This document shows positions 1 through 64,000 of a DNA stretch of 64,000 nt, piece after piece. Position 1 is the first letter of the stretch; every line of letters begins with the position of its first letter. This DNA is from Mytilus californianus. Lineage: Eukaryota. The position numbers and the translations under genes were made by a program. The DNA is taken from the NCBI RefSeq assembly GCF_021869535.1, contig NW_026262690.1:76756001-76820000 (forward strand), in the 5' to 3' direction. The notes beneath the pieces are model-generated. The model saw nothing but the letters and a program-made list of their open reading frames with translations, did no database searches and was not told where the DNA came from.

Positions 1-96
1 AAGATCAAGATTTTGTTCTAGTGTTTTAATTTAGGTAATATATAATTGATTTAAAGGAAGGTGAAGTTTGTATAGACTATATATATATAAATTATT

Positions 97-136
97 GACA
101 CTGACGAAGGCTATTTGTTAAGCCGAAATATTTGTC
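97..136 (+). ncRNA. Candidate minimal type I hammerhead ribozyme motif (Penelope-like element terminal-repeat type)
   Basis: GACA-CTGACGA-a-GGC(tatttgttaa)GCC-GAAA-TA-T-T-TGTC: stem I GACA/TGTC, CUGANGA core, 3-bp stem II, GAAA, minimal palindromic stem III (ATAT). Lies between two (AT)n tracts (about 78-89 and 211-238). Confidence 0.4.
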
Positions 137-210
137 TACACGATTTTATAACATCATCTTCGTATATTACCATCTTGTATTAGTACCGTTGTGCAAATCT
201 TTAGACTTAG

Positions 211-238
211 ATATATATATATATATATATATATATAT
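211..238. repeat. (AT)n microsatellite
   Basis: Perfect AT dinucleotide run. Similar runs at about 11182-11208 and 32563-32579; (AAT)n at about 7380-7418. Confidence 0.95.
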
Positions 239-1372
239 CTTATTATTTTATCATTGTTTTCTATGTGTCACTGTAAAATTTTCATTTATGAATAAACAGA
301 TATGGGGTAAAACTTCATAACAACAACACTACGGCAAAAAAAGGATCATAAGTCATCTTTACCTCTATACATTTAAAAAAAAAATATTCCTGTGATCCCT
401 GAACCATAAGCCTATTTGTATTTTAGCTCATACGATCAGCCAAATATCAACATCGGTTTGCTGGGATATCACAAGTGCAAATATAGATATGCAGTCTACT
501 CTCTTAAAATCTACTTCTGAAACGTTAAAAGAAAAATTTTGAAATTAACAGTTCTGCAGTATATAAAGTCATCACGAATTGATTAGACACCATTCATTTT
601 CTTTCGAAAGGTACAAGGGCTGGTGAGTAATCATTTTTCATACTAGGATGAAAATACTTAATTTTTCCGCTGCCTATTGTGCAAATTTTTGTTCTTCCAT
701 AAATAGATTATAAAAATTAAATTAATCAAAAAGTAGTTAATGAATAAATAGTGAGCTCGATTTGAGAACTGAAAACAAAATATGATAGACTCACTTACAT
801 GGTGTGTTTAACATTAACAATTTTCGTACATCGGGTTCATATTTATAGATGTCTAGAAAAGTTTAACAACAGATTATATCAAAAGGTTAACTGCGGAAAA
901 ATGAATCCATTTATCAGTAGAACATAAAAATAAAAAATAAAATATTTTGCATGATTTTGCTGAAGATGTTGTCTCTTGACCATTGAGAAGCTTCTTTCAT
1001 CAAAGTTAACTAACAAAATCTATTAATGTTTGACAAAGTTTTGATGTCCAAAAATCCTTAACTACAGACTGAACTTAAATGCAAACGCTAGCGACGCTGC
1101 ACACACGGAAAACGCCGGAATCTAGGATTGCTATGTATCGCCCTATTTAATAGAAACAAAGACAAATTTACTGAATACTTCAATACTGTGATTATCTTGT
1201 GTCTGAACAACTTCTATATTTTCTGATATCTTATTTCTAAACGCGGATTTATTTTTAAATAGTTAAATAGACACAGTGAAGTATTCTGGCTAGAATATCT
1301 TTTAAAAGATAATGCTTTGAGTCTGCTCTTAATTATTTTGTAAATGACTCGAAATGAAATGAACGATATATA

Positions 1373-1936
1373 TGTTACAGTACAAATTGGAATTCAGTAG
1401 GATCCAGAATCTTCCTAGTACAGATTGGAATTCCAATATCTCCTAGTAATATAATCAAACTTGTCTGAATTAAAAAGATAAGAGGTGGGACCAATTTCCT
1501 GTGTCTGTATTTCGAGGTAGAACCTTCTTCTGAAAGTCCTTCAATCTTTACTAAAATTGCATACATGTAAGTTTATATGAGGTATTATAGGTTTTAACAA
1601 CACTTGAGCCAAATATTTCATAAAATCATAGATACATATGTATTATCAAACACTTCAATTCAGGCAAATTGTGAGTAACTATACGGATATTCTGAACCCA
1701 AACCAAAATTGTATTGAAAGTACTTTAAATATAGTTCGTCAGATAAAAAATAATTCATTTATGCTAATAATGTCTTTCTATACAAAGTTATACAAAAACA
1801 TGTTACATTTGCTATAATGTCTCAAAATTAATATATTCAGAAGACAATCTTGTTAATTTACGCTAGTAGATATTGAAATTCCGATGGAACTAGGAGGATT
1901 CGGGATCCTACTGAATTTCCAATTTGTACTGTAACA
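1373..1936. mobile_element. Non-autonomous TIR element (MITE), Tc1/mariner-like termini
   Basis: Inverted ends TGTTACAGTACAAATTGGAATTCAGTAGGATCC ... GGATCCTACTGAATTTCCAATTTGTACTGTAACA, with weaker similarity extending to about 100 bp. TA flanks; can be read as TA|CAGT...ACTG|TA. Confidence 0.75.
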
Positions 1937-2537
1937 TAAAATATGATATTTAGCAAAAATCGTAGTGTTTAAATTGTTTGATATTACCCTAGGGAGGGGT
2001 TATTATATGTTTTTCTTTAAAATAGACTTTTATGCGTTTAAATCAGGAGTTAAAATTTAAAAAAATAACCAGACAACTTTCCACGGTTAAACACGTGATA
2101 ATCCTTATATTACTTCGTCTCTCTGTCAAAAGAAGAAAAAGGAAACAACTGCTAAGTATTGAAATATATCGTCAGATCTTTTCTATACCGTCGGCGGATG
2201 TGTGTTCCTAGGGCTTGGTTTTATAAGTATACACCCACAAGCAGAAACATCCGTTAAACTGTATAGATGTATCGTCAAATCTTAAACATTTCCCTTTGTG
2301 AATAAAATATTACATCACTATATTTATAAATAAAATGCATGGTTTTGATCTTTCCACTTCTAATAAGCATTTTCAGTTACGATTTGTTTATGTGTTTTTC
2401 CTTTTTTTCAACCGGAATTACAATATATATATAATATAAATATATATTTATTTGAAATATACTTCGTCTGAAGTTTAGCTCAACGATGTGAGATCTACAA
2501 ATAAGCTGATCATAGATACCAGGATTGAAATTTTGTA

Positions 2538-2584
2538 AGCAAGACGCGCGTTTCGTCTACAAAAGACACACCAGTGACGCTCGA
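2538..2584 (-). ncRNA. Degenerate type I hammerhead ribozyme (core CUGGUGU instead of CUGAUGA)
   Basis: Minus strand GAGCGUCA-CUGGUGU-GUC(UUUUGUA)GAC-GAAA-CGCGCG-UC-UUGCU. Stem II, GAAA and palindromic stem III are intact; the core and stem I' are mutated. Confidence 0.7.
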
Positions 2585-2670
2585 ATCTAAAAAGTTAAAA
2601 AGACCAAACAATGAACAAGGTTGAAGAGCATTGAGGACCCAAAATTCTTAAAAGTTATGCCAAATACAGC

Positions 2671-2882
2671 AATTATGAGCAACTTTGCAAAAAAAAAAAA
2701 GGCAGGATGACGATTTATGTAAAAAAAGTCAGGATAAACTAATAAAAAAAAGGCAGGACCGAATAGAGTGAAAAATAAAAAGGCAGGACAGAGATTACAA
2801 CTAAAAAAAAATGCAGGACAAAATTTTTCATCCTAGCCCCCCCCCCCCCCCCCCCCCCCATAAAAATCAAATGGTAGCTCCC
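2671..2882. mobile_element. Truncated MITE of the AGGGAGCTACCATTTGATT family
   Basis: One TIR (catcctagc-polyC-ataaaaatcaaatggtagctccct) and aggcaggat/agtcaggat subrepeats, homologous to the complete copy at 42049-42299. Confidence 0.75.
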
Positions 2883-3129
2883 TAAGGTAATCTATTCCTG
2901 GGGCAGAAGAAAATCCTTAGTTTTGTTACGTTTATATTACATCGATAATAAGGTATGGGGCTTCTAATTGAACAAAATCTTCATACCTATCTTTGCTGCT
3001 CCTATCAGCCAACTCACGTTGGCTTTTTGTTTATAATTTGATTTTTTAAGAAATTCTCTTTAACGGAATTATTGTTCTGTTATTTAAAGTTGACTTGAAA
3101 TTTTAGCCGCCCCAATATTTATCAATTAT

Positions 3130-3600
3130 GGACTTTCACTCAGTCAATACGTTATATATGGATCTGTTCAGATTATATTGACCGAGGACGAAGTCCGAGT
3201 GTCAATATAATCTAACAGGTCCATATATAACGTATTGACTGAGTGAAAGTCCTTGATTTATATATTACATATGCAAATAAGGTATTAGAAAAATGGCGTT
3301 CAATGTTCTTTCTGCGTATTTTTAAATTGTATTTTGCAAGAATTTTAACATGTTATTGAAAATATCAATATTCTTTGAACAACTTCATAGCTCGTTGCGT
3401 TAGCGTTCTTGGATTCTTAGCGTCTGCATTTAACATAAAATTCTTGAAATCTCCTTCTGATAAACTTGCAAATTTACTTTTCGTCTGCTGTGGCGCTTCC
3501 TACATGGCTGTTATGTGTGACGTCATGACGTCATAAATCTATTTTTTTTTTAAATTGACCGTCAATATACATATAAATAGAAACATAGCGTCAATATACT
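3130..3600 (-). mobile_element. Crypton-like (tyrosine-recombinase DNA transposon) remnant with long internal palindrome
   Basis: 53-bp inverted arms at 3130-3182 and 3201-3252 (1 mismatch, 1 indel) around cgaggacgaagtccgag; TGACGTCA repeats at about 3518-3534. Minus-strand reading 3505-3365 is M*EAPQQTKSKFASLSEGDFKNFMLNADAKNPRTLTQRAMKLFKEY*, which resembles the N-terminus of CryptonA/DUF3504-type proteins as I recall them. Confidence 0.55.
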
Positions 3601-5619
3601 TAAAAATAGAAACAAGGCTTTGGATACATAAAATAACCTTTGAAACACGTGATCGTAATATCCAATGAAAACAGGAGAATGCTACACCATATGTCATATT
3701 TTAGTTTATTAACTGGTTTGCCAAGTCGTTTAAAGCTATGTTGAATAATTATTATCATGACATCTATTTCTAGTTCCCACTTGTCTGACATTTGGTCTGA
3801 GTTTCACCTCCTCCAGGTTTTCAATGAGGTTCGAACTACTCAATCTTTATAAAGAAAATATGGTGAAAATTATGACCTGCTTATGGTTGATGACATGACC
3901 GCCATGCATAAACCATGGTAGCTGCATTACTTAGACCAAGAGAAAAAAATGACAAAATGTGTTGATATTATACAAATATGAACCCATTAAAAACTGACTC
4001 TCAAACTAAACATTCAAGAAATGAGATTTTGTCTCATTCGACCTTATAGTAATATATAATATATGAAAAAGACGGTCTACAGACGACAAGTTATGGCTAC
4101 AGATCGCACACGTCAGTTTCGGTTAGATCATATGAGAATTCAAATGGAAAATGAAGGAACCAAATACCAATAGACTAAAAAGATTAGATATGTGCATTAA
4201 TTTGTTGGTGCCGTATGTTCTTGTACAAAGCAACTATCCGAACTATGCTAAAATGAAAAAAGATTTTTTTTTGCATTTTTAAATCAAAAAATTATTTGAA
4301 AACAACATTAAAAACAACTGTGTTGCAATTTAAAATAACAGTTACCGTTCATTTATTTCTTCAATATTTTGCCGGTTTGCATATCTTTTTTTGTTGTTGT
4401 TAATTAACAATAAATGTCGACGCTGTTTTCGTTGACAGACTTCCGGCGAAGTCTTTTTGGATGTGGTGTTTTTATCTTGAAGTAGAACTTATCCTTATAA
4501 AAACTCAACAAAGCTTACTAAAATCAAATCGAAAATACATATATTATACCACAAGACAAACAATATAGATACTGCTTAACATGACTGTGGAAATTTTTGT
4601 TGAAGTCTTACCAATCCCTTTACCATCTATTGATTGTAATTACCTCGGAGGTTGTGCTACAACAGAATAGGGCGTGAATTATCACTGTTTTTTTTTCCTG
4701 TATATTTTTTCAGTATACCAACGTTTCAAGCTAAACTCCTCCAAAATCATACAGTTTGGTAAAATGCACATTTGAAAGAATTTCACAAAATAAATATGTG
4801 ATATGAGAATCTAAACAGGATTAACAATTACTCAGATAATGTATATTTTGTCGATTTTCCACGAAATCTATGTTTAAACAAAGACTCTTCATATAGGCAC
4901 AACATAATAACAGGTTCATTCAATGTCGGTGTAAAATCAATCTGACATATTTTCTAAACGAATTCAATTTACCAATGAACTGTAAAGTTTATAATTCTCA
5001 TTTATTGGAAATGTCGGAAGTCAGTAATGTCAGGAATCGATCGTGTCTTGGATAAGCCGTACTGGCAATAATCAATAAGCTAAGGTGTTACATCCCGATC
5101 AGAATACACAACGAGCAAACATGTCTTCGCTAAGGAGTAAAATTAAGGTAGGATTAAGCACGACATTATTCTTATATTTCATATACATTGTAATTTTGCC
5201 TAACACCGTGTGTCATTTTCATTGTCAAAGGATAAATATTTTATATTTCCGTTCTTTCATTGTGTTGAGTTGCATATTTATTTGCTACAAGGAAATTTTA
5301 AATAGCCTTTCCTTATTAAGTATCAATCGATTTGTGTTTAAGACTTATTTTTAGTGAAAACATTACCATGGTAACAAATTATTTCACATTTTATAGAGGA
5401 TGATACATATTTAAATGCATGGACAAAAATAGTCATAGAATATCGGTATCATATCATAATTAAAGCATTTGGGAATAAAAATGCTAAACTAGTCATAGAC
5501 TAAGTACAGGATGAGCATAGCAAATTAATCATGAGATATTCGTGTCATTAAAATTATACAATTGAATGACAAAAAAAGAATTGTAATTTGGTGAGATGAA
5601 GATGAATGGCCGGAATTCT

Positions 5620-5855
5620 AACGTGCTAGTTCACAAGGTAACAACAGTCCTAAAGAAGACATGTCACCCTACCCGGACACATTATTCTGACTCTGAGCCG
5701 ACCAGTCTTTGCTCTTACTCCTTAATGCCACGCGATGCTTATATCAGATGCAGCAAATACCAATTTTAAAGTCATTGGTTTGACAAGGCCGGGGTTCGAG
5801 CCCACGACCTCCCCCACTCGATGCGAACTAGCTACCACGAGACCACCGAAGCGGA
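5620..5855 (-). mobile_element. tRNA-derived SINE (Meta-domain-like)
   Basis: Minus-strand head with A/B boxes (cggtggtctcgtggtag ... gggctcgaacccc) followed by attggtatttgctgc...attaaggagtaagagcaaagactgg. Degenerate relatives at about 30640-30810 (+) and 36310-36430 (-). Confidence 0.8.
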
Positions 5856-6235
5856 GGTAACACGAAGAGGGTAAGACATATAAAACCAAAAGACCTTCTT
5901 CGTGCCTCTAGAATTAATGGTTACTATTTTTAATAAAGGTTTAAGTATTTAGTATGACGATGAATTTTCACTTTTGTTCTCGTACTAGGAACAACAAAAA
6001 AATGTATTTTGTAAAAAATATTTCCGTACTCCATGTATACCTTACAACAAAATTAATTTTATTTACCTGTGTACGTTATTTTATTTGGCGGCATTTTGTC
6101 CAAGGTTATGGTTGTCTTTCTGATATTGTTACACATCTAATCCCCTTGTTTATTAATTTTCTATTTACATTGTGTCATAGATCAAATTTATTCGTTCAGT
6201 GTATGTTCACTTGTTTTTGTTAATATGTCTTTTGA

Positions 6236-6640
6236 TTGAGTTAAGCCATTTCAATTGATATTTTATAAGTGTTTCTTTCTATGTTGTGATGTTACACTAT
6301 TGTTTCAGGTAGGGTGAAGGTTGGTGCCTATCAAAACGTTTAAATCCGCTACATTTGTTTGTACCTGTTCTAAGTCCTGGTGTTCAGTGGTTGTCGTTTG
6401 TTGATGTGGTTCATAATTATTTCTCGTTTCTCGTTTTTTATATAGATTAAACCGTTGGTTTTCCTGTTTGAATGGTTTTACACTAGTCATTTTGGGGGCC
6501 CTTTATAGCTTGCTGTTCGGTGTGAGCTAATGATCCGTGTTGAAGGCCGTACTTTGACCTATAATGGTTTACTTTTACAAATTGTGACTTGGATGGAGAG
6601 TTGTCTCATTGGCACTCATACCACATCTTCTTATATCTAT
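6236..6640. repeat. High-copy interspersed repeat family (...gaaggccgtac.gtgacctata...gagagttgtctcattggc...ccacatcttctt)
   Basis: At least ten partial copies in the window, at about 12050-12180, 22370-22650, 34758-34868, 37905-38130, 39965-40295, 52140-52215, 53975-54080, 56060-56365, 60670-60780 and 63685-63830. Probably a non-autonomous retroelement. Confidence 0.8.
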
Positions 6641-7914
6641 GGAATATTACATTAATAAGGATACAACTTTTATTGAAGAAAAAATGCTAAGAATCTACTA
6701 AAAAGTATGAAAAATCAAATCTATTTTTACCAAATGTGAAAATACTCAAGCTGCATTAAAAGATGTAAGAAAAAATAAATTGTGTTATATTACGGTGTAA
6801 TGGAATTACAGTATCTAGTAGTTTCAGATAAAGACTAATTGATTCAATGTTATATAAGAATCGAGGGTTATAATTACTCACATTGATTTTGTTTTCAATG
6901 AATCAAAACAAAACTTTATATGTATTGCTTTACAGTTTTGAACCTTCATTGACCTATATCATGTCGATACTTATATTTTGGCGTTATACAAAGTCGTGTT
7001 TTTCTCGGGCTCTTTTTTCGGGACGTTTTTGTGCTTATTCCATTGGAAATATACTGATTGATATTTAAGTCTGATAAACATGCTTAATTTGCTAGTTGAA
7101 ATGAGCTTTCAACTAAAGTTTTAGTAACTACTACTCTCCTAGATCGCTACTTTTTTTTCTTTTGTCTTTTTGATAGTTGTTTTGTGCTTTGTGTCAATCA
7201 GACGAGTCACGCACATGAGTATTTTGTTCCAATATAATTTGAAAGAACTAGGGTTAAATGAATTTACTTTCATGAGAACTTTCGAAAGATTTAACTTTAG
7301 GTATTTAGAAGATATTGCTTGACAAACAACGAAACTACCATCGCAATAGATAACTCAAGCGCAATTAGCTTGAGTAATGATAATTAAAATGATAATAATG
7401 ATAATAATAATAATAATAAAAGTATGTGTACGTTAGCTCTGATTATCCTTGCAATCATAGAATATTTTATTCCATAGAAATTCCAAAAAATATGGTGAAA
7501 TTATCGATTTAATTATTGATATGCATTTGTAATTTCAATTTTAGGAAAAGTATGGGTCCAACTTCATTACGTTATACTTGCATCACACTATTTTGGCTGT
7601 ATTTTATTATATTGCTTTCCTGATTTCAGTTTTCCTTTGTTTTGCAGCAGACGCTTTAGCGTTACTCTGTCGACGCACCCGGTGTTTCATTTGAAATTCA
7701 TACAATTCCCTCAGTTTTATTCTTGTTATTACGTTTACTTGTATCTTCTTAATGGATTTATGACATTTGATTATCGGTAAACTACTGTTGCTCTAATTTC
7801 TTTGTCTGTTGAAATCTGGGGCACTTGATCCGGGAGCATAAACATGCCGTGCCTTAATTTTGAGAGTTGAAATTCAAAATTCTCTTTTTTCAGGGGAAAC
7901 AGGTAGAAATACTG

Positions 7915-10900
7915 ATGGAAGAGAATGCTTGTTTCTATGATCTGACCTATTACCTTAATGGTTGCACTAATCAAAATCCAGATGCCGATGAAGATGAACG
8001 GCAAATAACACCCACATTGAATATGTTAAACATTAGTTATGACGTCTCTGAGTATATAGGACCTTGGTGGAAAGGTGCTTGTTTTCGGCAAAAGAAACAG
8101 AAGCGAGTTCTAAATGATATAAATGTACAGTTCAGAAGTGGGGAGCTCACAGCTATACTTGGAAGTTCAGGTATTTTGATACTGGGTATTATTCAAAACT
8201 ATTGAGTATTGCAGCTAGTTATGATCTGTAGAAATCCCAAACGAACAAAAAGGTAGTAACACATAACACAAATAACACTGTAAACGTAAACATGCGAAAG
8301 AACTCCCATGAATAACAGATAACTCGAAGCGTTTTAGTACCCTGACCCACCATTAGGCAAGGTATGTACTTCGGAAGGTGAGACCAATATGAGGTCCCTT
8401 GGTGTCAACTTGACATTGTTACTGGTTTTGTCATCTTCCTGATTTTCATAATTGCCGCAGGATGTTACTTTGTAATCATGTGATGTATTACACATGCGTG
8501 GAGGGAGTTGCCTACCCCGTCGATGCATCCGAGTGACTCCTTTTGGAGTTCAACTGCGCAATTCCGATTGTTAAGACCTGGATATGTATGATAATAAATG
8601 AGCATACTATTTAAATCGTATTTTATTTAAAACCATACAATTAATGATAAAATGAAAAGAATATAAAATTAAATCAATGATGCCAGAAAACTAAAACACA
8701 ATACATTTACAAAATATCATACAAACAAATCGGGATGAATTTAAGCATACATTGAAATCCAATTACAAATATTATTACATAACAAAAATTTGCTTTTAAT
8801 ATTATTACAATATCAACAGAGGGAAACATTTTATCTTTACTACAAACAGGTTCAGGAAAAACCTCTCTTTTGGACATAATTGCCTCGAGATCAAATGGAC
8901 GAGTTGGCGGGAAAGTGTACTACAACAATTATCTGTGTACAGCGGAAGTCATTAAACAATATGCCGCCTACGTTATGCAAGCAGATCGTCTTCTTCATAA
9001 TCTTACAGTTCGAGAAACTATAAGATATGCAGCACTTCTCAGATTGCCAGGAAAAATGGGCAGCAAAGAAATTGATGAAAAGGTGAATAAATAGTCATAT
9101 GAAAAGTTTTGATTTTTATGTAAATGTGTACGGTTGTATGAAAAGTATCTAATCAAAAGACAAATGCAATTTTGCCAGATCATTTGATTCTTGAGAATAT
9201 CATGTATTTTCCCCATATAATTCCAACATTTTGAACACCGTAGAAAAATCCTGTAAACTAAATGTTCAAAACTTATCAAAACCCAATTGAAATTGTTTAA
9301 TTGACAGATTTAAAAACCCGTTCTCTTTAGTCTATTATCACATTAACAATTTAACATCATATGAAACACTTTTTAAAAAACCATTGTTGGAGGTGTTTTT
9401 ATAAATATTAATTTCTTCAAATTTAAGGTTGACAAGGCTATTGCAGAAATGGGATTAAAACATGTAGCAGACTCGAGAGTTGGTGGCTCTGTAGTCCGAG
9501 GAATCTCCGGTGGCGAAAGACGACGAGTAACTATAGCAATTCAACTTCTTCAAGACCCTAGTGAGTAATTTTGCACAAATATTCACAAACGAAGTAAAAC
9601 ATTAAAGAGCCCTGGATAGACTGAGGGTGTTTGTTGTGATAGAAAATAAACTTCTGCTTAATTATATACCAGTATGCTTGTTTTACTCACGTGCATTCAA
9701 AATTTTATAAATCAGATTGTGTTCCAAGAAAATCTCTTTCAAGTGGTTTCCAATACAAAAAGATAGTCTTTATTTCAGACTAAAAGGTCCATATATATAT
9801 ATTCTGTCTAAACAGGATACAATGTTAAAATATTTACAGTATTAATTACAGTTAAAACTTTTAAAATATAGCTCATTGTACAATAACAATAACAATTTTG
9901 AAGAATACAATAGATCAATTCTGAGAATTGTATTAACCAAATGATTGTAAGATATTTTCAAGCGATTTAACAAACTAAACATTGACTTTCGCATAACTTA
10001 CTTGAAGGACATAACTTTATTTACGACAAACATATTACTTGAACTACATCTATATTGATATCCTTGTGTTATTCTGAAAGCATTATTACACATTACTCGA
10101 ATTTTATTTTAAAATGCAGACTTATATTTAGACCATAAAGATACTCAATAGACATTCATACAGTAAGACTGAAAAAAGTTGAATCTTACCACCCGTATAC
10201 AGGACATTTGTTAAATTTTCACTTCAGTATATTAATTTTCTTGCATATTCTCAGATATTGTCTCTTCATACATTTTTATTAAAATTCTGTATCAATGTAC
10301 TAGGATGTAATCGCGACTATTTTTGTCAAATATTGTTAAGTGTAAATATATCATTCAATCATCGCTAAATACTTTTTGCAGTATCCGATGAAATGGGTCA
10401 GCTTTATTTTCTTATTTCTTATGTACACATAGTTTAATGGGTCAAAATTAAGTTAATCTAGATTATTCCTTTCGCTGAATCTTTGAATCTCATCGCGACA
10501 TTCTAGTAGCAACACCATACTAATTCTCGAGAACTTAACATGCTTTACTTACTTAATCGTGGTACGAAGCAAAATTCTGATGCAAATTTTCATATAAGAT
10601 ATGAAAGCAGATTTTTAAAAATCCACTTTTGATGGGTGAATAACTACCATACAGTAAAATACATTTTGTGAAAACGCTAACGCGTGTATATTAAGGATGT
10701 AATACAAAATTTTCTTCTTCAGAAATCCTTCTCTTAGACGAGCCAACTACAGGACTGGACAGTTGTACAACCCGCCATCTTGTGTCAAGTTTATCAGACA
10801 TTGCTCACAATGGTAAAATAGTGATTTTGACAATTCACCAGCCTCGTTCTGATGTCTTTAAAATGTTTGATAAGATAGGGCTCCTGAGTATGGGAGAGAT

Positions 10901-11177
10901 GGTATACTTCGGAAAATCGGGACAAATGGTGGAATATTTCCAAGACCTCGGCTACCCTTGCCCTACGTATGCTAGTCCATTTGATCACTACGGTAATGTT
11001 TATGTATATTTAGATAGAATACATTCCTTATTTAATATGTGGAAAATGGTTGAAGTTTTAAATTTATTGCAGTATATATATATGGCCTTATCATATAACG
11101 TTGTAGAACCATTTATGGTCGAAACATAAGATATTACACGAAAATAAACAAAAGGAACTCACCATGAAATGTTATCT

Positions 11178-11211
<34 letters not shown>

Positions 11212-14200
11212 AGTGAAAATGACATTAATCAAAGCATTAACTACAGAATGAGTTTTTAGAAACAGTGAAAACTGAAGAAAATAAAATCGAATGTCAGTCT
11301 GATTAAAATCAGCCTAAACTATCCACTTGCTACAAACGCAAGTGGATAGTGGGGGCTGGTTTTAATCTACATGTGATAAAGTAAATAGCATACTACACTG
11401 CATATCAAATCTCAGCAAATACCTCTTTAAATGAACTGTGAAATCCTACTGATCCCTTCATAAAATGTTTTCTTCCATCCGAACTTGTCCTCTAACTTAT
11501 TGTCAGTAACAGAAACCTATATTTTATATTCTTTTTGTAGTCGATCTTGCCAGCATTGACAGGAGGAATCATGAACGTGAACTTGAAACTATGTCTAAAG
11601 TTCAGAAGCTAGTTCAAGCTTTCTCCAATTCTTCAATCAATGATGAAAATATTCACAGCATTGAAGAAGAAACCATGAGACATTCGACAAGGAGGACTAT
11701 GTTGTTTTTCTTTAAACCTCAGCCTCCGAGTTTGATGCGGGTACTTTATTGTTTGATTGGGTATGTTGAAGTTTTGCATTATTTGGTATAGATTAATAAA
11801 ATAGAACAATTCAAAGATTTAAAATTACAACCCTAACAATAATTAGAACATCATGATATCACCAAAATGAATATCTATATGTTCATTTTGTTGGGTGACG
11901 TTTCCTGACAATACTTGTGTTTTGTCTTTTAAAATCTAAATTTCATGAAGTTTGATTTTTAGTTGGGTTTATCTTGTTATGGATTGTTGGTTCACTATAC
12001 ATCGTACGTTCAGTTTTCGGGGGTTTAGAACTGATATTATTTAAAATATAAATATTGACTAAAAATATCAGCCCATTAAAATGAGACAGCAACCCCGATG
12101 ATGACACAAATAACCAGAAGACATCTTGAAGGCAACATACAGTTTTCAACAAAAGACAGGTTTCAATACAATACGGCAAGCTCTAAATGAAGCACAGAAA
12201 CAATCCAAGATATGGAATTAACACGAAATTCTCTAAATAACGAAAAAAAAAATTAAGATATTACATACGACAACCACTGACGAGGCTACTGAGATAAGAC
12301 ATTTGATTTGCTATAGTAGATACTTTGGGGAAATCACTGCTGGTTTCACCCTACCCCAGTAGTCAATGCCTCAAGCTTTTTATAGAAATTTTAAGTTTCA
12401 CATTACTCAAGGAATGTTCTGATTGATTGATTTATCGTTGACTGTTGCTTGCTTAACGTCCAGCAATATTCTGAGCTCAACTTAGCGGCCGTGGCTTCAC
12501 TTAAGCTATCTTTTTATTATATTTTGGTTTTGGCTACTCTATATATGTTCCTTTTTTATACCTCACTATGTATTTATTCATCTTTGCCTCTCCGATTTGT
12601 TTTTCTTTGAGCTTTTCTCGTTAAGGTTTTTCCATATTAGCGCTTTCTAATGCAGCTTCTATAAATTTCCTTTTGATGAAGGACGTTTGTTATTTTCTGT
12701 TTTTATATGTTAACAAGAGTTTAAATGCTTGAGGTAGTTTTGCGAAGTCAGCGTAAGATTCATGGATTTTTTTTCACTCTTAGAATGAATATGTCTTCTA
12801 TTCTGTTTGTTACAATTAAAGCTGTTCTTTTCAACTGGAATGTCTCAATATATTACTAATTGTAAATCTAGAAAATTTTGATTTATGAATGATTTACCCA
12901 ATTCATTTATTTACAGTCGAATGCTTGTGAATCTGAAAAGGGACAGAACTATATACATGTCCCGTTTGGTAATGTTATCATTGTTTGTGCCGTTTGTATG
13001 TGCTTTTCTGGGACATATTAAGACAGATCAGAAATCTATCCAGGACAGAATTGGACTTATGTACCAGTCAGTTGGTGTACCAACATATGTTGGGATTCTA
13101 ATTGCTGTCGGCGTGTGTAAGTTTATACCATAGAATGTTGTACAAACTTTGGGCGATGCTAAAAGTAGATCCAATGAATTTATGTTTATGTTATATTTTT
13201 ATACCAAGTAACGTTTTGTGACATTGTTATTGTCATTGCTGTATGTGTACTAAGGAGTCTCATAGACCTATTTGCTGGGAACAAATAGGATAAAAAGTGG
13301 GGAGCCATTCCATCAAAAATAATGTGATCTCTGAAAGAAACCAAAAAAAAAACAAACAAAAAAACAGAAAAGCAATTTAAAGAAAACGTTAAATTCTGTT
13401 GAATTCAAGTTTAGAAAGTCTATACGCGTTGCATTTACCAATAGCTGGACAAAAACTTTAAAATGCCTTTTTCTGTAAGAAAATGAGACTTGTCATATTC
13501 AATAATAGTCGTGTCGTCATCGTACAGAAACGCACGAGCCGGACAGAGTTAATATGGGAATGCTGGAGAAACCGTACCTAGTAGAATTTTAATATTTAAG
13601 AGTCCTATTAATGTACTCGGATTTTTTTTTTTAAAAAGTTAGATATTTGTTCAACAAAATGTTGAATGAGCCATATGCACATTGATGTTGCAGACAAATT
13701 GGATGAAGGCTTTCAAATTTGCAGGTTTTAGCTATATACAGTCATACCTAATTAAAATATTCATTATATTACATAATGTTGTTACAACATCAAGAAACAC
13801 ACTAAGCTGTGATACTGTTATTCTTTTTTAAAAGATAAGATAAAGGACTCTCTAAAACCTGTCAGACCAATCTGAGATGTTAATAAAAGAAGAATAAATC
13901 TCGTCTTATATAGTCCTGTAAACCCCCTGTCACTACATAACTACCGGTAATAATATACTTTTGTACAATATTTGCTTTGATTGGCAATTACATGAACCTT
14001 AGCGTAGTTTGTGTCTATTGAAATAATGTATTTATTTTTACAGTTCCACCATTAAGAGACCTGTATTTCAGAGAATGTCGGGATGGTCTGTATTCGACTA
14101 CGTCTTTCCTACTGTCATATGCTATACATATCATCCCATTCCAAGCAATATCAGCCATGATATTCAGCATTATAGTTTATTGGTAAGCATATGTGATGTT

Positions 14201-16805
14201 GTGTGCTTCATTATTGATAGGTTAGAGATGGAATCTTGTCGATCAATTGCATTGTCTTTTATAAACTGTTGTGAATAAAACAAATCATATATTCCAGGAT
14301 TAAAATTGTATCCGCCAGACGCGCGTTTGGTCTACAAAAGACTCATCAGTGACGCTCGAATAAAAAAAGGTTAAACAGGTCAAATAGTACGAAGAAAAAG
14401 AGCATTGAGGACCCAAAATTTCGAAAGGTTTTGCAAAATAAAGCTAAGTAATTTATTCCTGGGATAAAAATTCGTAAGGGTTCCACGGAAACCAGTGTCT
14501 CGCCTACTTTCGCTGTTAATCGCAGGCTCAACAAAAATGAGGAAAAAAATTAATAAAAATAGTCCTCTCTATACTATCTTTTGATTGTAAGTAGCTTCTG
14601 TCCAAGTTTGGTAAAAATCCAGGATAGTTTATGAATCTAATAAATGTTTATAAAAACTTAAACTGCAGACTGTATGTAATGTTAACTGGAAGAAAAACTT
14701 AGTCCATTTATAAGTAAAATACGGAAAAAATGGAACAAATTTTAACAAAATTTCCTTCTAGATACTAGATTTTAATCATAAACAAGCTTCTGTCCAAGTT
14801 TGGTACAAATCCAGGATAGTTTAAGAAAGTTGTTAAAATTTTAAAAACTTTAACCACAGAGTGCATGTAATGTTAACTGGCAGAAAAACTAAGTCCATTT
14901 ATAAGTAAAATACGGAAAAAATGGAATTTTTTTTTACAAAATTTACTTCTGGATACTATCTTATGATCATAAACAAGATTCTTTCCAAGTTTGGTAGAAA
15001 TCCAGGATAGTTTAAGAAAGTTATTAAAATTTCAAAAACTTTAACCACAGAGTGAATATTTGTGGACGCCGCCGCCGCCGACGACGACGACGACGACGCC
15101 GATGGAATGTAGGATCGCTATGTCTCGCTTTTTCGACAAAAGTCGAAGGCTCGACAAAAAATCCTTAGTATTTCGAAAAAAACATCAAAGTTTTGTAAAC
15201 AGTTAATTTATAATTATAACCATATCAATGATTATTCATGTCAACACTGAAGTGCTGACTACTGGGCTGGTGAGTTTTGTTGGTTTGTGCAAGTAACACG
15301 CAGGATACATCATTAAAGCACAATTAATTCAACAAAATATGTTACATCAACACCAAGTTCTAAATCAAAACATACATTTAGGTTTTTGTTATCGAGAATT
15401 TACGAATTCAAAATTTTACAATGTCGTTTTTCCGTGCAGGGTGACGGGACTACATCCTTCGTGGAGCAGATTTGCTATATACTATGCCACTATATTTGTT
15501 CTGCATTTTATTGGAGAGATTATGACAGTAGGTGTCATGGGAGTATTCTTCAATCCACAGATCGCCAACAGTACATCAGCTTTAATTCTGTCAGCTTCAG
15601 TACTCATAGCAACAGGATTTCTTAGGCATGTATAAAAACAAATCGTTATTTGAAATAAACCAAGACATAACTCCACATAACCGTTGGTTTTTGTTTTCGT
15701 TTTCGCGTACTCATTGTCTTATCCTATATTAAACGTACTTTAACTTTTTTTTCAGTCTTCGTAATTCAATGTACATTTTGAATCATAAAATAGGTGCGTG
15801 TCATCTATTACGAGATTTTGGTTCTTACCTTACGTGTAATAATGACGCCTCAATGAAAAATGCTTTCTCGTAGATAAAAAAAAACTGCTGTTTTATTTCA
15901 AACGGAGAACACGTCAACATTAGTGCGTTTTACTTCGATTCATTTCATTGTTTTCTTCAAATAGGCATGGCGTGGCCTTAAGGAAAAGTAAATCAAGAAG
16001 CAGGAAAATGTAAAATATTTATCTACTTTTACTTTCGACGAAATTTGCCGTTGACTTACGAACGAGGACACTCGCCTATTTTCCAGATTAGCACACATTT
16101 ATTTTTGTTTGGTTTCAATTGTTACATAAACAATTGTTTCTTGTTCGTAGATCGTTTCCAAGTATGCTGGACATATTTCAGTGGGGCAGTTGGCTAAGCG
16201 TTATGAAATACAGTGCCGAGATTCTCGTAGCGAATGAATTTAGTGGACTTAATTTCACTTGTCCGCCGATGCCAAGTAAGACATTTATTTTTCGTTCTAT
16301 AATATTCTGCACTTTGAAATATTTCTTTTATGATTTACAATTTTAGCTGAAAGGAGAAAAGGGACTGTTTTCGGAATATCACAAATCGCAAGTTATTATT
16401 TCCTGACAAGAGTTAACTTTTACTAAAATTTAACATTGCATAGAGAGTCCAAGAGTTTTGTGAATTTTTAAAGCAAACACACAGTCACTATAGATATTGA
16501 AACTATATATGTAGTATATATATTAGAAATGCAGGAAGATGGAAAAAAGCAAAGCGCACGAATGCACTTATTACGCCAGGATAGAGATTGGAATAGCCAA
16601 TTTAGTAAATTTTAACAAAGCTTTGTTGTATTTTGCAGATATACCATGTCAGTATCCAACCGGAGAGAAATATTTGGCCGATTATTATCCGGATGCTGTA
16701 GAGCACATGAGAAGAAACTTTTGGGCATTGGGTGGTTTCATGGTGTCGTTTCTCTTTTTCACAATAGTTGCCTTTAAAATAAGAGGCATACCTAATATGC
16801 ATTAA
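7915..16805 (+). CDS. ABCG5: ABC transporter G family half-transporter, ABCG5 (sterolin-1)-like, 642 aa, 10 coding exons
   Basis: Coding exons 7915-8170, 8850-9082, 9428-9560, 10723-10992, 11541-11760, 12917-13116, 14044-14182, 15440-15625, 16151-16275, 16639-16805. Total 1929 nt with consistent phases; all introns GT-AG except the GC-AG intron 15626-16150. Walker A GSSGSGKTS, Q-loop YVMQ, signature ISGGERRRVTIA, Walker B LLLDEPTTGLD, H-loop TIHQPRSD, then TMD and KYSAEILVANEFSGLNFTC, which match ABCG5 as recalled. An acceptor at 7892-7893 implies an upstream exon. Confidence 0.9.
14313..14357 (-). ncRNA. Type I hammerhead ribozyme, near-canonical (G12->C)
   Basis: Minus strand CGUCA-CUGAUGA-GUC(UUUUGUA)GAC-CAAA-C-GCGC-GUC/UGGCG. 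Stem I CGUCA:UGGCG, perfect CUGAUGA, GUC cleavage triplet; GAAA is mutated to CAAA at 14329. Confidence 0.8.
14466..15160 (-). mobile_element. Helentron-associated non-autonomous element (HINE/DINE-like) with about 3-4 internal ~175-bp tandem repeats
   Basis: Terminal hairpin gggttcc.cggaa.cc, subterminal repeat gcaggctc(a/g)acaaaaa at both ends, (GCC/GAC)n microsatellite at about 15067-15100, inserted in an A tract. Inverted homolog at 28390-29248. Confidence 0.75.
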
Positions 16806-17529
16806 AACTATTCTCCCAAATCGGGCAGATTCAAAATGGGCAGGGTGGGTGTGCATGAACCAATAACATCAAAAGTGACAATTTGATTAAAGTCGCACAA
16901 AGCACTACACGGAGTGGTAATTTCTGGTGACACCCCCACTACACCCATATATCTGAATCTGCTCTTGGAAGTCTTTCATGAAATCAAGGCGGATAAAGTG
17001 GTACAAAAGCGGTATGAATGAACCGAAATTGGAAAAATATTCTTATATAAAGTAAAAGTTCAATACAAAATGTATAAAGACATTAACAATGGTGCAGATT
17101 ACTTTGAACAGTTTAGGTGACTTGCCATTATTAACCACATTTGTCAGATCCGCGATTATAAGTCTTTCAAACAAACAACGATGGCTAGTTTACTAAAGAA
17201 CATTCATTTAGTTTATAGATTTTTTTTTTTAACATGCTGTAAAGCAAAAACTTTTAAAAATCTCGTAACATTGTTTATAAAATTAGGCTGCTTGCAACAG
17301 TTGATACTCTTTATCAATAAATCCTCAATGTTTACAATTCTAATATGATGAGTGTATTAAGAAATGACCCCGAGTCATCACTGTATGTGACCAGTAACTA
17401 TTTTCAGAGAAAATCCAGTACATGTGATGAAAATAATAACTTATTTTCTCTAACTCTTCGTCAATTTATCCCTTTCTGCACCCATTGTATAAAAAAAATT
17501 TAATCAACGTGTGGTTCATTTGATCTGTT

Positions 17530-17855
17530 ATTCATTGGTTAAAATCCGATTATGACGTCGAATTTTCTTGCTTTCCTCTGAATTTCCTATTGTGACGGCA
17601 TGAAAAAAGGCGACCATGCCTGATGACGTCACATAAAAAGAACACATCTTTTTGCAGATCATTCGAAAAGACGGAATAAATTTGCCTGCGTATTGTTTGA
17701 AAATCATTAGAGAAACAGATTCCACCACCAAATCTCGTGTAATACGATATTTATCCACTCTCGACAGTTAAATTTTAAATATTTAAAACGCTCGGCGAGC
17801 CTCGCGTTTTAAATTTGAAAATTTAACTGTCTCGAGTGGATAAATATGCGTATTA
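17530..17855. mobile_element. Non-autonomous Crypton-like element with long palindrome
   Basis: About 52-bp inverted arms at 17740-17791 and 17804-17855 around tcggcgagcctc; TGACGTC motifs at about 17553 and 17625. Same architecture as 3130-3600 and 56660-57030. Confidence 0.45.
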
Positions 17856-18680
17856 TGGTATACAAATGTCCGGCGTCCGTCCGTCTGTCCGTCCGTCTGT
17901 CTGTCCGTCCGTCTGTCTGTCCGGCGTAAACATGTCGCACCGTAACTTGAGAATGACTTATCCAAATTTCATGAAACTTAACATAGTTGTTTCTTATGAT
18001 GGTCAAACGATCTGTATACTTTTTGGTGAAAATAAGATTAAAACTTTTTGAGTTACGGGACTTAGTAACTAAAACAGGTGTGTGTTTTTTTTCACATGTC
18101 GCGCCGTATCTCAAAAACAATTTATGATTATTGCTTAAAACTTTACACACTTCTTAGTTATATTAATCTTAAGATCTGTATACTTTTTGGTGATGATTCA
18201 AAATTTTATTTTAGAGATATTGAGTATTTTGTTAAAAAAGGGGGAGGGGTTTTTCACATGTCGCGCCATATCTCAAAAACAGTTTATGATTATTGCTAAA
18301 AACTTTACACACTTCTTAGTTATATTAACCTTAAGATCTGTATACTTTTTGGTGATGATTCAAAATTTTATTTTTGAGTTATTAAGTATTTTGTAAAAAA
18401 AGGGGGAGGGGTTTTCACATGTCGCACCGTATCTCAAAAACGATTTATGATTATTGCTTAAAATTTTACACACTTCTTAGTTATATTCATCTAAAGATCT
18501 GTATACTTTTTGGTTTTGATTCAAAATTTTATTTTAGAGATATTGAGTTTTTTGTAAAAAAAAAGGGGGATTTTGGCATGTCACGCCGTATGTCAGAAAC
18601 TATTTATGCTTATTGCATAAAAATTCACACACAAGACGACGGGCGTTTTTCATCAAAGGACTTCTCTAACTAAAATTATT
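17856..18680 (+). mobile_element. pearl/CvA-like HINE: (GTCC/GTCT)n microsatellite plus about 4.5 tandem ~161-bp units
   Basis: Microsatellite at about 17875-17922. Units start with cacatgtcgc(a/g)ccgtatctcaaaaac at about 18093, 18254, 18416 and 18575 (last one partial). Subterminal gacgacgggcgt at about 18635. Confidence 0.7.
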
Positions 18681-19561
18681 TATTTTTTATACGAAAAACA
18701 ATTTGTAACTTTACTTCCAACAGAATGTTTTTTTGTTGGTTAAAATACCTCTTTTGCTCTTTTACAATGACCGACCACAACTGCGATTTTCAGCTTTCAT
18801 AAGCCATATAGTATTTTTCCAACCTCAACATATATACATAGAGCTTTGATAGTCATACTGCGAATCTTAGTTGATTGAAAAACTTTTTGAAAAGGGCCCT
18901 GGTGTGAAATTTATTCAGGGTATTGGCCATACATATCTAAATTCGGGCATTGGAATCTCTTAGATTTCTCCTATTATCTGGTATAAGTAAAAAAATCGAT
19001 ACTCAAATTACATCTATAACTTGAATGAATTACGAGATGATTGTTTTATTAATTGATTTATTGTTTTTTTTTTTGTTATGTTATATGAGAAACTGTATTT
19101 AATAAAATAAAAATGTTGATATCGTTAATGGATTGTTAATATGAAATTAGTGAAAACATTATGCAAATTATTGATGATTATTCTAGAAAGTTAGCATAAA
19201 GCTAGGCCAAGTCAAAGTCACAGCTTTTTCAAAGTAGTTACACAAAAGAATTATGAAACCGTACGATGGGTGATACTTAATCAATGAGCAGATATTCCTG
19301 ACGATACTTATGGTCTCCTTTTTCACGGAGTTCGGTGATGTCTTTTCATCTGTATTTTGGGATTTCTTGACAGCATATTTCGTTCGTGTTCACATCTTGT
19401 TTTATCATTCTATTTTGGTATAAATCCGTTACACAACATTCGATGTGGAATATGTAATTTTTCGCTGTTCTTTAGTAATTCCAGCTGTTTCTTACTTTGT
19501 AAAATGCAAGCATGGTACTTTCATCGTTATAATATATTATTAATCATAATATTACCATGCT

Positions 19562-20656
19562 TCAGGCTGGTAAATTCATATAGTAGTTCCCATATATACT
19601 TTGTTTTCTATCGTGTGTCATGGCTAACCACATTTTACTTATCTCTCGATCCTTTGCAGGAAAAACAAGATATTTACAGTTCTTACCATATCGTATATAG
19701 CAAGTATAAGCTTCTTTTGGCATAAATGTTAAATTAGGTCTTATACCTTCGTGAATAACACCGGGTATTCTAGATGGTAAAAGTCCAAAAAGAAAAAAAT
19801 CGTCTACCCAGAAAAATGGCGATCCAATAGCTGCACGATATAACATGGGTATGAGATCTATAGATATGAATACTGTAAAACCACTACAATATGTGTGGGG
19901 ATATAATTTCATGTCTTTAAACTCGTATTCATCAACGTACCATTTACTGGTATTTTTTCGTATGATTGCCATTGATCCTTTAGGGATTTTGTTACAATAC
20001 ATAGTCTTTTTCTTGTGTTTCAGATCTGACATATCTTCGAACAATTTAAAGAAATTAATAAAAGCATCATCGTCTATTTTAGCAACTAATTCAGCATTCA
20101 TACAATGTTCTGATATCCATTTGTATCCGGTAACTCCTTTATGTGTCAAATTTCGATAGGAATCTATAAAGTTTCCTTGTACTATATCTTTATATATTTT
20201 ACTTTCTTGTTCAAGTTTTAACTGTGTTATCAAATCAGGGACTAGACCGAGCAGAAACACAACCCTGACATTTTCGGGACTATAATATGTAGAATTAAGC
20301 CATGTATTCCTCATTCTGACTCGGCGTAGGAAATGACTCGGAGCTGTGTGGACGATAACTATCACAGACACCTTTTCTACTCCTCTGCATATGTCCTTGT
20401 TGTTTATTTTATAACCCTGTGACACAATAGGGTAAAATGTTTTTGATCTTATTGCTCGAGTATTCGGAGTACTGTGACTCTGTGGCGTTGGCTCTTCCAT
20501 CCATAGCATCAAGCGATTATTTACGTGGGCGCCATTTGAGAATATCGGGTTGCTTAATGGCGACATTAAATCGTTAATTATTGCTACACAGAAACATGAA
20601 AGTGCCACGAATACAACTAATAGCAAAAATTTTATATGTTGTGTTTCTTTCTTCAT
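19562..20656 (-). CDS. Beta-1,3-galactosyltransferase (GT31 / Galactosyl_T family), 364 aa, paralog 1
   Basis: Intact single-exon ORF. N-terminal type II signal anchor; RRxxMRxTW, VFLLG, DIVQGNFIDSYRNLT, KIDDD (DxD), YPHTYCSG and WVDD motifs. A 5'-UTR intron acceptor lies 39 nt upstream of the ATG (exon starts at 20695). Confidence 0.92.
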   Translation of the reverse strand: MKKETQHIKFLLLVVFVALSCFCVAIINDLMSPLSNPIFSNGAHVNNRLMLWMEEPTPQSHSTPNTRAIRSKTFYPIVSQGYKINNKDICRGVEKVSVIVIVHTAPSHFLRRVRMRNTWLNSTYYSPENVRVVFLLGLVPDLITQLKLEQESKIYKDIVQGNFIDSYRNLTHKGVTGYKWISEHCMNAELVAKIDDDAFINFFKLFEDMSDLKHKKKTMYCNKIPKGSMAIIRKNTSKWYVDEYEFKDMKLYPHTYCSGFTVFISIDLIPMLYRAAIGSPFFWVDDFFLFGLLPSRIPGVIHEGIRPNLTFMPKEAYTCYIRYGKNCKYLVFPAKDREISKMWLAMTHDRKQSIYGNYYMNLPA

Positions 20657-23600
20657 TCTGTTAGTGAGTATCTTGATCAGATATGATGATTTCTACTGAA
20701 AGAAAAAGAACAGTTAAAGTAGATAGACTTCTGAAATGGCAAGGGGTCAAAATAGTTTACCTCTACAAATATTGATGGAAACATTTTAGATGGAAACCCA
20801 CTTTGATTTGAAAAATAGATAACAATATAAAATGAGAGAAAAATCAAGATTATTTAAAGAAGCTGAGGAATTGTAAAATTAGGTAAAACGGACTCCCAAA
20901 TGTCGACAACATTCTCAAAAAAAGTATAACAAACTGAAATACTGAACTCCAATTAAAGGCAAATCCATAAAAAAATGACAAAATCAAAAGCCATCAATTA
21001 ACGGAACCAGTGAAAAACAACTGCCATAATCCTGACTTGGTACAGGAATTTTTCAAAGAAAATGGTGAGTTAAACCTGGTTTTATTTTATAGCTCGACAG
21101 TTTCTTGTAAGGCACTTCCTAAACGTAAATATCATCTGGCAAACGGGAGGTAATACAATTGGAATTGTTTGCATGATGCGAATATGTCAACCGGTGCGAA
21201 ACGAGATTTTTAAAATGTATATTGTGGTGTTTGAATGTATACATATATTTTTGTTTAAATCTCGTCTAGGGCTTACAAAATAGAGAAAAATGTATGAAAA
21301 ACAAGTTGCTTTCTTTAAAAAAAGAAATGCAATCGTAAACCCAAATGCTTGTTTGGCATTAAATATTAGATAATTCTTTAATAAAGATGTATTGTTATAT
21401 ATTATTTTTGTTCTTACAGTATAAGAATTAGAAACTGACATTGATCGTTTACTTAAAGTAACTACTGTTCAATGTGGGGTGAAATATTCTTTTTAAAGGA
21501 ATATTTTTTTCTCTCTCCTCTCTCCCGAAAGACAACATGTTAAGTCACCCACTGGATGTTCCATTCTAAGTTGCTGGTTTTTTTTTTTTTGATAAGAGTT
21601 AGTTTTTTGGCTGAAGTTCAAATGCAAATGTGAAGAAATTTAATCAATTAATGATTATTTGTGTTTAAGAAATGCAGTACGTGAACCTGTAAAATAGCTG
21701 TTTTTATTGGAATTTGAGATATGTTCATGGTTATTTGAACAATGGCTTGATATTGATCATTATTAAGATCCTAACACTTGCTCTGCAAGGTTTTTGTGAT
21801 GCTTAGGGTAGTAAGCATTAGCAGTTTTAAGTTGTGCGCTTAAAATTTGTGCTCTTAAAAGTTTTAGATGACAAACCTCTTTTGTTAAAAACAAACACTT
21901 TTTAAAACCTTTAACTCGCTTTGAAGGTATTTTCCGAATGTCCCTTTTTATTTTGATGTTTTCTTATATTTTAAATTGTGGTTCACGAAAAAAGGCATGC
22001 AAGTTTAATTGTAAAATTATACAATTTGAATTGCACTGTATCCTCTGCACCTTGATGAGTGAAACCAATTCATTAAGAAAGCTATTTATAGCCTAGACAA
22101 AACAGCTTACACCTTGTACTTATAAATAAACAAACAAAATTGAAAACAACAAAAAAACTAACATGGTCAAACCTGAAATTACCACTGAATACCCATCACC
22201 TAAATATTAGTTTGTTTAAAGGCCACATTTATGAACTGTTGTAAGGTGTTCCTTTTTTTTTTTATCTGAACACGATTTTTTCATTAACTTTTAAAGTGTG
22301 TTTTTTACATGGTAAAGTTACACTTCCGTCTTATGGTATGTATGTAAATTCTTTTAAACCAGGTGTATTCATAAGCACACGCCCCAAGTCAGAATCATGT
22401 TGTTTAGTGGTTGTGTTTTTTTTGTTTTTTGGTGCAGTTCATATTTGCTTTTTGTTTCTGGTTTGAAGTTAAATTAGATTTGTTTTTTCCTGTCTAAATT
22501 GTTTTATAACAGTGTTTTGGGGCCCTTAGTAGGATGCTGTCCAAATTGAGCCAAGTCTTTGTGTTGAAGGCTGTATTATAACCTATAATTGCTAACTTTG
22601 ACTACACTGTGTCTTGATGGAGAGTTGTCTCATTGGTATTCCTATCACATTTAAAAAGATATTCCCTCTGACATTTGACAAATCCATTAGAACAATCTAA
22701 ATATTGAAATTGAACTGGTTGCCTTCCATGTTTCTTATATTGACCTATCCTTTTTCTCTCTTGCTGGATAGTTTTATACTGGTCATTTGGAGGCACTGTG
22801 TAGCCTACTGATCAGTGAGATGGCTCAAAATCTCCTTACACTATTTTATATTTTCGTACTTAATATATAAAAACCGAAAATTCATCATCTGATCGTCTTC
22901 AAGAAATAATAATTATTTATTTTTATTTTGATGAACATTTTGAAGAGCCTTAATTAATTACTATAGGAACATAAATTATAAATAGAAATTATTTTTTCTT
23001 ATCTCTGCCTGCATCTGTCATCACTCGGTGTCTATTAATAGACATTTGATATCTTTTCGCTGACCCTGTTAAGTCTGCTAAAATTACATGCATGATTAAT
23101 TTTAAGGATTAAAGCGGCACATTTAATTCGTTATTTCATTGCTTGAAGTATTATTTCTTACATCTGCATGGTCAAATGTATTTTTTTTAATATATTTTAA
23201 ATTCAAATTTCAGTTTTAGTTTTTTTTTCTTCATATTAAATATCTACTTATTCACATTTTAATAATGAAAAGGATCCAGATGTACCTATAACAATCTGAT
23301 TATTTTAATCAAGGAGGTTATATGACTTCCTTGTTTTAATAAAAAGGAAATAATGTTGCAATATTTAAACAAAGAAAATAACTGTATTTCAATTTGCAAT
23401 TTTAATGAAAATAAAACGGAAATGTACTTTCATAATTAATTTTAACGTTATTTTCAATATTAAAACGATATTTTTTTTTGTTGAAAAATCCTCGTTTTTA
23501 CATCTATTCAAGGACGTATATTAGATTATATACGTACCTGGTAGATATCCTAGACGTAAAATTTTAATAAAGTGCAAGATAGACTTCCTTTTAATTTCAG

Positions 23601-24745
23601 TATGAAAAAAAATGAAATAGCCTGCTTTGTACATCATGTACATCTTCCCTAGACTCAGAATCTTAAATGAAATGCTAGTAATACTTCTTTTATAGATTTT
23701 AGTTTTAACATATCTCGTTTCGAATATAAATTGCATTGTTTACATGAAATTTTATCTCATATCTAAACACAGCTGGTTTCAACGTTTGACTCTAATTAAA
23801 ATAACTACGCATATATATGTAAGGTAAATATTAGCGGCAGCTTGTAAATGCGTGCAAGGAAATATTCAAATGCTTATTAAAGTAGCTTGCGTCATAATAA
23901 ATTTCGCATCATATGTAACATATCTCTATAGCAACTTTAAGATGCTAATGCTTATTCAACAGGTCAAATAATAAGCTATTGCGCATGTATATGAAAGGTG
24001 GCCATAGAAAGAACAGATGTATTCCGAATAACATCCGGTGTTCCGAAAGACTACGGACATCGTCCAATGATATACTGCGTAAAAAGGAAAAGAGGAAAAT
24101 TAACCAAAAAATAAAGAATCGAGGAAAATGAACAAAAAAATAAAGAAAAGAGGAAAATGAACACAAAAATAAAGAATAGAGGGAAAATGGGTTAGAAAAA
24201 TGAAAAAAATAGAGAATAATAAGATTCTTAAATATAAATGAGAGAATAATGGGCAAAATCAATAAATAAAACAAACAGTGACCTCAAAATTAAAGATTAC
24301 AGAAATGAAGACCCCTCCTCTCCCCTTACAACATCTCCACCCAGACGTCTGATACTTACGTTACAGGTAAGGATAATTATTAATAAGTCGCTTCTTCGGA
24401 CGTATGGTTTGTGTTCCTTTAACATGGAGATACCCAGGAAACAGGAAGAAAGAACACTTAAGACATTCATACAAACATTCTATTGTTCCTTGTGTTATTT
24501 TTGTTTTGACATTTAATTGTTACCAAGGTACAGTAATATGTTGCACATATTATTAAAGATTCATAACTTTATAAATCATTTTAGATAATAAAAACATTTC
24601 CTGACGGCTATTTGGTTAGAAAACTATCAATTTCCTTATTGACTTCTATTTTCTGGGAATCGAGATACTAGTAAGTAGCAAGTCATAAATACAGATAAAG
24701 AAAATTCATTCAATTCACTTTTCTTATTTTCATAGATGCATGTAT

Positions 24746-24980
24746 GAGGGTCTGGGTGGGGTTTCAGAATAGAGAATTATAGACAAAACGTGCAGAATAA
24801 GGGCAAAAAATATAAAGAATAGAGAAAAACAGGCCAAAAAATAAAGAATAGAGAATAATGGGGTGCTAAAAGATAAAGAATAGAAAATAACAGGCAAATT
24901 TATAAAGAATAGAGAAAAATGGCTTAAAAAATTAAATAATACAGAATTGAAGGACCCCCCCCCCCCTAATCCAGACCCTC
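24746..24980. mobile_element. MITE GAGGGTCTGG...CCAGACCCTC with 6-bp TSD (ATGTAT)
   Basis: TIRs visible; internal agaatagagaa subrepeats; duplicated ATGTAT at 24740-24745 and 24981-24986. Confidence 0.8.
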
Positions 24981-25807
24981 ATGTATTTTGTTGAATAAAC
25001 TGAATCAACATACTTACCAAGTAATACTATAATTGAAAAATCTTCCAAAGAGCTGAATATCTATTCAACTTATTGCTTTCTTGCTTACATATCCTGGAAA
25101 TAATTAAACAAAATAAGCATTGAATAGACGTAATGAAAGTTTTTCATTGTCACCAAAAGAGTTTATATAAATAAGACTGTCATTCATAATATAAAGGAAA
25201 ACATGAAAATAGTACTGGTCATTCATAAGGACCAGTAACACAACAGTCCCCGACGTTGTACGTGTATTTTACTTTTTTTCTTCACAAACAATAGACGCAT
25301 AATTATGGCCCGATCATTACAGGACTAGATCTATATTGACAGGTCACCCAAAAAGGGTTAAGAAAACACGTTTGGGATATAATAGCCCTAATGGGATATA
25401 AATTTACTCTGCAAAACCTTAATTTTTTAGCGAAAATATTGAAAAGTACATTTGTTTAAATATTTACAAGAATCTTTGCCATGATAGAATGATGCCTCGG
25501 AAAACCGCTAATTTCTTAGGGTTCAGTCTCATTAACAATCAGGTATAAAAGTTGCTAACCTTAAATGTAATCAAATCGAATTAGTAATACATCCTCTAAA
25601 ATCCAATTTAGAATTATTCAATTTTTGCACAGTAAGATCATATCGGATTTACCTGATAGACTAAGCAGTCCGAATACTTCATATGTGCACAAGCAGAACT
25701 GTTAAACATACAATATACTACTCTAAAGGGAAACATGAGAGCACTGTGGTACAAATAAAGTACTAGTAAACAGAACGTGCGAGAATATTATTTAAGTGTA
25801 CATTTAT

Positions 25808-25954
25808 GAGGGTCTTGATGGGGGTCCTTCATTTCTGTATTCTTTAATTTTTATGCCGTTTTTCTCTTTTTTTCTATTTTTTGGTCCATTTTTCTCAATT
25901 TTTTTACATTTTTGTCCATTATTCTCTATTCTGTAAACCGCCATCCACACCCTC
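25808..25954. mobile_element. Same MITE family, 6-bp TSD (ATTTAT)
   Basis: GAGGGTC...CACCCTC ends; ATTTAT at 25802-25807 and 25955-25960. Confidence 0.75.
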
Positions 25955-28389
25955 ATTTATGCACAATGAAGATTTATTACAGTATTGTAAATGTGATATG
26001 CTGCATAGTTATTCAAGGACACTCAAGGTTAAAATGGTCGTGTTATGCGCACATTATATATTTAATTGTACTGTTTCAATGTTGTCCTTTTCACAATTAT
26101 GTAATAGATCTTCCTTTAAGATATAAATTGCAAAATACAGTAAAATATGTAATTTTAGGTGACACCTTCATTTTACATATCACATAGCAATCTTTTTATA
26201 TTAATGGAAACTATCAACTTTCATGGTCAACGTCTTAAAACGACAATCAAAATTAAGATAATCAAAACTAAGAAAAATTGTGTATAATTGGTCTTACCTA
26301 CATCAATATCAATATTCACCATTTCACATTAAATGACAAATTAACAGTTATCACTTCAGACTTCAGCGGGTCTATTCAAGAGAGGGCGTATATATAACTG
26401 TTCCGCATTATTGACAAATAATTTAAAAAGGAAAAGTAGATTTTAAACGAAACACGATAGTCGTATCTCTCTCTACTTTCTACGCATGAAGCATAACCGT
26501 GTGAAACCATAATAAACTGAAAGCAGGAAATAGAACATGAATTGGTGATCGAATTCAAATTAGCTTCCTGGGAAACATCTCGAAAACTTCATCAAACGTT
26601 AACTGAAGTAACTAAATTCTAAATGAAACATGTTTAGTTTATTTTATTACAACACTCGTCCGTCGTCTTGTGAAGCACCAAGTTTGAATATTTAAACTAA
26701 AGAAATCACTGAAAATTCCAAAAGAAACCATAGAACTGTGATAAATCACAAGAACCGAGTAAAAACGGATTCTTGTTCAGTGATTATCATCTTGGTTTCG
26801 GTTATTTTAAATTCAACTTCAATACTGTATATGTAATACAAAAATGATATCAAAATTATACGAATCAAGTATTCGACCTACAAACATGGTGATAAATATT
26901 TATATGCACGATCCGAAACTACATTTAGAAATTAATAAGCTTAATCTAAATACATCAAGATTATTTCTGTCGTACACAATTGTAATCTTTCATTGCAGTT
27001 GATAATCTGTTTGTTAGGGGGACATCTTCGCCTGATTACGACGCTAAGCACACATCACTTCGTCCGTAACCTTTAATTTACTTGGTGCAATCAACTGAAG
27101 ACTCCGATAGGTTTTTCAATGATTAGAAAAGAAGGGTTTGGTACGGATGTACCTTTACACGAAACCGATCGACATTTCCTTAGAAACGAATAAACATCAA
27201 ATGAACACAGCTTTTGTGTTTGTGCTTCGTAGTTGAATAAGAAAATCCTGCGAAAATTGCATATGCAAAGAAAAATGGCTGTCAGATATTTCAATCGTTC
27301 TCTTCCTTGTTCGTGATTTATCTTCGGGTTTTATTTCATGAGTAACATGACAGGTGCAACATAAGTAGCGGGATCTGCTTATCATTCTGGACACATAAAA
27401 ACGACTGCGTCTTTTACTTGAAAGTAGTTTGTCCAGCTCAGTGTTTCTGTATTTTTTTGGTGAATTAATGTTTGTAAACAGTGAATGAAAATTGTGTTTT
27501 TGTTTGTGTTCTGCAAAATAAAATACTCTGACTGGCATCGCAAGAAAAATGTATTTTTCAAAAATGTAATCCCTGTATGACACTCACAACCAGTTCTGCA
27601 TGCAACCTCAACCGTTCGTCCAATTATCAGAAGTATGGAACTTTGTAGTTGAGATAAGGTGTTAACAGAGAGTAAACTGGCGAACAAATGACCATTTCAA
27701 AAATATTCTACTCTAAGACAAGAGAAATTCCTGGTTCCCTACTTGTGTTTGTTATAAGTTAAAACAATATTTATCTTAACAAGTCATCATGCAATGATAC
27801 AATAAATATATAATACATACTTGTTATTAAAGGATTCAGAAACAAGCATAGTTGCTTTTATAAATCTCTCTATAATGTAGTTAATTTTCTTGCTAATAAA
27901 ACTTATATAAAATGTGCTATATGTAAATTAAAAATATGATATAAAAAATTTGAAAAGCAGCGAAATATGATACATTGCGTGGAGAATGAAATCAATCAAG
28001 ACTAAAGTTAGCGATCAAATTCAACAGAATATGTGAGAATTTAATAAACATCCAGTGTATTCTATAGTTTTGTAAGTGTACTTCGTTTGAATCATGCTAT
28101 GGCAAATGTGAAAAAAAAATCCTCTACTGTACTTTTTCAGTTGGAATATAGCTTTTGATATTTGATTGTTTGTGTTTTGTACTGTTAAGATGCAGTATAA
28201 TGTACCCCTTGTTTGAGATCTGTAATAGTGTGATTGCCGGTGATATAACTCCTAATTAGTATCTCCTAATTAGTATAATTCATCGTTTTATTCAGTGTTA
28301 TTCATAATTGGGGAACATATGTTTACGTCATTCAATCTGCGCTGTTCTAAGCAAAGTTTAGGTTCTAGTGATACCCTGTGATTGTGTGC

Positions 28390-29248
28390 TTTTTGTCGAG
28401 CCTGCGACTTTTTTCGCAAAAGCGAGACATAGCGATCCTACATTCCGTCGTCGTCGGCGGCGTCCACAAATATTCACTCTGTGGTTAAAGTTTTTCAAAT
28501 CTTAATAACTTTCTTAAACTATCCTGGATTTCTACTTGGACTGAAGCTTGTTTATGATCATAAGATAGTATCCAGAAGTACATTTTGTAAAAAAAAAATC
28601 ATGTTTATCCGTATTTTACTCATAAATGGACTTAGTTTTTCTGCCAGTTAACATTACATTCACTCTGTGGTTAAAGTTTTTCAAATTTTAATAACTTTCT
28701 TAAGTATCCTGGATTTGTACCATACTTGGACAGAAGCTTGTTTATGATCATAAGATAGTATTCAAAAGTAAATTTTGTTAAAAACAAATCCTGTTTATCC
28801 GTATTTTACTTATAAATGGACTTAGTTTTTCTGCCAGTTAACATTACATTCACTCTGTGGTTAAAGTTTTCAAAATTTTAATAACTTTCTTAAACTATCC
28901 TGGATTTGTACCAAACTTGGACAGAAGCTTGTTTATGATCAAAAGCTAGTATCTAGAAGGAAATTTTGTAAAAAAAAATTTCCTGTTTTTCCGTATATTA
29001 CTTATAAATGGACTTAGTTTTTCTTCCAGTTAACATTACATACAGTCTGCAGTTAAAGTTTTTAAAACATTTATTAGATTCATAAACCATCCTGGATTCT
29101 TACCAAACTTGAACAGAAGCTTCTTACATTCAAAAGATAGTATCTAGAGGAAAATTTTTAATAATTATTTACCCATTTTTGTTGAGCCTGCGACTAACAG
29201 CAAAAGTAGGCAATACACTGGGTTCCGCGGAACCCTTACGAATTTTTT
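28390..29248 (+). mobile_element. HINE, same family as 14466-15160, with about 4-5 internal ~175-bp repeats
   Basis: ttttgtcgagcctgcgact ... ttttgttgagcctgcgact subterminal repeats, (GTC)n, tandem units, perfect 3' hairpin gggttccgcggaaccc followed by a T tract. Confidence 0.8.
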
Positions 29249-31167
29249 ACTATGTTGTTTTGCCAGACAAGAAAGATGTTTTGTGGGAAGACTTTTTGAT
29301 TAGCTAATTTTCTGAAACTACAAAGCGAAATGTTTTCAAACTTTACAGAATTGTTTTGCTGTGGTTCGATTACTATAGTCAAGGATTTGCTATAGTAGAG
29401 CATACTTTTCTCCAAAGAATGTATTATCAATAAAAATGTTAAGCAAAATTTAAGTTGACAATAGCAGTCTGTCTTTACCATGCTGGAAGATGTCAGCTCT
29501 TTTGCTTAACACTGTAATGATGGATTAAATGTAAAACCGCAATAACAGCGCTAGTTATTTCCAAGTATTTTACGGGCATCTCCTAAACTTTTGGCAAATT
29601 TTGCAATTTTCTAAACATACAAAAATGTTTTAAAAAACCAACACCACAATATATCTTTTTTGAAACTTATGTATTATAAAGGCCCAAAAAGCCTATGGAG
29701 TCGTCTTATCTCGTATAAAAAGCTTTTCAGACTTTTTTCTATATCCCCCCCCTTCCCTAGAGCATGTCTGACAAATTAGATTTAAGAGACAAAAATGTAG
29801 AATTTCTCCAAAGATTTTATTCTATATCTAAAAGAAAAAATTACAGAATTTCATTTCTCTTAATTGTTCGTAATAAGTATCTTGATACCTTTAATTCATG
29901 TTATATGATGTTACATGATGGCAAGGTGTTTCTATCACGACATTCGTGACAAAGTAGATACATTTCATTTATGATGTCGGTAATATCTCTTTGGTAGCTA
30001 AAAATCTGTATTTCTAAAGAGTAAGCAAATTTTAGTGGTTGATGAATATCAATTTATAAAGCTTGACAATATTCAAAAAGGTATTCTTGAGCAATTAAAG
30101 AACAACTTATAACATAAAAATTAACATATAAGTATAGTATAGTGTCGCCTTTAAATAATGTCTTTGTCTGCACTGTTCAGTTCAACGTTTCAATAGTGGT
30201 AGGGATCGAGACTCAAAATACTATTTGTAAAGTGTATTGGAACCACCAATACAAATGCGACATAGCCTGTAGTACACTTGACAAAGGTCGGTGTCTTCCC
30301 GATTTCAATCGAATACCCTGTCTGTCATCAAAATTTTACTATTCCGTTGAAGCATATACACTTTTTAGAACAAATATTTGAGATTCATAAATATTGCATT
30401 TTTAATGTGTTTTGCTATATATTAAGATATCAATTTTATTTTTCGTTTATAAGCGGCTGTAGTTGTGTCATGATTTGCACAGTGCTTTCCATAAGTGCAA
30501 AAATTTATCAACAAACAAAAAAACGAACTCCAAGGTAAATTCAAAAAAGGGAACTCCGTAGACCTGACAAAACCAAACGCTCAAATATATCAACCAATGG
30601 AACGACTGGAAAACATCTGTCATAGTCCCGGAAAAGGATGACTTCGATTGGTAGTTCGTAGGTTCAAACCCCGTCAAGATAAAAGCAATCTGGTAGTTGC
30701 TGCTTTTCCGGTAGGCGAGCATCATTAAGTAGTGTAGGCAAAAAATTGGTCGGTTTGATTTGTTTCAGAGTATGGTTACATGTCTTTCAGAAACTGTTAC
30801 CTTTTGAGCTATCAAGTTAGAAATTAGACGCATCGCAATGTCTAGCCCACATTGAAAACATGACAGGGCTGTAAACATATATATATTAGGCATGATGATT
30901 CGTCATTTCGTATGTCTGTCAAACAAAAAAATGATCCGATATGTGGACAGTTCTAGCTTAACTCTTATGTCTCAATTGCTGTTGAAAGTATGCAGTATCA
31001 TCTTGAAAAGCTATCCAATTCACAATCAACTACAATTAAATTCAACTGTGATGAACGGTTGGCGCCAGTAAGAAAGACAAGTTACAACAAAATAGAAACG
31101 TCAATTTTGAATTGTTTTATATAAAAATTTAACTAAAAATATCAATAAAATTAAATAAATATCACAT

Positions 31168-32292
31168 TCAATATAAACGACGAACATTTTCTTTATTAGA
31201 TGGCAAGTTCATGTAGTAATTGCCATAAATACTCTGCGTTCTATCTCTGATAACAGCTGTCCACATTCTGTAAATTTCTTTGTCTTTAGCTGGCATCACA
31301 ACATACTGACATTTTTTACCCTGTTCTTGATAACAATTAAAACCTTCTGGAAATCTCAACGTCAAGTTTGGTCGAAGGCCATCATGTATAACACCCTGAA
31401 CTTTGGACGGAAGTAATCCGAATAAATAAAAATCGTCAACCCAGAAAAATGGCGACCCAATGGCTGCATGATATAGCATTGGCACTAAGTCTGTTGACAG
31501 AAACACCGTAAAGCCGCTGCAGTACGTGTGTGGATATCTTTTCATGTCTTTGAATTCATCATTTTGAACAAACCACTTGCTGTCATTTTCTCGTATAATT
31601 TTCATTGAACCTTTAGAAATTTTATTACATTTGATATATTTCTTCTTTTCCTTTAAATAAGACATCTCTTCAAATAATTTAAAGAAGTTTATAAAAGCGT
31701 CATCATCAATTTTTGCAACAAATTCTGCGTTTCTACAATGTTCAGTAATCCATTTATATCCCATTACACCTTTATTTGTCAAATTTCTGTAGGAATCTAT
31801 GAAATATCCTTGCACTATATCTTTATAAATTTTACTTTCGTGTTCTAATTTTGTTTGTAAAATCGGATCAGCTACTAACCCCAATAGAAAAACTACTCGG
31901 ACACTCTCGGGACTGTAGTGTGTTGAGTTCAGCCATGTTGCTCGCATTCGGATTCTCCTTTCGAAATGCTTTGGCGCAGTGTGTACCATGACTATACAAG
32001 AAACTTTATCGACACCAGAGCAAATATCCTTATTGTTTATTTTGTACGGTCTGGATACCACGATAGGATAGGTCGTTTTAGACAATATTTTTCTTTTATA
32101 AACTGGGTGATGATGTTCTCTTGGTTCTTTGTCGATTTTCCATAACATCAACCGACTATTTATATGCTGTTTGTTATGCTGTACGTCAATATTAGGATAT
32201 CGCAAATCGTTTACAATTGTGAGAATAAAACATGCAAGAGCAACAACCGAAGTCAAAAGCAAAAATTTTAAATATAGGGTTTCTTTTGCCAT
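31168..32292 (-). CDS. Beta-1,3-galactosyltransferase (GT31 family), 374 aa, paralog 2
   Basis: ATG at 32292 (MAKETLYLKF aligns with MKKETQHIKF of paralog 1). Acceptor ttccag at 32328-32333 is 35 nt upstream, so the extra N-terminus in the ORF track is intronic. Same GT31 motifs as paralog 1. Confidence 0.92.
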   Translation of the reverse strand: MAKETLYLKFLLLTSVVALACFILTIVNDLRYPNIDVQHNKQHINSRLMLWKIDKEPREHHHPVYKRKILSKTTYPIVVSRPYKINNKDICSGVDKVSCIVMVHTAPKHFERRIRMRATWLNSTHYSPESVRVVFLLGLVADPILQTKLEHESKIYKDIVQGYFIDSYRNLTNKGVMGYKWITEHCRNAEFVAKIDDDAFINFFKLFEEMSYLKEKKKYIKCNKISKGSMKIIRENDSKWFVQNDEFKDMKRYPHTYCSGFTVFLSTDLVPMLYHAAIGSPFFWVDDFYLFGLLPSKVQGVIHDGLRPNLTLRFPEGFNCYQEQGKKCQYVVMPAKDKEIYRMWTAVIRDRTQSIYGNYYMNLPSNKENVRRLY

Positions 32293-34589
32293 TTCAGGAA
32301 TATCATTGTTGGTTTGAGAATTCACACCTGGAAATATCAATACATGTATATGAATGATTTTTTTCAAGCTTTGAAAATAAATATTTTTGTTTGTCTTTAT
32401 ATGGATTTTAGTTTCATGGAAGGCTGTATTGATATTTTTTTTTGTCAAGTTGTCAAAATGCAAATATCGAGAGCTCGTTTATATTGCGTACATGTATATC
32501 TATTCGCTGAATACCATCGAGTGACCCAAAGATGGATTAGTGAGTTAAGTATTGGGTAGTAAATATATATATATATATACATATCTTTCATAGGGTTTAT
32601 AGAAAATAATATAAAATAAAATAAAAAATATACTGCAATGGTAAAGCCGTTGTTATACTTATGAAAACGAGGAACAATTGTTCAAAAAGAAGTAAATATG
32701 CATACATATTTTTTAGATCTCAGACTCCCGTTCGTTTAATCATCAACAAAGCTTCGGTTTAACAGTTTCATTAACTTCTGTATGAAATTGTCTTAAATCT
32801 ATACATTTTAAGTAATCTGAACAATCAAAATCTCCGTAGATAAAGCTAAAGCGCTAAACAATTGCATTTAATAATAAAGAAAATAATTCTAGTCATAGAA
32901 ACCATTATTCTATCTACATGCTTGAGGAAGGAGTTGTTAACGTTAACATTTGAAGGAAAGGTTGTGCAAGATTGTGAAGTGCATACATACAATAGTGGAC
33001 TCCTATATAAGTTACTTACTTGAGTTTTTGGTTTATCTTCACTTCATAATCGGAGTAAAATTCACAACTGAAATGTCCCCGTTGAACGCCTAAAAATTTA
33101 CAATAAACAGTTGGCAATAAGTAACATTCAACCGACACGTGTTTAAGTATTTGCGGATTTCTTTCCAGTATCTTAAGCACGAAAAAAGAAAAAGAAAATA
33201 AACAAATAAATGAAATTATTATTTTTAAATTTTACCTTGGAAATCCACTTATTGCAATGAAGTCTAAATGTTCATTGATATCTCTTGAGTTTCCACTATT
33301 ATTACCCCTAGAAACCGATTTATACATATATTTGATTTGCAATACAGAAGTTGTTAATAACATATTACACTCAGGATATTATAAACCTTCAAGGAGATAT
33401 TGGTTAATATGTGTCCGGATTTAACCATTTATAATGTATTATGGACTATAGTAAGGTTAATATTATCAACACTGATCATTTGATAACCATTGATCAAACG
33501 GAGATCATTTAGGTTAGCCTGTAGCAATATATTTTCCTTTAAGAATTTTTACTGGTTTTAAGATATGGCCCAACGTTTCAATATATAATTAGAATATTTG
33601 TATTCATTATTTTTTTTTAAATATATTTCTGTACTTTAAATAGAGATTATCTGGACGTAATTACAAGACAAGACAAAATATTTCATTTCCTCAGACACAA
33701 TCGTGTACACGACACCCCGTGAAATAAACTGGCATGGAGGACTTATTGTGCTAATTTCATAGGGTGCGATGCTATCATGGAACTCTTTTTTTTTACCAAA
33801 AACTTTGAGGACTGTGGAATGTCAGCCATAATCAGGGTGAAATTTTCTTAAATAAAGTTTACCCCGTCACTGTTCATGTGGATTACTACTTTTCTTTTCG
33901 TGTCTTTAAATATTTACAAATGTTCTTATATCAAATGTTTCATGAGTTAGATTTTGTTCCTTGTTGAAGTTACACTGAAGTTGACATGTACAATACACTT
34001 TTCTTATATAAAGCTTATCCCTTCACTTTTGATGCGGATTCCTACATTTCTTTTAGTGTATTTAAACATTTAGAAATGTTCTTATATCAAACGTTTCATG
34101 AGAACGATTTTGTTTATTGAAGATACATTATTATGTAAATTAAACACGGTTATAACTAACATGTTAAAAAACATCTGATCAGAAGTCAAATCACGAAATC
34201 AAGAATAGAAAAATATAAATATATAGACACACATACCTCTCTTAACTACACACCACACCTTCGTCAACATTTACACACCCTTTAATATGTCTGAATACAA
34301 TTTAATTGTTTATAGTTCAATAGGTATTTTGAAAAGTAACCACCAGGTATATACGATAAGGTTAACACAGGTACTCAGCATGTATACCATTCAAGTTTTA
34401 CTGATCATGTGATTGACAAGGATTTAAATAATTTAAAAAGTTCTTCTGACATTTTGTACTGTAAAACTAATTTTAAACCGTTGAATTGCAGTATATGATG
34501 CTCTCTGATTCACAAAAGACCTGTTTTTGAAAGTTCGAACCCACAGGCGCTAAGGGCATGGGCCGTCCCCCCTTTTTCTTTTTATGTTT

Positions 34590-35269
34590 GATAAAATTGA
34601 GAATGGAAATGGGGAATGTGTCAAAGAGACAACAACCCGACCAAAGAGCAGAAAAAAGCCCAAGGCCACCAATGGGTCTTCAACACAGCGAGAAAATCCC
34701 GCAACCAGAGGCGGGCTTCAGCTGGCCCCTAAACAAAAATGTGTACAAAAATGTGTGAACCAAGGCTCCGTGTAGAAGGCCGTACTTTGACCTATAATGG
34801 TTTACTTTTACAAATTGTGACTTGGATGGAGAGTTGTCTCATTGGCACTCATACCACATCTTCTTATAAATGGACGTCAAAATAAACTCCGAAACATATA
34901 AATGAACTAGTCTAAGAATTTAAAAAAACATACAAGACTAACAAAAACCAGAGGCTCCTGACTTGGGACAGACGCAAAAATGCGGCAGGGTTAAACATGT
35001 TTTGTGAGATCTAAACCCCCCTTTATACCTGTAGCCAATGTAGAACAAACACACAGCAATACGCACATTAAAACTCAGTTTGAGAGAAATCCGAGTCCGA
35101 TGTCAAAATAGGTAACAGAAGAAACTAAGCAAAATGACAATGATACATAAATTAACAAATGACTAGTAGCAGTTACCGACACGCCAAATCCAGACCTCAA
35201 TTAAACTGATTGAAATATTATGTCTTCATCATATGGAAATCAAACACAATCCCTCCCGTTAGGGGTTTA
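34590..35269 (-). mobile_element. Penelope-like retroelement, 3' non-coding / terminal-repeat part (left half of the split element)
   Basis: Ends ...ccctcccgttaggggttTA at the composite-transposon boundary and continues as TAgtatcata... at 46921. That the two halves are contiguous in the family consensus is from memory. Interrupted by a repeat fragment at about 34755-34868. Confidence 0.6.
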
Positions 35270-35626
35270 CACTACCAAGAATTTACCAACGTTTTTTTGG
35301 TACATTTCTACCCTCGTACATATCAGTACTGTTCGGCAAGACTAAAAACTTGTAATGTTATACTTTCTATTAATTCAGTACTGTTTATTATTATACAAAA
35401 ACTGTACAATTACTAATTCTATAAATTCAGTACTGATTTTTTCAGTACTGTTTCAATACTGATTTCGTCAGTACTGTTTCAGTACTGAATTTGTCAGTAC
35501 TGTTTCAGTACTGTTTCAGTACTGATTTCTTCAGTACTGTTTCATTATGATACTGATTAAGTCAGTACTGTATCTGTACGGAATATTTCATTACTGTTTT
35601 AAGTATATTCTTACTTTTTTTCAGTG
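35270..35626 (+). repeat. Left arm: CACTACC...TTTTTCAGTG MITE-like unit with CAGTACTG arrays
   Basis: More than ten (T)CAGTACTG palindromic octamers at about 10-21 bp spacing; inverted homolog at 46426-46920. Confidence 0.85.
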
Positions 35627-36538
35627 CATGGATTAATGTGTTCATTTAAAAAAAGATGTCATTTCTTTAAGTACGTAGCTGTGCACTTTAGTTTATTTAT
35701 CTTACAATTGGTTACAATGTTTACATTTGAATGCATACAGTGATGCCAATTTGAAAATAAAAAGAACTGAAAAACTAATCAACTAGGTAATTATGTATTA
35801 ATAGCAAAATTAAGGTATCGGTGGTCTTAGGTTGTTTTGTACATTTGGGTTGGGTTAAATGTTCTCTTTGACACTTACCCCGTTTCCATCCTTTTCTATA
35901 CTGTGACATGTTGATGATTTCGTTATGTTTTTTTATTTCTCTGATTTTTTGTTCTGATTTTGTTTAACTTTAGGTCCAGCTCTTCAACAGTTATTTTAGC
36001 TGTTTTTTTTTCAATATTTTGGCATTGTCAAATTTGCATCTCATTCTGGTGCGGTCAATTGATATGGTTTATGTTTTTAGTAAGTTCTTATTAATATAGG
36101 TTTTATATTTGACAATATCATATTACATGTATTTGTGTCTTGCTTGGGTCAAATCAAAACATATTTAACAAGACTTGAACATTGGAACTGGGTATATTAC
36201 TTTTGAGAAGATGGATTGGTGGATGTTTTGTCATCCAGTGGCAAGTTAAGTGCATAATCAGAACGAGGACTTGATACTCAGATATAAATGATGACACTAT
36301 TTTTTACTAGACCAATATTACACACTGAGCTGAATTTTTACATGCTAGTTCACCACAAGGAGAGAATCTGCTAGAAGACATGTCATCCTAACTGGACAGG
36401 TACCTTAAGACTAAACAGTCTATGTTTTTTCTCCTTAAAAAAGTTTACGCTGCATGTGTGCTGAGGGAATAATTATAATACAACCACTTTTCCAGTCATA
36501 ATTCTCATAAATACATTTCCGTTTATTTGCCCACTGTA

Positions 36539-36746
36539 AGGGAGCTACCATTTGATTTTTAGGGGGGTGGGGGGGGGGGGGCTAGGATGAAAAATTTTGT
36601 CCTGCATTTTTTTTTATAGTTGTAATCTGTCCTGCCTTTTTATTTTTCACTGTGTTCGGTCCTGCTTTTTTTTTTTAAGTTTATCCTGACTTTTTTTTAC
36701 CTAACAACTCCTGTCCAGCCTATTTTTTTCAAATTTCATCCTAGCC
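36539..36746. mobile_element. Truncated AGGGAGCTACCATTTG MITE
   Basis: One TIR plus internal tcctgc subrepeats, homologous to 42049-42299. Confidence 0.75.
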
Positions 36747-38249
36747 AGTAAGAATTAATAGGTATCCTGTTAACAGGAAGTTGAATGGGTGAATTTTAAA
36801 CTGCATTACTCAGTAAATCATGTTCACATGAGGACTGATGACTTTCAGGAATCTCTTGATTTGTAATTCCTCAGAAAACTGTGATGGATTTGCATATTAC
36901 AGACATACAGAGGTTAAAAAAGTATCAAAATCTAAAGACCGATTTCCAACAAAATGATTTTAAAATGTCTGAAGGATGTCATTTGGTACATAAATTTATA
37001 ACCTTTTTGATTTTTTAGCATAAATTCCCACAAAAAGACCTTCTCCTTTCATGAAAAATGACTTAATCAAATATACCTCACATTACAAATTACATAAACT
37101 ATTACAAGTTATATGGATTTGAGTTACTTTTTGAAAATATTTCAATACTAGTACTAAAAAACATGATTATTAATTTTACATTATTCCTGACAATTGTGGT
37201 CAGGTGGCTATGTATGTATGTATGTACGTAGATCCCTCCGTTTACGGAGCACCCATCGAGAGCTGCAACTGTACAGTGGAATCCGTGTAGTGACACTCCC
37301 TATCGGGATTAATGGCGATGTGTCACTAATGTACATTTGTTGACCATTAAAATACATGCTTTGCTCATCAACATTGATTTTTTTGTTAACTGAATAAAAC
37401 AAGATGAAGATCTCAAATGTTTAACTTTCTCTTTTTATCTACTGTATTCACTTCCATTGCAAGTACAACAAACAGTAATCTTAAGAATGAACAGCATGAT
37501 ATAGTTACATGTAAAATTTCTCTCTCAATTTAATGTTTTTAATCACTGTTTTATAATTCTGCTTCAGTGTTATTTTGCACTGCTCTTCCACTGTATGTGA
37601 TATCACATATCTTCGCCAACTTGTTTCTGAAAAATAAAAGGTTGATTATAACACTGTCAGATTTCAATGTTATCATGTTTGTTAAAGTCCAATAATAAGG
37701 TCAACTATAGGTCAACCATAACATAATATGTATGGTGTACATGCATTGCTAAAGGTGGTATTACGTAAATAAAGGTTCATATTATCATGGAGAAAAATGA
37801 AAAAAGAATGGAATAATGTATGGGTTACCTACTTGAAAACTGATCTAATACGATTGGGAGAAAAATTTTAGCGCCCCAAGTCTGGGTTGGCAAATTTCCA
37901 TGTTTTCAATATAGGCTGCACTCTGACATTCTTAAATGGTTTTGTTATAAATTATGCCGTTAACTTTTCTAAATTGAATTGTTTCATATTTTTCATGTCT
38001 TCGTCTTTTGTAGCCGACTATACGGTATGGGTTTTCTCATTGTTGAAGGCTGCACAGTTGCCTATGATTGTTAATATCCACTTCATCTGAAATTTGGTGG
38101 GTAGTTGTCTCATTGGCAATCATACAACATTTCATTATTTTATACAGCAGTTTAAAATTTTTAAAAAAGTATTCTTCTTGTTGAATTTTTCATTATTTGT
38201 AACAGTGGCAATTCTGATTAAATTATCATTTCAATCTGTAATCCAGTTT

Positions 38250-38900
38250 CAGAGAAGGAGATATTTGTTTAGATTTCCTTTAGGTTCATATGTTAAACTA
38301 TCATGTCCTGATGTGACACTCATCTTTGGATCGGCACCAAAACAAAACATAATCTGATCATTCGAGCACAATATCAATGCAATCTGTCAAACAGTTAACT
38401 GAGGTTTTGTGTACGGATATGTACTTCCTATAGGATTCTTTGTGTACCATATTGACATCTTTCAATTGTTGAATGCTGCTCTCTATTCTTTTGAATTAAT
38501 CGTTGTTGGTTTGTTGTCTCATGAGCGCACTAGTTTTTTAGTTGCTGATCTATGCCTTTATTTCCCTCATAGACTTATTCTTTTTGTTCTGGTGGGATCC
38601 ATTTTTGGAAACCTATAACAATTGATACTGCATCAAATATTTTGCATCAATTTGTAAAAAGTTGTTATTCCCAACATGCTTTTTATGGTATTATTTATGA
38701 ACCTAATACTTTATAAATTGTCATTTGAAAAAGTACATCATGAGAGAAAGATTGTATCGAAGTGTTACAAAGTTCTGTCAAGTGGTCCATGAGCAATTGA
38801 TGACACATGGGACATAAGGACAAAAGGACAGACTCCCCCATCATTAAATACATGTACCATACCCTTTAGCAGGTGGGTTAAGTCGCCACATACACGAACA
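38250..38900 (-). pseudogene. Decayed B-box/coiled-coil (TRIM-like) coding remnant
   Basis: Broken minus-strand frames: LCPMCHQLLMDHLTELCNTSIQSFSHDVLF, KKHVGNNNF...VSKNGSHQNKK, and RIESSIQQLKDVNMVHKESYRKYISVHKTSVNCLTDCIDIVLE, with many stops. Pattern recognition only. Confidence 0.3.
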
Positions 38901-40709
38901 GGAATAAAAGTGCCTGTCCTAATTCAGGAATCTTTGGGAAATAGTGGTCAATTGAAATATTATAACACATTTATATAACAAGAGTGTCCACGCTGAAATG
39001 TCGTGCCTGCTTTACTGACCATGCACTATTTCTTTTGAAAGTTTAATGCATAAAAGTACCACAGAAACTTGACATGTTCAATGATCCATGACAATGAAAT
39101 TAGAGTCTGTCAAATTATGACAGTCAATTCTATAATCATAGATTAGACAGTCCATATATCACGATAATGACCAGTTTTTCAATAACTATTATATAATTAA
39201 ATTGTTTTGAACATGCATGTAATATTTGCCACTGGACATTAAGCACATTTTGAATACATGTATTGTAAGTACTTTATGAATATGTTAGTATTTTTGAGGA
39301 CTCTCACTGACTCAGTAGGATTATTTTTATATAATGGGATTATCCTCTTGAAATAAAGATTATTTATACGAAATTTTGTTCAATAATTATGTGTCGGATT
39401 ATTAGGGTGTCGGTTCATTGGGTCGTCGGACTTTTGGGGTGTCGGACTAATGGAGCCTTGAACCGACATAAATTCAATCATTGACCAATAAAAAAAAATA
39501 TATTTCTACAAAGTGTATGTACATGATCTCTTCATATAAATTTCACATGCAGTTTCCCTTGTAGTATGAAAACCAGGACAAGACCTGTTCAAACAGGAAG
39601 ATTAAGAAAGCAAAGAAAACTGTGCACTTTATAAAAGGGTCTGGATGGGGTTTCTTCATTTCTGTATTCTTTAATATTTTATACCATTTTCACTATTTAT
39701 TATAAATTTTGCCTGTTATTCTCTTTTCTTTATATTCAAGCACCATATTATTCTCTATTTTTCATGGCTACTTCATAAAGACAACAAAGGGACTGATATG
39801 AAAGCCTGCCATTCTAAAGTTGCATTAAATCCGTGAAAAAAGAAGGGACATTGGATAATTGTCTGTTTTCTGTTTCTTGGTCTTTTCTCACTTGCCGTTG
39901 GAGGCAAAATTTATGTCTCTTTAGTTTGTATCTTATTATAAAAGAATATAGGTGAAAAATATAATCCCGCTAACATGTTTAACACCGCCACATTCTGTAT
40001 GTATGTGACTGTCCCAAGTCAGGAGCCTGTAATTCAGTGGTTGTCGTTTGTTGGTGTGTTACATATTTGTTTTTTGTTCATTTTTTTTGTACATAAATTA
40101 AGCTGTTAGTTTTTTCGTTTGAATTGTTTTACATTTGTCATTTCGGGGCCTTTTATAGCTGACTATGCGGTATGGGCTTTGATCATTGTTGATGGCCGTA
40201 CGGTGACCTATAGTTGTTAATTTCTGTGTCATTTCGACATTTGGTCTCTTGTGTAGAGTTGTTTCATTGGCAAACATAACACATCTTCTTTTATATAAAC
40301 AAATATATGCAAGTCTAACGTTCTGTTACCCCTTATGGAACCCGTTTGAACTAAATTCCAAAGGAAAGACATTTTTTGAGATAATAATTTTTTTGTCTTA
40401 CACATAAATGTCAACATGCATGTGAACCAAATGTATACACATTTATTGTTTGTTTGAAAAGGCAATTTGGGTGAAAACAGTTGTGAATTTGACTGCATAC
40501 GTCTGACGTTAACGGAATCAAAAAGGTAGACTCTAAGGTAATTTTATACTGTAACTTTATGTGCTAAACCGTTATATAATCCAGATGACACTGAGGAAAA
40601 AATCATTCATTGACATTGTTAATATTCTATTCTTTTCTTTTTTTTTTGGATGTATTTTTCTTAATAATTACATGCATGAAGTGTGTATTTATGTTCAGAA
40701 AAATAATTA

Positions 40710-41182
40710 GAGTGAGGTGCACATATTCGCCGGGGACACAATTTCGCCGTTTTATGATTTTGAGGTGTAAAAACTTCAAAGGATGGATGAAATGGAAGAA
40801 ATATGACGGTAAATTATATTTTTATAACAAATATGATTATTTTTTAAACTTAGACAAAATTTTGGCACTCAGCGCAAAGGACCAAAAAAAACGGACAACG
40901 TTTTGATAAATATTGTTTTAAGCTGCAGTTATGTTGTTTTAAATAGATGTGTAAAAATGGCGAATATGTGTCCCCCTTTGACAAAACATCAGGAAATTTC
41001 AAATTGCCTTTAATCTAACTTTTCAGATGAATTTTTTTCAAAGAAACACGTTTTCAAGCTAAGAATATTTTTCTTTTGATGTTATCTTCATATAGAAATA
41101 TCAGTATACTTCAAAAACATAAAGACCTGAACATAAACTGCAGAAAACATGGAAAATTATGGCGAAAATGAGCACCCCACTC
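40710..41182. mobile_element. MITE with about 22-bp TIR and TA TSD
   Basis: TA|GAGTGAGGTGCACATATTCGCC ... GGCGAAAATGAGCACCCCACTC|TA. Confidence 0.75.
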
Positions 41183-42048
41183 TACTGACTTAGCACTAAA
41201 AAAGTGCATTGAAATAGGATCAAATAGGCCTAGTTTTTTGTCGAAATAGAAGACAAAATATAAGAAATTATATCAGGATGTTCACAAAAAAAAAAAAAAA
41301 ACGAGTAAAAGTATGATTTCTTAAGTTTGTAAAACTTACATGAACAATAGCAATTCGTAGACGATTCGAAAAGGACCCTCCATCTCTGACTTGTCGTGGA
41401 AATCGTCTGTTTCTATAACTTTAAGACTTTTTGCAAGTGGCTTGTAGAACAATATTTTCTCTGTTGTAGTCTCAAAATCTTGCCGTCCTCTTGCTGAGTT
41501 TTTGTCTTGCTTTGTCGCACCAAAAGCATATTGACGTTTCATATCTGTGACGTTGCAAAACTTGTGCCTCTCTGTAGAACAGCGCTTTCCCGCCGTCCAT
41601 AATTTTTCCCGCGTCAATTGAGCCGTAATTATGAAAAGCGATGTAAAAGTAATTGTATGAAAACTATTGCTCTAAGATTGTTATAAACGATGTTTTTAAT
41701 ACAACATTATTTAAAAATACAACTTTTAACCTTGAAATATAGTTTTTTTTTTTTATCTTTCTTGTCTTTATAAAAAAAAATGAAAATAATATACCCATTG
41801 CTACTAGCCATTTATAAGCGCTTTTGTTTTATCTTTGTCAAGTGAAATGCATAACTGATTCTTAACCAAGTTGGCAAGTATTTCATGCAATATTTAGGAC
41901 GTATGAAATTTAATGTACAATAAATCTGTTGCTCAGTGGGTCCTACAAAGTAAAAGATCTGTGATGAATGGCTCAAAATTGAGGTTTTGCCAAGTGCTGG
42001 GAAAGGATGATTTGTAGGATAGGAAAAAAATCATTTGGTCACCTACTT

Positions 42049-42299
42049 AGGGAGCTACCATTTGATTTTTATGGGGGGGGGCTAGGATGAAAAATTTTGT
42101 CCTGTCTTTTTATTTTTCACTCTATTCGGTCCTGCATTTTTTTATGTTTATCCTGACTTTTTTTTACCTAAATTGTCATCCTGACTTTTTTTTTTGCAAG
42201 TGTCTCATCCTGCCTTTTTTTGTACTCAAAACTCCTGTCCTGCCTGTTTTTTTTCAAATTTCATCCTAGACCCCCATAAGAATCAAATGGTAGCTCCCT
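42049..42299. mobile_element. Complete MITE with TIR AGGGAGCTACCATTTGATT(T/C)TTATGGGGG (possibly Kolobok-like)
   Basis: About 40-bp inverted termini; T/A-rich flanks; partial copies at 2671-2882 and 36539-36746. Confidence 0.8.
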
Positions 42300-43208
42300 T
42301 ATTTAACATCCCCATTTCGAATGAAAATAAATATTTTTTTAGATTAATGCTTCAATGATGAAACGGGAATAAAATGTATTGAAATATCGTATGGCAGTAC
42401 AAGTATATCGGGTAAAATTTGTGTACTTTTACAAAAAAAATTCTTCACTGAGAATTCAATCGCGGCATTTGAGTCCTAAAGAAATTTTCCAGTTCTCTAA
42501 AATAAAGCGTGTATTGTGTATATATTAGTATTTCGCGTAATCAAGTATAACAGTTACCTTTTCTATGATTATTTATTAGGAATGCGATTATTATATGAGA
42601 TATTCTGATTGAAAGATGTATGAAAAAAACTGACGTTTAACAAATTTCTCGAAAGTACTAGTATGCAACATTTTACATGAAAATGACGAACTAGATAATT
42701 AGTAAACACGTTAAATAAGTTGGTATTACAGTACTAACAAGCTTATGATCCTGTATCAATTTTTGTCATCCGTTTTAAGTATACAAATAATGCATTTAAT
42801 TCAGTTTGCTTCATGACCTTCATTCCCGCCAAAATCGTCCTTTTGGCGCCGTCTTTTGACATAGTCAGTGCTCCTCAGGATTGTGACGTTACTATGGACC
42901 TTTGACGTTCTACACAATCAACAAGATTTGTGTGTAGAAGCCATAAATGTCCCTTTGGCAGCAAGAGGGTTAATATTGAACATAGTATTACAATTGCCTA
43001 CGTTTATGTGATTGGATTTCATGACGTCATTCATTGTTTACAAACGTTATTTTTGCACTCGCACTGACATTTCAACAAGTCAACAGTTCAAACTTCTTCT
43101 GGACAAAAGGTATGGTATATATTGAAGACATTGAATATTTTAAAACTGAGAAAATTGTCGCATGGCTAATTTAAAACACATATCCTAAGTAGGAAAATAC
43201 GCGTTACA

Positions 43209-43375
43209 CATTGGCGGATCTAGGGGGGTCCGGGGGTTGGAACCCCCCCCCCTTTTATTGGACGATCAATGAATTTGAATGGGGACATATAGTTGGACCC
43301 CCCCCCCTTCCCCGACCCTAACCTTTTATCCAGTGTTGGGAAACCTCTTTTAAAAAATGGCTGGATCCGCCCCTG
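43209..43375. mobile_element. MITE CA(TT/GG)GGCGGATC.AG family with 6-bp TSD GTTACA
   Basis: CATTGGCGGATCTAG ... CTGGATCCGCCCCTG; GTTACA at 43203-43208 and 43376-43381. Degenerate second copy at about 43679-43820. Confidence 0.7.
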
Positions 43376-46300
43376 GTTACAGAACTTTAACTGTATAAAA
43401 TGCCAAAATCAATGCCATGGCATTTGTAAAATATTAATGGAGACGCTAAATCGTGGGTTGTTTTAGTCCAAATAATTATGACGTCTTGGAAGGCTATTTT
43501 AAATTTTTGCTTTGACGCCTTCCTGCGAAAAAAATATAATAGCCTTTCAAGACGTCATAATTTTTTGGACTAGGGTTGTTTTGAATATTCATATTATTAC
43601 TACTTGACCAAACGTTATGATATTTGAGAATTATAAATCCTGAATGTTTCTGAACATATGATAAGGAAAAGGGGGTGGGCATCGGCGGATCCAGGGGGAG
43701 GGGTGCGAGGGTTGGAACCCCCTTTTTTTTTGCGATTAATGCATTTGAAAGGGAAAATAAATTTGGGAACTCTATCTCCTGATTTTTGATCCCCTTTTTA
43801 AAAATTGCTGAATCCGACCGACACATGCTCATTTCCTCAAATCCTGTGTTTTTGTCACACAGTATTTTTTTCCGATCTTTTCCCACTTCCCACTTCTTTC
43901 TCTTCTGTCCCGATCCCACTTGTTCCTATTTTGACCGTTTTTTTTACTGATGCTTCATTTATTTGTGATACATTTTGATATTAGTCCACCATTGTCCCAG
44001 GTGCCTTATATAATCCCGCCACATTGACTGCTATATATTGTTTATTATTTTTCTTGTTTGAAATGTTTACAATAACATTTTAGTTACTTTTGGATTTTTT
44101 TATTCAGCCATGCTGGATCTATGCGATCACTCTGGTTTTGAAGATGGTGCAAAATACTAAGTTTAAGATATATCATGAAACTAATTATGTGTTTTTATGA
44201 CTTGCAGAAACTTTCTACACCATTTTAATCATCAACTGCAAACTTTTGAAATGTTATAATTATTATAAAGAGCACATAAATAGACTGATGGTTAAAGCTA
44301 CATGTGCATGAAATATTTGTCACTGGCAAACACCAATACTTCGAGGTTGATGGATTTAATTATCATATTTTGCTTTTTTTATTTAGGAATAAATTCTCAG
44401 AATGATTAACAGCATAGAAGACAGCCGTTGAAATGGGAACGTACGATGTGAAAATTAAAGACCTATATACAGAAGGATGTATTTTAATATGGCATTCATC
44501 AGAAAAGACAATATTTAATCATAAACCATGTAATTCCGAGTTTCGTACAAGTACCAAAACATAAAAGATGGATGCTTGTAATGAGCTCATATTAGAACTA
44601 GGGAGTCCGCTGGAATTACCAATCTACATGTAGCAAGACACATCATATGTGAGACTGAATTGAGGAAAAGACACCAGCCAGGAAACTGACATTTTATAAA
44701 GCATTCCAAAGAAAAGATGGCAAAGGGGGAGAGCAATAAAACATGATACAAGCAAAATTAAGTGTTTCTTTGATTGTTTTATTTATGAACCTTAATTACA
44801 AGGGTCATAAAATAATCAAGGGGTTATATAGTACAATTGTATCCTAAGTTTCTGCTGAATTTAACTATATGTTGTACTTAATATATATCAACAGAAATAT
44901 TCTTTAAATAATTTAAAATGTGCGAATCTTATTCCACCGTTATATAAAAAAAATGTAGTGGTGCTTGCAGGCAATATTTTATGAAAAATTGTTTTTAAAT
45001 TCACCAAAAACTTGCTACATAGCAAGAATACGCCATGTTTGCCAGCTTTTACATAAATAAAAAAAAACTTAAATGTCACTGGTACATCCATATGAAATAA
45101 AGTCTGCTGCTGCCAAAAATCAAGATTACAAACTATGTTTCTAAAAGTAGATTACAACAATACTGAACTCTGAAAAATTTTAAAAAGCGGGGAAATTTCA
45201 TAAACATCTGGCAAAACCAAACGCTAAAGCACATAAAAATAGCAGAACGAATGGAAAACAACCGTCATATTCTTAACTTGGTAAAGGCATTATCTTAATT
45301 TTCTCATAATAATCCTCCCAGTATTTCAAGTATTCTTACTCTGAAAGGAAAATATGAAAGAAAAATCATTTGCAACTTTACAAATTATCGGCATGAAAAT
45401 GATTGACATTTTTGTCACAGACTTCATATGTTTATTTGACAATAAAGATTATTATATTAAAACAATTGTGATGATAAATAAAAGAAATAGTTATGATAAA
45501 AAAAAAGGAGATGAGACATTGTTTTATGTTAATTACAATACATTGCCTAACATATTAACATATGGAATCATTAATGTCAACATGTTTTAAGCAATAGCAA
45601 AATACCAAAAATGAACAGTATTGAAGATTCTTATCTTGTTAGATATTTGTATAAATTGTGCGGTTTTATACACATTGATATTGTAAAATATCAGCCTCGA
45701 ACCACAATGTAAATCTCTCTGGTGTCGATTGCGTATTTTTTTTAAACACAGAAAGACAGTCGCAATCAAAATCAAGGAGTAAACAAAGACTCATAAAACC
45801 AAAGTGCATTTACAACAACAGTTAAAATACATAAAAAGAAACAATACCAACTCGACTAAAAACCGGGAATGAATTCATGTGCTTCTAAAGGGTAAACAAT
45901 TCCCTTGAGAAAATCTGATAAACTGCTTATCTTGCTTCATTTTTGTTGTTTTTCCCTTCACTTCAATAGTTTTTTGATAGACGAAAGTAAGCTTGATACT
46001 TTTCCTCAGTCATTTTCACGTCGCCAAAAATTCCTGCTCAGTAGAGTGATATAGTCGAAGAGAAAAACCATAAGTTTTAATATGTAACCAGCTAAATGAG
46101 GAGTATAATAATATAGTCACAGAATTATCCAACCTATTTTTGGATACCAATTGTACTCAGATGCACATTTGTCAAAATTTCTCTTATGATAGAGGTCAAC
46201 ACTGAATCAGCGATGTCTACACAAGATACAAAATATAAAAAAATATAAAAAAGAGTCATCAACATGTCAAAATATACCATACTATACTTACTTAGTTTAT

Positions 46301-46425
46301 AAGTTTTCAGTTCCCAATATTTTTTGAAACAATATGCATTCAGATTAAAAAGATAAACCACACCAAATCGACTGCTACAGCTATACCTAAAGAAACAACT
46401 ATTTTTGATATATGGATAAGGTGCG

Positions 46426-46920
46426 CACTAAAAAGTAAGTATTTACTAAAAAAGTAAATGACAAACATCAGTACAATACTAGGACTAATAAAATCGGTAC
46501 AATTACAATACTAACAAAATAAGTACTAAAACATTACTGACAAAATCAGTACAGAAACATTACTGACAAAATCAGTACTAAAACATTACTGACAAAGTCA
46601 GTACTGAACTAGTACTGACAAAATCAGTACTGAAACAATACTGACAAAATCAGTACTGAAACAGTACTGTCAAAATCAGTACTGAAACAGTACTGTCAAA
46701 ATCAGTACTGAAACAGTACTGACGAAATCAGTACTGAAACAGTACTGAAAAAAACAGTACTGAATTTATAGAATTAGTTACGGTACAGATATTGTATAAT
46801 AATAAACAGTACTGAAATAATAGAAAGTATAACATTACACATTTTTAATCTCATCAAACAGTACTGATATGTACGAGGGTAGAAATGTACCAAAAAAACG
46901 TGGGTAAATTCTTGGTAGTG
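46426..46920 (-). repeat. Right arm of the composite element (inverted copy of 35270-35626 with an expanded CAGTACTG array)
   Basis: CACTAAAAAG ... CTTGGTAGTG; about 140 bp longer than the left arm, mainly from extra 21-bp units (acattactgacaaaatcagtactga). Confidence 0.85.
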
Positions 46921-48082
46921 TAGTATCATAAAATATATGAGAAGAACATAACCCGTATCATGCCAAAAAACTGGTTTTAGAATAAATGTGTTTATTTCCG
47001 ATGCAAAGACCCTATGAGTGAATCAATATTAATTCCAAAATATGCCATCTTTTATGACCTGACAACATGCAGTATCGTAACTATATCCCTTCTGAATAAG
47101 TCTGTTTAAAGGTTTGGTTAGCTTTTGAGGTGAATGACGACATTTTTGAGATTGTAAAGAATATTACCATAAAATATTGGATGTGAAATACCTGAACGTA
47201 TAAGATGTCTGCATGTTGATTTATATTTACGAATGATGTCCTTGTACCAATGATAAAATCTAGTAAATGTTTTGACTAGTTTGTGATATTGAAAACCCTG
47301 GTGTAATAAATTTTCAGTAATACAGAGATTTCTTTCGTTAAAATCAAATACGTTGTTACATACACGAGCGAATCGAACAAATTGAGATACACCATAAAAT
47401 GGTGACAAGGGAACTTCACCATCTAAAAATGGATAATTAACAATAGGAAAAGAAAAATCATCTATTTTATCGTAAATTTTGGTATCAAGCTTCCCGTTAA
47501 AGATATAGATATCAATATCCAGGAAAGGGCAGTGTTCATTGTTAGTATTAGCTTTATTTAAAGTCAGTTCAACAGGATAAATCTCTTTAGTGTACACACT
47601 GAAGTCGTCATTATTGAGAGCCAATATATCATCCAAATATCTAAAAGTGTTATTAAATTTTTATATCAGATGCTGTTTCGGTGGGTCTTTGCTGATTTTA
47701 GTCATAAATTGTAACTCATAACAATACAGAAACAGGTCCGCAATAAGTGGTGCACAGTTAGTCCCCATTGGAATTCCGATAACTTGACGATATACGGAAT
47801 CTCCATAGCGAACAAAAATGTTTTTCTAGTGAAAATTCAAGTGCAGTTATCGTATCAAAGCAGGTCCAATTGACACAGTTTTGAGTATGTATGCGACAGA
47901 TTTCCGTACGGACAGTAAAAATTGGTACAATTTTCAATAAATAATATTACAAAAAAGCAGATATATTATTATTGATGTAAGGAAATACGCATTTGAATTT
48001 CTCTGGTTAAAACTGGTTAGTCAGATTTTATTTGAAATCATACGAAGTGTATTGCTTTCTTTGTGTGTTAATGAGTCTGGTT
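46921..48082 (-). mobile_element. 5'-truncated Penelope-like retroelement reverse transcriptase (probably Naiad-type), pseudogenised
   Basis: NIFVRYGDSVYRQVIGIPMGTNCAPLIADLFLYCYE...RYLDDILALN...FLD...IYDKIDDFSFPIVNYPFLDGEVP...SQFVRFARVC; in-frame stops; no GIY-YIG visible after the RT; truncated at the poly-C at 48083-48103. Confidence 0.85.
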
Positions 48083-48514
48083 TCCCCCCCCCCCCCCCCC
48101 CCCAGGGAAAGTATAGACCTTTATATTTTCAGTAGTTTCCTTAGTACAAAGTGGTAAATCGATTATGAAACACAATATATTTACGTAGACTTATACAGTT
48201 CTTACAAAACATTTTAATTATTTTAGCCTTTTAGTCTAATTTGTATTTTTACGAAGATATTGTTATGAAGGAATGCATATGGGTTATTAAAGATCTGTAA
48301 GGCCCAAACTAGGCTAATATTGTTGATAAAATTACGCAATATTATTTGAGGAATTCTAATTTCATTAAAAGTTTTGAAATATATTATAAACTTATTATAT
48401 ACTTTATCATTCTTGTACATTTTCATCGTCAATAGGTATCATATGCCTCGATTTAACAGAATATTTTTTGTTTAAATCAAATTTTGTAGGAGTGTCTTTT
48501 AGACAGCGATATGA

Positions 48515-48967
48515 GGTTACAAGAGCGCAATTATTTGTTTACATTTTACGTTTTTTACCCCAAGATGGTACTCAGAATAGAATCCTATACGTCTTCTGAT
48601 TGGATGATACAGGATTGGAATTACATTTAATCGAAAGCTTATCCAATTAGGTTTAAAAATTGCAGAAAATCATATTCACATTTTACGAAGTATAGAAAAT
48701 ATCCTCCATTTCTGCACGTCGGAGCCATTAAAAATATGCCTTTTTCATTAAGCGAAAAAAATAGACGATCTTTTTCAACTGCATTTTAAGTCAATTTCTG
48801 CCGCATGACCCTATATATTTTTTTGATTGTAATGCAACACTGGCATTTCTAGTAACAGGAACTGCAATCCGTTTTTCCCTAGTTTATGTAGTCTTCGAGA
48901 AAAAAAATACGGAACACCAGTGGTACCCTATGGAAAATGCATTACGAATAATTGCGCTCTTGTAACC
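48515..48967. mobile_element. MITE with 21-bp TIR GGTTACAAGAGCGCAATTATT and 4-bp TSD ATGA
   Basis: Perfect inverted termini; ATGA on both flanks. Confidence 0.8.
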
Positions 48968-51900
48968 ATGAGAATCATCTGTTACGTTTGTTTATTCTTA
49001 AAGATGAATTCTAGAGAATTCGGCGAGGAAATATATAAAATAGTAAATAGGCCATGATGTTTATAAATGTTTAGAATATATATGTGTATGATTCTATTGC
49101 GTCATTACAGTTAATTAGTAAACAATTCGGTCAATGTTTCATGTATAAAATTGACCGATATTTGCTTACATTAAAAAAAGAAAAATGTCCGTAAATTAAT
49201 ATAAACTTGAAATATCTATTTCATTTATGAAAATTATTCTGTGATGTAAATTAAAATAAATCTTACTTCTACTGATAAAATCCTGTTTCCACTGATTAAA
49301 CTATTTATCTAGATGTACAAAAGGAATCAGTCATATTCATCAAAAGAGTTCCGTTATGAAATACTGATGTGTATTTATAAATTCCGTTGATAACAGTATA
49401 GAAAAAAACGTAATAATTTTTCATGTGACACAAAATGTTTACGTTGGTGATTGCCACTCAACTGGGGTACAGCCGCTCAACTGGATTTTATAAAACAGAG
49501 ATAATTCAAACGCTGTACCTGCTAAACAGGTATCCGTTGTGTATTGGAAAACTAATAGGTAAATAACGATTTATCGATTCTGAGGAACGTAGATACCTGT
49601 TGTAGATATTTGTCTCTGCCTGATTATTCCATCAATAGAATTCTACATTGTTAATACTATAATTTAAGGCTTCGACCATATCTGGTATATTTTTTAATTT
49701 CAAATGCCAATGAACGGAACTTATAAACATTAGAATTTATGTATTATTAAAAATTGATTCGCCTGTCAAATGGAAACTAAGTAGCTAAGGTTGAAACTCC
49801 CTCAGTTGACCTAAAACAGTTCTGGCTGTTATTTTAAGGCTCTAAAAACAATGTAGACCTAGGATTTTAAAAAGGGGGGATGGGATCAGCAACAAGACAA
49901 CGCATGTTAGGAATGGGAATTGTAAAAGTATATAGGCAGCTCCATAAAGGGGGTGCCCGATCTGCTAAAGTATTTGGCTTTCTATTTATGTCGATGAATT
50001 TATTCCAGAAACACATGTTGTTCGAAAGGTAATCATGTCATAAGTATTTTATATGATGGCAGTTCAAATTACATAGTTACGTTCAAATACAAAAACCAAG
50101 CATTAAAGGGAATATAATCGGAAATACTCCAGTTAAACAAGGTATCGTACTGCTATACACGCTTTAACAGGTAAAACAACATCTAAAATATTACTAGTAT
50201 AAACCAGGATAAAAATATATCTTTAAAAAATGTAAAATGGACTGTAATAGACAAGAATGATGTATGACAGGATTAACATTTCTCATCCTGTTTTTAGTTT
50301 AATATCGTGTTGTTGTTAATGATCGAGATATTTCGGTCTTGCAAAACCTGTTGTGGACAGCGGACAGCTCGGTTGCCGAAGATTTTTTTATGTTGAATTG
50401 GCGTGGCTAAAATCAAACAGCGACAAGAGTGGAGTTCTTGCAAATATAAAAAATAAACTTCGGGTAAAATGGTTAGGCGTCTCTGACTTTGAAAAGCTTC
50501 ACCACACTGTAAATCACACCCTCTGAGATCTCCCGGTCTGCCAGTGTTAGACTCTAAACGTCTGTAGTAAATTGAGATTTTTTTCAATTAAATCGCAAAA
50601 GCGACTGGGGAAACTTGGGAAATGACGATTTTAGTTGTTCCGCATAACGCTTTGAGTAAAGAGTATGCCTCTATACGGAAAATCACTGCCCAGAAAAGAA
50701 AACCTGCTCCGGTATATGGAGTCATACTGAATTCATTACGTTTGTCTTATTTCTTGTTTTCCGGTCGTCAATCGATGTCAATCTTTATAGAAAAAAAATC
50801 TAGAAATTTTATGGACGACCTAATGATCAGGCCGACCTTTACAGAATATTTGTGTCACAGATCTCCCATTTTTTATAACCAAAAATCATGTCCATCATCG
50901 GAAACATAGTGTTGGCCAATTGTGGAGCTGGAACTACTTTCCTTTCCGGAACACACTCTGCGAGTTATTGACATTCGACTGCTCAGTCTTTAGTTTTGTG
51001 TGTATAGTGTTTTAAAATTATTGCTTGTTCTTTTCCTTTTTCTTTTGGCTATGGCTATTTTACTCATGTACTTGTGATTTTTTATTGTCCATTGGTTTCC
51101 TCTTTCTAGATATGAAGCAGATTTGCTTGTGTCTAAAGTATTCATAACTTATAAATGTGAATACAATTATATGTGGGGTATATGTAATAAACGAAACAGA
51201 TAATCAAAAGGTCAACAACAACAGAAAATACCAGGTCTCTATACTTACTAAACTTACTTGGATATATGATATTCAAGGTGTAACTGAAATAAGGGTAATT
51301 GAGTAAAGCGATCTATCAGTATAGCTAAAAAGGTAAAAGTTATGTTAGATGTTTTATATTTTGTCTCCTGGTCTGTGAGAAGGTTGTGCACAAATTTTCA
51401 CTCATAGGTCGAGATGTATAGTAAAACATAGTAAATACCATTTGAAATACTAATACTAAATGTAAAAATATCGATCCACAGATATTGTGTAGCTTTTGAA
51501 GTTAAATTGATTATTATTTTTCCGGGAGACCTACATTTGTATATGCTGCTTTATATCGAGAGTTAAATGTTTTTTTCCTAGGTAGAAATTTTCTTCGCAT
51601 CACCATTTTTTGAATGACTGAGAGTGATCTTCAAGCTTTTTTGAATTTGAAAAAGACGGTAAGGCAAGTTTCCCTTGTATTTGTTCCACTTGACAGAGTT
51701 TAAATCAGAAAATTGTCAAAACTTACGGGAACTCGAATAAAAAAGAATCTGTACGATATACTTGAAATGTTAAATCAATTATTTACACGTATCCTTAAAT
51801 AATTATGATATCCGCTATAACTAAATTGCTGCATCAATTTTTATACAATATTGATTTTTTTTATTTTTTTTTATTTGGGGTCCCTTTTATAGATTACTTT

Positions 51901-52340
51901 GATAAAACTGGAATTTTTTCCAAAATTTATAAAACTGGTAGTTTTAGCTTTCTTTAGACATATATAATTTGAGCATACATCTTTGAATAAGACAACATAA
52001 TGTCAGATCCTTTAAGTGATCTTAAGTTTACCCATGATGCTGTGTTCATTGTGTTGCTATGAATTTTAGTACAGATTGAAAGATTTTTTGGAAATTGCCC
52101 ACATAAAAAATGAATTCATGGAAATTGGCACTAACTCTTAGAGGCAGCAACCCAATGACACAAATAACCTATTACATTTAGAGGTCAACACATAGTCTTC
52201 AACAAAAGACAGGCTTATAAAAAAAAATGTAAAGATTTAAAAATACCAGCAGTCTTAAAACTCAAGTTGTGAAGAGATCTATCAGGGAATATACAAGATC
52301 TGCCAATAACACCAAATTCTCCAAATAACAAAAACATTAA

Positions 52341-53216
52341 GGTGGTCCTTAACACTACAGGGAGATAACTCTGTCAAAATCAGTTGAACGTTTTAATCAC
52401 GTTCTATTAAGGAAATATTAAGCTTTTCAATGATCAAAATTAGTGTTTGTCAAACTGGTATATATCCAATGAAAGGACAAGGTACGATAAGCCCCCGTTT
52501 TGGCCCCCCTATTTTCTTATTTTTCAAATGTTGCTTTGGAAAGCTACTTATCATGCTAAAATATTCCCTTAGGTTTGAAGTTTGTTTGGATGAACTTCAA
52601 AACATTTAATTTCAGCAACTGGGTGGGGTGAGGGGGGGTAAACTTTCCGTTATTATTCAGATATTGTAATTATTATTCACTTTGGAGGTGTTCAGTACAA
52701 CGATTTTTTAGTTTTTAAGTGCCTGCGCCAACGTGACCCAGGAATTGTTTAATTACAATGTCATTATCACTGTTTTTGCTGTCTAGATCGCCATAATTTT
52801 CTCCGGGTCACGTAGGCGCACGCTATTAGATTTTAAGATACACAGGCCAAAAATCGTAATTTTTCCTACTTTTGGCGTTTTTGATGCCCTTTCACCCCCC
52901 TCAATTCACCTAGTTGCTGAAATTAATGGTTTTGAAGTTCATCCAAACAAACTTCAAACCTAAGGGAATATTTCAACATAATAAGTAGCTTTCCAAAACA
53001 AAATTTGAAAAATGAGAAAATAGCCGGGGGGTGGGGGGGGGGGGGGGGGGGGCAAAACGGGGGCTTATCGTACCTTGTCCTTTCTCCGATAAAGTGTGTG
53101 GTTCAACTTTTTTGAAATTTTTATATTTTTGTCAAAGGGTCCAAGTAAATATTTTGTCAAAATTTTATGAAAATTAAACGAGCCAAATTAATTTTAGTCG
53201 AGGTGTTTGTACCACC
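52341..53216. mobile_element. TTAA-flanked non-autonomous DNA transposon (Kolobok-like GG...CC ends)
   Basis: TTAA|GGTGGT ... ACCACC|TTAA (TTAA at 52337-52340 and 53217-53220). Hosts a nested foldback element. Confidence 0.65.
52471..53084. mobile_element. Nested foldback MITE with about 160-bp TIRs
   Basis: GAAAGGACAAGGTACGATAAGCCCCCGTTTTG ... CAAAACGGGGGCTTATCGTACCTTGTCCTTTC, with an inner inverted block (ctaagggaatatt/aatattcccttag, gaagttcatccaaacaaacttcaaac). Confidence 0.85.
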
Positions 53217-54368
53217 TTAAGTTGTGACAAAAGACAACTCTTTCGAGGTTGACCTTGGACAGACATATAAACATGTTGCGAGATTTAACTCGGCCGAATC
53301 CCCTATGGATTTTACTTACCTTTATGGATCCATATGGGGACAGTAGTGAACCGTATAACGAATTTATCCCACACGGGACCTTTCCTGCCAAGTTATGTAA
53401 AAAAATAAACAATGAAATAGATGACGTCACCATCAATAGTAGACGTGACGTCATGATACCGCTATGAAATATACTGACCCCTTGCGTCATCACGTGACGG
53501 CGTTTAACCAATCACAACGTCACTAATTTACCCGAGGTGCGATAAACTCTAATATTGGTTGCTTTACACCATAGAAGACTTCAAACAACATCATGAAACA
53601 AAATTATTCTAGCGACAGAATTTGCTTAATTGAAACATCTAGAAAAATTGTATTTAATAAAACAAAATATATGATTATGGGGTATATCGTTTCAAATTTG
53701 TCTTCTCTGTTGTTGTTTTTTTCTCCTGACTATGCTGTTTTCCCTCTTTCTTCGACTTATGATTTAAGAATGCCTCATTGGCATCTTCTTCACTTTTTAC
53801 ACTAAATAGACAGTTAGAGGTATTACCATGACAATCTACAATTAATAACTGACAAAGTATTGACATGGGAATATTTTCCTCGGGCTATCATTTCGTGTTG
53901 ATATTGTGCGACCAAGAAAACTTAACGATGAACAAAAAGTTTGAATTTTTTATACCAATATAATTATAAGTCACTATGTATAAGGGGATGTGGTATGATT
54001 GTCAATGAGACAACTATCAACCAGAGTCTTAATGACATGGATTTATGAACAACTATAGGGCACCACAGGACCTTCAACTGGTATACATTTAAACCATTTA
54101 TTACGACTCCGTCTTGTTCAGCCGCTTGGTTGATTAATATTTGTGTTCCTCTTTCGGGACACCTGAGTTCAACCCAAGTGTTTGGAGGCTTTCCGTTGCT
54201 CAATAATTATTATATTTTGCTGTGTATAGTTGTTTGTCCCTTTGATTAATTGTTGTTATTTTTTACTTCATTATTTATAAAAATAATTATAAAAAAGACC
54301 CCCCTTCTTTCCCCCACTGCCCAAACCCAACAAACACACTGTAATAGTGTAGTGCCTCGGTTGACAGT

Positions 54369-54579
54369 TAGTCCTATGATATAAGCCTTCGTAGGTCCAT
54401 ATCGTTTGCATTCAATGTTTTTATCGGATTATTTTTTTTTTAACTATCAATGTTGAACCATTTTTCTTTTACTGACAATGTTGAACCACTTGGTTCCTCA
54501 TTGATAGTAAAAAATATAATCTGATAAAAATATTGAATGCAAACGATATGGATATACGAAGGCTTAAATTATAGGACTA
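54369..54579. mobile_element. Small MITE with about 65-bp TIRs and TA flanks, just downstream of the TSSK1-like stop
   Basis: tagtcctatgatataagccttcgta..ccatatcgtttgcattcaat versus its reverse complement ending ataggacta. Confidence 0.75.
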
Positions 54580-54816
54580 GGTGCCAGTTAGAAATCTCGA
54601 CTGTTTTAATGTTCGATTGTTTGTATTGCGTTTTTTATTTCTCTTGTCCACTTGAACCCTGTCTGTCAATCATCTGATTATTGTTTTGGTAATGTTCATG
54701 GAATACTACATTTATTTATAACATAAATAAAATTTTATTAAAAAACAAGAAATGAAAAAATTGTACAAAAAAAACCCGAAAACGGATTATAATAATTGAT
54801 ACTACATATATTGCAA

Positions 54817-61691
<6,875 letters not shown>

Positions 61692-61948
61692 TTTAAATCA
61701 GCCATATCCAATGAGTTCTTACATTATGTATGGTGATCACGTTATGCTCCTGACATTATTGGAAGTCCGTTGCGCTGCAGCCTCCATAGTGACGTTTGTG
61801 CTACAATGACGCCGACATTTTGGTTGCTCATGGTTCTAATCATTGTGTCTCGTTTTGATGTTTGATGTCAACAGAGAATGCAGTAAAAAAATAACAAGCT
61901 TCGAGAATGAGGAAATTGTAAATTCAAACAAGCCAAACACAATTGTTA
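61692..61948. promoter_or_regulatory. Probable bidirectional promoter and 5' UTRs between the two divergent TSSK genes
   Basis: 257 bp between the ATGs; repeat-free and GC-richer than its surroundings; half-CRE TGACG at 61790 and 61807 and near-CRE TGATGTCA at 61863. Function is inferred. Confidence 0.6.
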
Positions 61949-63019
61949 ATGCTGCCAGAAAAGCGGTCCAAGAAGAGGATGGCTGAGGAGAGTTCAGCGA
62001 AGGCTGACAAATTACTTGCAGAACTCGAGCTTATGCAATCAGAACTCGAACAAGTCGATGTGAAGCGATCGTTATCCTCAAGGAATGAAACCGTAACTTA
62101 TAGACCAACTTACCGTGCCATTTTAGCAAAGAAAGGATATTTAGTGAAACAAACTCTTGGCAGCGGAAGTTATTCCAAAGTTAAGTATGCACATTGCTTT
62201 AAGCATGATCGTGATAAAGTTGCTGTAAAAATAATAGACAGAACAAAAGCACCGAAAGATTTTCAGCACAGATTCCTTCCTCGTGAAATGGAGATATGGC
62301 CTAAACTGCGTCATCCTCATATCATTCGTATGCTAGATATATTCGAGGATAGTAGACGTGTGTATATGATATTAGAGTTCGCAGAAAATGGTGATGTTCT
62401 AAGATACATTCAGCGAAATGGAGCTATCAAGGATATCATTGCTCGTTCTTGGACACGTCAGATTTGTGAGGCAGTACGATATCTCCATGAACAAAACATT
62501 ACTCACAGAGATCTCAAGCTGGAAAACCTCCTATTAGATGGTACCCACACAATAAAGATATGTGATTTTGGCTTCGTTAAAGAGGACTGTATGCGGGATC
62601 TTAGTAGAACTTACTGTGGCTCGAAGTCATACGCTGCTCCAGAAATTTTGAAAGGAGAGCCCTATGACCCTAGAAAAGCAGACATTTGGGCTATTGGAGT
62701 GATTTTATATATTTTTGTTACCGGTAAAATGCCCTACGATGAAAGTAAAGGAAATCAGGGTGTGTTAGAGGAACATAAACGTTTGAACTTCCCATGGCAA
62801 AAGTTTAAGAAAAACGTGTCAGATGATTGCCGTTGTTTAATTTTGTGGTTGTTTTCCTATGATTATAAAGACAGACCAGATATCTATGAGCTCCTTGGTT
62901 CTCCGTGGTTTAAGCAAGATGTAAAAATACGACCCGAAAACGTCAAGATGGAAGGAGCAAGTCGAAAATCAGAGAAACAAGACAAAGAAGCGCCCTCCAC
63001 AAGTGAACATGCTGGGTAA
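61949..63019 (+). CDS. TSSK4: Testis-specific serine/threonine kinase 4-like, intronless, 356 aa (346 aa from the second ATG at 61979)
   Basis: Intact kinase domain: LGSGSYSKVK, VAVK, FLPREM, GDVLRYIQRNGA, HRDLKLENLLLD, DFG, TYCGSKSYAAPE. GDVL..IQR.GA and HRDLKLEN match TSSK4 as recalled; the subfamily call is less certain than the family call. Confidence 0.85.
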   Translation: MLPEKRSKKRMAEESSAKADKLLAELELMQSELEQVDVKRSLSSRNETVTYRPTYRAILAKKGYLVKQTLGSGSYSKVKYAHCFKHDRDKVAVKIIDRTKAPKDFQHRFLPREMEIWPKLRHPHIIRMLDIFEDSRRVYMILEFAENGDVLRYIQRNGAIKDIIARSWTRQICEAVRYLHEQNITHRDLKLENLLLDGTHTIKICDFGFVKEDCMRDLSRTYCGSKSYAAPEILKGEPYDPRKADIWAIGVILYIFVTGKMPYDESKGNQGVLEEHKRLNFPWQKFKKNVSDDCRCLILWLFSYDYKDRPDIYELLGSPWFKQDVKIRPENVKMEGASRKSEKQDKEAPSTSEHAG

Positions 63020-64000
63020 TTAGAATTGTGATTTGATCATACTGGCTTTTGTTAATCATTATTTGTATTTTGGAACTAATTATAAATGGTTTAGATATGT
63101 TTTTCCTTTCAGTAAGTGCAATACTTTCAACTTTTCTATAGGTGTATATTTTGTAATATTTTGATAAGATAGCATATTATATTGTGATAGGTGATTATAG
63201 TTTTCAATTGTAATACTTTGTACATATGGTACTGTTTATTTATATTGAATTTGCATGAGTGTCAAAATTTAATAATAAAAATGATATTCAATCAAGTTTT
63301 CCAAAAGTTAATGGAACAGACAATCAATGCAAAATGTCATGATGTGGTACTCAAAATGTATAAAGAGTTTTTGTCTATTTCATCGTAAGACAAGTTCATT
63401 ATTGATCATTATTCGGTTCATTCTAGTCCACCTGTACAGCAGTGACAAGTATTAGTTAGTGTAAGTAGTTTTTCCTTCATGTTTGGACAGTTTTTTTTAA
63501 TATTCCTTAACCTAATTCTTTTTTCAATTCTCCATTGATATTCAACAGTATAAAACTGAAATAATTAGTTTGTCAATATGCCGACATTCCTTATTATTTT
63601 TTTTTTAAGTTTTAGCTTCTGTTCACAAACGTGTGAATTGAACAAAAAATTAGTAACCTATTTGTTCATTTCATTACAAAAATAAGGAGATGAGGTATGA
63701 CGCCAATGAAAAAATTGTCAATCAGAGACAAAATGACTAATGAAAAGAAACAAAAGGTCACTGTACGGCTTTCGACAATGAGCAAATCCATACCCTATAG
63801 TAAGCTATTCTAGGCCCTAGCATGACAAATTGTGGAACAGTTTAAGTAGGCAAAAAAATCGACGACCAAATTCATGTTTTTTTATTGTTATAGATCTGTT
63901 TATATTGGACTTGTTCAAGCTTGCATGTGTGTTGATCAGTTTCTCAAATACAATACGGAACAATTCATGCAACTGATACTAGTGGAAGTGTTACAAATTG

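Follow-up and report, generated by a model that had tools for sequence, protein, structure and literature searches.

Structure of the 11.65-kb unit and its insertion site

The window, that is, the whole 64-kb stretch of Mytilus californianus DNA that was analysed, contains no N along its entire length. Within it, a unit of 11.65 kb (35270–46920) is bounded by two inverted arms, encloses an interior of 10.8 kb and interrupts a retroelement that we take to be Penelope-like from its motifs. Both parts of this target lie on the minus strand: the 3′ non-coding part at 34914–35269 and the RT-coding part at 46923–47882, with an open frame (47118–47636) for which 68 relatives were found, the longer ones giving weak matches to RVT_1. 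The dinucleotide TA is present on both flanks of the unit, at 35268–35269 on the left and at 46921–46922 on the right.

We excised the unit in silico and aligned relatives of the retroelement across the resulting junction. Three independent relatives aligned continuously over it, namely, L007 with 84% identity (912 nt), L005 with 78% and L006 with 74%. L007 read straight through the empty site with exactly one TA, and the more distant L005 and L006 required short gaps near the junction. The continuity of the alignments, together with the single TA in L007, indicates an insertion with a 2-bp duplication rather than an artefact. An earlier note on this DNA, which had proposed that the unit entered a Penelope-like element with duplication of TA and that other copies of the retroelement would be contiguous across the junction, was thus confirmed on both points. 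A target-site duplication (TSD) of 2 bp, found here at one site, is characteristic of the animal members of EnSpm/CACTA (PMC1636069). Given that TA is palindromic and that a single site was observed, insertion of an element with A…T ends between T and A, without any TSD, may also fit. As for piggyBac, this identity was ruled out for the outer element from its flanks, which are TTTA and TAGT rather than TTAA.

The left arm (35270–35626, plus strand) has 357 nt and the right arm (46426–46920, minus strand) has 495 nt. The 18 nt starting at 35270 (35270–35287) are the reverse complement of the 18 nt ending at 46920 (46903–46920), with the first mismatch at position 19, and this short terminal inverted repeat (TIR) carries the CACTA motif at both ends of the unit, as in EnSpm/CACTA elements. 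The outer 236 nt of the two arms are 92.4% identical, and the difference in arm length is due to a 26-bp array. A palindromic 8-mer, CAGTACTG, was detected in 13 copies (with no more than one mismatch) at 35324–35596 of the left arm, partly in 26-bp units, and in 20 copies at 46532–46866 of the right arm, compared with only three copies in the whole 10.8-kb interior. Short subterminal repeats that span several hundred bases are thus present at both ends, as described for EnSpm/CACTA elements; by analogy with the subterminal repeats of CACTA, the 8-mer arrays are putative binding sites for a helper protein or a transposase (PMC8978399). The perfect outer termini, the TA on both flanks and the inverted arms of 357 and 495 nt had all been described in the earlier note and were reproduced from the sequence. 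The palindromic repeats explain why the left arm folds strongly (z −8.3), and this folding was not counted as evidence. Exact-pattern scans with the termini and arms against metagenome, viral and prokaryote collections either returned no match or gave 18-nt matches attributable to chance, whose flanks were unrelated.

Inner ends of the two arms

Each arm had also been proposed to possess an inner CACT-like end of its own. By plain local alignment the inner ends gave a weak score of 32, which was matched by unrelated T-rich sites. On the other hand, the pattern CACT-N(2-12)-AAG.AT.TAC, which was picked post hoc after inspection of the data, matched only the four arm ends on both strands of the 64-kb window, against 0.185 matches expected in shuffled sequences. 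The inner end of the left arm (35603–35626, minus strand) is an inverted copy of the outer-end motif in which the A run is longer, and that of the right arm (46426–46446, plus strand) carries the same four-end motif. The proposal was therefore upheld by the four-end pattern and little helped by plain alignment. The shared motif indicates that each arm has a second end, inverted and degenerate, in which the spacing is altered by the lengthened A run, and the presence of degenerate inner copies of the outer end supports the origin of the arms from two inverted small elements.

The dinucleotides at the inner flanks are CA for the left arm and CG for the right arm, so the flank pairs of the individual arms (TA/CA and CG/TA) do not match, and neither arm has a TSD of its own, just as claimed. 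Arms lacking their own TSD would be the expected trace of two inverted elements after a joint move, and inner flanks of CA and CG rather than TA would fit a variable 2-bp TSD. Taken as a whole, the unit has a composite layout, with two two-ended arms, degenerate inner ends, a single TSD on the outside and none around either arm.

The interior

Approximately 35% of the interior (35627–46425) consists of recognizable nested repeats, and its left part (35627–39850) is multi-copy. A Pfam search of 181 stop-free interior pieces gave no match below E 0.016, with neither a transposase nor a helper domain among them, in agreement with the absence of an internal transposase reported earlier. Atlas and word-index protein searches with interior pieces were blank, a result of little weight for short pieces, and no Rfam match was obtained over 33–49 kb. 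With the pieces searched separately, no intact gene was found in the interior.

One nested repeat is a non-coding element at 41487–42973, presumably piggyBac-like from its TTAA and CCC ends, in which the right end is followed by TTAA and the left end is decayed; it contains in turn a 251-nt inverted-repeat element (42049–42299). A separate copy of this approximately 1.5-kb element, L018, has TTAA on both sides and different flanks. Next to it lies a promoter-like block (42990–43110) with a CRE-like palindrome and a CCAAT box, which ends at a splice-donor-like site on the plus strand. On the minus strand, a putative first exon was located at 41339–41468 (ATG at 41383, donor at 41339), which is 85–88% identical in relatives, and a putative downstream exon at 37520–37626, with a strong acceptor at 37626 and a minus-strand RNA depth of about 1. 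The RNA depth over the unique interior was 0.4–1.7, all from the minus strand (6% of one run). The 93-aa frame at 41336–41617 was rejected as a gene, because it is a chimera whose homologs fall into a half from the nested piggyBac-like element and a half from the older body.

DNA relatives of the interior were found in other samples through a full-library protein search. Six of them (L019–L024), with lengths of 0.6–1.3 kb, each come from a short assembly, and are 95–99% identical to each other where compared and 73–89% identical to the window. They represent the state before the piggyBac-like insertion, in which two first-exon-like pieces face each other head to head at a distance of about 300 nt. 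Inactivation was seen in two of the relatives, through a stop that breaks the minus-strand frame in one and the absence of the plus-strand ATG in the other. The block 42990–43110 is approximately 98% identical in the six relatives, compared with 81–86% for the adjoining intron-like and repeat blocks, which suggests a putative promoter under selection. The search for host gene fragments in the cargo gave a conserved promoter block as well as pieces resembling exons, and no known protein. The cargo appears to be decayed DNA full of repeats, likely of host origin, in which an old promoter and traces of transcription persist.

Copy number and age of the family

Onto 33900–39850 we mapped the contigs from three DNA runs (X1, X5 and X10) and the reads from one RNA run, with contig depth as a rough measure of copy number; depth for the family covers 35270–39850. 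The left flank had a depth of about 8 (or 7.3) in X1 and 43–67 (or 28–58) in X5, while individual long contigs from the interior, which looks unique, had depths of 78–91 and 390–520, respectively. From these contig depths the left interior (35627–39850) is present in about 6–12 copies per haploid genome, the range reflecting that the flank contig may represent either one haplotype or both. In the shallow sample X10, the interior assembled at a depth of 5–12 and the flank did not assemble, as expected for a repeat. The long interior contigs of the family differ by about 1.0% from the window copy. The idea that the interior is a private block that moved once cannot be reconciled with a left part in 6–12 copies that are about 1% diverged.

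A contig of X5 crosses the left inner end at 35626 at a depth of 519 with no differences. For the inner part of the left arm, no clear excess in depth over the interior was seen (152 versus 155 in X1, 12 versus 17 in X10 and 1906 versus 914–1437 in X5). These two observations indicate that the left inner end is now internal to the family. The interior was thus amplified jointly with the ends, as in Pack-TYPE and Pack-TIR elements, for the part covered (35270–39850). In X1 and X5, though not in X10, the depth of the outer arm was 4–10 times that of the interior, an excess that is partly inflated by repeats, and relatives that share the outer arm end may exist. Private alleles of the window copy were absent from X1 and X5, which hints that this insertion is lacking there, with the reservation that contigs lose rare variants. 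Loose ends and joints of the mapped sequences, dominated by very abundant repeats nearby, gave no signal at 35269 or 35626, and no second insertion site was seen.

Two diverged contigs were also found: one of X1 at single-copy depth (6.9), about 8% diverged from 37584–37954, and a low-copy one of X5, about 8% diverged at 35734–35920. Both possibly represent the donor locus, or else an older copy or subfamily. The divergence is 7.6% between the two arms, approximately 1.0% between the interior and the family contigs, and 11–27% between the interior and its relatives in other samples. Because the value for the arm pair is below that for the relatives, the arms seem to postdate the separation of the interior from these relatives. 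A younger arm pair would be expected if the arms had joined older DNA, an argument that would be void had the arms been homogenized.

Interpretation and rival explanations

Based on these results, we consider that 35270–46920 represents one member of a multi-copy family of DNA transposons that is young, CACTA/EnSpm-like, non-autonomous and of composite origin, comparable to a large Pack-CACTA, with a probability of roughly 0.55. Over 35270–39850 the unit now behaves as a single non-autonomous family. For non-autonomous elements, the Repbase rule demands that terminal positions 1–11 match a classified family and that the TSD is of equal length (PMC4455052). No transposase gene is present in 35270–46920, such as an autonomous EnSpm/CACTA element would have.

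The composite origin could have proceeded as follows. Two CACT-ended elements of 0.35–0.5 kb would have been situated in inverted orientation, about 11 kb apart, in ordinary genomic DNA. Their inner ends would have degenerated, with the outer ends kept perfect along with 13 and 20 of the palindromic 8-mers, as now read in the sequence. A CACTA transposase from elsewhere may then have paired the outer ends and moved the arms and the cargo together; from the biology of CACTA elements, the transposase and helper of another element would bind to the 8-mer arrays (PMC8978399). Such a unit would have multiplied to about 6–12 copies approximately 1% apart, as observed for its left half, and the window copy would have landed in the Penelope-like retroelement with duplication of TA, as observed at the insertion site. 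In terms of age, the order probably began with old DNA carrying a two-way promoter (11–27% from its relatives), into which nested insertions followed; the two inverted arms (no more than 7.6% apart) would have been gained later, followed by amplification (about 1%) and the insertion of the window copy. An inverted pair would need a transposase that accepts two ends of the same type. Neither a donor locus nor a solo arm was seen, which counts against this origin.

The same structure could instead be an ordinary large CACTA/EnSpm element that has lost its transposase, in which the arms would correspond to long terminal and subterminal sequence, the inner motifs to additional binding sites, and the interior to its decayed body, with its promoter, helper exons and nested repeats. 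We regard this as possible, if doubtful. A cohesive multi-copy family is what such an element would give, and the 98% conservation of the promoter block across samples also speaks for it; moreover, the recurrence of L019–L024 in six short, shallow assemblies, two of them inactivated, would fit an older repeat family and in this respect counts against a composite origin. However, neither a transposase nor a helper domain was detected in the 181 interior pieces, the inner end of each arm is an inverted copy of the terminus, and the arms diverge less from each other than the interior does from its relatives. Movement of the structure by a TA-specific enzyme of the Tc1/mariner type, instead of a CACTA enzyme, appears improbable: the only TSD observed is TA, at one site, but the ends are CACTA and the inner flanks are CA and CG. 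IR/DR mariners carry their inner and outer binding sites as direct repeats, a layout that was ruled out here by the inverted inner motif.

The earlier note had pictured two MITEs moving the DNA between them as a unit. The part of this claim that the arms were small inverted elements in the past agrees with the present results, and the part that they made a one-off private move does not. Two currently free MITEs that moved a private 10.8-kb block once, leaving a unique hemizygous region, would account for inner ends resembling termini and for the deeper outer arm in X1 and X5, which is possibly common to other elements. This version is largely refuted and very improbable, since several copies of the interior are indicated by each of three runs, the inner end is spanned by contigs, and the inner left arm shows no clear excess over the interior. 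An assembly artefact or a chance pair of inverted repeats is hardly credible: common repeats do form inverted pairs at a distance of 13 kb in the window, but the retroelement is cleanly split with a single-TA empty site, and the arm–interior junction was recovered in independent runs. The reading we favour is a non-autonomous CACTA family of composite origin that would work in the manner of plant Pack-CACTA or the maize macrotransposon.

Significance and comparison with known systems

Mussel genomes have a large hemizygous and dispensable fraction, and the paper that described it left the role of transposons in it unresolved (PMC7653742). In oysters, insertions of transposable elements are known to drive hemizygosity (10.64898/2026.02.10.705023). 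If our reading is true, a 10.8-kb multi-copy Pack-CACTA-like cargo would exceed the median cargo of animal Pack-TIRs about fiftyfold, and would offer a concrete and checkable route for moving gene-sized blocks, within the limit that this cargo is without an intact gene. Interiors of this kind look single-copy, and repeat annotation can miss them. A wider speculation, to which we give rather little credence, is that inverted pairs of small CACTA elements routinely mobilize 10–50 kb host blocks with live promoters and sometimes genes, that they are a main source of hemizygous and dispensable DNA in mussels, and that the present family offers a dated case whose donor locus could be found. In the literature searched, which is of incomplete coverage and excludes repeat libraries, no comparable element was reported in Mytilus.

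The capture mechanism is not new for eukaryotes, being described for Pack-CACTA (PMC6379663, PMC8903248) and for Ac macrotransposons (PMC9910405). It is known in plants and rarely seen at such a size in animals. Since the plant mechanism is already published, the analogy with bacterial composite transposons is unnecessary. In the animal CACTA/EnSpm elements of the TRC type, a 2-bp TSD, a short TIR with internal repeats and spliced transcripts resemble the mussel unit, but their ends are CCC and they code for a transposase, while the mussel unit has CACTA ends and encodes none (PMC1636069, PMC4298943). Animal Pack-TIRs likewise have TIR ends around duplicated non-transposase DNA, some of it transcribed; however, their median captured size is 224 bp, only four were multicopy in the surveyed reference genomes, and they are attributed to gap filling or template switching in one element, not to two whole elements (PMC8277862).

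In the Ac/Ds macrotransposons of maize, the ends of two elements move the intervening DNA, one TSD lies outside and the number can rise. Ac macrotransposons of 10–28 kb excise and reinsert. These are hAT elements with an 8-bp TSD known from laboratory alleles (PMC9910405), whereas the mussel unit belongs to a natural family of about 6–12 copies with CACTA ends. According to the Pack-CACTA model, the DNA between neighbouring insertions is caught and the internal TIRs are deleted or mutated. The mussel unit resembles Pack-CACTA/Pack-TYPE elements in being non-autonomous, in having CACTA ends and in its later amplification as a unit. It differs from the plant elements in its animal host, in a TSD of 2 bp rather than 3 bp, in a cargo for which no gene fragment or donor was identified, and in the inverted orientation of its pair, as plant pairs are mostly direct (27 of 28). 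Its cargo of 10.8 kb compares with 38–2137 bp between neighbouring Arabidopsis copies, and both of its internal ends are still recognizable (PMC6379663, PMC8903248).

Variation and nested elements in the left arm and cargo

Contigs from mussel DNA runs were aligned with positions 33900–39850. In run X10, approximately 116 bases more than in the window were found at 38532–38535, and these extra bases fall within an exon-like stretch at approximately 38424–38617. The frame of this stretch resembles a broken coiled coil. From run X1, a 908-nt contig with a depth of 17 matched positions 35505–35726 only, leaving its first 686 nt unplaced, which suggests that a variant present in few copies has a left arm that differs or is interrupted.

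The cargo carries a non-coding piggyBac-like element at 41487–42973, the left end of which is decayed and which interrupts a head-to-head promoter-like region. A separate copy (L018:879–2294) is bordered by TTAA. Small nested inverted-repeat elements or fragments were also detected within the cargo at 36539–36764, 40710–41185, 42049–42299 and 43464–43572. A promoter-like block of 120 nt at 42990–43110, containing CRE-like and CCAAT motifs, showed approximately 98% conservation between samples (the window and the cargo relatives L019–L024), compared with 81–88% for the adjacent DNA.

Repeats and coding frames outside the element

Adjoining the 3′ part of the Penelope-like retroelement, a very abundant dispersed repeat was identified at 34591–34868, with numerous loose ends at 34591 and 34867. 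A foldback of 525 nt, with 139-nt arms of 88% complementarity, was located at 52504–53028. Two protein kinase frames, at 54817–55257 (minus strand) and 61943–63019 (plus strand), are oriented away from each other.

Two single-frame Galactosyl_T (PF01762) paralogues, at 19562–20656 and 31168–32463 on the minus strand, share 71% identity across 300 nt. A galactosyltransferase gene is enclosed by two mutually inverted copies of one repeat (14466–15160 and 28390–29247). This repeat has 191-bp arrays at its centre, includes a GCC/GAC microsatellite and bears a hairpin at its end. No common target site duplication was seen at the outer ends of this pair, and the two copies probably represent separate insertion events. 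We take this repeat to be of the Helentron-associated type.
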